A stretch of 61,259 nucleotides of DNA, filler included, from Squatina squatina (taxonomy: Eukaryota): the NCBI GenBank assembly GCA_031763465.1. It is 4 parts of 4 records of this genome, joined end to end, with 100 filler letters (N's around TTAATTAATTAA, not from the genome) between each part and the next. Parts side by side here need not be neighbours in the genome. Positions count along the whole stretch, not along the records: positions 44,042 to 61,259 come from JARFOE010413967.1; 3 more parts are not named here. One strand, given 5' to 3'. The first letter of the stretch is position 1, and the number at the start of each line of letters is the position of its first letter. This document shows, in pieces, positions 1 to 61,259 of the stretch. The notes below the pieces were generated by a model that saw only the letters and a list, made by a program, of their open reading frames with translations, was not told where the DNA came from and did not search any database. The translations under genes and the position numbers were made by a program.

Positions 1-1462
1 ACCTCGGTGCAATGAATCACCTGGGTGTGATGAAGCACCTGTGTGTAATGAGTCACCAGGGTGTAGTGAATCACCAGAATGTAATGAATCACCAAGGTGT
101 AATAACTCACCTTGGTTTAATGAATCACCTGAATATAATGAATCACCTGTGTGTAACGAATCACCTGTGTGCAATGAATCCCGGGGAGTAATGAATCACC
201 ATTGTCTAATGAATCACCAGGGTGTAATGAATCAATTGGATGTAATGAATCACTTGGATGTAATGAATCACCAGGGTGTAATGAATCACCAGGGAGTAAT
301 GAATCACCAGGGCGTAAAGCGTTAACTGGGTGTAATGACTCACCAGGGTGTAATGAATCACCTGTATTTAATGAATCACCTGGGAGTAATGAATCACCAG
401 GGTGCAATGAATCACCCAGGTGTAATGATTCACCAGGATGTAATGAATCATCTGGGAACAAAAAATCACCAGGGTGTAATAAATCACCTGGGTGTAATGA
501 ATCAACTCAATATAATGAATCACCAGTGTGTATTGAATCACCTCGGTGCAATGAATCACCTGGGTGTGATGAAGCACCTGTGTGTAATGAGTCACCAGGG
601 TGTAGTGAATCACCAGGATGTAATGAATCACCAAGGTGTAATAACTCACCTGGGTTTAATGAATCACCTGAATATAATGAATCACCTGTGTGTAACGAAT
701 CACCTGTGTGCAATGAATCCCGGGTAGTAATGGATCACCATTTTGTAATGAATCACCATTGTTTAATGAATCAATTGGATGTAATGAATCACTTGGATGT
801 AATGAATCACCAAGGAGTAATGAATCACCAGGGCGTAATGAGTTACCTGGGTGTAATGACTCACTAGGTTGTAATGAATCACCTGGGTGTAACGAGTCAC
901 CTGGGTGTAATAAATAGCCTGGGTGCAGTGAATCACCTGGGTGTAATTAATCACCTGAATATAATGAACCACCAGTGTGTATTGAATCACCTCGGTGCAA
1001 TGAATCACTAGTGTGTGCTGAAGCACCTGTGTGTAATGAGTCACCAGGATATAATGAATCGCCTGTGTGTATTGAATTTTCGGGATGTAATTAATCGCCT
1101 AGGTTTATTGAATGAACAAGATGTAATGAATCAGCGGTGTGTAATGAATGATCTGTGTGTAATGAAACACCAGAATGTAATTAATAACCAAGGGGTAAAG
1201 AATCACCTGGGTGTACTGAATAACCAGGGTGTAATCACCTGGGTGTAATGAATCACCTGGGTGTAAAGAAGTACCAGGGTGTAATAAATCACCAAGCTAT
1301 AATGAATCACCTCGGTGCAATGCATCACCTCGGTGTGATGAATCACCTGGGTGTAATGAGTCACCAGGATATAATGAATCGCCTGGGTGTTTTGACTTAA
1401 TGGGATGTAATGAATCACTTGGCTGTAATGAATCACAAGGTAGTAAAAAAATACCAGGGTGT
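1..1462. repeat. 18-bp minisatellite (consensus GGGTGTAATGAATCACCW), about 80 degenerate units, truncated by window start
   Basis: Direct reading of the tandem unit. The many overlapping ORFs here (GCNESP / VMNHQG / DSLHPG repeats) are its translations. 17-bp units near 185 and 722 shift frame. Confidence 0.95.
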
Positions 1463-2643
1463 GAGATTGAAGCTACAATCTAATGAGCAGGAACAGCTTG
1501 AGTTTCACTCTTACAGGTTGTGACACTGATCAAACCTGTCGGTCCGATTACAGCTTTGTAGCTCAGTCCCATTATTCTCCTCACTTCGTGCGATCTGTGT
1601 GCGTGAGGTGGATGAGCTACTGAAGATAGTGTTGCATGATTGCATCGAACAGAAAAATGAATGAGAAAGATATGCGGTTGTAATCTGAATGGGTATTCCC
1701 CAATGCCATTGTCTGCTGAACAAGGGTCAGGGTGTTGAGTTCTGATTAAATAAAGAACAAACAATTTGCACTTATAATGCACTTGGTCACATTTCAGGAA
1801 CATTCCAAAGCACTTGACATCGTACTGTTATTAGTAAAAGCAACAGACATTTTGTGCACCGAGATCCCAAATCAGCACTGAAGTGAATGAACTGTTTATA
1901 TTGGTAGTGTTTGAGGGAGGAATATTGACCTGGAACACAGCACGGGACAACTCACTACTCTTTTCAGGTTCTTCCACATAGCATCATACAGCACAGAAAG
2001 AATCCATTTGGCCCATTATGCCTGTGCTGGCTCTGTGAAAGAGCTCTCCAATTAGTCCCACTCCCCCTGCCCTTTCCCCACAGCCCTGCAAATTTCTCCT
2101 TTTCAAGTATTTATCCAATTCCCCTTCTGAAAGTTACTATTGAATCTGCTTCCACCGCCCTTTCAGGCAGCGCGTTCCAGTTCACAATAACCCTCTGCGT
2201 TTTATAAAATAAAAATAAATGTCTCGTGTTTGGNNNNNNNNNNNNNNNNNNNNNNNNNNNNNNNNNNNNNNNNNNNNNNNNNNNNNNNNNNNNNNNNNNN
2301 NNNNNNNNNNNNNNNNNNNNNNNNNNNNNNNNNTGAAAAAACAGTGCATGCGCGGAATTTTGAATAGGCAGCACCTCCAAAAAAAAAAAGAAAAAAAATT
2401 AGGGTGGAACATTGCCGATGGGATTCAGCAGTTCCAACACCTCTCAATTCAAATGATGCCTTAGAAGTTTATGTATTAATATTTATAACATTTATTTCAG
2501 GCCAGGGAAATAATTGACAAGCTACTTCAAAACATGTCTGTAAGTATTGCCCAGATTTAAATTAATTTGGCAGGCGCCATGTTTAGGGATTTGATTTGAT
2601 TTTAAGCATTGCTCACAGTCCTTTTCTCTTTGTCACTCTGCAG

Positions 2644-2811
2644 ATTACAGAGGAGTTGCTGAGCAGCCTGGGGTCGACAGTGATAGGTCTCAGCCCATCG
2701 ATTCTGCGAGTCATTCCAGCAACACTACTTGTGCACGTCCTGCCCAGCATGGCAGAGCATGAACATAAACTGAGTCCTGTCCAGAAGCTGATCATTGTAA
2801 ATAAACTATGG
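2644..2811 (+). CDS. Internal exon of a stereocilin/otoancorin/mesothelin-family gene (STRC-like)
   Basis: Polypyrimidine tract + cag acceptor, gt donor, 168 bp, phase 0-0, open: ITEELLSSLGSTVIGLSPSILRVIPATLLVHVLPSMAEHEHKLSPVQKLIIVNKLW. The Leu-rich helical repeat pattern resembles this family; STRC lies near SPG11 in human 15q (recalled). Confidence 0.5.
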
Positions 2812-2889
2812 GTTGGTATCAGAAGATCTCAGCATTTTATCTCTATTCCTCGCTCTCATTGTAGCGCTTTCAATTTCTGTATCCGGTTT

Positions 2890-3322
2890 CAGCCATGGCT
2901 CAGTGGGTAGCATTCTCTCGTCTGTGTCCGAAGGTTGCGGCTTTTAGCCCCACTCCAGAGATTTGAGCACTATATCTAGTGTGACACTTCAGCGCAGCAC
3001 TGAGGGAGTGCTACACTGTCGGAGGTGCTGTCTTTTGGGTGAGACGTGCAACCAAGGGCCCTTCTGCTCTCTCTCTCAAGAAGAGTAGGGGAGTTCTCCA
3101 CGGTGTCCTGGGCCAATACTTATTGTCAATGAACATCACTAAAAACAGATTATCTGGTCATTATCATATTGCTGTTTGTGGGAGCTTGCGGTGTGCCAAT
3201 TGGCTGCCACGTTTCCTGCATTACAACAATGACTACTCTTCAAAAAGTACTTCATTGGCTATAAAGCATTTTGGGACATCCAGGGTCATGAAAGGCGCTA
3301 TAGAAGTGCAAGTCTTTCTTTC
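2890..3322 (+). mobile_element. tRNA-derived DeuSINE (SacSINE1-like), near full length
   Basis: tRNA-like head (tggctcagtgggtagca), Deu-like core (tgagggagtgctacactgtcggaggtgctgtctttt) and tail (aaaggcgctatagaagtgcaagtctttctt). Related copies at 39190-39365 and 49047-49635. Confidence 0.75.
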
Positions 3323-4040
3323 ATAGAATGATACAGCACAGAAAGAGGCCATTTGGCCCAATTTGCCTGTGTCGGTGCTTTGAAAGAGCTATCCAACTAA
3401 CCCCTGCTCTTTCCCCGCTTCGTAACCTCCTACTAACAGTTCGTGGACGACAGGAATTATAAGAACAAATCACACACGGTTTTGGGGCTCAACCAACTCC
3501 TCAACCAAAACTCGGTCCTTGACGCCTGAGCCCTCGACTCCATCCCACAACATCCTACCTGCCATNNNNNNNNNNNNNNNNNNNNNNNNNNNNNNNNNNN
3601 NNNNNNNNNNNNNNNNNNNNNNNNNNNNNNNNNNNNNNNNNNNNNNNNNNNNNNNNNNNNNNNNNAATTTTACCTTTGTCCTGCTAGTGGAGAGTTTCAC
3701 CCACCAGCAGTACTAATTGGAGATTTATGCAATCATTGCTCACCATTCTTCACAGCTGCCAAATCATCTATAAACCCATTACTCTGCATTCAACTAATTT
3801 TCTTAATATGCATCTTCAATCCCTTTTGATGTTTGACTTATGATAGATTATGCGTCCATGTGCCCAGAACCTCCCAACCACCAATAAGGCATGTGTGTGA
3901 TGCCATACATTTGCTTTGGTTGTAGTGTGCTGGCTAAGTGTTCAGTGAGCCAGCTACTGTTATACAAAAACACATCTTGTGTTACAGAGTAAAACGTTTC
4001 TATTGTCACACACAGCAGCATATCCAAGGACCCTCTCTGA

Positions 4041-4277
4041 CAGGATGACCAGATCGAAAGAGTCCCAAACCGGGACAATCAGTCTGCGCATGTGCAGTCT
4101 GGTCTCCAGCGGGCCTGCACATGCGCAGTCCGTTCTTCGCCGGAACTGTGTGTGCGCAAGTGATTGGGCACGAAAAAACGGGACATTTGAGCACTTTTGA
4201 GTTAAGTGTCGGGACACCGGGCCACTTCCTCAAAAACCTGGATTGTCCTGGCAAAACCAGGATGTCTGGTCACACTA
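4041..4277. mobile_element. hAT-Blackjack-type MITE
   Basis: Termini caggatgaccagat ... gtctggtcacacta resemble the TAGGGTGACCAGAY TIR. 8-bp flanks ctctctga / cactctga match 7 of 8, consistent with a hAT TSD. Internal gtccc/gggac subterminal motifs. Confidence 0.7.
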
Positions 4278-5547
4278 CACTCTGAGCAATGCAGCAGGGG
4301 ATCTACTTGTATTTTTTCTGAAGGAAATATTTCCTCTGCGTGCTAAATTTAAGGAAATTTTTAAGACATGAGTTTATGATGTTGTTACACAAAGTGCAGA
4401 GTAAGATTTTCCTCCCTGGTTAGTTTTTTGGTGCATACTGAAAATTGTTACTAAATATTGGGCTGTCTCCTAACATTAGTAAAGTAGATGTTTAATTGTA
4501 CACTTCTTTCCCAATGACATTCGACGGTCTTATGTAAACTTATCATCTGAAGCTAAGTTTGGAATAAATACTTCAACAGTTTTCTTTTGTCTTTATACCT
4601 TATATAAATATGCACCTATAGGTATGTTAAATTTACCTCTGTGTGATCTGTAGTTTCCATTGAAATAGTCAAACAATGTCCAATTGAAAAATGGATCTAC
4701 TTGACCCCCACATAACAGTCCTCGGAAGTCTGCTGTTATCCTTAGCGCCTGAGATGACATATTATATTACATAGGATTACATTGCTTAGAATATAGAGCA
4801 TAAAAACAGGTCATTCGGCCCAACCAGTCTATGCCAGTATTTATGCTCCACATGCGCCTCCTCCCACTCTATATACTTCATCTCACCCTATCAACATACC
4901 CTTCCAATCCTTGCTCCCTCATGTACTTATCTGGCTTCCACTTTCATGCATCAATTCTATTCGCCTCAACCATTCCCTGTGGTAGCACATTCTCACCACT
5001 CTCTGAATAAAGAAGTTTCCTCTGAATTACTTACTGGATTTATTAGTGACTATCTTATATTTATGGCTGCTAGATTTGGGCACGCCCACAAGNNNNNNNN
5101 NNNNNNNNNNNNNNNNNNNNNNNNNNNNNNNNNNNNNNNNNNNNNNNNNNNNNNNNNNNNNNNNNNNNNNNNNNNNNNNNNNNNNNNNNNNNTTTTTTGT
5201 GATGAACCCATTTTCAGCCATTTAATAAAACCGCACCTGGTCACCAGTCTTAGAGACATCATGGAATACTCTTTAAATGGAAGGGAGAAAAAAAGAAACG
5301 ATTATCTTCTGTTACGCTGCCCGATTGTGCTGGTTGCTGGAAGATTTTATGTTTGCGATGAGGCAAATGAAACAGTTTGAGCGGAACTTGAACTGTAACC
5401 CAACCAGCACAATTTAGAGCGCAATTGTTTGGGGTGTAATTTCCCAATTGTGCCCAAAGCAGAAACTCGACCCCTCGACGGTTTACGGGTTATTGCAACT
5501 TTAGCAACAGAAAACAGAGCCAAGCAGTTCGTCCGTTGGACACTTAC

Positions 5548-5716
5548 CCCAGGGCTGCGACTCTATGATTTTAAGCTGTACACGGGCTGCACCCTCATGG
5601 TTTTCCCCAATCTCACGACACATGCTGAAGCAAAAGGCCACCATGTTGTGCTTCTCGCTATCCCCGGGGAGACACCGCTTGATGTAGTCTAGCAAAGCCG
5701 TCTTCAGGTTGCCATT
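5548..5716 (-). CDS. SPG11: Spatacsin exon (NGNLKTALLDYIKRCLPGDSEKHNMVAFCFSMCREIGENHEGAARVQLKIIESQPW)
   Basis: 169 bp with ag acceptor and gtaagt donor. Near-identical to recalled human SPG11 C-terminal segment LKTALLDYIKRCRPGDSEKHNMIALCFSMCREIGENHE. Confidence 0.95.
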
Positions 5717-7008
5717 CTATATTTAAGCAAAGGAATCTCCCAANNNNNNNNNNTCACGAAATATTTGGAACATTAGCAAGGTTAAGAAATGAAGGTCGAG
5801 TGCTGATGCTAACACATAGTATTCCAAGTGACAGGGCTGGGGTTAATAACGGGGAATCCCCACATACCGAGCTCCTAATCTACACTGTCACCATTATATG
5901 GTACAGTTGCCTCGTAGTTAGGGCATGGGACTCACTATCCAGAGGGTGAGTTGAAATCCCATCACAGCAAATTGGGAAATTGATTTCAGTAAATCTGGTC
6001 ATTTGTGAGCAGCAGCAGATAAAATGATGGTGAAAGCTGCCGGATTGTCCTAAAAATCCAACAGGTTCACCGATGTCCTTCTGGAGAAGCTACCACCCTG
6101 GTTGACTGTCTCTAAGAAGAGTAAGCCTACAATCCGATGTTGATTTAGGTCACGGTGGGTTGAAGACGAAATTAACGTAACTTAAGTTGTCTCTGAGTCA
6201 AACTATGACTCGAACAAAACCCTGCGGGTGTGAATATCAAAATGAAGACGGATCCAGAGAATATTGAATATGTGATCATTTGTGATGATTATCATCCCTA
6301 TGGATATACTTAATGATCTTGTATTGAACGATTAGTCTGCAATNNNNNNNNNNNNNNNNNNNNNNNNNNNNNNNNNNNNNNNNNNNNNNNNNNNNNNNNN
6401 NNNNNNNNNNNNNNNNNNNNNNNNNNNNNNNNNNNNNNNNNNNNNNNNNNNNNNNNNNNNNNNNNNNNNNNNNNNNNNNNNNNNNNNNNNNNNNNNNNNN
6501 NNNNNNNNNNNNNNNNNNNNNNNNNNNNNNNNNNNNNNNNNNNNNNNNNNNNNNNNNNNNNNNNNNNNNNNNNNNNNNNNNNNNNNNNNNNNNNNNNNNN
6601 NNNNNNNNNNNNNNNNNNNNNNNNNNNNNNNNNNNNNNNNNNNNNNNNNNNNNNNNNNNNNNNNNNNNNNNNNNNNNNNNNNNNNNNNNNNNNNNNNNNN
6701 NNNNNNNNNNNNNNNNNNNNNNNNNNNNNNNNNNNNNNNNNNNNNNNNNNNNNNNNNNNNNNNNNNNNNNNNNNNNNNNNNNNNNNNNNNNNNNNNNNNN
6801 NNNNTTAAACCTAGAACCTTTTTGTAGTAAACGAGGGAGATTCACATGAAAATATCTCACAAGTAGATTGCAATTTATAAAAGTGGAAAAGGTCGATTCT
6901 TGAATCATTGCTGTAATCATTTCATTGTTTCCATTCCTTTCTGAGGACACGTGGGAGAAGTCACAGATCAAAGAGGTCTAACTACTTTCCCAGACAACCC
7001 TCACCTAC

Positions 7009-7116
7009 CGATTCAACGTTTTTCCTCAGCAGCATTTCAAACCTATGATTCTCATGCAGCAGGTCAAATATGTACGTCATGTCATTGTATCGTCCAATGC
7101 CAGTGACCAGCCGGAC
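7009..7116 (-). CDS. SPG11: Spatacsin exon (VRLVTGIGRYNDMTYIFDLLHENHRFEMLLRKNVES)
   Basis: 108 bp, phase 0-0, ag/gt boundaries, not in the ORF track. Matches human VRLLTGIGRYNEMTYIFDLLH and splices in frame to the 5548-5716 exon. Confidence 0.93.
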
Positions 7117-8714
7117 CTTTGGAGAGAAAAAGGACATTCACATTCCGATTCATGGCCCATCTTTGATATTTGATCTTAATTAACACAAAACGTAATGAAG
7201 TTGGGCTCGAGAAGGCAATAGACCCAGCGTGGTATGATAACATACCAGTTCATGGGAAGGATAATACTTCCTCAATGGTATAGTTCTTTATCTGTGGGAA
7301 TCCATGTAGCATCTATCTACATCGGAACATTTNNNNNNNNNNNNNNNNNNNNNNNNNNNNNNNNNNNNNNNNNNNNNNNNNNNNNNNNNNNNNNNNNNNN
7401 NNNNNNNNNNNNNNNNNNNNNNNNNNNNNNNNAACACAGCCATCTCCATCAATGTTTGCAGGCAGTAGATGAGTTGTAGGCCCCTCAATCCATTCCCCTC
7501 ACTCAATTCTATGACCACATGCAACCACTTCACAAAAATGCCCACCAGACCCTAGAATGAAAGGCATACACATTGAGGTGGTCAGAACTTACATTTTAGA
7601 CAATTCATAATTGTGACTACAATGTCAATAAAGGTCTTAACCCTTGTGTTTCTTGAACTCACCCTTCACCTTCTTCAACCTTCTATTCCTTCTGAGTGGT
7701 ACAATGGTACAGAGTAAATGTGAGGAATGCTGGAGCAAGTATCCTTGTTTTATATAAATGCAGAAAGTGGCCAAGTGATCTGAATCAGCTGCAAGAGGTT
7801 ATTGCATTCAGGAGTGATTGCCATGATCTCCAGCATTGACTCATATCTCAGCTTTTACATTCTGGCTTGATCGAGTTCAGCGATCTGTCAGATGCAATCT
7901 GGCCTTTTCTCCTTGAGTGACCTCAGATGTCCTTGAAGGAGGCCTTCTCCCCTAGAGGCTTTTCTGCTCACCATTCCTTAAAAAAATTGAGAGTGGTGTG
8001 ATTGCCTTAAATCTGTTGCAAAGGCCTTAATACAGCAACGATGTCCTAAACTCAGCACTCCGTTTTTCTTTCAGGAGTGATCTACAGCAATCGATGTGAG
8101 GCTCATGCAATGTCAAGGTAGCGTAGCGCCAGTGGGGCGCCTCAGCACCTAGCGCCTAAAGTGGCCGATTTCCGCTTCCCAATATTGCCTCCCGGGACAA
8201 AAGTGGCTAATTTCGCAACATCATTGCGTCTCTGATTGGAGGTGCTAATCTCTCATAAACGTTTTGCTTAGCGTCTCGAGGCACCAGCCAATTTCACCCC
8301 CTTGATCCTTTAACACTTCTGAAAGGACGTATATTTTTGGTAATCCAGCTGTGCAGTTTGTAAAATGGTTGCAAGAGAAAGTAGAAAATACCAAATTATT
8401 CCCACAAGTCGATGCATGTAATAAGAATTCCAAGAGCAGCCCATGTAGCGGGTTTCATCAACACAGATTTGGACTTGAATATAAGAATGTTTTTTTTTAA
8501 GGGGTAACCCCTTTTTTGTATCATTTGTTCCATTCTGTAGTTGAGTTGATGGGTAGGGCATCCAGGATAATTCTTGTCCATCCCCAAGAATTCCTAAAGA
8601 CTTCTCGTCACATTTTAAATCATGGTACAGCTAGACTTTAGTGGTCTGAGGTCAGGAAGGATATCTCAAAGAATTTAAATGACAACACTTTAATTTGGGA
8701 TTAAATAAATTTAC

Positions 8715-9237
8715 GGGGGTGAAATTCCCCTATTTTTTCACCCTGTTAGTGGCTATCTCACCTCCCAGGAAATTCCCCAGGGGGCCCCAGAGGTGCCTCA
8801 CCCGGGGAATTTTGTGGTGGGTCGACGCACCACATCATAAGCAGGTGCACTGACCCCTTACTACCCTACCGTGACCCCACATCGCCGCCATTGTGCTCTG
8901 CAGGTGAAAATCCCCCACAGGATGCAACAGCCGCAAGGGGAGGGCCAGAGAGCTGGCAGCCACCATTCTCAATTGTTGGCCGACTGATGGCGTGCCGCGC
9001 CCTGACCGGGCCACCATCCACTTGCCCAGTCACCGGGCTCTCCAGTAGCGGGTCACAGGGCGCTGTTCGGATAGTGCGGGGCTGCGGCTGATGTCCTGAC
9101 ATCGTGACAATGGTGCTGACATAGTCAGTGCCAATCTGGTGACGTCAATGGCCAGATGCCCGGATACCACCCCAGCGCAAAAAATGCCGGCCCTGGAGCT
9201 TTACCGTCCCATGGGTGCCCCGGGGGAATTTCGTCCC
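8715..9237. mobile_element. GC-rich non-autonomous DNA transposon (Harbinger-N-like MITE)
   Basis: Terminal inverted repeats ggggtgaaattcccc ... ggggaatttcgtccc, tta near both ends, GC-rich interior. Same TIR class as 27020-27440. Confidence 0.6.
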
Positions 9238-9741
9238 TTAAGCGATTGGTCAGTGAAGGTTCCATGATATAGGTCAACCTATCTCTCCACTCACACATAC
9301 ATGGGATCACCTTCATTTTTTTTACCTCACTGCCCACCTAGACTGAACGCCACACAGAGTAAAAGAAGCAGAGTCCCATCACTTTGTGCACAGTCTCCGA
9401 GCGCGTCAGCCTGCTGCGTCACAGTGCTGCCTCTACAGATTCTTTCTTTCTTTCCCTTTGATTCTTTACTGCTGAGGTGAGGAGAATTATTTTTCACTCT
9501 GTTGTCGGGATCTGGAACGCTCTAACAGCAAAGGTGGCAGAAACTGATTCCATCAATAATTTTAAAAGGGCAGGCATGTGAGGATGAGGAACTTATAGGG
9601 TTACAGACAAAAAACGGGGTGTGGGACTGAGCACAACCGCTCTTTCAAAAAGCCAGTACAGGCAGGACGGGCTGAATGGCCTCCTTCTGTGCTGTAAATT
9701 TCTACAATTCTATTGGGACATGTATAAATAAACCAACTTAC

Positions 9742-10501
9742 GGCTTGGAATCCCTTTTCCATGGAGTCCTATCTCTCCATTAAAAGCAGCTCCTGTAGTC
9801 AAGATGATCTGCATCGAGGGGTGAAAATCTGTTGTTTGTACATCTCCAGACGCCAAGGCTCTGCAGTGGAGAACCAGAGAGATGTCTTGGTTGTAAAATT
9901 CGAAATACCTAGAGACTCTGCTGGCTTCGTGAATGCAGCCTCCATCTAACAACTCGCCAACCAAAATATTAAGGGCTTCTGTTTCTGCTGTGTCTAGTTT
10001 ACAGTTGGAAGCCATGTCCTTGTTTGGAAATCCTTCAAGCTTCAGGTACCTTGGGGAGTTCAGAGCAGGCAGTTTTGAGAACAAGAACTCCTTGGTGGCA
10101 CCGTCAAAGGTTACCTCGCCACAGACCGAAACCTGCCAAGCAAACCTCGAAGCTGTGGACATCAGCAAAGTCTGCTGACTGATCTGACACAACCAAATCC
10201 TCTTCTCCACCTCTTCCAACTGATCCAGGAATGGAGGACTGTTTCGAGACAACCAGTGGCCCGCCATAGTCAGCAGCAGACATTTTTCCTGAATAATCAG
10301 GAACTGCTCTTTGAAAGGTGAAGCCGGTTGTGATTTAATGGATGGCTGATCATTGGCCTGGGCCAGAAAGAATTCAGAGGCTTCTAAATTGGAGATCGAA
10401 TTATTTTTGAAATAATCGTGGCACTTCTTCCAAAAATTTATCCTCGTCTCCTTCCTTTGCCATTGACCATGTTGCTTCAAATTTTGTAATTCCTGAGTTA
10501 C
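9742..10501 (-). CDS. SPG11: Spatacsin large exon (760 bp)
   Basis: ORF 9710-10507 trimmed to cag| and |gtaagt. Motifs RINFWKKC, LLLTMAGHWL, IWLC, LLDGGCIHEASRVSRYF and LVLHCRALASG match recalled SPG11. Confidence 0.95.
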
Positions 10502-10879
10502 CTGCAAGAGAAAAAGAAATGAAATATTGGGGACATACGTAATATATTGAAATGACTTTCATGTTCGGGTATAAATCCCTTTTTTCAGTTTCCTCCTCCC
10601 ATTTATTCCCTGATCTTTCTGGGCTATGCATCAATCGCAGATGAGGGTAGGCAGGCAACTCATGCACAGGCCTCCGCTAATCTGAACCAGCCATCGAGGT
10701 ACACGAGAATAATCAGCCCGTTATTCTCTCGCTCTCCAACATGCAAGTGCCTGGTCTTCATTTTGCATTTTCCTCAAACGGGAGTTCAACAGTGCAGAGA
10801 ATCCAGGGATAACACTTCCATGGTGCCTCCATGTCATGCCAACATTTTGCCACACTCAGCCTATTACAAGTAAGAGAGA

Positions 10880-11400
10880 TTGCATCTCTTCTCTCACATT
10901 AAAAACTCTCGCATTGAATTCGTGCCACTCGAGGGATTTTCAAATCTGAGCTGGATCTGGTTCCTTCAACTCCCAGTCCTCCCTCCTGCTCTCCTCCCAA
11001 ATGAGACCTCACCTTTCCTGTGTTCTGCAGTCCATTTCCTCACACTTCCCCGCAGTACACTCATCCTGCCTGTTAAGCTCACCATTTGCTTCCTCAAAAC
11101 CTTCTGTCTCAACTGCTGACCATCCAACTGAGCGTTGACTTGATAAAGGTATGGACAAGGGTTTTAGGCAACCCATGTTTGCCAAAATCATTGGCTTGTC
11201 TCTGTCCTTGGGCAGTGTCCTTATCTATCTTAAAAACACCATGAGCAGACCTCTCTTCAAAAGAAAAACACTCATCCCCTCCATTCTATCCAACTACTGC
11301 CCTACCTCCAACTTTCCCTTCATTTCCAAAGTCCTGTAACGCTTTGCAACTCCCTCACTGCTCCTTTTTAAAAACCCTCTAAGGACATACGCATGAAGGC
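10880..11400 (+). mobile_element. L2-type LINE fragment (degenerate RT N-terminus)
   Basis: Translation PLFKRKTLIPSILSNYCPTSNFPFISKVL resembles the L2 RT motif PLLKKPxLDPxxLxNYRPISNLPFLSKVLE. Boundaries approximate. Confidence 0.6.
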
Positions 11401-12539
11401 TGGCTGAAGATGGGATTGGGCTTGACTATGATTCCATTCCCAAACTAGATCAGACCAACAACATTCACTGTCTGGGCTCACGCCTGACCTTGACCACTCC
11501 GATTAGGCTAGTAATGCTGAGCCCTATGTAGATCTGTGCCTTTAAAAAAAACAATTGGGGAAAAACTGGGTGGCAAACACAAGCTGTATTGCACTTTCTG
11601 CCCTCAAGTACAGCCTTATGGAGAGAGCCCAGTGTATTCCTTATACTCCGACTTTTGAGTTTACTTTTCTGCAATTGATGGAAAGTCCAGAAATAGTTCT
11701 GACAGCAGGCATGCAGGAAATGATGCAGAGCATGTGTCAGAATGGACTGTAAACAGAGGGACATGAGTAATCTGGAAAATAATCCNNNNNNNNNNNNNNN
11801 NNNNNNNNNNNNNNNNNNNNNNNNNNNNNNNNNNNNNNNNNNNNNNNNNNNNNNNNNNNNNNNNNNNNNNNNNNNNNNNNNNNNNATACCTGTATTTATT
11901 TGTGTGCACATTCTTATTGGAGCAATAGTTTGGAACCATTGTGTTTCTACACGCTCCTGAGATATGTAGGCAATAAATATTGGACAAATAGGACACAGCT
12001 TATAAATATATGTAAAATATCTATTTGCATTATCACCTTGGTGGTTACAAATGAATATTAAACAAGAAAGCAAATCAGATGCACCTGCATTGAGTTATGC
12101 CAAGAGCCTCTGAGAATGGCAGAAATGCATCTACATAACTCTTCTGTGGTCAGTCAACTTTTGTCCCATTATTCATTCTGAAAATATATGTGGATTCCTC
12201 AGTGGATATCTGCTCCAACCCCAGTAATAGTGACCATCTAATTCACATTGGTGAGGCCACACTTAGAATGTTAGGCAGACTTTAGTCATCGCTTAGAAAG
12301 AAAAAGCTATTAAAACATTGGAAATGTTTCGATGGAAAACAGCAAGGATGGCACTAGGTATTAAATCAATGAACTATGAGGGCAAGCTAAAGAATACAAA
12401 TTTACTGTCACTAGAAAATAGATTGAGAAGTGAAGGATAGAAACTATTTTTTAAAAATTTTGAACGTAATTAGTGGAATGGATATGGAGAAGGACTTTTT
12501 TATGGATGGGCAGAAGACAGTAAGCGGAAATGGTTACAT

Positions 12540-13020
12540 ATTCTTACATAGTTATTACAGCACTGAAACAGATCATTCAGCCCAATTGGTCTATGCCGGT
12601 TTTTATGCTCTACTCACCTCCCACCCTTCTTCATCTAATCCCATCAATATATTCCTCTATTCCTTTCTCCCTCATGTGTTCACCTAGCTTCTCCTTAAAC
12701 GCATCTATACTTGTTGCCTCAACTACTCCTTGTGGTAGCGAGTTCCACATTCTAACCACTCTCTGGTAAAGAAGTTTCTCCTGAATTCCCTATTGGATCT
12801 ATTGGTGACGATCTTATATTTATGGCCCCCTAGTTTTGGTCTTGACTGCAAGTGGAAACATCTTCTCCACGTCTACCCTATCAAACCCTTTCATAATTTT
12901 AAAGACCTCTATCAGGTCACTCCTCAGTCTTCTCTTCTCTAGAGAAAAGAGCCCCAGCCTGTTCAATCTTTCCTGATAGAGATAACCTCTCAGTTCTGGT
13001 ATCGTTCTAGTAAATCTCCA
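12540..13020 (-). mobile_element. CR1-type LINE 3' end
   Basis: Reverse complement of a CR1 RT C-terminus and 3' UTR (...ggctgaatgatctgtttcagtgctgtaa...). Similar tails at about 1985, 3325, 4790, 9480-9710, 15560-15750, 38600, 43410, 58335, 58700-58950 and 59940-60145. Confidence 0.75.
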
Positions 13021-13185
13021 TGTGGTAGCAAGTTCAACATTTTAACTATTCTCTGGGTAAGGAAGATTCTCCTGAATTCCCTATTGGATTCAATAGTGAC
13101 GGTCTAATAATTAGGACCCCTATTCATGTGTTCAAAATTTGGATTCCTGCACCAATCGTATTACTCAGCCTACAGAGGAACCCAC

Positions 13186-13446
13186 CTGAAAGCACGCAGC
13201 CAGGATACTCAACACAGGCGCGTTCTGTCGTACTGCTTCGCTCAAAAGATAACGCCAAGGCTTTGGCTTCTCCTGGCACCAATAGAGAACTTGAAAAAGA
13301 TCCACTGGGGACTCGCTCTTCCTGTTGGGTTCCTCCACGGTCACAGTACTGCTTGCTGGCTCTTGCGAGACAAACTGCAAGTTCTGAAAAGCTAGTGTCA
13401 GGTGATCCTGAAGAATGGGACTGAAGTCTTGTAGCAGTGCCTTCAC
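13186..13446 (-). CDS. SPG11: Spatacsin exon (VKALLQDFSPILQDHLTLAFQNL...APVLSILAACFQ)
   Basis: 261 bp, phase 0-0, ag/gtgggt boundaries. Matches human VKSLIQYFSPVIQDHLRLAFENL...QQAPILSVLASCLQ (recalled). Confidence 0.92.
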
Positions 13447-14217
13447 CTATTGAAATGGACCAGATGGCAACATAAGGACATGGTTGCTACTAAAGCAGGG
13501 AGAGCTAGAGCGCTTATTTTGTTTCTTTCCAACAATTCATGGCACTTAAAGCAATTTACTGTCTGCTGTAAAACTTGTCAGGCAGGGCCAATGGATAACT
13601 GGGCCCCAACAGATCTTTTTTAAAAAACAAAAATAAGGTAATTCCGACAAAAAGCTGTTTTTCTCATGCCGAGGTGGAGGGGGATTGATTGTGGATAATA
13701 ATGCAGCAGAGTAGGTACTCTGAGCAATTCCAAGCCAAAACTGATTTTTTTTTTATAAAACAAAGTGAGCTGCAGGAAACTAATCCCCATCATGTCATGA
13801 AAATGTCACTGTACTAAGGAATTCTGTACAAAACACATGGTCCACTACTATTTCTACCCAGCTATTTGGGTATTTTAAAAAAAAAGTCATGTTGCAAGTG
13901 TCAACTTTTATTGGCGTACCGCTCCACAGGCACCAGGTGACCTCCAAGATCTCACCCAGGTACCCAATCTTCACACTCAATCCTCGACAGTGACTGAGAC
14001 ACATAACACCTCACCTAATCATCGCCTGACATCCATACATTCCACTTTCCAGCACTGAATAGTGATCATGATTGAGAACTATAGCAGATTCTCCCCTCCC
14101 TCGCTGAAAGGCACTGAGGCCTTCGGCAAGATCAATTAATTCAACACAGGCCAGCTTTCAAACCGGAGACCTTCTGGTCTGTGTGGCCAAGGTGCACACT
14201 CTTCCTTTATTGACTGA

Positions 14218-14317
14218 NNNNNNNNNNNNNNNNNNNNNNNNNNNNNNNNNNNNNNNNNNNNTTAATTAATTAANNNNNNNNNNNNNNNNNNNNNNNNNNN
14301 NNNNNNNNNNNNNNNNN
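14218..14317. other. Artificial spacer 44N-TTAATTAATTAA-44N
   Basis: Identical 100-nt construct occurs three times. TTAATTAATTAA gives stops in all six frames. Confidence 0.97.
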
Positions 14318-16983
14318 ATGCTGTAATGCTGGTGGCCTTGAGGGTTAGGCTAGGTTCAATCCCCTACCTACCGAACTTCTGGATCTCAGTTATATAATTA
14401 CAGGAAAGTGCTGAACAGAGGCAAAAAAAGATGGGAAGAATAAAGAACAAGTTCATACCAGCCCACTCTCACTTACCTCTTTCTGGCAATTCAGAGCAGC
14501 TTTGCTGAGCCCCACCTATCATTTCAACTACGATTAAAGCATGGCCCAGAGAGAAAAATGAGTGGGAAAATAGAGAGAAATTCCCCTGAAATAAAGGGCA
14601 GAAAAAATTCAATTTACCTCCTGCATTTTCAGTCATCAAAGCTGTCTTTTTAAATGTATATTCTTTTATACATCATATGGAAGAGTTCATCATTGGTTCT
14701 TAATATGTACTCTGGGAAAATAGCCTTAATTCCTGCAGGGTTAGGATAAAAGGAATGAAGTAAAAAAGAAAATAACACATAATTTTTGTGGTTCAAAAGA
14801 CATGTCTATCATAAAACCTTTACCCACCAATTTCTCTGATTTACAAAAGAATTCACAGAAGTGAAGCAGTAATGAATGAAGAAGTGCCTCCCAGCCATAG
14901 GTAACTGAATGTAAGTGGCGAAAATTCAGATTTCTGATCTTTAACCTTTAACTTCAACCTTCCCTTCTTTCATCCCAATCTAAACTTACACTGCACACTC
15001 AGGCACTTCTGCAAATATTGACTTTTCAACAGTAGGACTTGTTCTTCCAATATTGCTTCTAAATGTTTTCTGCCCCACACTGTCACATTTACAGATTACA
15101 ATAATTCAATTGTAGTTAACTGCAAAGCATTATGATACACAGTAAAAATCTTTAAAAAAAAAATAAAGCTGAGAGAAAGGCAATATTAAGAAAAAGAAAG
15201 TGGAGTTAAAACAGAACTATAATTGGTTAGTTATTTAGTTATGGTACAACTCAAAGCCTTGTTAATTGGACAATTTAGAGGGTGCTTGAGGGATGACATC
15301 AGCCAAAAGTGTCCCCTGGGACTGTGTCTGCTTTGTATGTTTTAGCAAAAATTTAACAGAGACGGAGCACCAAAAAATGATAGGTCCCAATCAGTGCAGA
15401 AACAGAGCAAGTCATTGACACCAGTGTTAAGAGGTGATGTGCTCCAAGGAGATCCCCTTGACTTAGGTTACGCCAAAGCAGTTACTTTACAGTTTGTCTG
15501 TTAAAACAGGAAAGAAACAGGAATCCTTTAAGCAGTCCTGGAAAAAGAAGAAAACCTAACCAGGGATAAGTAGTTACCTTTGATAGATTCAGTACCATTG
15601 GAAAGAGAACTGCATAAATACTTGAAAGGCTATGTGGAAAGAGCAGGGGAGTGGAGTTCATTGGATAGCTCCACCAAAGGGTTAGCACAGATATGAAGGG
15701 TTGAAAGGCCTCCTCCTGTGCTGTATCATTCTATAATTCTATGATTCTATGAATTAGTTGATGATGTAGGATGGTTCAGGATGTAAACATTGACTTCCAG
15801 AAACATCTGATAAAGTTGGTCAGAAGACAATGCTCCCCAAAAATGAAAATTCTTTGGAGAAAGTTGACAATTGTAGATGATTTTGTGAGGAACAAAGGTT
15901 GTGATTAGTTATAGTAGTTCTAACTGGGTATCAAGGTCAATTGGAACATCCTAGGGCCAGGCACAACACTTGCAGCAGAAAATACTGTTCACAATTATCA
16001 ATGATCTTCATGAAGCAGTTGACAGAGCTTAAACTCTGACCAATACCATTAATCTATAAGGGTTTAAATGAAAGAGTAGCAATTTAAGCATTTAAATTAG
16101 ATACAACAACCAGAAAGACAAATAACAGATGGTGCTTAATATTGAGAAGTGACTGTAAAATAGCAACAGTAATTAGAGACTATACTGAAATAAGATGGAT
16201 CAAGGGAAGGTCTCACAGTTGATATTGAAAATGTAACAGATTTACTAAATGGATTTTATTTATGTTAGAAATTTCCTTTGCAAACTACCAGATAGTTGTA
16301 AAAACCCGTTTGGTTCACTAATGTCCTGTAGGGAAGGGAATCTGCTGTCCTTACCCGGTNNNNNNNNNNNNNNNNNNNNNNNNNNNNNNNNNNNNNNNNN
16401 NNNNNNNNNNNNNNNNNNNNNNNNNNNNNNNNNNNNNNNNNNNNNNNNNNNNNNNNNNNGAGACCTTGTGGACCCAGCTCCAATGGGTCTGTGGAGCAAG
16501 AACCTGCTATCGTCCCTCAGGATAACAGCATTTCTACTCCCACTCTGCCATTGCCCTTGCCGCTGCCTATTAGCTAGCCAGCCCAGACTGCAGCCGTCAT
16601 TGCCGAGGTGGTGCAGTCTACAGCGGGACTTCTTGGTTTGCAGCTGGTCGAAGTCATCATGCAAGGTCATCTGCAGTCTCCCCCACTGAAAGTCAGCAGC
16701 CTTTCACCAGCCATGCTGCAGCCACTGGGGGAGCTCTGCGTAGGAGCACCAGCACACTAACGACAGGCACTAAGGGAATGCACAAGGGTGATTTGTTGAT
16801 ATTCTAATGTTGATTGGATTTATGGCTTTTGTTTGGAATGTGTGTTTTGTGGTGGCTCTCATTTCAGCTGTGTACCAAGAAGGATGCTGTGATGTCCCAT
16901 GACAGAGGTATGGTATAATGGGGAAGTAGTGAGCAACAGGGATCCGAGGTTTCATTCACTGGAATTGGAATCAGATTAAGGGC

Positions 16984-17953
16984 TCATGGACAGCCCATCT
17001 GGAATGGCGATTTAGTGCCTGCCTCCTCCATCTCACCACTTCCTTGCCCTTGTCCTGTTCCTCCTCTCCCTGCTCCTGATGTGGTNNNNNNNNNNTCCTG
17101 CAATCCCTGGTGGTAAGGGCTGTGCCCACATGATAGCAAAGTTGTGAAGCATGCAGCTGACCGCCACAAAATGGACACCCACTCCGGAGGGTACTGGCAG
17201 GCTACTCCCGAGCGTTCAAGGCAACAGAACCATTGCTTTAGCACCCCAATGGACTGTTCAATGGTGTTCCTGGTGGCAGCGTGTCTGTCATTATATGAGT
17301 ACTGGGGACAAGTGGTGGGGTTGCAGAGAAAGGTCTTTAACCAGGTGTAGAGCAGATAGCCCTTGTCTCTGAGCAGCCACCCTTGGGTTTGATGTGGTGG
17401 CTGGAAGATTGCTGGTACAGAATGAAAGCATCATGACTGCTGCCAGGGTAATGGGCATTCACAAGTATGATATGCTGGGCATGGTCGCACATGTTAAGTT
17501 ACTGCTTGTTACTGCATGTTAAGTAAGTGGTAGCCTTTGCAGTTACGGAACATCTCGGGATTGATATACGGCACTCGCAAAGCCACTTGTGTGCAGTTGA
17601 TGGCACCCCAAATCATGGGGAAGCCCACTATCCTGGCAAAGCCACATGCGTGCTCATCCTGTTTTGCTCTGTTCAGAGAGAAGCCAATGTAGTTCCTTCT
17701 CCTAGAGTAGAGAACCTCTGTGACCTCTCAGATGCAGCGGTGTACAGCAAACTGTGTGATGTTAGCTGTGTCTCCTGTTGCAAACTTGAAAGATCCACTG
17801 GTGAAGAAATTGAGGGCCACGGTGAACTGAAGGCCCACTGGGAGAGCTGTGGTCATCCCGCTCTGTGACTGCAGGTCTGGTTTAAGGAGGTGGCAGTGTT
17901 CTGTGACCACCTCTTTGGTGAAGTGGAGCCTATTAATATATTGCTCCTCACTT
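16984..17953 (-). mobile_element. Harbinger/PIF transposase relic (HARBI1-like DDE), frameshifted
   Basis: Fragments RLHFTKEVVTEHCHLL, TVALNFFTSGSFKFATGD..NITQFAVHRCI, GFPMIWGAINCTQVAL, WLLRDKGY and TRNTIEQSIGVLKQWFCCL are typical of Harbinger transposases. Confidence 0.88.
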
Positions 17954-20900
17954 NNNNNNNNNNNNNNNNNNNNNNNNNNNNNNNNNNNNNNNNNNNNNNN
18001 NNNNNNNNNNNNNNNNNNNNNNNNNNNNNNNNNNNNNNNNNNNNNNNNNNNNNCACTAACTGTATAATTTCTTGTTCTTGCTGAGGTGGAAGTGAAAGCC
18101 TGAAGATGGAAAGCTGCAGTATCTATTCTGGGTGTGCTTCCAAGGGCTTGCATTTCAAATTGTACTAACCTCCGAGCTGCACAACAGGGGTGACGTCTCT
18201 GAAACACAGATGGACTACTGCATAAGCTACAGAATTTAGACTTTCTCTCAAGTAAATCTGCTAAAAGTAATAATAAGTCTTAAAATGTAACTATTAAAAC
18301 AGTGTAGTTCTTAAAAATAATCTGTTGCAAGCCAAACAAACAACTCGAGAGCAGTATTTCTTGGAAATATAAGTCACTAGTGCCCATGCCTTCAAACTTA
18401 TTTGCACCTGGAGTACTCAGTAAAAAGAGATTAGAGATTAAACAGAAATCAAAATGATTAAATTACAGAACTGAAAACAGGGAATAGTTCAGTTTTATAG
18501 GTGTACTTTGGAATATAGCCCTGACAAATATTGAGTATCCACTCAGGGAGACTAACAACTGATGAAAACGCATCAAAATACATCAAAAGTGTATACGGAG
18601 GGCATTTACTCCCAATTGCTGCATCGGCCCAGATTAATATTAGGCAGTCCCTCGGGTTCGAGGATGACTTGCTTCTACTCCGGAGTTGTGTGTTCTGAGG
18701 TAACTGAAAAGTCCGATGCGGGATCCGCAAACTCAACCATAGGTGGGGCAGGTGGTATTTTGGTGGGGCGAGAGGATGGGATGCTTGTGTTTCCGCGCGG
18801 TCCTTCCGCNNNNNNNNNNNNNNNNNNNNNNNNNNNNNNNNNNNNNNNNNNNNNNNNNNNNNNNNNNNNNNNNNNNNNNNNNNNNNNNNNNNNNNNNNNN
18901 NNNNNNNNNGCATTTAAGAAATTAAATGTACTATAGAATCATTTCTAGGTTTGATTTTTTTTTACATTGAAAGCTAGAAGTACTGTAATCACATAAACTG
19001 GACAAAATTACCAGTTCCTAATCTTCTTTGTCTGGATTATGTCCTACTTCTCCCGTCCCCACACATTCCAAGCACTTAAAATCCATCTTCCAAACTTTGT
19101 TCCAAAGCATGGGAACACAAATTGTACTGGGCAACAAACTCGTACAAGCACAATTCTGTGTGCCAAATTCTGCATTAATATTAAACATGGCAGTTTATTT
19201 CAAATTTATTTTCAATGTTACTCAATAAATAATTTAATGGTATACAATTATGTTATATTACAATTTAGGATCTGAATACAGTAAAACTACCTCAAAGTAT
19301 TGCATTAGAAATGTGATAATTATTTTCAGCAAGAACTTGAACTTAAACCTGTTTAAAGATGGTAATCTTCATATAAGTTATATTATTAAACTCATTGGAT
19401 ATTTAATATTGTCTGCAAAATACAATCACCAAAATGTTTCAAAATTGCTTATAGAATAATTTTTCAATTTCAAAGTAACATCTAATACAGATGTTTAGTA
19501 CAGTTTGTGTTAAATTAATCTCTATTGTAATGTAATGCCCTCACTACCCTCTTTGCTTTGACAATTATGAGTAATGTGTTGTGGACTCCCTTTGTAATTA
19601 GAAAGTAAATTAAACCTCTCTTGAATAATGGTTGGAGAGAGACTGCTGAATCTTCAACAGGGCTGACCATAGGTCTTTTGCTAAGTGTTTTGGTCCTATT
19701 GATTGTGACTGTCTACATATGAGGTTTCAATAATCTGATAACGTGCCATTAATTATGAAAATTCCCTAACTGTTTCCTTTGCCTTTAGTGACTGTAAATC
19801 TTCAGGCGGAGGATTCTGAAGTGATATTTCTGTGTTTCAGTCCAGCAGTATCTCAGTAACAGGAATGTAAACCTAATTATAGAGTAATAAAGCTGCATTT
19901 TGAAATTCTATTATAATTGCCTGAGGACAAAGATAATGGGGGTCGGCTTTGAGGCCTCCTGCCTAGCACAAGTGGGATAGTCCATGGTAGTGTCCCAAAA
20001 ATGGGGAGGAATGATTTACTGGCCTGTTCCCAACGATGGTGTGGCCATTCCTATCTCCCCTCAGGGTCGACCGTTGGGCAGCCTGAGTGCCCACTTGAAG
20101 CAGGAGGTAGACTCTTTTAATATGCAAATTGGGTCCTATGACATATGTAGGACAGCAGTGGCATTTTAGGACAGTACTGGGTGGAGCTACAGCTGCGCAT
20201 GCTCTGTCTATTATCAGCTCGTGGTCCAGCCAAAGACTAGCCCAGCAGTTCATTTGTAAGTTATTTTTGTGGGGCTCGGAGAATTAGGAGAATCGACACT
20301 CTGTCCGATCACCTCCTTCTTCTTTCATCCCGGATCCAGCGGGTTGCCCTGGAGCGCATCTTTTTGTCTGCAGCTTGTCGGTCCTAGGCTAATGAGGCCC
20401 AGCCCTCAAAATGAACCGGGCCTTCCGTTCGGGCAGATGACAGCCGCACTCCATCGGCTGGCTGCCTCAACACTGCTTGGGGTTGGAACAAAATCAACCC
20501 AGTGTGTGGTAAAATTTGCTTGTAACTGGCATGAATTGAATGATAGCAACAAATCTGGTTGTCTTTGTCTTTGAAATGTACCTTGGCAGTGATTTTACAT
20601 ATAAAGGCCAACAACCCCTTCACATTAGCAGCAGGAGGTGCTCTAAGCTAGGTTTGAAAGTCAGGGCTTTCTATTTGTTTATCTGCTGAGTTAAGGGTGG
20701 TTAGACACAACAGAGGAATTGCCGCACCCTTTTATCAAACATTTATTTGAGAACTGAAGTATACTTTCTGATTTCAGAGATGCCTGAGTTGCACAATCTA
20801 TATTTGTTATCATTCTTCTTTCTCTAATGACTTGTTCACTTCTGTTTCACATTACAAGGTCTAATACTTAATGCACATCTAAAGTTGCAGTTGCCTTTAC

Positions 20901-22334
20901 TGATCTTATTTTAATTCAGAATAACACTGAGCCTCCACTCATCATATAACTGTGCACACCTACTTAAAAAGTACTACAGGTTTTTTTTTAANNNNNNNNN
21001 NNNNNNNNNNNNNNNNNNNNNNNNNNNNNNNNNNNNNNNNNNNNNNNNNNNNNNNNNNNNNNNNNNNNNNNNNNNNNNNNNNNNNNNNNNNCCCTCGCAA
21101 TCCAAAAAAATTACTTTCCCAGAATATTATTTCAGAAAAAAATATGGAAAATAACTGTTATGCAATGTATTTCACCGCACTGGAGGACGGGAGTGGTTAG
21201 GCATTGCCCCTTCTCCTCTGGAACATGCTTTCAAATCCAGGCCAGATTGATGGAATGAAAATCTAATCTGTCTGCTTGTTGTCAAGAGTCTTTTCTGAAT
21301 TGCATTTGGCCAGCCTCAACCCAGTTCCCAGTGGACACACAAATAAAATTGCCCCTAGATGACAGATTCACTCAGAGAGACCACTAGATATCTGGAGTGG
21401 AAAATGGAGAACTGCTTTTTTGGTGCAGTACTTGACTTTCTCCTGCTGTATGGCCGAGACCCACTGTAGGGGCAGAGTAGAGGGAGCTCGATGGATCGAA
21501 CTGTGCTATAGCTAACCTGAGAGTGTTTGGTGCTGACACTGAATGCCTGAAACAGAATGTGTTCCATTCCCCAGGACTAACCTCCCTTTCATAGACAACA
21601 ACAGGTTTTTTTTTAAGTTATTTGTAATCCGTATCTACAGAAGATAGTGGCAAGGTTAAAAGTGGAAGTAGAAATTGCTCATGAAAGCAATGAATACTAA
21701 AGAGCTTATCTAAATCCCACTAAAAAGCAGCTGCTTTGTTTGAATTAAATCTCTTTTATACTTCGGCCAAACTGAACTCCAGCTGAGTCATCAGCGGTTA
21801 AAATAGGCCTGACTACTGAATGTGGAATAAAAGTATTTATAGCCAAAGAAATCCTACTTAACTTCACTAACTGCTAGAAAGGTTACAGTAAACAGGCACC
21901 GAATGACTTTGGAAAGGATTGTGTATCAGCACAACCGGTCTTTATCAACAGCCAGAGATAGCTTGTCACTGCAGGGTGAAATGTTACAAGAATTTAAGAA
22001 AATTATATAGTTTGCAGAGAGCATTCGAAGTAAATTACAAACCAGGGTCCCAGCTTTGTCAATCATAGTCATTTATAGCATAGATAAAACATTTTTATCT
22101 CTTCAAATGAACAATCTTGACCCTGGTTTTGCCCAACAATGTTAGAGAAGCTAATTTTTTTTAAAAACTGCAACTATGATTTATAATTATGCAGTAATTA
22201 AATGGCTCAGGTTTCTAATTGTCAAGTATTAGTANNNNNNNNNNNNNNNNNNNNNNNNNNNNNNNNNNNNNNNNNNNNNNNNNNNNNNNNNNNNNNNNNN
22301 NNNNNNNNNNNNNNNNNNNNNNNNNNNNNNNNNN

Positions 22335-22557
22335 ACCACATCCACTGGTTCACCCCTATCCACTCTACTAGTTACATCCTCAAAAAATTCCAGAAGATTT
22401 GTCAAGCATGATTTACCTTTCATAAATCCATGCTGACTTTGACCGATCCTGTCACTGCTTTCCAAATGCGCTGCTATAATATCTTTAATAACCGACTCCA
22501 GCATCTTCCCCACTACCAATGTCAGGCTAACAGGTCTATAATTCCCTGTTTTCTCTC
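22335..22557 (-). mobile_element. CR1 LINE reverse transcriptase fragment
   Basis: VVGKMLESVIKD...QSQHGFMKGKSCLTNLLEFFEDVTSRVDRGEPVDV; cut by an N gap. Confidence 0.92.
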
Positions 22558-23855
22558 TTTATTGGGCTTGGTTTACAATTAATAATGTCAAATGGCCAGG
22601 GATCGCATGCATTTTGGGAGACAACCCTATGCACATGGCTTCCTTTGTAATGCTGATTTATATATTTATATTGTTTCAGTACAAACTCGTCGATCAAATT
22701 AAACCCGATTTGGATCTTCTGTCTGTACATACTGCAACCCATCCCCATGTTATCAGACTGAAGTCATTGCTCCTACTGGTCCCTGCTCAATAACCTGAAT
22801 TTCTGTTCTTTGTAGGTAGCTCAGATGTGGATCAGACATTGATTGCGTTGCTCCTGATCCTCTGCTACACTTGCTGTGGCATATTCCAATTATTTTTCCA
22901 GCAAATTGTGGTGTGAATTCGCCACTGAAGGATCATGGAGCTCAATGGTCTAATTTAAGACGTTCGTTGCCAACATAATCATTGCCGAGAATTCAATTGA
23001 CGCTAATAGTACCGGAACAGAAATATAAACATAGCCTCCAGCAGTGCTGACTGCTACTCTTTTTTCCATATACAGTGCTGGTCAGTGGTGTTGTTTTCCT
23101 GATCAGTGACCTTTATGGATATTTCCCAGTGAATCATGACTTTCAGTCAACTACACATGCATAAGCTTGTGAACATCTAGGTGTTTGCTGCTGCAATATG
23201 CACAGCACCTTGAATAAGTTCCATAATGCAAACACAACATAAGTACTTTATACAGGGGGAAATGGAAGAATCTCATTCTTCAGCACCGCAATAACAAAAG
23301 GAACATTCAGGATGCCTTCCTGGCATTGCAAACATCCAGCTGAATAGTTTTTAATCTTCCATTAATCATTTTTTATATATAGTTGACATGAGGTATATGC
23401 AGTGAAGAGATAAATTAAATCAGAAACCTTGAGTGGGTAAATAGTTACCATTTTATCACTTCAAATAGTCACTTTCAAACACCTTATTAGGATGAACAAA
23501 GGTCAGAGTAAGCAATTGGGGGAAAAAAAGATTTGCTCCAGCTGTGAGATTATACCAGACCAGTATTCATATTCTTTTACATCCTCTACTGAGAGGTCTC
23601 TTTATCATTTTGCAATTAAGTTAAATTGGGATTTGAATGATCAATTATATTGATCTTCTGTCCGCATGCTCTTGTAAATGTGCTGACCTAATCCTCATCT
23701 GACTGTCGGTCAATAGAGTTTCAACCCTTGCCCTCACTATTACTCCTGTAGTAGATCCAAAGTATTTTCTAAATATCTTTTTTTCTTATTTAGCCAATAT
23801 GACACTTTGCATGACTTATATCCAGGTCTACATTTAGTTACAATAGTTGGCAGAC

Positions 23856-23996
23856 CTCATACATTCTCATTACGAACAGATACTTCCACATTTCTCCATT
23901 CTCCCTATGATCCATGCTGCTGAGTTGAGAAAGCACCTCTCCTTGTAAGATGTCAATGGCATAGATGTACAGTTCCTCCTGTTCCTTCAAATCAGG
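23856..23996 (-). pseudogene. Still-open exon of the unidentified pseudogene
   Basis: 141 bp, phase 0-0: PDLKEQEELYIYAIDILQGEVLSQLSSMDHRENGEMWKYLFVMRMYE. Acceptor ttccttag, donor gtctgc. Confidence 0.65.
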
Positions 23997-25608
23997 CTAA
24001 GGAATAGTTATCTTGATGTTTCAAAGATTAACCTCACAATTTAAATGTCTGTAAATGGCCCTTTTAGCATGATTGAAATGCCAATAATTTTTAAGTAAAT
24101 GAAAGCAGAGTGGAGAAAATATCATACACATATTTCTACATGGTCTAATGCATTCTTCTACACCAATTTATTGCTGCCAAATATTCCTTAATGTGGCAAA
24201 ACAGAATATCAAAATAGCTACTTACTAACTTCATCTTGTGGTGTATAAGTAGTCATTTCTTGAAATATTGTAGGGGCTAAATTGGGCTCTGTTGCACTCA
24301 TTTTTTAGGCATTACGTGGCCACCTAATGCTTGAAAATGGTGTCCGAGATGCGCGCGCAGACTCCTGATGGGAGTTGCACNNNNNNNNNNNNNNNNNNNN
24401 NNNNNNNNNNNNNNNNNNNNNNNNNNNNNNNNNNNNNNNNNNNNNNNNNNNNNNNNNNNNNNNNNNNNNNNNNNNNNNNNAGGTCAATACATTTATTAGA
24501 AACTTGTGAAATGCTCTGCTAATGTTATAGATGTTATTCAATTCTTTTAATTAATCAGAGGTAGTGGTAAAGAGACAGAGAAAGGAGTGAATGGGAAAGG
24601 ATTCGTTATCAGATATTACGACGTGCTCTATTTAGGATCTCCTGTTTATTTCTATAAGCAAATAACAAAACAATTATTTTTTTTCCATGAAGTAAGTAAC
24701 ACATTTTTTGTGATGTATTTTAGAAGACCCAATGAAACTTTACGCTGGTCAGTAATCATTCAGGCTATACTTAAAACTTGCAAATAAGTATTAGTACAAA
24801 TTAGACAGTAAAGCTTCCTTTCCGTTATGGGTTTCACTCAATTTCGGTTGGTTCTGTAAAATATCCATCAAATATGTAGAGCTAGAGAAACACTGAGGTT
24901 GCCCACTCTGTTAGTGTTTTAGCTAAATTATATGTGTTATATCAAGAGCATGAAAAAGGGACATATTTTGAAAGTTAAATCTTAGACAGGACAAGGCTAC
25001 TGTGATTCTAATCTTTGGATTTAGATGCTTGGCCAGCTATTATCACATCATTTTGTGGCCAGCTTAGAAAGCAGCACTGTTCAACATGCCACTGCAATAA
25101 TTGTCACTTAGATGGTATGATCAGAATAACACAATTGCAGACTCAAGTGGAAATAAAGCACTTTAAACATTTATAAATTTCTATGTTAGTAAAGTAAAGG
25201 GCAAGAAAAAGAAACACTGTAAGCTTAATGCATTATATTTATAGCAAGGGCAAAGTAAAGATCACTCGGCACATTTTAAAATTCTGTAACTTTAGCCAAA
25301 AGGAAACAGCAAAATGATATAAAGGCACAACATCGTGGGCCGAAGGGCCTGTTATGTGCTGTATGTTCTATGTTCTATGTTCTATACACTAAAACTGTAA
25401 AATCCAAAACTGTTCGGATGTGACCCTCAAAGTACCCTGAAAATTAGGGGTGTTAGGAAAATATCTTGGAAAGTAAATGAACTTCACTTTTTTAAAATTC
25501 TTTTATCTGGATTGGAGTTTTGCCCTGAACATGAATAAATGACAAAAATAATGATACCATCAGTCNNNNNNNNNNTACAATGATTAAAGCTATTTTGCAT
25601 CTAAACAC

Positions 25609-25799
25609 TTGAAATATTCTCCAGGTCCCTCTGATAAGGAATTCTACAGCCATACGTATGTCGAATGAATCAAAACTTTGTTTCCATGCTGCCAAAGTTG
25701 CATAATAGCTTAAGAATTGATGTTGATGATTTTCTTCAAGGTATGTCTGCTCGGGCATTGCAACATTTAGAAGATCTTTATCTGAGGCAGCATTTTTAT
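25609..25799 (-). pseudogene. Still-open exon of the unidentified pseudogene
   Basis: 191 bp, phase 1-0: (D)KNAASDKDLLNVAMPEQTYLEENHQHQFLSYYATLAAWKQSFDSFDIRMAVEFLIRGTWRIFQ. Acceptor ttttcatcag; weak donor gtgttt. Confidence 0.65.
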
Positions 25800-27019
25800 C
25801 TGATGAAAATGGAAATACGTTTTTTTCTTAAGAATAACTTTGTTTTCAGTAGTCTGTATAAATGCAATAACCCTGAAAAAACAGTACAGGTATTCCACCT
25901 AAAGAAGGCTATTGGAGCAAGTGATATAAAAGGAGGTGATGTCTGAAGAGTTATTTTATATGTATATCAAAACGAAGTTCAAGTAATAGCTGCAAGATGG
26001 TTTGTGCTTTTGAAACAGCAATAACATTTATTCAATGTTTTACAGCAAAATTCTTTCCTGTAAAAATGAAGANNNNNNNNNNNNNNNNNNNNNNNNNNNN
26101 NNNNNNNNNNNNNNNNNNNNNNNNNNNNNNNNNNNNNNNNNNNNNNNNNNNNNNNNNNNNNNNNNNNNNNNNGGTTACAAGGGAAATGAGTTTTGTTCAA
26201 TTGAACGTGCATGATTTGAAGACCTTGCCATGTTTCCGTGCCGCAATAGAAACCCACAACATGTACAGTCAAATTGAATTCATTAAAAATCCTTTATACC
26301 ATAGCTGAAAATTCTCATTGGTGGTAAATTTGCTGCTGATGTACTCCAAATAGTCGGAAGTGATTTACTCCAATTCGACATTACATTACCCCTTCCCGTC
26401 ATTGCATCTCGGGGCTGGTATAAACAGTCTGTCTGGATTTAATCTACAAAAGTAGTCAACGCATGTGCTGGACAATTAATTTATTACCTCCTGACAAACT
26501 AACAGACTTGGTAGCAGCCCCAATATTATCATTGATGGATTGCATTCAGTGTGGGTCATCTTGACCTGAGCTGAATGCAACCATATGGAGCTGATAGCAT
26601 AAACAGGCTACAAGTGTTTGAACCAAAGCACAAATTTTACTTGACTTTTGACTCTCTAATGCAGAAGTAGAAATGAAAAACATAAAGAAGCAAAATAATG
26701 TAAGCATAAAAGGAGCAGTGAAAGGGTGAAAATAAATGAAAATGAAAGGAAGGAAATAAACAGTAGTTTTACCAATTTGTTTCTTTGGATAGGAATCAAT
26801 TTTTTTCCATATTCTTCCATCTCCAGAGAAAATCTTGTAAATGATTGACCACTTTTGTTCCATACCATGGCATATCAAAAGAGAAAATATCCACATGCTT
26901 CTACAGGCCAATATCAATACAGCTATACATATAAATTAACTGACTTACTCGGAATCTACAAAATATGCTCTGGTTTATTAGTTTTAGCAATCATCGTCTC
27001 CCAATGCATGTACAACTTA

Positions 27020-27440
27020 TGGGGGGAGAAATTCCCCAGTGCCACGTCGGGAGTGTTCGGGCTCTGGGACCGGGCTTTTTAACGCCAGCCCCGGACCTCT
27101 CGCTCCCGGCGCGGTATTCAGGTTAATGCCCCTCAAATGTCTGGAGCGCAGCGCTGATGTCGTCAGCGGCCCCGCCCTCTGAACTAAAGGGGAGGGCCGC
27201 CGGGCAGGGAAACAGCCCCGATGGCCGCCACTGGGCCACCAGGGTCGCCGCTGACTGTGCCGCCAGTCCAAAGAGTCGGCTGACAAAAAAAAATGGCTGC
27301 TGCCGGCACTCTAGCCCTCCCCATTAACAGGTCGTGGGAGAATTTGACCCATGGGCCCACCCAGGGCACCAGGCGCATGAGAAGTCGTCGCGGCGGGATG
27401 TTGAACATTCCCGATGCGGTGCTGGGGAATTTCTCTCCCA
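27020..27440. mobile_element. MITE with about 35-bp imperfect TIRs
   Basis: Left gggagaaattccccagtgccacgtcgggagtgtt versus reverse complement of right end gagagaaattccccagcaccgcatcgggaatgtt; GC-rich interior. Confidence 0.75.
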
Positions 27441-28254
27441 ATGTGTTTCTCTGTCTTTTTATAGTTTTGACAGAAATTTGTAAAAACTTGACTGTTCAGT
27501 TAAAATGGAACGCAATGTACACAGAAGGGCAATGTTCTGGTAAATGCTGCACGTTTCATTTTATAAGTATGTGCTCTCAGTACATTGTTTTCTAAATTAC
27601 CATGCTGCTAATTGTAAGATAGCATTAATTAGCATTGCCCCATTACTGTTATGAATATATCAAATTTAGGAGTAACATTCAGTACATAATTAATATTTGT
27701 CTTAATGAATGTTTGTGACTTTCATTCTTGAGGGGTCGGTGTGCCTTTTGATGGCGTGGCATCTCATGAAATTCCCCGGTGGGTTCTGGGGGCTCAAAGG
27801 CCTTGTGCCTCCGAGACCCCCTGGGGAATTTCCCGGCAGGCGAGATGGGTCTCTCTCCCTGCCCAATTTAAGTTGAACACCCCATTCGCGCCCCTTGGAC
27901 GTGTTAACGGGTCATTAAAAAAAAAAGGAGAATTTGAGCCCTATTACATTCTCATCTTCAAAATCACGGAGAAGGAACAGCAAGGGCTTAATTGTTCTTT
28001 ATTGAAACAAAGCAATTCCTTGTAAAAGCCATATGTGATCATGTTGCTCTTGTTAAAAGATCTCAAAAGGTAATGATTGGGTGAGGCATAAAATGGCTAT
28101 CTGGGGTAACATCAATACTGAACTTAACTATTCCTTTTGGTCCTAAATTGCAGTAACTCACCAGTACCTTAGAATAATCATAATCTGGAACAGAGAATAT
28201 AAATTGAATTACATAGAATTTACAGCACAGAAACAGGCCATTTGGTCCAACTGG

Positions 28255-28740
28255 TCTACACTGGTGTTTATAAGAACATAAGAAATAGGAGAAGGAGTCG
28301 GCCAGTTGGCCCCTTGAGCCTCCTCCGCCATTCAATCAGATTATGGCTCACCTTCCACTTCAACTCCCCAACTTCCCGCACTATGCCCATATCCATTGAT
28401 TCCATTAGTATCCAAAAATCTATCGCTGTCTGTCTTGACTATACTCAACGACTGACCATCCACAGCCCTCTGGGGTAGAGAATTCCAAAGATTCACAACC
28501 GATGTTCCTTTTAAGATATGCGGGCGCTCCTGTGCAGTGTCTCACTGGCTTTTCAATGGGAAAAACTGTGCATGCATGGTATTTTAAATTGGCCACTCAC
28601 CCGGAAGAAATTAAATGGAACATCGTTCACAAACCTTTGAGTGAAGACATTTCTCCTCATCTCAGCCCTAAATGGCTGACCCTTTATTCTGACACTGTGA
28701 GCCTTTGCTCTAAACTCCCTAGCTAGGGAAATCATTCTCT
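28255..28740 (-). mobile_element. CR1 LINE 3' end with an internal unrelated insertion (~28502-28625)
   Basis: HSVRIKGQPFRAEMRRNVFTQR plus the standard 3' UTR; the CR1 match is interrupted in the middle. Confidence 0.75.
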
Positions 28741-28758
28741 CAGTTTATGCACCTCATG

Positions 28759-28858
28759 NNNNNNNNNNNNNNNNNNNNNNNNNNNNNNNNNNNNNNNNNN
28801 NNTTAATTAATTAANNNNNNNNNNNNNNNNNNNNNNNNNNNNNNNNNNNNNNNNNNNN
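28759..28858. other. Artificial spacer 44N-TTAATTAATTAA-44N
   Basis: Same construct as 14218-14317. Confidence 0.97.
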
Positions 28859-29908
28859 GCACTTGCTTAAAACATGTTACATCTCTAACCGTTGCCAGTT
28901 CTGATGAAATGCTCACTTCTCTCTCCACAGATGCTGCCTGACTCGTATTTCCAGCATTTTCTGTGATTATTTCAGATTTCCAGCATCTGCAGGATTTTGC
29001 ACTTATATTTTTGTAGGTGAAAGGTGTGAACTGGTCTGTGCAACTGGTCAAACCAGATAGAATCAATTTCAGAACCAAATAGCTTTAGCCACAAAGTTTT
29101 CTCAACTGCTTTTTGGACACTTTCTCACAAATGTCACAACATACTTCCTCAAAAATAAAACAGCAGGTACTGAGCCTGTGGATAAAATTACAGCACTGGT
29201 TTCGGTTTATGACTCTGGATATGAATGTCATGAAATGAGCAAGAACGCCACAGATTATTTTCCACTCCAGACACTTAGAATGTTAAAAGACATGTCTCTA
29301 TTCCAACCAAAAGTTGGGGTTCTTCGAAGTGTCTAACTTTGTTTATCCATTCAGTAACATAATTGGACTTTTAAGACAGCAAACACATATTTCCCATGTT
29401 TCAATGCAAATGAGACTCCCCTTCACACATGTCCTGTTTATCTGGCTTCAGGATCTGCACACAGACAGGTAATAAGTTGAATTTGTAGTAAACCAGGTTA
29501 GACGCCTTGACCAAGTCCAACACTATTTTAGCTGCAAACAGAGGTGATAACCTGTACATTAGATGGCAAATCTTTTAATAATCCTAGCACTGAGGCATGT
29601 CCTAATCCAGTTACTGTTGGTGCAGAAACAATCTAACTGGGCGAGGGTGAAAAACATTTTTTTTTAAAAAACAAAAGTGCAATTTTTCCTTTTCAAAAAG
29701 TGACACATACAAGCTGACGGTGCTGCAAAAGCATTAAAACATGGTCTTTCACGGTGTGGCCTTACGCTTTTGATATAAAAGCTTCATTATACTCACAGAC
29801 GTGATATCGTTGGTTATAACTTAGCAGATTGTATGAAGGCACCAGTGCTTTATATCCATATTCACTGCAAATGTAAACATTCTGCATTGCATGCCAACGA
29901 ATGCTTAC

Positions 29909-30127
29909 CCCAAAAGAATTTTAACAAAGATTTCTTTATTTGTCCTTGATGTCTCCTTCAGAGCGGTAACTTCTGCATCAAACCAGAAACCACGTTCCTC
30001 TGGTATCTCTAAATTGTAATTTACCATCACAGCCTGCCCTATTCGAAGCTGATCCCACTTCAAAACGGTTCTTGCCCGTGGCCGAACATTTTCTGCACAC
30101 ATTCCCACTATTCCGTTCTCTGGATAA
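29909..30127 (-). CDS. UHRF2: UHRF-family exon, tandem Tudor domain
   Basis: 219 bp, cag/gtaagc. YPENG...RPRARTVLKW...VMVNYN...RGFWFDAEVTALKETSRTNKEIFVKILLG is closer to recalled UHRF2 (FWFDAEITTLKTISRTKKELRVKIFLG) than to UHRF1. Confidence 0.8.
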
Positions 30128-30208
30128 CTGGAGACAGAAGAGAGAAAAAGCAAGAGTTAAATACAAAATTCTTTTTCAACTGCCAGATAAACAGAGTAAA
30201 ACAATTAT

Positions 30209-30313
30209 ACAGAAGCGAAATACTGCAGATGCTGGTATCTAGAATACAAACAAAAAATGCTGGAAAAACTCAGCAGGTCAGGCAGCATCTGTGGAGAGAA
30301 AAACAGAGTCAAC
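30209..30313. mobile_element. Penelope-derived/MER6-like short repeat fragment
   Basis: aaatactgcagatgctgg...aaatgctggaaaaactcagcaggtcaggcagcatctgtggagag; a reverse-oriented relative lies at ~28895-29000. Confidence 0.6.
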
Positions 30314-30413
30314 NNNNNNNNNNNNNNNNNNNNNNNNNNNNNNNNNNNNNNNNNNNNNNNNNNNNNNNNNNNNNNNNNNNNNNNNNNNNNNNNNNNNNNN
30401 NNNNNNNNNNNNN

Positions 30414-30545
30414 GGAGCCCGTGAACCGACTTAAAAACCAATTGCATGGGACTGCTCTGCAACACCCTCCAGGCCAAGTCCCCAATGGTGCATGGGAAGA
30501 CTCCCATGTAGAGACACCTCCACTGGGGACCCTCCCAGTCAAGCT
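30414..30545 (-). mobile_element. L1/Tx1-type LINE ORF2 C-terminal fragment
   Basis: GDLAWRVL..AVPCN..LSRF resembles the Tx1-clade motif GDLxWRxLHGAxxxN. Confidence 0.55.
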
Positions 30546-31812
30546 CTTGGGTGGTAGGAAGAACAGCTTCTATTTTAGCATATTAATTGCTTATTCTGGG
30601 TAAACTTTAGTATGCACATTGGTTTTAAAATTCAGTATGAAAAGTAGCTTCCTAAATCCATTCTGGGAAAATGGTCAAAAAATCCTGAAATGTGACCAAC
30701 CCATCAAACATTTGTCCACAATTCCCAATATCTCATCGTTTTTCAAACCTTAAGATGTTTTGAAATATTAATATGTTTTTCCTCTATTGCAGAAGAATCT
30801 TTGAGTGGAATCTCTCCTCCTTCCCATCCAACATCCATAACGATTCAGGCAACCACCTGAGATTCCAAGATAAACAAAGGTTTACAACTTTGTTTTGCCC
30901 TCTTTTGCTGCTTCTTTATTGTTCTGTTATATTTGCAGTGGGGAAAAATCATCAGCACAGGATATGAGTAACACATTTCTGAACATCAGCCCACGATTTA
31001 TTTTAAAACTAACCATGTTATTTTAAAACCAACCGCCAACATACTGTTCAGAAACTGAGGCAATTATCACTGGCATACACACCAGCGAGTCTATTTGTAA
31101 TGTGTAAAGCTGAAGGATGTTAGTGCTGGGGAATGGAATACTTCTTATTTTGGCCCCCTAGGGTCAGCATTAAATGCTCCCAGGTCGGATATAAAGTTTT
31201 CCTCACTCTTCCTCAACATGCCAAACCCTCAGAACCTCAAAAGACCATTCACTGCAAAGCTATTCTCCAAACTGTGGCCCCTAAGCATCAGCAACCTGGC
31301 CCCAAAAGCCCAGGCAATTAAGTTCTGTTTGTGCTTGGATTTCTTATCTGCTTCCTTGTCCTGTTTAATTTTGTAGACCTGGAGCTTAAGAAAGGGCTAT
31401 CCCGACTGCCGCACTGCTGGTTAAATCCTAAATCAAAACATCATCAAGATCTGTTGGCATCAGCAACTTGAGATGTAGGCAAAATAACGGGAATGCAGAA
31501 TTAAAACTTTATATGCAGTCCCTTGAAGCTCCAAGCTACGCAACTACGCAATGCACAAAAAGAAGTTTGCAGCCCTCTCTTCATTTTCCCCAATTCCCAC
31601 ACCAGCCATCCAATGATCCAAGTGCAATTAGCCAGATATGGGGTTCTGGCCCATACCAAAGACAAACTGGACTGACTGCCAAAATCCCATCAGACATCAA
31701 CAAATATTAATGAATGTATTGTCACCCAATTCAACAATGCACTCGGTCCCTTAATCATTCTTTGACTTTTAAATCAGAGGTTCAATTACTTGCAGACGAA
31801 ATAGTAACTTGC

Positions 31813-32064
31813 CTTGTACAATCCAAAGCCTGGATCTATGAGAAACGAGCGAGTAGATGTGCCTGGACGATTTTTCTTATTTTCTGCATTGGAAGAGGTT
31901 TTGTCACACTCGCTCTGCGATGAGCTGCATCCTGAGTCACTGTCTGAGAGCTCAATCTCATTTTCCTTTTTCTTCACTGTGGAGGAAGCAGGCTGACGAA
32001 TCAAAAGCTGAATGATATCATTCAGTCCCACGTTGTAATCGAACAGACTATGGCCATCTTCCAG
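31813..32064 (-). CDS. UHRF2: UHRF-family exon, end of UBL domain plus linker
   Basis: 252 bp, phase 0-0: LEDGHSLFDYNVGLNDIIQLLIRQ...LIDPGFGLYK. Acceptor tttcag; donor is AAG|gcaagt (GC-type). Confidence 0.8.
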
Positions 32065-32604
32065 CTGAAAAATGAAAGAAAACATTGTCCGGTAAGTATA
32101 TTGTTCAGATTACAGAGTTATGCAAAAATCAGAATGCCAATTTTGACTCCACGAGGGAATACACATACCAGAAGTGCTACTTTGTACTTAAATCTTCAGT
32201 TATAGAAAGGAATAAACTTCAAATAGATTGATTTCCAATGCAAGAAATATCACAGAATGTTTTTTCAAAAGGGATAATTATTAAAAATAAAATGCCCATA
32301 ACCATACGTCTGGGTCACAGACAGCCCTCACAGTTGGATTAACCTACCTCAAGCCTTGTGTCGCCACTTAAATTATTCAAAAGTTACACTCAAAGATGGC
32401 TTTGAGTGTGCTACAAGGCTGTAATTAGTGATCATACTTACACAAGAAACTGACAATATTAATGTAGAAAATAAACTTTAATAGCAAAACTCAAAAAGTA
32501 GTCCCTAACTTGGTCTGACAGACTGCCAGATTATGGTCCCTTCTTTACGATTTACTGATGCCCAGTCGGAATACCCAACTTTGCTTCAAAAAGAACATAA
32601 TAAG

Positions 32605-32966
32605 CACATAAGAAATAGGAGTAAAGTAGGCCATTCGGCACCTTGAGCCTGTTCCGCCATTCAACAAGATAATGGCTGATCTACCTCAACACCATTTTCC
32701 TGCACTATCCCCATATACCTTGATGCCTTTAATATCTATCTTTCACTGTTTTGAATGTACTCAATGACTGAGCCTCCACAGCCCTGTGGGGTAGAGAATT
32801 CCAAAGATTTACCATACTCAGTGAAAAAAATTCTCCACATCTCAGTCCTAAATGGCCTACCCTTTATTCTGAGACTGTGTCCCCTGGTTCTAGACCACCC
32901 AGCGAGGGGAAACATCCTCCCTGTATCTACCCTGTCGAGCCCTATAAGAATTTTGTGTATGTCAGG
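32605..32966 (-). mobile_element. CR1 LINE 3' end
   Basis: KILIGLDRVDTGRMFPLAGWSRTRGHSLRIKGRPFRTEMWRIFFT followed by the 3' UTR. Confidence 0.88.
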
Positions 32967-35477
32967 NNNNNNNNNNNNNNNNNNNNNNNNNNNNNNNNNN
33001 NNNNNNNNNNNNNNNNNNNNNNNNNNNNNNNNNNNNNNNNNNNNNNNNNNNNNNNNNNNNNNNNNNTCCAATTCTCTAAATTGTATAGTTATTAGATTTG
33101 GGGAATCCATTGCACTTCGTAAATGATTGAAATGGAATTCTGCTTATTGATTGAAGGACCAAGCACTCGTGGTCCCAGATACGACTCTGCACCACCTGCA
33201 TCCCTGGGATCTGATTACGTTGCCCTCCACCTGAGACTGGAGGTTTTCGCAGCCTTGCCGCCAGCAGGCACTTTCAGAATTGTTTTGTGGGTCGGAGGCG
33301 TACTTTGGAGGTACACCTCCGACCCAACATGATTTTGTGGTTTGGTTTGCCTCCAGCACTTGAAAGTCATCCACTGAAAGTAATGAGAGGGCCATTGGTA
33401 TCCAGTGACAGAATAAATCACATTTCACTATTAGGAATTCCGGAATTTTTAACTAATGCTTTTGCTAGCCCATCTCTTCCATTCTGTGCATTTTTCCGTT
33501 AAACCTGCAAAGTGGCATGGTGGAATTGAGCAACAGGGCTGCTCTGAATACAAAAATAAGGGGGTTAAGCCTTAAAAAAATTTAAAATATCAGTAATTTT
33601 TAGTCGCGGACATATTTTTTGCATCAGTACATGGGGATTTGGCAACATCAGGGCTGCATCCTGGAGAATTCCTTCAATAGTGTTAACCAAAAAACCCCCC
33701 AGTTTTTGGCCCTCAGCAAAAACACAAGGCATTTGCATCACGTTTCCTTGGGGATAACACTAACACCATTGGAGAGTGGGATACAAATGTTTCCTGTTAT
33801 ATGAGAATGAGGATTACAGTGTCTCCAGAGTGAATATGTGAATACTCAAAAATAAAATGGGGCTTTATCTGTTTCATCAAATTTTAAAAAAAGGACCTGA
33901 GGTTTGCCTCTGGAGTCAAGGAACTGCTTTAGTCTAGAAATCATGGACAAGGAGCCTAATATTTATTCTCGCCACTAAATATTTCTAATGAAAGCAGGGT
34001 AAGATAACCTTAGAGGAGCAAATGCTGAGAATTCAAAACATTGGGCTTTTTTAGGGGCATATTTGTACCCACTTAGCAGTCAAATATGAGTCCAGGCTGG
34101 TGGCATGAGAACAAAGTGTGTGATTAACTCCGTTTGGGCCTTTCTATAATTGTCATGGTGCTGTTTTAAATTAATTTCGCTGGCTTGAACATCTGCCACA
34201 TTGTTGTTGTAACTTTTAATAATATCCTCCCCTTGCAGCTTTTTGACAGTTATAAAATTAGAGGGGTATAAAATCACCACAAACATTAACGCGGGTGTGG
34301 TTTTTTTCTGTGGCTGCCTTTTGCTGGGGGGAGCAGCAATTATTTATCCTTTGACTAACTATAGTGGTCACATATTGATTTCATTAGCCTAGTCATCATC
34401 CCCCTACGATTAAATAAATCCCGTTTAAAATTTATGCAAGTTGCTTGCGAACAGGATCATTTTCATGTACTTGGAACATCGTAATGTAACAATTTCGTCT
34501 GTGATCCTTTTGCCAGTGCGCGGATAATCTGCACTGAATAACTGACATTAAACAAGCAATTAGAATGGAAAACAGCATGACTGCACCATTTACAGATGGT
34601 ATAAGGAGACCCTTTCTCCAGCTGATGCTTTTTGGGATCACATAACAAACACTAGTACTTAATTAAGCAGTTGTTTGATGTTTTTTTTCCAGACTCTTTG
34701 TCACTTTTTGTCCTTTTTAGATCTCGAAAAGACTCCTCACACATACACAAAAAACAGTAAATCCTCAGGAAGGGTGGTACATCTTACTTTCAACACAAGT
34801 GTGTGGATGAAACAACAGAGTTTAATTCAGCATTTCAGATCATAATCAAAATCGTCCAGAATATTTTCTCTTCGTTGGGCCAAAATTTACAGCAGTTCAG
34901 AATAGTCATCGATTGTTCACATTAGAGCAGACAAATTATCATTTAACAATGTTTTTTTCTCCTTACATCCTTGTGATTCAATTTAAATTAAATAAAGTTA
35001 TTAAGCATTAAAATAATATAATCAGCCAATTGTCATCTGTTATTAAATAGTTGGGAAGAGTGTATTGTGAGAAAATGAACTAATCGTGCCAGGACTGAGT
35101 AATTTGCCAACAGAATTGGTTAATGATGTGAGGATCAGAGATAACAGCCGTTACCGATTAAGAAACAAAATCCATTCTGAGGAGGCACAAGAATTTCAAC
35201 AGGCACTCAGTCAATGGCACTTGAGACTGAACAAGTCAAATTCTTTTTTTTAAGGACGCGACTGCTGCCAATGAGCTGGAAGTAGTTGCGCATGCGCAGT
35301 TCCAGTGTTTTGTTTTGTAAAGTTGAGCATGCACCCTGCTTAGATGATAGGAAACATCTTTTAAAAAGAAACAGAGANNNNNNNNNNNNNNNNNNNNNNN
35401 NNNNNNNNNNNNNNNNNNNNNNNNNNNNNNNNNNNNNNNNNNNNNNNNNNNNNNNNNNNNNNNNNNNNNNNNNNNNN

Positions 35478-35572
35478 CATTTCTTTGTTCCCCATGATCA
35501 ATTCACCTGTTTCTGACTGCAAGGGACCAACATTTGTCTTCACTAATCTTTTTCTCTTCACATATCTATAAA
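35478..35572 (-). mobile_element. CR1 ORF2 fragment
   Basis: YRYVKRKRLVKTNVGPLQSETGELIMGNKEM, abutting an N gap. Confidence 0.8.
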
Positions 35573-38330
35573 GAAAGGAGCAGTTTGTTGACTGAAGTAT
35601 CACAGTGGTGGCTGGGACTGTGAAAAATGGATAGAGAACTTAAGACCAAAGCATGCCTAGCATGGGAACAGATAGCTGCTATTTAAATCTGAGAATAATG
35701 GCCTTTCTTCTATTTCTTTGCTTTTCTCTAGATTGTGCATCACATATGGCTGGGAAGATGGGGGATCCTCTTTCAATGCCTACACTTATGCTGCTTTGAC
35801 ATGATACTAAGATTAAAGTTTACGCAGACTAAGGTTTGACACTTAGGCAGACTCTATCCTCTGGAGAAATGCTTGGCTTTTCTTGATGGTGAGATACAGC
35901 TGAGATCAGAAATTGAATGACTGGGAGTCTGAAGCTGCACCTGACTGCTGTGACACAATTGGTGTTCCAATGTGACATCCCATGGTGCTGCTTGAGAAAT
36001 GGGCACAGTATTAACTATTCACTCAAAGAGGAGGTACAGATCATGCAGGGAAAGTACATTAGTGTTTAATGGTTCACACATAGGTGGTGCTGAACTCTGA
36101 GCAATCCGGCCCACTGATGGTGACTTATATCTGCTGCAGTATCTGCCGATTTTCTGTTTTTGGTTTGAGATCTTCAGTGAAACGCTCCACATGTCTTAGG
36201 CCTCTGAGGTCAGGTGTTATTATTTTTTAAAAACGTAGATTCCACAGTAATACAACTCATATATACTGAATGAGTACAGAATATCTATTCTGTAAGAGAT
36301 TCTACAAAGTAATAAGCAATATAACATTCATGCAATATTATATTAGTATAATAACATTCTTCATCTAACTTGCTGTGTCCATAAACCAAACCGATTTGAT
36401 AATTACCAAATCTGGGAGGCGCCAGAACATTTTCAACGAACAGTAACTGTCAGCTTTCTTATCCCTGGTAGTTCAGATCTCACTGTTCTGCTTACTGTCT
36501 CTCCTACCTAAGTCCTGAAGCTACAGAACAGGTGATTATTTTTCAGCACACCTGACAATTAAACCATTGTGCTGCAGGAATGTTACAAAACTAACCACCT
36601 CAAGTGACAACCTTAGTAGACTGATAAAGGCCATCGATCTAATTTTAGGAATGTTACGTCCTTACTACCTGCTTGAATTCCTTTCACGAGAGTGGCTTTG
36701 TTGGATTGATTTTGTAAAAAGATGATTAGACTACTGTTTATATAAGGTTAGCCACAATTCAAGGGTTTTGATAGTCTTCCTAGTATTTTAATTGAAAATC
36801 TGATAGCCTCTATCATAAACATGCATACATATAAAATAAAAGGTTATGTCAGGTGATTACATTTTCATTCTAAATTGAATTTATTAACACAATGTACTTG
36901 AAGTGTGAACGATTTGACTCAAGATTTCATGCAGATCGGTAATAGCACTTCTTCCATAAGTTAGGACAGGAACGTACCAATACTGAAAATCTAAACACCA
37001 CTGAATTATAGGACGTGTTCTCACCCGTCATTTTATATCCCTCCTTTTTTTACTTTCCTGAAATACAGAATAATATTAAGCTGAAATCCAGCGCAGTGCT
37101 CAAATCAAGAGCAAGGGCTGGTTCTGACATCTTGGCATTTCCTGCATATATCGGCTGTTCCACACATGCACCTTACATTCCCTTTCTAAAAGGTAGGACT
37201 CAAACACATTTTCATGACAAAAGTGCCCCATTTCAGTGGAGCTTCTCCCTCTCAGCCTTTGGACAACTGCGCTCATATTTCTTCATGCTATTTCAGCATT
37301 AGTCTGAAAGTTCTTGGTGGTGGAGAACGTGAGTTACAGGGGTCACCTTCACTGGCATTGTGAGGAAACAGTCGGTGTGAACCTGACACTGCAAATCCTT
37401 CGCAGAGGTCATGCAGCATTCATGCTCATTAAATCGATGTCTCCACAAACAATGGGTGCCTCACAGTCAATAAAACAAATGCAATGTCTATAATTCCTAA
37501 GGCTTACATCTCTTACTGCATTTATAGCTTACTTGCAGCAAGTAAAGGATGGCATCCATTTTGAAAATTATATCAAAAAGCAAAACCACATTTAGCAGCC
37601 ATCTTATACTCTGCCTGGTAATTCCTCCACTGCAGAATGGAGGAATGCAGCCGAAAGTTTTGCCTTTACCGATTNNNNNNNNNNNNNNNNNNNNNNNNNN
37701 NNNNNNNNNNNNNNNNNNNNNNNNNNNNNNNNNNNNNNNNNNNNNNNNNNNNNNNNNNNNNNNNNNNNNNNNNNGTGATTTAGCAACATTTTTTTCTTTT
37801 CATGGTTTTGAAGAACAGAGTTTGTCAAAAGTAGCATTTCACAAAGGGTTCAGGGTGACATGAAAGCAGTTATACCCAAGCTGCATCTAAATCTGTAAAG
37901 CGGTTGCTGAACACTGTATGTTCAGGAAAGTTGGACTTGGACTGTGGATCACATAATTGTACCATTTAAAAGACGTACATTAGTAGATTTTTGTAAAGTT
38001 TTCATCTCCACATTGTGACTGATTTTAGTAAAGTATAACAATGTGTGTACAGAATTTTCAAACCGTGGAAATACAACCAACAGTATAAAAATGTATTTGC
38101 CCATCTGAACTTGGTTTATATCCAGAGAGAGCATTGTGAGCCGTACAAAAGTATAGTACTGTGGCTGCAGTTTTATTACTGGTGGAGTAAGTGAATTTTC
38201 CTGCACATTATTGGTATCAACATGTTAAATAAGCCTAATGGGAAGACTTTCTCCATTATTAAACTCGTTCAGTCAACTTCGTGTTACCATTTTCATGTCA
38301 TTGATTATAGTTTTTTTTTGTGCTTGTAAG

Positions 38331-38531
38331 GCCACTGAGAGAGAAGACGTCCATCACGGTAACATCAAAAGGTCGTTATGGTTTAGAAGAGGAGCGAGGA
38401 GCAGTGTGCACTTCCACTCGTCGACGTTCCATGCCCCGCAGCTTGGGGGGCATGTCTACAGGCGTCACTGAGTCCATAATGATTCAGGCTTTGCGACATG
38501 AAGAACAGCAGAGAGCGAGGGAAGAAAAGAG
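38331..38531 (+). CDS. BRD10: BRD10/KIAA2026 internal exon
   Basis: 201 bp, phase 2-2, ag/gtgaga. PLREKTSITVTSKGRYGLEEERGAVCTSTRRRS...ESIMIQALRHEEQQRAREEKR matches recalled KIAA2026. Confidence 0.88.
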
Positions 38532-38900
38532 GTGAGATGTTCAAAATTAAGCCATTACGCCGATTGGATGGAGAATAAATGTGTTCTGATAAACCGAATC
38601 ATCGAAGTTACAACACAGAAGATGGCCATTTGACCATCACACCTGTGCTGGTGCTAACACATCAACTGGAGCTACCTACTTCAGGCACATTTCCCTGCCT
38701 TTTTCCTATGTCATTTTATATTCATTTTCAAATACTTAGCCAGTTCCCTTTTAATTAGAAAGTTCTGCCTCGAGAGCCACTTATGCGGCAAATTCCCCTT
38801 NNNNNNNNNNNNNNNNNNNNNNNNNNNNNNNNNNNNNNNNNNNNNNNNNNNNNNNNNNNNNNNNNNNNNNNNNNNNNNNNNNNNNNNNNNNNNNNNNNNN

Positions 38901-39010
38901 AGCTGGAGACACTTCCTGCACACATAGTCATCAGGGATACTAGAAGTGTCCCTGATTTCCCACATAGTGCAGGAGGAGCATTCCACGGGGCTGAGCTGCG
39001 CTGCCATGAC
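38901..39010 (-). mobile_element. CR1 ORF1 N-terminal zinc-finger fragment
   Basis: MAAQLSPVECSSCTMWEIRDTSSIPDDYVCRKCLQ (CxxC...CxxC), abutting an N gap. Confidence 0.8.
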
Positions 39011-39189
39011 TTACCCTTTAATTGACTTAAATTAAATCAAATCAAGCCCACTAATCTCTCAAAAATTAAATGACATTAATTACTTAAAGGCTCTTCGCAC
39101 TCCCCGCTACACATTAGATCCTTAGAAACTATAACCGCAAACTAAGGACCTTCTCAACCTTATCAACTATTAACCTTAACCACTTGAGG

Positions 39190-39365
39190 GCAGACCGGTT
39201 TAACGTTTCATCCAAAAGGTGGCACCTCTGACAGTGCAGCACTCCCTCAGAACTGTACTGGAGTGTCAGCTTAGATTTTTTGTGCTCAACTCACTGGAGT
39301 GGGACTCTGAACCCACAATCTTCTGACTCCAAGATGAGAGTGCTACCCACTGAGCCACAGCTGAC
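39190..39365 (-). mobile_element. SacSINE1-like SINE, 5' half
   Basis: Reverse complement of the head and Deu core seen at 2890-3322. Confidence 0.75.
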
Positions 39366-39793
39366 ACCCTAGTACCATTGTGCAATTTTCTGAAATCACC
39401 TGTGCACACAACTCGGGTTGTGGGACATCTTATGGTTACCTCTGGCTGCACCCTAATTTTATACCACATAATGTACAAAAGAAAATATAATGTTTTCAAT
39501 CAGGGCACAGATTTACAAGTGAAACAACACAACATTGATTATAGATAAAAACTATTCATGCTGAATTAAGAAAATTCTGGAAATGCATAGCAAATCAATC
39601 AACATACAAAGTGAAACTTGGCTGTACGTTTTTCAGAATCCCTGATGAAGGATCCCACATGAAACATTAAACCTTTTTCAGATACTAACTGGTGTCTGCA
39701 TTTCCAGAATTTTACGTGCAATGGTAATGTGCTTGTTATGGAACTGTAGATATCTTCATTTGTTAATCTAATGTGGGGGTTTTACATTTCCAG

Positions 39794-41241
39794 ATTGCGT
39801 GAACAGGAGAGGAAAGAGGCAGAAGAAGCTGTCCAAAAAGAGATAGAAGAATGGGAGAAGAATCTACGTGCCCTGGCTGAACCTACTCGCATGGAGACAC
39901 TTTGGGAGATCCCTGCCATTGGACATTTTCTGTGCCTGGCTCAGCAGATCCTTAATTTGCCTGAAATTGTCTATTTTGACCTTGAACGTTGCCTTCTAAT
40001 GCCCCAGTGTAGTAGTTTTCTGGCTAAGATAATGACTTCTTTACTGAGCCCTCACCATCGCCGAGCAACTTTGCACCGGAAGCCACCTTTGCCCTACAAA
40101 ATGTGGGAGGCGGCACTGAAACGAAGAGTACAGCATTGGTATGTAGTGGTCAGCCAGGCAGAAAATCCCAATCTTCAGGCTGAGAAACTGGGCCTTAGTC
40201 CACAGTTTTTCGAAGTTTTGGGGGAAACTAGCCCTTTGGAGATTAAGGCTTTCCACCAAATAACATTTTACAAGCGAGTTTGGCTGCTGAAGGGCTTGAG
40301 TGATTATGTATATGAAACCCAGAAAGAGGTCCAAGATGCAGTTTTAGGGCAGCCCATCCATGAATGCAGGGAAGTGGTATTGGGATATGATTCTCATGAG
40401 AATGCCTATGTCCATTTCCCACAGTTCTGTGGTGCAGACTTGCGGATTTACAAACAATTTCCTCTTCCACCCCCCGAGTTTCCTATTCCACCTATCAAAA
40501 TCTGCAGGATGTCACAACAGAGATCAGAGGAGGCAAAAAGATTTACTTTTGAAAGTCATGAAAAACCAAAAAGTGATGTAAAGGAAACCACTAGCAAAAC
40601 AACAAATGATTCTAAAAAATCCAATGAAGAAGTTGACTCCAGTGACCTGGAGGATTTTTATATAAGGGTGGAATCTGGTCCCCAGTTTCTTTCTCAAGAA
40701 GGTGAAGAAGAAACAAAATTTAACTGTGAATGTAAAAACCATAGAACTTCAGCAGTGAAAAAAGAAAATGTTGGTTCTTGTAAAGAAAACTTAGTGAAGC
40801 CTGCTAGCCCTGGAGAAGTTGTTGGGTATGGGGAACCTCTTAGCCCAGGAGAAATTAGGATAACTGAAAATGGGGAATTCTGTACAGATGACCCTGAGCT
40901 AAGAAAGGGTGTGAAACCGTTGACTGAGAAGGCAATCAAAAGCTGCAAAACACTTGTTAATGGGAGCCATACTGAAAGTTTGGATGTAAGCTGTCTGGTT
41001 GGTAAAATAAATAATATTTCTGCAAAACATTTCTTGGGAAAAATTGAGGAACTTGAGATGGTTAAACTGCATGTCAAGAAAAAGAAGAAGAAGAAAAAGA
41101 AACTGAAAGATGCTATGAATAAGATTTCACAGCTGAGGCCAGATATGGTTTGTCAAAACCCATTGAAGATTCGGAAGCCAGGGATCCAGAAGAAATCCCT
41201 ATTGCTAAAAAAGAAAACGAAACACAAAAAGCACAAGTCTG
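39794..41241 (+). CDS. BRD10: BRD10/KIAA2026 large exon (DDT-like and WHIM-like region, Lys-rich tract)
   Basis: ORF 39771-41246 trimmed to ttccag| and G|gttagt; splices in frame to the 38331-38531 exon. WEIPAIGHFLCLAQQILNLPEI, RVWLLKGL and YVHFPQFCGADLRIY are characteristic. Confidence 0.92.
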
Positions 41242-41559
41242 GTTAGTGGCCTCATGTTTTCTGTTTTGTAAGTAAATGAAAAGATAAGTGAAGCTATTAA
41301 GAGTACGTTTTTGAAATGGTTCATTTCTTGCCCCAAATCTTTAAAGGTGTACATGATATTCATTGCCATAACCGTGTCTGTTTCTTTAGTTCCTGTTACA
41401 TAAATAGAGATTAAGCATTGGGCCCCTTGAATATGTGTATCCAGTTAGCTGCCATAGGTGACCACTGCAAATGCATCATAATGCAGGTCTCAGGTTCAAC
41501 CACTTGGGTGAGATGCCAGAGGTTTGCTGACACCCGTGGAATCTTAACCCAGCACAAGT

Positions 41560-41905
41560 GAAATGTGTAAAATTCTTAGAGGGCAGATGTTGAGAGGCTG
41601 TTTCACTTGGCTGGGGAGCCTAGAACTAGGGGTCATGGTCTCGGGGCAAGAGGTCAGCCATTTAGGATTGAAATGAGGAGAAATTTCTTCACCCATAGGG
41701 TTGTGAAGCTTTGGCGTTCTCTATCACAGAGGGTTGTGGATGCTCAGTTGTTGAGTATAATCAAACTGAAATCAATAGATTTTTGGGCACTAAAGGAATC
41801 AAGGAATATGGGGATGGGATAGGAAAAGAAGTTCTGCCATGATCTTATTGAATGGCAGAGCAGGCTTGAGGGGCCATATGGCCTACTCCTGCTGTTATGT
41901 TTATG
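41560..41905 (+). mobile_element. CR1 LINE 3' end
   Basis: RTRGHGLGARGQPFRIEMRRNFFTHRVVKLW followed by the UTR ending ggcctactcctgct. Confidence 0.85.
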
Positions 41906-43166
41906 TGTCTCGCGACACCTTCAGGAAATGATAGAAAAGGGGCACATTTTTAACAAAACAAATTGGCGCGAAACAGCTGCAGGAAATTCTAGCTGTATTC
42001 ATGGAAGCTGAGTAGGCCTTTCAGTCCATCAAGCCTCCTGTGCTATTTTGTTTGTGATGGCAGCTGTATCTTTTTAACCTCAATTCTTTGTCTTTTCTCC
42101 ATGTCTTTAATACCCTTGCTTCTTGAGTCCTTGTTCTGGATTTTTTGCTAGAGTAGAGTCGTTTCCTAACTACCTGTTGTCTATCTTCATTTTGAGTAAC
42201 TCGGTCAGATCCCCATTTAATTCGCTCATATTCAGAAATATAATTCACCTTTATCATAACAGCCAAGTCGTTGCATCCCAGCTATCATCCTTATGAATTG
42301 ATGTTAGACTTTCTCTGTGTTCTATTTAAGGGTTTTCTCCTGTTTTCTTCTAACTCTTGATTTTTTTGTATTACTCCTACTGGTGTACCAGTGTCCTATG
42401 ACCTCTAGTTTCTTCACTAGCCCTATTGTCTAGGTAATCTTTTGGTAATGTCTCTCAGTTTGTTACAATAAATCGCATCTACCATTACTTTGCCACTCGT
42501 TTCATTTGGCTGTGCCTTTGCAATTTTCTGTACTCTCCTTCACAGTTCATTATATCTCCTAGTTTAATATCATCATCTGCAAACTTTGATATACTTCCCT
42601 TTATTTCCAAATCCAGGCCATTTATATACAGTGAAAATCTGGGGCACTAGCACTGATCCCTGGGGAACATAGCTACCCAATCCAAGAATGTAATATTTTA
42701 GCCCAACCTTCCAAACAATTTCATATCCATATCACACGCTGTTACCTTTTAAATGTTATGCATCTCAATGTTAGCTGGTAATCTCCTTGAAGTCTCATCA
42801 AATATATGCTGAGAATCGAGTATATGACATCCATTGATCCTCCTTTATCCACTACCTCAGCAACTCTAAGGGCTCTACTTAGTTTTAGATATGACCTAAT
42901 GTGACAAATTACTTTTTGTCTGTATTAGACTTTTGATGTGGATTCATTATTGCTAGAAACAGTATGTAAGGGGCTTGACATCGCTATTTCTCAACAGAAG
43001 GACCATTAGCTCCAACCAGGCAGGTTGGTTGCAGACGGTTCTACATGGTGCCAGTTTCAGTGGCNNNNNNNNNNNNNNNNNNNNNNNNNNNNNNNNNNNN
43101 NNNNNNNNNNNNNNNNNNNNNNNNNNNNNNNNNNNNNNNNNNNNNNNNNNNNNNNNNNNNNNNNAG

Positions 43167-43282
43167 GAAAAATGGTTTTACAGACGACAAGCTTTAAAAG
43201 ATTTACATAGTACCCTAGGACGACTGTTGAATGAACTGTTGCCGTGGGAACAAAAGCTAATCAAGGCTTATCAGAGAAATCG
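43167..43282 (+). CDS. BRD10: BRD10/KIAA2026 internal exon
   Basis: KWFYRRQALKDLHSTLGRLLNELLPWEQKLIKAYQRNR|gtaatt matches recalled KIAA2026. The acceptor ag is the first 2 nt after a gap. Confidence 0.85.
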
Positions 43283-43941
43283 GTAATTTTTGCACAGATG
43301 TGTCTTTTTTTTCCCTCATGTCCTCTCCCTATTCTGACACTTGTAGGCAATTAATCATGCTGGGGAGCAGTTTCACAGCTCTACAGTAATGTGGCCAAGT
43401 GGCTGTTCCTCATAGAATCATAAAACGTTGCAGCACCGAAACAGATCATTTGGCCCCTCAAGGTGCTCTTCTCCATGAGGTACTTCAATTAATCCCATTT
43501 TCCTGCCCACTTCCCATACTGTTTAACTTTCTTTTTCAAGCAATTATTTAACTTCCTTCTGAAAGAATTTATGGCCTCTGCTTCAATAATAGTTTGTGGT
43601 GCATAATTCCACATTCTAGGAAAAAATACTTTTTTTCTAAACTCCCCTTAATTCTTTTTGTGATCATCTTAAATTTGGACGGCATGCCTATTCATTACTA
43701 GTCCTCTACCAGCATCCATAGGTAGACTTTCAAGAGGACTCACTGGATAGCAATCAGGACGGAAGGCTTGGCTGATTCCGGCTCTTTCAGGTCGGCCAGG
43801 AAACAATGTTCGTGCTATCTGTGTGGGCTAGAGTGTGCTGATATGACCTGCTTGCATGTATGAGGGACTACCTGAAATATGTGGCTTTGGGAGAAATTGG
43901 AGAAAAACATGTCTGTATAACCTATTATTGATTGTGTATGC

Positions 43942-44041
43942 NNNNNNNNNNNNNNNNNNNNNNNNNNNNNNNNNNNNNNNNNNNNTTAATTAATTAANNN
44001 NNNNNNNNNNNNNNNNNNNNNNNNNNNNNNNNNNNNNNNNN
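43942..44041. other. Artificial spacer 44N-TTAATTAATTAA-44N
   Basis: Same construct as the other two. Confidence 0.97.
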
Positions 44042-44724
44042 CACCTCTAATACCAGTGGTGGGTTACCAGTAGTACTGGAGGAGAACATACACATCTAAT
44101 GGCAGTGGAGGGGTACCAGTAGTACTGGAGCAGCACAGTCAATAGTAATGTTGTATCAGTGCTACCACTATTACCATAGGAGCACATTCAAGCACAGGTA
44201 TACTATGAGTACCTGAGAAGCAGGGACCCACCTCGTGTAAGTTCAGCATACCATTACTACGCGAGGAGACGGTCACCTTTAATACTGCAGGCCTGGGTTC
44301 TTCACCAATAATGCAGGGTGTGTTTCTGTGCCTGTTCTGGAGAACTTGGTGACCAGGAGTGAATCAAGGGCTGGGTCTTGATGATTAATACCAGGGCAGC
44401 TGCCAGCAGCAGTACAGCAGAAATAGGCTCAGCACTAACACTGTAAGATTTCACGTTCCATTTGAACACAATGTTTTATTTGTGTATTTTTTAAAACTTT
44501 ACAATAATAATTTCACATATTTCTCAATCTGAAGCATCAGGCAAGAATAACAACTTATTAACTTAGAGATCTGAGTCTATTTGTTAAATTACTGTAACTA
44601 ATGCTAATTATGATTTAAGCTGATTGACTCACTTGAGGATTGATGTGTGGATAAATATCGGTTCCATTACATGCACTTGTCAGAGACTTTCATATCCTGC
44701 AGAATTCATCCATTCTCAAAGAAA

Positions 44725-44794
44725 ATGGGGCGCCCAGCTATTCTGCTGATAAAAGAGATTTACTATCCGATTCTCGCAGCTGTCGGTGTGCCCG
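44725..44794 (+). CDS. GPR139/GPR142-like GPCR, exon 1 (MGRPAILLIKEIYYPILAAVGVP)
   Basis: 70 bp from ATG to G|gtgaga, phase 1. Supplies the YYPxLAxxGVP start of TM1; missed by the ORF track. Confidence 0.85.
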
Positions 44795-45223
44795 GTGAGA
44801 CATTGTGACCTGTTTGTTGTTAGTCGGTGTTTACAGTCTCCTTGTTCACTCTTGGATAAGGTAACCGGTTTTCTAGATGTCAGCATTACTCTGTCGGTGG
44901 TGACTGGAACCAACTCATGAACTGTGTGTCTGTACTTGCCATGTTCCCCTTAACCAATAACCTTACTGAAGTTACAAAGCGATTTGAAGCTCTGACAGAA
45001 GAATTTTAGCAGGTTCCGGACCATCTTGTTACCCCGTGAAGAGTGAGCGCTGCAGCAGCTCATTACAATGTGTGGGTGGGTTTTCCAGGTAATGGCTCCA
45101 AAACTAATCCTGTTCTCACACTTGTCCGTGTTGATAATCACACTGAATGATATTAAGTGTTATCTCCATATATATTTCAATCAGACACTGGGACAGTATT
45201 TCTCTCCTCTCTCTTTCTTACAG

Positions 45224-46128
45224 CGAATATGTTGACTATTGTGATTCTCTCCCGAGGAAACTGCGGCCTTTCCAAGTGTATCTCTGTCTACATGGCGGCC
45301 ATGGCAACAGCAGATCTACTGGTCATGATCATCAATGTACTGGTATATTATATTTTCAGTTATCACTTTCCACTGTCCTTCCTATACCAGACTCCTGTGT
45401 GTAAGTTCATTCTGTACATGACTGCTGTCACCTTCGATCTGTCTGTTTGGTTCACCGTCTCCTTCACCTTTGACCGATTTGTAGTTATTTGCTGCCAGAA
45501 GTTTAAAGCAAAGTATTGCACCGAGAGAACTGCAGCCGCGGTTATAACAACGTTCTCTGTTTTCAGTTTTTTCAGGAATATTCCCTTTTTGTTTATCTAT
45601 GGACCTCAGCAAATTATTAACAAGGTGCAGTGGGGCTGCGGGCCAAGTGTTGCTTTTGTATCCTCCCCTCTTGGTGCAGGTTGTATCTGGTTTCACAGCA
45701 TCTGGGTCGTTTGGCTTCCTTTTACTTTAATTGTCTTGTTTAATTCTTTAACCGTCCACCGGATTTTAGTGGCCAGTAGAGCCCGCAGGGGCCTCCAGGG
45801 TCACAGGAGTGAGAATCACAGCGATACAGAGAGGGAGAGCCGAAGGAAATCCATCATTTTACTCTTCGCTATATCGGGCTGTTTTATACTGTTGTGGCTG
45901 ACAGGTGCAGTGACTTTTGTATCTACCAGACTGTCAAACCCCACTTATTACCGAGGTGACCACACAAACCCAGCTTATATCGCCACTGAAATCGGAGCCA
46001 TGCTGAAGTTTTTGAGTTCAATTCAAAACCCGTGCATTTATGCAGCGACACAAGGGAAGTTCAGAGAGGAGCAAAAGAATGTGGTGAAATCTTCCTGGAC
46101 ACTCGTTCTGAGATTAGTTAGAAAATAA
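45224..46128 (+). CDS. GPR139/GPR142-like class A GPCR, exon 2 (spliced product 324 aa)
   Basis: Strong acceptor ctctttcttacag. TM segments, ADLLV (TM2), FDRF (TM3), NPCIY (TM7), conserved Cys; open to TAA at 46128. Exon 1 + exon 2 = 975 nt. Confidence 0.9.
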
Positions 46129-47319
46129 GAATAAAAAGAATCAAGTCAAAGACAAGTTTTTTGTCGCTGAAGTTAAATGTCAGCTTCCTTTTCCATCGTA
46201 GAACCACCTTCTTTCTGCTCATGTGAAAAATGGTCAGTTCTTGTCTGCACATTTCCTCCATTTTGTGTAATGCATTTGATGTCTGTATTTCATTCGATTT
46301 TCCTGCTTCTTTCGCGAAGGAAACACAAGGTATTCTTTGAGATTTAGCACATCTCATGTTCAGGTATCAGAGGTAGCAATAATGAGCTTCAGCAGTGGAG
46401 TGGGACAGGTGAGTAACAGAGGGATCCACCTTACACAGCAGGTACTGGGACCGGGTGTGTCACTTTAAAATCATCAATAACGTTTCATTCAGTGCAGAAA
46501 CAACCAAAGGTCTTGCGATCGCTGATATTGGTAACTTTGCTGGAGGTTTGGTGTGAAGATTGCAGATGCAGTTCTCTCCAAGGGGCACCATTCGGCATTG
46601 GCAAACAGAGCGGGCTCTTGTCACGTGATCAGAGTGAGAATGGAGGAAACAGTCCGAACTTATTCATCGATTTGACCTTTCAACTCTTATGTCCCAGATA
46701 CTGAAATAATATGTCGATGGTGCACCGGCTGGTGACTCTCACTCAGCACAAAGATGGAGTCTGTTCTTGGTTTGTGCTGTCGATAAAAGTGGCATGAGTA
46801 ATATTAATGATATTCTCTCTCAATCTATCTCTTAATCAAAATAATAAACTAATAATAAAAGAAATAATTGTTCATAAAATCATTAACTATTACATTTGAT
46901 GCAAGTTCTCTGCAAAACATACGTTGCCAGAAATTCAAATAAAATCCAAGTGATATTCAGTATCCTGTGCTTGGCTGAACATTTCCAGACGATGGGCAAG
47001 AATCTTTGCTAACTACCATCTTATTATGTGGTCGCACGCTATTGGACATAATAATTGAAAAATCCCAGCAACTTTAAACTGTCCATTGGTGATCTTGCCT
47101 CATTGTGCGAGGAACACCATGAAATGGGAGCTGGTTCTCAATGGGAAGGAGTGGAAGGGTGTGGAAGGACAAGGAGCAACAGGGAGACAAATATTAATTC
47201 CACGAAAACACTGTTGCAGGTGGGTAAATCCAAGAGGAAACCAATAGAATTTTGTATTGCACAGATATGGGCATTGATCACAATAAAAAACACCTTCACA
47301 AAACGCTGGAGACGCCACC

Positions 47320-47850
47320 GTTAGAATACCAGGTACAGATTCGGTCCCTCATTTTGGAAAGATCATTAAATCCACTGAGAGCTGGCAATGTCGATACATC
47401 AGGATGTTGCCCTGGATCAGAACTATACTGATGATGAGCTCAGGCAAGATATTGGAAACTATGTCTACTGGAGCAGGAAACTGGAGCAGCGATAACGATG
47501 AGGAGGGTTAATAGGGGTTTGAAACATTATGAACAGTGTCGACTGAGTAAAGTGGGTGAGATTAACCATCTCGTCCTTGAGTCAGCGATAAAGGATGATC
47601 GGTTTAATGTTCACAAAGGGAATGAGCAGAGATGTTAGCAGACATTTCTTTATGTAAAAGAAGTAGCAGTAGGAATGTTTAGCCTCAGAGAATAGTTAAC
47701 AGAAAATTACATGAATATCTGAAACAGAGGAAATAAATGTCTGTGGAGAGAGCGGAGGACAGTGGGGGTAGTTTTTATTGCAGGATCAAAGAAACCTCTA
47801 CGAAGAGATTGGATCAATAAATATTCTCCCACCCGGGATATTTCTATGAT
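47320..47850 (+). mobile_element. Old, degenerate CR1 3' portion
   Basis: Weak residual similarity (ttagaatac...cagattcggtc, ctactggagcag, acatttcttt, ttctatgatt tail). Boundaries approximate. Confidence 0.5.
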
Positions 47851-49046
47851 TTTAATGTTTTAGCTATGTTGCTGTCATTTTCATTTTATTGGTTTATAAG
47901 ATATCCTAACCCCCGTTGAGATTCTATTAAAAAACCTTTAATAATAAGCTGCTACTAAGGAAGATCGCAGAGGTCCCATTGTTATCCATTCCTTAATGTC
48001 ATACACATTGGCATTTGTCGATAATTTACCTTCATTTTCTAATTAACTTGCCTGTTTCAGCTTTCCCCATCCCATCCCATAATTCCACACCGTTTGATGA
48101 TGTGGAACCTTGTATGTTAATCGGTAAAATCCGACTGGGTCATTCCAACTGCAGGGTGGTGTTTCAGAAACTGCAGTACAGTAGAGAAAGATGGCACATC
48201 GTCCCTCAAACCATGATAACTCCCTATTACATCGATCCTCTCCAGGTGCTCACCCACTCGATCTCTGCTGTCCTTATTTTATGCACTGGGATTATTTCAG
48301 CCACTATCGGATCCTCAGGAATCTTCTCAAATTTAGTAAACTTGCAACAGTAAAGTTGCAAGTAAAGCAGTAAAGCGGGACTCCTATCAGTTCCCATTCA
48401 TTGATCTCACGTTGTCAGTGTGCCTGGATTCCAGGTTGTTATCTTACATGGTTCAACTACAGTTGAAAATCCCTTCATCACTGTTGTTCCAACATCACTC
48501 CTTCAATGATTCACTTGTGATATACTCCGGATATTTATGAAATGGATTGTGTTAATCCTTATAAGCTTCCTGCTAATTTTCTCCATTCCTGAAAAATTCC
48601 CTTACTCCTTAAAAATGCCTCCCGTATAATGATTGTTGCTGCGGTGCATCTCATTCTCTTTTAAAGGGCTCAATAAATTATAATTCCACACTCCGTAACA
48701 CTAGCTTAACTAATTTCTGCTTTTGTACATGAGCTTGTTTCTCCAAGACTTCCATCACTGCCCGAGTCTCACACACACAGCAGGTGGTTTATCCAGAAAT
48801 TGCGGATGTGCTGCCTCAGCTTTCATTCCACTGATATTAATGATAGACAATCAGGCTCAATTGCAGCAGTGTAGATTCATACTGCCCTGGCGCAGGCCAT
48901 TCGGCCTACCGTGCCTCTCCCGGCTCTTTGAAATAGGCATCCAATGAGTCCACCTCTCTGCACTCTCCACATAGATCAGCAAACATTTCCTTTTCAATTA
49001 CATCTCCAATTCCCTTTTTAACATTACTGTTCTTATAAAGAAGTCA

Positions 49047-49635
49047 GCAATGGCCCGGTGGCAGCACTCTCGCCCCTGAGTCACAAAGTCGTGGGTAAAG
49101 TCCCGCTCCAGAAACGGAAACCCAAAATCCATGCACTCTCGCCCCTGAGTCACAAAGTCGTGGGTAAAGTCCCGCTCCAGAAACATAAACCCAAAATCCA
49201 GCACTCTCGCCCCTGAGTCACAAAGTCGTGGGGAAAGTCCTGCTCCAGAAATGTAAACCCAAAATCCATGCTTGATACATCAAAGCAGTAGTGAGGGAGT
49301 GCTGCACTGCCAGAAGTGCTGCTTTTAGAATTAGATTTTTAACCGAAGCCTGCCCTCCCAGGTGTGCATAAATGATCTCTTGGCATTATTTCAAAGTAGA
49401 ACTGGAGAGGTTTCCCCAGAGTCCTGGTCAAAATTTCTCACTCAACGGACACCATTGAATTAGATTTGCTGGTCACCATTGCATTGCTGTTCTTGGGATC
49501 TTTGTGTGCACAAATTGACTGCTACCTTTTCGACATGACAAAAGTGACACATATTGAAAAGTATTTTGTTGGTCGTACTGTGCATTAGAACATCCAGATA
49601 TAGTGAAAGGCGATATAGAAACATAGGACTTTCTC
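49047..49635 (+). mobile_element. SacSINE1-like SINE with a triplicated head
   Basis: Deu core gagggagtgctgcactgccagaagtgct and tail gaaaggcgatatagaaac; three 68-69 bp head units start at 49064, 49133 and 49201. Confidence 0.75.
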
Positions 49636-52009
49636 TTAAATCTGCTTCCATTAGCATGTCAGGCATTGCAGTCCAGATCGTAACAAACCACAGTGCAAAA
49701 CAGTCTCCTAAATTTCCTCCTGGTTCTTCTGCCAACTACATTAAATCTGCATCTTCCGATTACCAACCAAACTGGAAGTGGAAACAATTTCACTCTATTT
49801 ACACAAAGCCTGCATAATTTTGAAAACATCCATCACATCTCCTCTGTCGAGGACTCGTCCCGTTTTTAGCCATGTCGAGAACTTTAATGTAATTCATTTG
49901 TACTAGGAAAGACAAACAGAAGAGGGCATCCACGAGGCATTGAGGGGCGAGGGACTGCCCAACCTGGGAAAATATAGAAGCAAGCAATCAGTGGGCGTGT
50001 GCGATTCAAACTGGAGAAGACTGGACAATCCTGAATAATGTGTTTTCTCCCAGTATCGGGGAATGGGTCACAATGTTCCTAATGGAGAAGGTCTACTTAA
50101 GAGTGGGCCACAGCAAGAGCTTCAGAGGTTCATGTCAGAACTGACGTAGGAAACAACAGGGTTCCGGTTCTATAAACACTGGCTCATCAATTATATTGAC
50201 ACACAGGAACTCAAAGGAAGGAACGAGCCTGAACCAGCTTTCATTTGGTGAAGTTCGGCTGCATTTCGAAGATGGAAGGAAGTTGTTGTGGATGCCTGAC
50301 TGATCCAGTGACTAAACCACTTTCGGGAAAATGGATCAATTTCACTTCCTGTGTTACTATAAGAAAATTACCCACATAGTACGGTCTGTGAATTTAAGGC
50401 CGAGGCTGATAGGAGCTAATGCCCGCATTAAGCAGAAACGTAAAATTCAGAAGTGGATTAATCTAGAGTAAGAGGGATAGAACATAGTGAAAAGTATTAA
50501 AGGGATCTATAATCTTGCCCGTAAACTCAACAGTGATCTTAATGTAAGGCATTAAGTAACGAGTGTGAAAGGAAACATAATACTCTTTAATACAGTGAGG
50601 GCAATTTTTTTACATCTTGATTCATCCAGTTACATACTTAGAACACAAAAAATACGCACCGATTATCAATGACTCGTGTTCATCTGATATTATAAATTTG
50701 TTCTGTGATCATTTTATTTTACTCTACGTTTCACATTTACAGTTCTAGAATTTTTGATAATTAATTGACATGTTCTGTCTCATATAATTTCGAGTGCTAA
50801 TATTGATGTTTCTACTTTCGGAACTGTACATACATATGTGCTACATTGATAATCAAATGAAAAGGTTCGGAGTCTTTGAAATTCAGAATTTACAGCTTTG
50901 AAATTACATGCACAATGTTTGCTGATAATTCACTGTGTGACAATAAACTATCAAATCTCTCAGTACACATGTGCGCAAATCTTTTACAAATAAATAATTT
51001 CACAAAATGGCATCAGGTACAGTGCAACACCTTGACGCGATATAATGATACGATTTTGTTACTGCTAAAGATAACGAAATATAATTATTTAATATATTTT
51101 GCACACCCTTTCCAACAATATTTGCGAGTACCATGGAGCGTAGCTTTTTTCTCTACTTTCCCCAGACACCATGTCTCCACTTGTACCGTAAACCAGCATT
51201 GAGCACTTTCAGATCAAATACAGGACCAGCTGGAGGTTCTTTTACTTAATGCTTATATTCTGTCTCACCTGAATTAACGTGGGCCACTCCCAGAACAGAG
51301 CAGGTTATTTGCAGTGCGGAACTTCTTGTAATTTAAACTGACAGTAAACCTGCGAGTCGCACGTAAAATCCTTGTAGTGAAATTAGGAGCAGTTCCACAA
51401 ACATCACCAAATTTATTCTGGAGTGGGCATTGAACTAATCTGCTCGCTCAGCGATTCTATCAAGTGATTAGCTGGGCCATTCAGTGAACGATGGTTCTGG
51501 ATAGACTCTAATATAACTGGCGTGTTCCCACAGAGGTGAACTTGTCACCAGCAGTCGTGTGATAAGCAATTGATAAATCACCCAAACTTCTCTCTCAATG
51601 TGACCAGTGCTGTAAGTGTGACATTGTGGAGCTCCGTGAAGGCAAGGGTGAGCCGTGAATTAATTACTTTACACTTTATCCTCACGGGTCAACCTGTCAA
51701 AAAAGTTTGATTCAGATTCAGTTTTGGGCTATGAACCATCAAGGTTGGGCTGCGGCAGGAAATGGGAACCGGATCGGTGAGAACAGTTTACCGACAATTT
51801 TAGAAATTCAAATACATATCAGAAACATGGCCACGTCATCACTGAGAGGAGAGGGAACGGAACAAGATGTGCTGATTCCGAACTGCGGATCAGGAGTGAT
51901 TTCTGTGCAATCCATGCAATTGGGACTGAGTGACTGTTGTTCTTCAACAAACCTTAATGTTATAGAAGTTCAGGGTCAACCAAAGGGAACTGTGGAATTT
52001 ACTAACTTT

Positions 52010-52796
52010 TTACACTGAGATGAAAACCAGCGCCGTAGCAACCACACAAAGCCAGATGCGGATATTATAGCCCTCCAGCCACCTCAATACCACTACTCGC
52101 TTCCCATCTTTGTGGTTTTCAACCATCACCTTGGTTACCAGGAACCCCTCAGCCATGAGGGAAGTCTTCGTACGATATATCCAGGAGGTTGTCGGTCCGG
52201 CTCCAAACAACTCGCAGGTTGCAGGCAGAACCTCCTCACATAAAGGGAATGGAGTACTTTTAGATTCGGACCATAAAGCGTGTTTAGATCAAACAAGGTG
52301 TTAGGCTTTGTGGTCTTCTCAGTAAAACCAAACGCAATGCTTCTATTAACAGACGGGGAAACAGCATTTTGGTTAATCCCTTCTCAGCCATGGAAAGCTT
52401 TTTAATCCCCCTGTTAGCATATTGTGCTGAACTGATAGAATCACCTCTTAGATTGTCGATGACAGCAGATGGAAGATAATGGAAACTGTTAAAGTTGAAA
52501 CGCTGTGCTTTGATTGAGTCAGTGGGACCGTGCAGTCTAACTGCCTCATTGGTGTCTGTATAGAGAACTGTAAACTCTCCACTAACCGATAACATGCGCT
52601 GACTTCTCAGCCCACTCGGTACCAAGTTTAACTCTGCAGAGCTCCAGGCTGCATCAAATGTTTTGTTTTTGCCTTCTCTCTTCTTTGATGTAGTTTGTGG
52701 CTATTTTCTCTGAAACCAGGCTCTGAGTGATGATGTAAGCTGCTTAGATTTTTCGCCATGTCCAGTTGGATGACTTCTTTTCTAGTTGTTTCTGCT
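52010..52796 (-). pseudogene. Ecto-ADP-ribosyltransferase (ARTC family) pseudogene, main exon
   Basis: Across frameshifts: QLDMAKN, TFDAAWSSA, YTDTNEAVR, FNFNSFHYL, ANRG, NRSIAFGF, TLFDLNTLYG, FPLCEEVL..CELF, FLVTK, then hydrophobic end IWLCVVATALVFISV. This is the ARTC motif order. Confidence 0.82.
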
Positions 52797-53444
52797 TGTT
52801 GTGATGTATTTATTTACTTTAAGAACCACCACTCGAGTCTGCGAATTTCCGTAAAGCAATGTTCGAGCAATTGCAAATGCAAAGAGGCCTCTAACAGTAC
52901 AAGAGCCAATCTCAAATATACAAGGTCTTCAGTGTACATTTATAACAGTTCTGAGCTGACACAGGCTACCAGTCTTTGGGCGTGGACTTCACCTGGAAAC
53001 AAAGACTGCTAGCTTCTCACTCTTGATTAAAGGGACGTGCTGCCCCCGTGACCCCAGCAGATGGACTGTGCTAATCTAACTGTCCCTGATATCTCAACCT
53101 CAGCCTCGGAGGAACTTTAACTCCATGTAGCTAATCGGTTGTGATGGGTGTTCGCATCTCCTCCTTATCTTCATGTCATTAAGTCAAACTAGGCTGTCTG
53201 TGTCATCCCTTGTGCTCATTAAAATGTTTTGAGAACCTTTGTACCAGGCTGTGTTAGAAGCCTTCAGAATATGTATTCGGGTAAGTATCCCATCAAGCTT
53301 TACAGCAGTGGTAGCCATTTTGTTAACTTAATGTCTAATGTATCCACAGACTTTATATGGTTACTGTATTAAGTATTTAAGCACCGCCACTACAATGTTA
53401 GTTTTTTTTAACTTTAAATCTCTAATCCTTCATGACCCACTTCA
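52797..53444 (-). repeat. 3' LTR (648 bp)
   Basis: Direct repeat of 56979-57619, e.g. shared taagtatcccatcaagctttacagcagtggtag. TATA-like motif near 52940. Confidence 0.9.
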
Positions 53445-53456
53445 GTCCCTCCTTTT
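53445..53456 (-). promoter_or_regulatory. Polypurine tract
   Basis: Minus strand AAAAGGAGGGAC immediately before the TG of the 3' LTR. Confidence 0.85.
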
Positions 53457-53531
53457 GTACCCCTGGTCAGATCAACCTGAAACAGGTGGGACAATCTGAA
53501 GATTCTCTACCCAGTGGCTTCTGCAGGGATC

Positions 53532-55438
53532 CTACTGGAGTCCAGTGAGTTTCGAATCTATGCTATTCTGACATTTTATTACAGTCTTACCGAGGTCCTT
53601 CCGACCTAGGCTGAGCCTAGAAGGGCACCCTTTAAATGGCAAAAGTCCCATACGTGTTTTCCAATCTCTCATCCTCTGTGAGTGTTTTGACTGCTGCAAT
53701 AGCAGGGCGTACCCTTTGGTTGCCATCATCATCTGCACCACCTGAGATCTCAGCAGCCTCTGGTAGCAACAGCAACAGAGACTGACCAACAGAGACTGAC
53801 CAACAGAGACTGATCAACAGGATTGCTATGGATGCAGCAGCCGCTGCCATCCTTCCTACTTCCCACCACTTACACTGCATTCTTGCAGTTTTGGCCCATT
53901 TAACAGCGGAGTCCTTCAGTACTTTGGCAGTACCCTTTGCCAAGTCCACCTGTACCTTTCCCTTTGTGACTGTTTGACGGCTCTGCTCAGTGAATCCCTT
54001 AGTGGTGGCGAGGGCTCTCGCGACGGCCGCCCTGGCTACCTCCCTGGGGCGTCATCTATGTTCCACATACCATTCCACCACTGGCTAAACACATGGCCAG
54101 AGAGGGCCCTGGCTGCCAAGTGGGGCTCTCCTACAGTGAATGAGCCAGTGATCTGTAAGCAGAATATGTGCTTGTTACTACACATCAATTCTCCATAGAG
54201 TAAGCCCATACTACCTGTCCAAAAAGTAACAATGTGTCAGGGGGGCTTGGAGCACCTTGAAGGCTTTCTCGAGGGGCCGGACTGATACTACACTGGTGGA
54301 GTCATTACCGATGGAATTTAGGGTGTTACAGGTGCAGACAATGTAATGTTGTGATTTGGTGCAGCATTCACGTGTGGTCATTAGGAGGGTGCCACCCGGC
54401 CCTGGGGTTATGTACCCTCGAGACCCTACCTGGTATATGATCTGTCTCGTCCAACTCCCAGGGATTCAAATTTGTACCCCCCGGATAAGTACCATTAACA
54501 TGCACTCGTGGCATTATGGTCAGGAACCTAATTGTGGTCAGGAACTAAAGGTTCCTGGTTCTGATCCTGTAAATTTACAAGATCTAGCCCTTTCACAGTC
54601 TTATGTGTGTGTTGTGGTGCAGTACCATATCTTATACCTTCAAACTCTAATCTAACATTATCTATAAAATCCAAGGCCAACATGTCACACGCCCTCCCCT
54701 CAGACTGTGGTTATCAATCCATCTGCAGGGGGTGATATGGTGGCTGAACACTTATGGGTTTCTTATAACCACAAGATGTCAGATTAAAACTTCTTACATC
54801 AGTAAATCCCAATCGCTTAATCATATGGTTAGACAATTCTTGGCAATACTGTCCCTCAAGTCAGGGTTCCCAAATAAATGGGAGTAAGTTAGGCCATCTT
54901 GCTGTGATGGACAGCTGGGCGACTGCCGTGCCATCAATCCCCGTAGTTCCATCATCGTATATGCCTGCAACCGTTATTACAATTATTCGAACCCCAGTCC
55001 GCTGCATGTATTGCTTTAGTCAGGTTACAAATGGTGGATCTCGCACACCTTGGTCGTGTGTGTTTATGCAATGGCCTGGTCCGTAATCCAGACATTAGGC
55101 TTTCTTACCCACTCTTATTTCCCTCCCATGGGGAGTTGCACATACTGCCCAGGGTGTAAACATGTATCTCCGTCGATGTGCATGTTGGGCGCCTCCCATG
55201 CTGTAGCCGTCCACAGTAGAGCAGAGATCACTGTGATGATCCTCTTGGCTGCCATTGCCCCGTAGGTCTATGTGAAACAAAGTAGTGAAGAGAACTGCTG
55301 CTCGCTCTCCTGTTGGCAGAAACAGATTTTACGTTATAAGGTTTTACCTGTGACCATTGTTTCCACCTTCCTTGCCGTGCCATATCTGTACACACCCATA
55401 TCATTCTCATCATTATTACCTGCTATGGCCCCTGCCAT
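53532..55438 (-). pseudogene. env-like type I membrane glycoprotein remnant
   Basis: Across frameshifts and stops: signal-like MAGAIA/VIMMRMIWVC; Cys-rich RECCTKSQHYIVCTCNTL and MCSNKHIFCLQITGSFTVG; amphipathic helix; KWWEV; TM AAAAASIAILLISL; CCCC; tail with YQRL and YALL. It occupies the env position before the PPT. Confidence 0.65.
53773..53814. repeat. 14-bp unit x3 (caacagagactgaY)
   Basis: Direct reading. Removing two units restores the frame LLISLCCCCYQ. Confidence 0.9.
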
Positions 55439-55544
55439 TTTGAGGCCAGCCCGGGACTGATAGTACAGACTTCCTCTTTGGAGGATTGATGTGCAGTAAC
55501 AAGCACACCTTCTGCTTACAGATCCCCGACTCATTCACTGTAGG
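54130..55544. repeat. 91-bp inverted repeat; arms 54130-54220 and 55454-55544; 77/91 identical, no indels
   Basis: Hand alignment. Also visible in the ORF track as PTVNEPVICKQNMCLLLHINSP (+) versus PTVNESGICKQKVCLLLHINPP (-). Confidence 0.95.
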
Positions 55545-56958
55545 GATCTCTCCATCATTGCAATATCCATTACTTTGGCAAGTCCTCTGGTTCCTCACTT
55601 CTCTCACTTCATTCCTGGTCCGCAATCTCCTGTTGCTCCCTCACCTCGGACCTTAATCCTTTCAACCGCTCACACAATGCTACAACATAGCTTCTTATTC
55701 TATCTCTCAATGGTCCTACACCTTCACTGCCTGCTGAGGTTCCCTCCGGGAGCTGCATGGCCCTGCCGCTCATTGCCTCCAATGTCTCAAAATTCCAGTT
55801 CAAATCATGAAACCATTTTCTTAAAATTCAAAACTACTAATCCTTTTCTGTGAACCTAAAACTCTTATGTTGTAGAACTCAACACTTACGACAAGCAGAA
55901 TTTTACTGCAGCCACAAAGTAAGTCGTTTTTTTTCATCATTTAATAGTTTGGTTAACTTCAATAGTTTCAATTTAATTCAGACTAATTATATCCAACATA
56001 CACTTTCCACTCAAAGAAACAGTGCTGTCGCAGCCTGTAGCCTAGGACTTTTAGATAATCTTTTTTTTGAAAAACAACCCCACACGCAAAGTTCTCCTTT
56101 CTGAATTTCATTATCTGACCCTTTTGTTCAACCCAATCTATAATTACTTCTTACTTCTTACTGTTCCATTCGATTGCAGCTGTAAGTTCAAGGTTTAAAG
56201 CTCATCATATTCCCTCCAACAACACATATATATGCATACGCTAATAAACTCAAACAAACACTCTTGCATAATGTTCAAGACAAGAGCACAAAGGGTGAAC
56301 GACTACCAGATCCGTGGACAAAAGTGGGTGGAGATATAACAGACAGCTTTTTCAAGACAGACTTTCAAACCAACACAGTATTTAATCGTTTTAACGATTT
56401 ATACAGGTGTTGAGAAGAAACGCAAACATTCACTCCTTCACCTTACTTGAAACTTTCTTTTTCTTATGCACCAGAAATTCGGTGAGCGACCCTTCGGGGA
56501 CACACTCTTGATCTCTACCAACAATGACTAGAAGTCCTGCTACCACAATTCCCCGTGGGAACGGATTTCCCGTTCTCCTACGACCGTCCCTACAGACGTT
56601 CTGGTGGGAACGATACCACCCACTCCCCAATTCCTACAATCGCGTCCTACAATCGTTCTCGTGGGAAGCGGACCCCTACACTTCTCCTACGGCCATTCTT
56701 TACTTCGCTTGGTTTACCCTCGGCACAATACACCACCCACCCCCACCCACCCTGTTTGCCTAAAGTACCGCATTCTTGGTGCCCGCCATCTTTGATTACT
56801 TCATCCACAGACTCGTCCCTTAGTTTGGATGTTCTCTTCGGCTCACCGGTTTACCGACACAAACGTCGACATCCCTATCTAATGGGTTGTAAATTGAACG
56901 TACTCACCCGTCTTCTGATGTCGACATTCAGTCCGGCACTGGCGGCTGAGCCCCAGAA

Positions 56959-56976
56959 AACCTGCCAACTACGCTA
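56959..56976 (-). promoter_or_regulatory. Primer-binding site, tRNA-Ser type
   Basis: Minus strand TAGCGTAGTTGGCAGGTT versus TGGCGTAGTCGGCAGGAT (complement of the vertebrate tRNA-Ser 3' end): 15/18, 2 nt after the LTR CA. Confidence 0.85.
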
Positions 56977-56978
56977 AT

Positions 56979-57619
56979 TGTTGTGTGTTTAATTGCACTT
57001 TTAAAATCACCAATCGAATCTACGAAGTTGAGTAAAACAAAGATTTATTCGAGCAATTTGCAAGAGAGACGAGGCCTCAAACAGTTCAAGTGTCTCTCTC
57101 AAAGAAGCAAAGTTTGCGAAACTTATTTATAATAGTTCTGAGCTGACACATGTAAGCAATCTATGGGCTTGGATTTCGCCTTCTTACATTCATCACATTA
57201 GGAAAGAAACAAAGATTGTTAGCTTCTCACCCTTGATGCTCGGGATGTTGTGCCCCTAGCAGATGTGCTGTGTTATTCTAACTGCCTGTGACATCTCAAC
57301 CTCAGCCAAGAAGGAACATTAATTCCCTATAGCTCCTCCGCTGCGACGGGTGTTGACATCAACCGAGACTGTCTGTGTCTTATCTTGTGCTCATTAAAAT
57401 GTTGTGAGAACCATTGTATTAAGGATGTATCAGAAGCCTTCAGAATTTGTCTTTGGTTAAGTATCCCATCAAGCTTTACAGCAGTGGTAGGCGTTTTGTT
57501 AGCGTATTGTCTAATGCAGTTACAGACTTTATGTGGTCACGATATTAACTAGTTAAGCATTACCACTGCAAAGTAAGTTATTTTACTTCAAATCCCTAAT
57601 CCTTCATGTCCCAAATTCA
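56979..57619 (-). repeat. 5' LTR (641 bp)
   Basis: Homologous to 52797-53444. Minus-strand TATAAATA at ~57124-57131 and AATAAA at ~57044-57049. Confidence 0.9.
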
Positions 57620-57678
57620 GTGAAAGTCAATAGACTGCGAGATGTAAATGGATGAGGAGAGTCAAGGATTATAAACAT
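57620..57678 (-). pseudogene. Probable signal-peptide part of the ART pseudogene, separated by the LTR element
   Basis: Reads MFII/LTLLIHLHLAVY*LS (one frameshift, one stop) and would continue into AETTRKEVIQLDMA on the other flank. Confidence 0.5.
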
Positions 57679-58015
57679 CAGTTTTTTGGAAGCAGCAACA
57701 GTTTACGGTAGCACAATGGAGATATCTGGACCAATTATATGACAGATGTGAGTTCAAATACCACCAGTACAGTTTGTCAATATAAATGTAGTTAATTTCA
57801 ATAAATCTATAGAATTAATGGCTACCATGAAACTACAGTATTGTCAGAAACACAACTTATGGATGGAAACATACCGTCCTTATCTTTCTGACGATATGTG
57901 ATTCAAGATCCATAGTAATATGTTGAGCCTGAACTGGGCTCACAAACAACTCAGTTTCAACAAATGACTGCGAAAAAGAATAAAGCCTAACAGATGAAAT
58001 GGGAATGAACTGGGC

Positions 58016-58072
58016 ATCTGGATAGCTCAGTCAGCAGAACATCAGACTTTTAATATTTTCCTTGTTCGGGCA
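58016..58072 (+). pseudogene. tRNA-Lys(TTT) pseudogene, internally deleted
   Basis: ggatagctcagtcagcagaacatcagacttttaat...tgttcgggc matches tRNA-Lys(TTT); the 3' anticodon stem and T-arm are missing. Confidence 0.8.
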
Positions 58073-59244
58073 TTGCAAATTTACATTGCGATTCTGATCA
58101 AAAAATATCAGCAGTTCAAAAAGGCCATTTACCCCATTGAGCCTGATTTCCCATTTCATGAGATCAGTGACTCAACTCCATGGAAAACCATTTCCCCCAT
58201 ATTGCTTATGTAAACAAAAACCGCGCTAAATCCGGCAACTTAATGCTTAATTATATAATTTCTGGTTTCAATGTGAAAAGTTCACTGTTTGTGACAGAGA
58301 CATTTTTGTCGGTGCCACGTCATCGCAGATTCACAGATTGATACAGTATTGAAGGGGATTTATTCGGCCCATCGTGTCTGTGCCGGCTCTTGGGCAGAGA
58401 TATCCCATTAATCCCGCCCCCTGCTTTTTCCCCACGGCGCAGTATTTTCTGCCTTCAAGTAATGTACAATAAATGGTCAAACTTTAAAAGGAACACTATG
58501 AGTTGGAGATTCAGATGCACAGTTTGGGCCACAAACTCTGTCAGAGGTTACAACCGTTCCTGCTTCATCGCCCTTTGTGAGGCAGGTCTGACGTTCCAAT
58601 CAAAATTCTTTCCGAATAAAAGTGGCCACAGTCCCAGAATTAGACTGGTCACGTGGGGACCGATAGCAGCCGGTCGATGTCGAGGAAGAACCAAAGGTGA
58701 CATGAACAAACAGCGATTTGTTGTGATCTGGAATGCAGTGCCTAAAAGGGCGGTGGCAGCAGATTCAATCGTAACTTTCAAAGAGAACTGGATCAACACT
58801 TGAAATGAAAAATAAATTACCTGGCTATGAGGAAAGAGCAGGGGAGTGAGATTAATCGAATAGCTCTACCAAAGAACCTGCACAGGCACGATGGGCAGAA
58901 TGACCTCCTACTGTGTGGAATAATTCGATAATTGTATGATTCTATGATAAATATCCCGATGAGAAAGATCTGATTCGGGAGATTAGGGGAGGGAAATTAG
59001 CGAGCTCCTCAAGAACGTTAAACACTTAATAAATCGATTTTCTGTGTGACTTGTGTGGTTTAATTCAGTGAATTGTCTGTAAATGGCAACAGAGAAACGG
59101 ATTGAGAGTTTTTAGATTGGACAGATGTTATGTTGTTTGAGGTCAATGAGCCTTCTGCCTTCATTTTCAGAGGACCAGAATGAGCCAAACTTTCTTTGAA
59201 CCTCTGTGGGGAAATTTGGGGATGTTGACCAACTTGCTCAGTGC

Positions 59245-59332
59245 GGCAGCCTGGCCGAGTGGTCTTAAGCCCCTGTGTTCAGGTCACAGTTCTTCTCCTT
59301 TGGAGACCTGGGTTCGAATCCCACTGCTGACA
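59245..59332 (+). tRNA. tRNA-Leu(CAG)-derived gene, diverged, probably a pseudogene
   Basis: A box tggccgagtgg, anticodon arm ctgtg-ttCAGgt-cacag, long variable arm, B box ggttcgaatcc. Small insertions and stem mismatches. Confidence 0.75.
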
Positions 59333-59449
59333 TAGAGAGAGTTTCAGTTTTATTTTATGGAATTAGTTGCACCTGCTTCTTCGGCCCAATTGATTTGCTT
59401 CTGTCAGTAAACTAACACCGGGATTTTTCTCCTTAAACAGAAAAGGAGA

Positions 59450-59830
59450 AGGGGAGACCTATTAGATTTATTTCAAATTATGAGGGATTTGAATTGTGCA
59501 AGTCATGTGAAATGGTTCCCTCTCGCGTGTGGACCGACAACGAGAGCCCATAGATTTAAAATAATAGGCACAAGATCGTGTTGGGACATCCGGAGATTCT
59601 TTTCAGGCAGAGGGTTTTTAAGAACTGTTGTACATAACCTGAAGGCAAGGTGGAGTCAGATTCCATAGGAACATTCAAAAGGTAATTGGACATGTATTAG
59701 AACTAATTAGCAGGGTTATGGGGAAAAGCTGAGGTGTGGAACTAAATTGAACAGCTGTTTAAAGAGCCGGCACAGGTAGGACAGGCCGCATGGCCTCCTT
59801 CTGTGCTGTAAGATTCCGTGATGCTAAGAC
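59450..59830 (+). mobile_element. CR1 LINE 3' end
   Basis: TRAHRFKIIG..DIRRFF plus the UTR ending ggcctccttctgtgctgtaa. Confidence 0.75.
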
Positions 59831-60355
59831 TTTCTGACTCTATGACTCCGGTCTCTGGTGTATCCCCCATTCTCATCACACCACAAGTAGTCTCCCATAA
59901 CCCGAGCCTCACTCGCTGAAATTTCCTCTCCCAAACTCACTGCCTGAAAGGGTGGTGGAGGATGAAACTCTCATCACATTTAAAAAGTACTTGGATATGC
60001 TTTTGAAGTGCTGGAACCCATAAAGCTCCGGACCAGGAGCTGGAATGTGGGGTTCGACTGGATCGTTTTTCTTCGGCCGACAGAGATACAATGGGCCGAA
60101 TGGCCTCCTCCTGTACTTTAAACTTCTCTGATTCTTCGATTCTATGGTTTATCAAGCTGTGTGGAACACTTTACTGAATACGTGTGCTGGTGTCTGTTTC
60201 TTACATTGAATAAACGAGCGCACCTGGTGCTTTTCTCCCTAATACTAGTGAGCTAATGAGACAGACTTTATAGCAAGGTTCTGTTTACTGTGAAAAAGCA
60301 AAGAAAATAATAAATCTGGAATTATCCAGACTGCTGCCAACGTTAAAAACAACTA

Positions 60356-60410
60356 TGACCCGAAAGTGATTTGAATAGGTAAACGTTTATTCAGCTTTCA
60401 GACGTGTTAG
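60356..60410 (-). pseudogene. tRNA-Trp remnant, 5' end missing
   Basis: tgacccgaaagtgatttgaa...tcagacgtgtta aligns ungapped to the reverse complement of recalled tRNA-Trp(CCA), 37/55 by hand. A T5 run lies 6 nt downstream on minus (60345-60349). Confidence 0.55.
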
Positions 60411-60474
60411 CAGAGTGGTTAGAATTCGGGGATTTTACCCACCCCGGGTTCAGGTTCGATTCCTGGACAGGGAA
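60411..60474 (+). pseudogene. tRNA-Glu remnant, 5' end missing
   Basis: agtggttagaattcgg...ggttcgattcctggacagggaa matches tRNA-Glu from the D-arm to the 3' end; anticodon loop degenerate. Confidence 0.7.
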
Positions 60475-61093
60475 AAGATATTTGTAACACTTGTTTATTC
60501 AAAGCTTTATGACATTAATTATTTGCATCTAATGTGAAAAATGTTTGTTTTAATCATCATTAATTAACAGATAATATTATTTTGCAGAATAATAGAAATG
60601 CTAACATGGTCAATGCGGTACAGTCCAAGCTTCAATAATTTATTCTGCTCTTTGCATGTATTCAATGTTTATCCTTGTCACATTTTAATCACTGTATATT
60701 CGGAGCCCGGTTTGAAATGTTCAGCACTTGTGTCTCCAGAAATCTGGGCTAACATTCGTTAAACTTAACAGGATTGGCTATTTCGGAGAAAAATAATATT
60801 TGGAACATAATATTTCTAGAAAGTGCACTGACCTATCTTTCTCAGCGTCAAAGTTGATGACTATGAGAGAAGGTGCCTAACGGGAACACAGAAATACTCC
60901 CACCTCATGGAAAGTTATTGCCCATTATTCTAAGTAAGGCGCAGGTCCAGGACATTAATGATATACTTTCAATCTCACTGGCACTGAGGTTCAAACAGAC
61001 AACTTCTCCGGAAACACCTGCAGCTAAACGTTCACTGCTGAAGTGTTCAGCGAGAATGCTGAAATCCGTTACTGTGCGGTCGATAAAGCGCCG

Positions 61094-61167
61094 ATTTCCC
61101 TAATGTAGCGGTGATCACGTTCACCTGATTTTGCGAAATGTTTTCGGTTCGTGCCTGGGCGGAATCA
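61094..61167 (+). pseudogene. tRNA-Val pseudogene
   Basis: tttccctaatgtagcggtgatcacgttcacct...gcgaaa...cggttcg..ctgggcggaatca is colinear with tRNA-Val; anticodon loop destroyed. Confidence 0.8.
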
Positions 61168-61259
61168 TTATGTCAGGGAATATGTTTTTCTCTGAGAAAC
61201 TAGCAGTGCTGTTAAATGTTAAAAAGGTTCACCAGGTTCCTGGTGTAATAAGCAATGAA

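Follow-up and report, generated by a model that had tools for sequence, protein, structure and literature searches.

An LTR element of Squatina squatina with a decayed envelope gene: a probable internal-deletion derivative of a retrovirus-like lineage

The stretch of Squatina squatina DNA analysed here (61,259 nt in total, referred to as the window) contains an LTR element at positions 52797–57619. The first-pass annotation described it as env-only and offered two explanations, a satellite supplying envelope to a gag-pol-only partner or an internal-deletion derivative. The locus raises the question of whether env was the single gene retained, and of the kind of fusion protein which this gene encoded. 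Our preferred explanation, to which we assign a probability of roughly two thirds, is that the element is an ancient defective provirus with an internal deletion, derived from a retrovirus-like lineage whose envelope was of F type (class I) and whose host was probably a cartilaginous fish.

Anatomy and signals of the element

The minus-strand LTR element is real. Its 5′ LTR (56979–57619, minus strand, 641 nt) and 3′ LTR (52797–53444, minus strand, 648 nt) both have TG...CA ends; the former carries TATAAA at 57131, AATAAA at 57049 and ATTAAA at 56993, the latter TATAAA at 52944 and AATAAA at 52814. The two LTRs matched each other in blastn with an E value of 1e-101, and 488 of the 616 aligned columns (79%) were identical (K2P distance 0.245 ± 0.023). 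The tRNA-Ser-like primer-binding site (PBS; 56959–56976, minus strand), which lies 2 nt past the 5′ LTR, agreed with the 3′ end of human tRNA-Ser (template from PMC3299991) at 15 of 18 bases in a comparison by eye. The polypurine tract (PPT; 53446–53456, minus strand) is an 11-nt run of purines adjoining the 3′ LTR. The features by which a provirus is recognized, i.e. the TG...CA LTR pair, PBS and PPT, are all present. The candidate major splice donor (56902–56908, minus strand, with the consensus match at 56908/56907) is the only one in the leader out of four consensus matches in the element. LTR pair, tRNA-Ser PBS, splice donor and PPT had all been named in the first-pass annotation and were borne out. 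A candidate env splice acceptor (55268–55296, minus strand) consists of a pyrimidine tract and AG located 13 nt 5′ of an ATG, and it is one of the four among 129 YAG sites which share the highest pyrimidine count (13/18). This acceptor, the inverted env copy described below and the missing target site duplication (TSD) had not been recorded in the first-pass annotation.

No TSD was found among pairs of 4–6 bp with at most one mismatch, slippage of 0–3 nt being allowed. The loss of a TSD by decay (at least three mismatches in five) has a probability of about 0.06 at this LTR divergence, so that the LTRs may derive from two insertions. The element would then be a chimera of two related insertions, formed by ectopic recombination or assembly collapse, and the apparent deletion would be an inter-element junction. 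The nearly equal numbers of transitions and transversions between the LTRs (63 to 65), their three block indels and the fragmented state of the assembly agree with such an origin, as does the implausible age of about 560 My which our own arithmetic yields with the shark rate assumed in the accessible part of PMC4422223. However, the LTRs have diverged rather evenly over their length (identity of the 5′ LTR to the 3′ LTR 0.69–0.86 by 80-nt block), the element lies within the gap-free stretch 44042–61259 and the inverted insert apparently comes from the element's own env. We consider a chimera very unlikely.

Leader, integrase remnant and inverted insert

The interior is divided into a leader of about 1.16 kb, an integrase remnant of about 0.46 kb and env of about 1.7 kb, which replaces the initial division into 1.4 and 1.9 kb. 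The leader (55800–56958, minus strand) has no detectable coding homology: no Pfam family was matched in its three minus frames, and its RNA fold was not significant (z −1.6). Rfam gave no match. Its first half is GC-rich (0.50) and its second half AT-rich (0.34), and the GC content jumps from 0.26 to 0.52 near 55800; a deletion junction at the leader 3′ end is probable. YxDD, CCHC and protease motifs were absent from all six frames of the element. The sole HHCC-like match was rejected, as it was on the opposite strand and contained stops, and a weak Synaptobrevin match (Pfam, E 0.099), single over the six interior frames, was discarded. A sigma-70 scan is without relevance for a eukaryotic LTR.

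The integrase C-terminal remnant (55330–55790, minus strand) lies in a single frame interrupted by six stops and contains E.M.GR.M.LP, a helix, W.GP and W...Q[IV]KP. These four C-terminal motifs lie in a single minus frame and in the right order (55779, 55689, 55440 and 55365). Neither the whole chain nor the first motif alone was reproduced in 3000 shuffles, and an earlier test of two motifs gave 0/2000, although these values overstate the significance because the motif regions were picked after the resemblance had been noticed by eye. Searches of Pfam, NCBIfam and PDB sequences with the remnant gave no match, and similar C-terminal motifs are found in the integrases of other LTR elements as well. 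The same motifs terminate the Pol proteins of lokiretroviruses, directly 5′ of env, in the accessible part of the PMC7947760 supplement. The statement that the sequence upstream of env has no gag, protease, RT or integrase motif holds for YxDD, CCHC and protease but fails for integrase; with pol homology upstream of env at the motif level, the description env-only had to be abandoned. The region 55609–55827, considered as a Gag N-terminus, was ruled out, since the integrase motifs lie there.

Within the integrase remnant, a 91-nt plus-strand segment (55454–55544) is a copy of 54130–54220 in env, with sharp ends and 85% identity to its source (score 126 versus a shuffle maximum of 43). On the plus strand it matches the env homologs P0001 and P0005 described below. 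The divergence of the inverted arms (K2P 0.175 ± 0.048) does not exceed that of the LTRs (0.245 ± 0.023), and the mismatches between the arms fall on the three codon positions as 1, 7 and 6, i.e. without third-position bias. Divergence and codon pattern fit a one-off rearrangement better than a long-selected satellite. The insert was also considered as the deletion junction, which was ruled out by the integrase motifs flanking it on both sides.

Together, the integrase motifs, the inverted insert and the GC step are best read as marks of an old internal-deletion derivative and not of an env-only element. The parent would have had the structure LTR-PBS(Ser)-leader-gag-pol-env-PPT-LTR and would have expressed env from a spliced mRNA, with the donor after the PBS and the acceptor just past the pol end. 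A single large internal deletion would have taken gag, protease, RT, RNase H and the integrase core, and a reversed copy of the 91-nt env piece would have entered the integrase stub through template switching or a later rearrangement. Since the cis signals survived, a helper acting in trans could have provided for packaging and integration of the RNA. The element has decayed neutrally since then and makes no protein. Mouse Fv4 and chicken EAV-HP are similarly gag-pol-deleted proviruses which retain the pol end, splice acceptor and env; their Envs are of gamma or alpha type and expressed, whereas the element described here is decayed.

The retention of every cis signal is also in agreement with a non-autonomous, env-retaining subfamily which would have been amplified in trans while supplying nothing needed, a mirror image of the gag-only BHIKHARI. 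Trans complementation is an established route (PMC8922424), and BHIKHARI elements, in the accessible portion of their description, are single-gene lokiretrovirus derivatives that spread. BHIKHARI-1 (bioRxiv 10.1101/2024.03.25.586437, same portion), which is of lokiretrovirus type, is like the present element a non-autonomous LTR element needing the pol of a partner, but it is multicopy and recent with an intact gag, whereas the present element is old and consists of a dead env and an integrase stub. Such a subfamily is nevertheless unlikely, as the LTR pair is at least as old as the inverted insert and a search of the 61-kb window found neither the LTR nor the interior in a further copy, although the latter is a weak test. 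Two tblastx matches elsewhere in the window (24–25 bits) were dropped; one of them, tested at the nucleotide level, scored below shuffles.

The bipartite system, in which the element would have been kept as a satellite for supplying envelope to a gag-pol-only partner, could account for splice signals and env occurring together with intact-looking cis elements. On the other hand, the element still carries an integrase stub which has no function and contains an inverted insert, env has stops and frame changes, and no partner was found in the 61-kb window. Of the two options offered originally, the internal-deletion derivative fits, whereas the satellite gained no positive support and is extremely improbable. 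Taken by itself, the copy is a dead deletion derivative of an ordinary kind.

Envelope gene and fusogen class

The decayed env (53532–55255, minus strand) contains stops and several frame changes. It is laid out as signal peptide, G.xP helix end, Cys-rich core, pre-membrane helices, transmembrane (TM) segment, CCCC and tail, and it shows the order noted previously (Cys-rich region, helix, Trp, TM, CCCC). Peaks of hydropathy mark the signal peptide (55240) and the TM segment (53850), and the TM segment lies near residue 306 in P0001. A 14-nt tandem repeat of 3.4 copies (53773–53820) is located inside the TM-coding stretch. The env-like character was confirmed by homologs in phmmer: P0001 (E 2.4e-15), P0004 (1.1e-6) and P0005 (3.5e-5), the homology spanning 54707–53821 and switching between two frames. 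The part 5′ of 54710, with a short N-terminal subunit and a fusion-peptide region, is one which we infer. The best homolog, P0001, is an uncharacterised protein of the catshark Scyliorhinus torazame annotated as a 362-aa ORF; word-indexed searches recovered at most P0001 and P0005. Two other phmmer matches were rejected as chance matches to Trp repeats, P0003 being a Kelch/galactose-oxidase protein and P0002 having a weak lectin match alone. No support for env came from Pfam, from NCBIfam (0/5 proteins) or from PDB sequence searches (nothing relevant in 6/6); armadillo-repeat and HflX matches in the PDB searches were due to chance.

The initial statement that a gamma-type CKS17/CX6CC signature is lacking was upheld, since neither CX6CC nor an ISD pattern occurred in the six frames or in P0001 and no TM-family Pfam entry was matched. 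The natural homolog P0001 was then scored for an ordered chain of five motifs conserved in lokiretrovirus Envs. It reached 100, compared to 52 ± 6 for its shuffles (maximum 83, 0/600 as high), i.e. about 8 SD above them, whereas reversed P0001 scored 50 and all five control proteins 43–65. This score supports assignment to a putative F-type class I fusogen, although here, too, the choice of motif regions after a resemblance seen by eye makes the shuffle values overstate significance. By hand count, about 124 aa separate the candidate cleavage site from G.xP, close to the 121 aa of Loki-Sri in the accessible material. An R-x-[KR]-R site was not found in any minus frame, the sequence being decayed there and the region missing from P0001. 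A weak hydrophobic stretch near 55000, the candidate fusion peptide, stayed under the hydropathy cut-off of 1.3, and heptad periodicity was not significant in any of three P0001 segments (shuffle fractions 0.15–0.26).

A different assignment was given by the ESM Atlas, in which the 30 best matches of P0001 were all class III (PF24664 or rhabdovirus G clusters), with a best score of 0.95 (194/256 features) that about 1 in 100 shuffles reach. When class III was skipped, Baculo_F scored 0.82 and unrelated viral glycoproteins 0.88, which indicates that much of the Atlas signal is generic; PF00523 was not among the matches then listed for P0001, nor did P0001 match it in Pfam. The Atlas covers clusters of at least 50 members only, so that F-type retroviral Env may be missing there. 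The suggestion of a lokiretrovirus-like, F-type Env is thus backed by the motif chain on P0001 but not by the Atlas, which ranks class III first. Structure prediction was uninformative for the fold: two AlphaFold models were of low confidence (mean pLDDT 35.5 and 32.1), Foldseek on BFVD gave no match at E ≤ 0.001 with either, and the best VIA-align result with a low-confidence model (Z 6.0) fell on helical hairpins.

With the same anatomy, the envelope could alternatively be an uncleaved class III fusogen with internal fusion loops, taken from a Monjiviricetes-like RNA virus. The Atlas ranking, the lack of a surviving furin motif and of a strong fusion peptide, and a precedent from mosquitoes, where Anakin captured a chuvirus envelope gene (PMC12440569, in the part accessible), speak for this origin. 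It is opposed by the motif chain, the 0.88 of unrelated glycoproteins, the lack of a Pfam match for P0001 and the fact that PMC11089739 gives no chuvirus EVE for Chondrichthyes; we regard it as doubtful. The same low probability applies to the corresponding lineage, a retrovirus-like one of cartilaginous fish with a class III (chuvirus/rhabdovirus G-like) Env, spliced mRNA and loki-like pol. The F-type Env which we prefer would most likely have resembled the F protein of paramyxoviruses and the Env of lokiretroviruses, with a signal peptide, cleavage at a putative site into two subunits and an N-terminal fusion peptide; fusion would have proceeded by helical refolding with a TM anchor.

Relation to known lineages

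Lokiretroviruses, as presented in the accessible text of Wang and Han (PMC7947760), share with the element the integrase motifs at the Pol end and, directly after them, a splice acceptor and env, and the acceptor-before-ATG arrangement is that of Loki-Sri. The five Env motifs are arranged in the same order at similar intervals, and their Env is not gamma-type either. The element differs in having no surviving RXKR and an N-terminal subunit of about 85 aa versus about 117, and P0001 lacks two cysteines after HYLC and has HHWWD before the TM segment; HWWD had no match in the searched part of the supplement, nor was the tRNA-Ser PBS string found in the searched material of that paper. Lokiretroviruses are recognized by an RT sister to other retroviruses, a dual RNase H (tether and RH), a capsid-fold Gag and a loki/CGIN1-type integrase; the RT, RNase H and Gag regions are missing from this copy. 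In the same accessible text, lokiretroviruses were found in none of six chondrichthyan genomes screened by RT, S. torazame included, and F-like Env is reported in the lokiretrovirus papers, as far as accessible, from lampreys, bony fish, amphibians and reptiles.

Lokiretroviruses are not alone in having an F-like Env, as PMC11468914, according to its title, links foamy virus Env structurally to paramyxo- and pneumovirus F. According to the accessible part of PMC5512871, the foamy-like ERVs that have been characterised are primed by tRNA-Lys or tRNA-Asn, whereas the PBS found here is tRNA-Ser-like. Ty3/gypsy and BEL/Pao elements bearing an F-type or gB-type env (bioRxiv 10.1101/2023.10.26.564294, in part) are also LTR elements with class I or III fusogens resembling those of RNA viruses, but their hosts are invertebrates; vertebrate genomes were stated there to be without intact homologous elements. 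The shark ERVs (PMC4422223, CmiERV; bioRxiv 10.1101/2021.11.23.469661; PMC11521997; all in part) probably share the host group with the element, and SnRV-like and epsilon-like lineages are known in that group. Their Envs, as given in the latter two sources, are gamma-type or filovirus-like, whereas the element has no ISD/CX6CC. Our literature search, with most subscription papers outside its range, found neither a shark ERV with a fusion-glycoprotein env nor a vertebrate retrovirus-like lineage with a class III Env; it found no description of this env family, and env-only did not occur among the matches listed.

Whether the element represents a chondrichthyan lineage not sampled so far, whose F-type Env differs from that of teleost lokiretroviruses, is an even call, and such a lineage is likelier than one with a class III Env. 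The interest of the locus rests on this envelope family and on how retroviruses acquired envelopes, for which the lokiretrovirus papers, in their accessible parts, argue independent captures. The element hints at a chondrichthyan lineage with F-like env; its env family has a catshark homolog and occurs here together with a loki-like integrase end and a tRNA-Ser PBS. LTR, env and integrase stub can serve as probes for full-length relatives and for RT placement, which would either fill the chondrichthyan gap of lokiretroviruses or expose a separate fusogen capture. The catshark 362-aa ORF is worth examining for co-option.

Terminal repeats, cis signals and age

The element is bounded on the minus strand by a 5′ LTR (57619-56979) and a 3′ LTR (53444-52797), both TG...CA, and lies within the gap-free stretch 44042-61259. 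The LTRs are identical in 488 of 616 aligned columns (K2P 0.245; three block indels), with an identity of 0.69-0.86 along their length, and each contains a TATAAA box and a hexamer resembling a poly(A) signal. A possible R-region hairpin with a 9-bp stem (57062-57100, -) is closed at the predicted start of transcription, about 30 nt past the TATA box and just 5′ of AATAAA. The layout LTR-PBS-splice donor followed distally by PPT-LTR, described in the first-pass annotation, was confirmed, each cis signal being located on the minus strand. The PBS-like 18-mer found 2 bases 3′ of the 5′ LTR agrees in 15 of 18 positions with the 3′ end of human tRNA-Ser (template: PMC3299991), as expected from the suggested tRNA-Ser priming. 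A splice donor consensus match is located at 56908/56907 (-). Of 129 sites, the candidate acceptor (pyrimidine tract and AG) at 55270-55268 (-) is one of four that share the best score. A purine tract of 11 nt (-) adjoins the 3′ LTR. No TSD was detected at the element ends (probability of loss by decay about 0.06). The insertion is old, although its date is left wide by the choice of rate: the shark rate assumed in PMC4422223 gives about 560 My and the mammalian rate quoted there about 56 My.

Probable integrase remnant and internal deletion

The interior had been described as env-only and devoid of pol-type motifs. RT, protease and CCHC motifs are indeed absent from all six frames, but four integrase motifs precede env, ordered in a single minus frame: E.M.GR.M.LP (55779), the Y..L...L helix (55689), KW.GP (55440) and W...QVKP (55365). 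The full chain was found in 0 of 3000 dinucleotide shuffles, whereas the motifs alone occurred in 0, 1218, 196 and 22 of 3000, respectively. The lokiretrovirus Pol proteins printed in the PMC7947760 supplement end C-terminally with the same motif series, with env directly next. Since the stub (55330-55790) gave no match in Pfam, NCBIfam or PDB searches and the motifs were chosen after inspecting the sequence, the integrase evidence is at the motif level.

The three minus frames of the 1.16-kb leader (55800-56958) gave no Pfam matches. The GC content changes from 0.26 to 0.52 near 55800, where the integrase homology starts, and this point was taken as the deletion junction. The first half of the leader (56400-56978) shows an apparent resistance to CpG decay: its CpG o/e is 0.99, while the flank has 0.52 and the rest of the element 0.38-0.61.

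In the parent element, Env would most likely have been made from donor-to-acceptor spliced RNA and have mediated cell entry as a class I fusogen. The loss of gag and most of pol would go back to a deletion that ran from the leader end to the late integrase and spared all cis signals, so that the deleted RNA could still have been packaged and integrated with the aid of a helper; this route, complementation in trans, is described in PMC8922424. Both a satellite and an internal deletion derivative had been considered. Nothing suggestive of a gag-pol partner or a second copy was found within the window. The segment 55454-55544, flanked by integrase motifs two and three, is the reverse complement of 54130-54220 (85%, sharp ends; score 126 vs shuffle maximum 43). 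Both copies match the env homologs P0001 and P0005, which indicates that the inverted piece is native to env. The divergence of the arms (0.175 ± 0.048) is not above that of the LTRs (0.245 ± 0.023) and their mismatches by codon position number 1, 7 and 6; the insert thus arose around or after integration and decayed without coding constraint. Its age and unconstrained decay are more in keeping with one rearranged copy than with a satellite maintained by selection over a long time. The element is real and ordinary as a deletion derivative, and this copy is now inert.

The env-like gene and its probable fusogen class

The ATG 13 nt 3′ of the acceptor starts a signal-peptide-like stretch, and env (53532-55255) carries stops at several places. 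The TM peak at 53850 is followed by CCCC at 53777, and a 14-nt tandem repeat lies in the TM region. Neither ISD nor CX6CC is present, in agreement with the previously reported lack of a gamma-type TM signature. Searching 1.84 billion representatives with phmmer gave five matches, of which three (P0001, P0004 and P0005) are real and two were discarded. The three proteins are colinear with the element over 54707-53821, in two alternating frames, at 29-52% identity per segment; no homolog was retrieved for env upstream of 54710. P0001, a 362-aa protein encoded on a 113-Mb contig of Scyliorhinus torazame, belongs to this env family; its annotated ORF is open, keeps the TM but lacks the N-terminal part, and is a candidate younger copy or co-opted gene. 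As the best homolog, it points, together with shark-like repeat types, to a probable cartilaginous-fish host.

The lines of evidence on the fusogen class conflict. An F-like, lokiretrovirus-like Env had been proposed, and five motifs conserved across five printed lokiretrovirus Envs were used as a spaced chain. P0001 scored 100, compared with 52 ± 6 (maximum 83) for 600 shuffles, 50 for reversed P0001 and 43-65 for five control proteins, with one motif falling at residue 88, differing from the by-eye match. A looser pattern, defined post hoc, gave 0/20000. Near 55000, about 124 codons 5′ of G.xP, lie a basic residue and a stretch of mild hydrophobicity; the corresponding distance in the lokiretrovirus Loki-Sri is 121 (hand count). 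In contrast, all 30 top ESM Atlas matches were Monjiviricetes and rhabdovirus glycoprotein clusters (best 0.95), which would make env a class III fusogen. On the same side, env retains no furin motif, its candidate fusion peptide is only weakly hydrophobic and the heptads are not significant. After skipping class III, the Atlas gave arenavirus, coronavirus and ISAV proteins (0.88) and Baculo_F (0.82). Both AlphaFold models failed, and structure searches using them carry no information on the fold. As residue-level colinearity was weighted above the Atlas feature score, we favour an F-type env, with a probability of roughly 0.75.

The element shares the pol-env arrangement of lokiretroviruses and probably their type of Env, whereas its Env differs from theirs in several features; because of these differences and the loss of RT and RH, membership cannot be claimed. 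None of six chondrichthyan genomes was positive in a lokiretrovirus screen, an anamniote Env survey covered gamma and beta types only, and shark retroelements with filovirus-like ectodomains are described (PMC11521997). Passages from PMC9040795, PMC10699275, PMC9967133 and PMC13709493 contain nothing decisive. No published description of this env family was found in a search covering few subscription papers. The element is a moderately interesting probe for an unsampled envelope lineage.

Other features of the window

The artificial spacers N-TTAATTAATTAA-N at 14218-14317, 28759-28858 and 43942-44041 join at least four separate scaffolds, and gene neighbourhoods across them are therefore not real; the window also contains many other gaps. 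An intronless 323-aa ORF for a rhodopsin-family GPCR (45157-46128, +; E 7e-22) lies on the scaffold of the element, about 6.7 kb away. A KIAA2026 helical domain was found in a 498-aa ORF (39750-41246, +; E 2e-56). The 282-aa ORF at 9710-10558 (-), with no Pfam match, presumably resembles a spatacsin (SPG11) exon. In 1-1436, an 18-nt unit is repeated in tandem about 80 times, with an open repetitive frame of 229 aa at 178-867, and shorter tandem repeats are present at 49062-49271 (69 nt, three copies, 94% matches) and 44042-44137 (49 nt, two copies). Three blocks shared by 28296-28744 and 32625-32924 (78-84% alike, 4.2-4.3 kb apart) are probably two copies of one dispersed repeat.

Follow-up and report, generated by a model that had tools for sequence, protein, structure and literature searches.

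Inverted copies of an element's own sequence have precedents of several kinds. Defective HIV-1 proviruses carry inversions and large deletions, and reverse transcriptase is described as often switching template (PMC9278108, accessible text). For an avian retrovirus, Hajjar and Linial (1995), as summarized in the accessible part of a review (PMC12925331), reported an inverted repeat in which nearly 50% of the adenosines had been changed. In maize, Mu killer, which belongs to a DNA-transposon system, has a hairpin of about 4 kb for which silencing has been demonstrated (PMC3440606, accessible text).

The locus described here lies in a window (the whole stretch of DNA that was analysed) of 61,259 nucleotides from the shark Squatina squatina. 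Like the HIV-1 proviruses, as far as the available account of them extends, it is bounded by LTRs and has an apparent large internal deletion and an inverted piece of its own sequence, but it is fossilized in the germ line, and its inverted duplication is short and has left the original in place. The comparison is offered only as an analogy, in which the feature would work as a defective provirus does when part of its interior is duplicated in inverted orientation. With the avian retrovirus, as reviewed, it shares an inverted repeat in a retroviral genome and changes that can be read as G–U pairs in RNA, whereas here at most 8 of 50 positions are affected and CpG-type and 5′-G contexts occur among them. 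Mu killer, in the accessible record, is likewise defective, has its own coding sequence duplicated in inverted orientation and could give a hairpin RNA; in the present case the element is of the LTR type, the repeat is only 91 bp with a 1.2-kb loop, and it is known from sequence alone. A literature search, conducted mostly outside subscription papers, found no LTR element described as carrying an antisense copy of env.

A decayed LTR element with an inverted repeat

Both arms of the repeat lie inside a 4.8-kb element on the minus strand, with ∼3.5 kb between its LTRs (Table 1). The element is a defective LTR retroelement, or endogenous retrovirus, that has kept its LTRs, a primer-binding-site (PBS)-like stretch and a purine tract. 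The position of the purine tract before the left LTR and of the PBS-like site after the right LTR confirms the minus strand as the sense of the element, as had been predicted. Positions 56965–56976 of the PBS-like site agree at 9 of 12 letters, compared by eye, with the Ser tRNA end of an insect tRNA (PMC13524379, supplement). The two LTRs are identical at 483 of 608 aligned columns (79%) and differ at 125 (20.6%), with 73 gap columns and large indels. No target-site duplication was seen, the best 5-nt comparison of the flanks by eye giving 2 of 5 matches in what is an old element. Because a target-site duplication was not seen, and because of the large indels, a clock based on the LTRs may be wrong. 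Pfam searches in six frames of the element gave no match to gag, reverse transcriptase or the integrase core; with an internal region of just 3.5 kb, we read their absence as deletion.

Table 1. Features of the LTR element, in the order of its sense strand
Feature	Position	Strand	Remarks
5′ LTR	56979..57619	minus	641 nt, TG...CA; direct repeat of 52797-53444
Primer-binding-site-like stretch, probably tRNA-Ser type	56961..56978	minus	Directly after 5′ LTR
Leader or remnant without recognizable gag, protease or reverse transcriptase	55830..56960	minus	No Pfam match in frames tested; many stops
Likely integrase C-terminal remnant before insert	55545..55827	minus	72 stop-free codons, then stops; same frame as GPY/F-type motif
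Arm B	55454-55544	minus	91-nt antisense env-like copy; two stops in integrase-like frame
Likely integrase tail after insert	55228..55453	minus	GPY/F-type motif at 55437, interrupted by a stop; end of frame at 55230
Broken env-like gene	53632..55255	minus	Putative signal-peptide-like start at 55255; at least three frame switches; hydrophobic C-terminal segment
Candidate template-switch junction, 14 nt	54279..54292	minus	13/14 match to arm B end, direct orientation
Arm A	54130-54220	minus	env-like coding sequence; source of the copy
Polypurine tract	53446..53462	minus	Before 3′ LTR
3′ LTR	52797..53444	minus	648 nt, TG...CA ends

The arms, of 91 nt each, are inverted, ungapped and separated by 1233 nt, and are identical at 77 of 91 positions (BLASTN, E = 5e-23); the 14 differences comprise nine transitions and five transversions. 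In an ungapped scan the pair scored 56, the best direct-repeat score over eight shuffles being 14.5. The inverted repeat of env-like sequence in this decayed minus-strand element is real, and a recount reproduced exactly the dimensions, differences and pairing from which a long-range duplex had originally been predicted. Read as minus-strand RNA, the arms form 77 Watson–Crick and eight G–U pairs with six mismatches, i.e. 85 of 91 positions pair and a single transition gives C–A; on the plus strand the ratio is reversed, with 77 Watson–Crick pairs, one G–U pair and 13 mismatches. The 8:1 excess of G–U over C–A on the minus strand has a one-sided binomial P of 0.0195, in keeping with the value of about 0.02 given before, and a two-sided P of 0.039. 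All pairing and divergence figures for the arms rest on one copy of the element.

By prediction, a duplex in the sense RNA would be stable, at −139.2 kcal/mol for the minus strand against −114.9 kcal/mol for the plus strand. Folding of the minus-strand RNA, a check put forward with the original prediction, retained the arm helix in both the minimum-energy and the centroid structure of a 1491-nt stretch, shuffles of that length not being included. A search of positions 52500–58000 against Rfam (E up to 5) gave nothing in the arms and one chance-level match elsewhere. The arm motif had no matches among metagenome contigs and viral contigs, and the LTR motif had none among metagenome contigs.

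A broken host-type NAD:arginine ADP-ribosyltransferase exon (∼52010–52796, minus strand; PF01129, E = 6.5e-5) begins at the edge of the 3′ LTR; insertion of the element may have taken place at the exon start. Elsewhere in the window, a rhodopsin-family 7TM receptor is encoded by a single-exon open frame of 323 codons (45157–46128, plus strand; PF00001, E = 7e-22), delimited from stop to stop with no ATG at its very start. ARAGORN reports a tRNA-Leu(CAG) at 59245–59332 (plus strand), which may be a tRNA-derived repeat. Tandem arrays of 18-nt and 8-nt units are found at 1–1300 and 2200–7000, and three head-to-tail copies of 68–69 nt at 49062–49271. The N gaps near 14218, 28759 and 43942 yield spurious inverted-repeat calls.

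The env-like gene and the setting of the antisense copy

The gene containing arm A was called env-like by position, since it stands before the purine tract and has a hydrophobic segment at its end; Pfam gives it no name in the element. A phmmer search of 1.84 billion representatives gave five hits, among which P0001, P0002 and P0005 are related sequences; P0003 and P0004, bacterial-type Trp/His-rich repeat proteins, were dropped. The best homologue, P0001 (E = 3e-15), is an annotated protein of 362 amino acids from the catshark Scyliorhinus torazame (XP_072343881.1) and may be a retained open frame. It matched no Pfam family at E up to 1, retrieved only itself in a word-index protein search and had no relatives among viral contigs; the word-index search gave nothing for two single-frame read-throughs of the element. 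Homologues cover the gene from 54707 downward only, and their alignment on the minus strand places the frame switches, at least three in number, between 54707 and 53722. A weak Pfam match of the C-terminal helix and hydrophobic segment to synaptobrevin (E = 0.098) was rejected; there was no usable Atlas hit for that ORF. Inside the gene there are also a near-perfect 22-nt hairpin (54563–54584), a tandem triplication of 14 nt (53773–53820) and a tandem duplication of 18 nt (54513–54545).

Both P0001 and P0005 run through arm A in the sense (minus) orientation; with arm B they align on the plus strand (50% over 30 amino acids for P0001, 61% over 28 for P0005). Their sense match to A and antisense match to B make arm A the coding sequence and arm B its antisense copy, as the original prediction had it.

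Arm B had been placed 15 nt before an env start at the ATG at 55438. There is indeed an ATG at that distance, but it makes a poor env start: its frame has 34 codons with no hydrophobic stretch in the first 30 residues, its best nine-residue hydropathy is 0.44 (the Met at 55255 reaches 2.84), and the last two letters of the ATG fall in the codon for Trp in a motif at 55437. The Met at 55255 lies 198 nt beyond arm B; it opens a signal-peptide-like stretch and overlaps the end of an integrase-like frame; env overlaps pol in some retroviruses. We infer that this Met is the better env start. A simple and crude pyrimidine rule detected no strong splice-acceptor-like site between 55900 and 55255.

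The frame around arm B may belong to an integrase C-terminus. The Trp-anchored motif at 55437 fits, in the expected place and on the expected strand, the GPY/F consensus published for the C-terminal domains of integrases (PMC1224870; also PMC2577118 and PMC3104679; accessible text), but its aromatic position is a stop. Shuffling the internal region 1500 times produced a motif of this type, a pattern chosen after the sequence was seen, 76 times, and 10 times when a basic residue had to precede it. The two stops brought by arm B fall between the 72-codon open stretch and this in-frame motif, and the open stretch is one that we take to resemble an integrase tail. Pfam and PDB searches of the frame did not find integrase, the PDB sequence searches being blank or at chance level. 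Since the surrounding frame is taken as an integrase tail, arm B is read as a likely interruption of the integrase C-terminus, i.e. as inserted in pol rather than forming an element of the env leader. The suggestion that the duplex perhaps controls env translation fits poorly with this setting, with arm B probably in the integrase tail and the better start well downstream.

Origin of the copy and of its pairing

We favour, with a probability of about 0.6, a reading in which a template switch in reverse transcription placed a backwards copy of a piece of env in the integrase tail, followed by neutral decay. The candidate junction lies 58 nt from arm A, and its match begins exactly at the end of arm B; a match of this kind, for any arm end, occurred in 13 of 3000 shuffles. 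The same stretch is also a partial inverted repeat of the start of arm A. Growing minus-strand DNA would have jumped to this 14-nt inverted repeat in env, or folded back there, used its own product as template for ∼91 nt and then returned, the outcome being a defective genome already without gag and most of pol. The arms would have been identical or nearly identical when the element integrated, and the 14 differences would be later DNA mutations. The 8:1 G–U excess would then be mainly chance, perhaps aided by strand-biased mutation, and a read-through RNA would still form the 85-bp duplex, as a by-product.

The divergence of the arms is consistent with such a history. It amounts to 14 of 91 positions (15.4%), compared with 125 of 608 (20.6%) for the LTRs (Fisher P = 0.32; K2P distances of 0.17 and 0.24). 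As the two are indistinguishable, post-insertion decay suffices for all 14 differences, and decay at the LTR level leaves the arms no long prior history; changes made after insertion would never have come under selection in the RNA of a progenitor. Most of the differences alter an amino acid in the env frame (9.5 non-synonymous and 4.5 synonymous; pN/pS of 0.54–0.77 on small numbers). P0005 has the same residue as arm B at 17 of 29 codons and the same as arm A at 15, the figures for P0001 being 14 and 13, respectively; among the nine codons that differ between the arms, P0005 agrees with B at five and with A at three, and P0001 at two and one. The outgroups being no closer to arm A than to arm B, env was not conserved after copying. 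Together, these results argue against selection for the duplex in a progenitor whose env still functioned.

The one real support for a selected duplex is nevertheless found in an excess of pairing over LTR-level decay, and it stands though weakened. With the LTR pair as the clock, 14 unpaired positions would be expected and six are seen (binomial P = 0.009; P = 0.0003 when averaged over overlapping LTR windows). The probability of at least eight G–U pairs given 14 differences is 0.010–0.012 with the transition share of the LTRs and 0.024 with that of other repeats. These tests share data with the 8:1 test and use arm ends trimmed for the best match; the trimming, the doubtful LTR clock and the choice of the pair from a very large scan weaken the excess, and that choice also makes the P of 0.02 modest. 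As a control within the window, 12 other inverted pairs were examined, of which one shows a stronger strand bias, 21:5 (P = 0.002); the full set of 13 pairs, including the arms, excluded an unrecorded number of pairs with N or fewer than five transitions. The 21:5 pair consists of oppositely oriented dispersed repeats at 1992–2190 and 58718–58915, 56 kb apart in the window.

Selection on the duplex could have acted if the rearranged genome founded a helper-dependent lineage, in which pairing served compaction, packaging or export, or gave dsRNA that silenced the env of the helpers. This would account for the shortage of unpaired positions and for a bias on the sense strand, which the PBS and purine tract fix independently, and it would suit both the helix in the centroid fold and an element that kept its LTRs, PBS and purine tract while losing gag-pol. 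We nonetheless consider it unlikely: post-insertion decay alone can explain the number of differences, five of the 14 are pair-breaking transversions and none is compensatory, and a pair picked from so large a scan is matched by a stronger bias in one of the 12 ordinary repeat pairs. Very unlikely, in our view, is A-to-I editing by ADAR of an RNA duplex before another round of reverse transcription, with the G–U pairs as fossil edits. A-to-G changes would turn A–U into G–U on the sense strand only, which is the direction seen, and the A-to-G hypermutated inverted repeat of the avian retrovirus offers a precedent (PMC12925331, a review, accessible text). However, at most 8 of the 50 A–U or G–U positions could have been affected here, as against nearly 50% of adenosines in that case, dense A-to-G changes in ADAR-favoured contexts were not found in the arms, and three of the eight G–U pairs are in a CpG-type context. 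ADAR disfavours a 5′ G, yet a G precedes four of the eight Gs, compared with 11 of the 50 As in the arms.

An inverted copy might instead have been made in genomic DNA after insertion, by a template switch in repair or replication between sites 1.2 kb apart; it would then occur at this locus alone and postdate the LTRs. The lower K2P distance of the arms and their five transversions where about nine are expected (P = 0.08) point in this direction, but the difference between arms and LTRs is not significant and the strand bias is left unexplained, and we give this origin a very small chance. Retention of the hairpin by the host to supply small RNAs that act on related env genes, with pairing selected at the locus, strikes us as highly improbable. 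Conservation of the arms does not significantly exceed that of the LTRs, the repeat spans only 91 bp and a copy diverged by 15% would presumably target active relatives poorly, even though pairing exceeds LTR-level decay, the adjacent broken ADP-ribosyltransferase exon has the same orientation and could supply read-through, and Mu killer provides a plant precedent (PMC3440606, accessible text).

Affinities of the env-like protein

LTR elements with an env like the fusion proteins of negative-strand RNA viruses have been described. The env of lokiretroviruses is paramyxovirus/pneumovirus F-like (PF00523), and the main text on them, in its accessible part, names no shark host (PMC7947760); Anakin comprises BEL/Pao elements of mosquitoes with a chuvirus glycoprotein (PMC7642597 and PMC12440569, accessible text). 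The present element differs from what is available on these in that no reverse transcriptase remains and in that its features point to PF24664 and rhabdovirus G. In a language-model feature search, the nearest proteins to P0001 were the fusion proteins of Monjiviricetes (PF24664; score 0.95, 18 of 30 hits) and rhabdovirus G, not retroviral TM, and PF24664 was present on 76% of the top cluster. An AlphaFold model of P0001 from a seven-row alignment was too poor (pLDDT of 39.7), and Foldseek with this model gave no match at E up to 0.001 in viral and PDB libraries. The cysteine spacing of the env-like protein presumably also resembles that of pneumovirus F. Taken by themselves, the language-model features leave the resemblance of this shark env-like gene to negative-strand RNA virus fusion proteins at roughly even odds.

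The accessible text of PMC13524379 leaves vertebrate elements to later work. An LTR element of cartilaginous fish with a negative-strand-type env came up neither in literature searches nor in the accessible text of two surveys of vertebrate EVEs (PMC11089739 and PMC11521997) and of PMC4422223, whose supplements may list one, and none is shown in the accessible part of a shark env survey (10.64898/2026.05.06.723177). The env type suggested by these features is possibly an undescribed one in shark LTR elements. In a more far-reaching scenario, which we think quite unlikely, a shark lineage combining a class I-type integrase tail with a negative-strand-type fusogen would have given rise to a helper-dependent derivative with a selected anti-env duplex, acting in the manner of Mu killer or as a switch for packaging or export.

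On the best reading, the inverted repeat records a copying error, fossilized in a dead element, and is of little consequence, and the case illustrates how a single test of G–U bias can mislead. Were arm B to prove family-wide with covariation, it would represent a self-encoded antisense device in a vertebrate retroelement. The resemblance of the env to negative-strand fusion proteins may be worth more than the inverted repeat itself.
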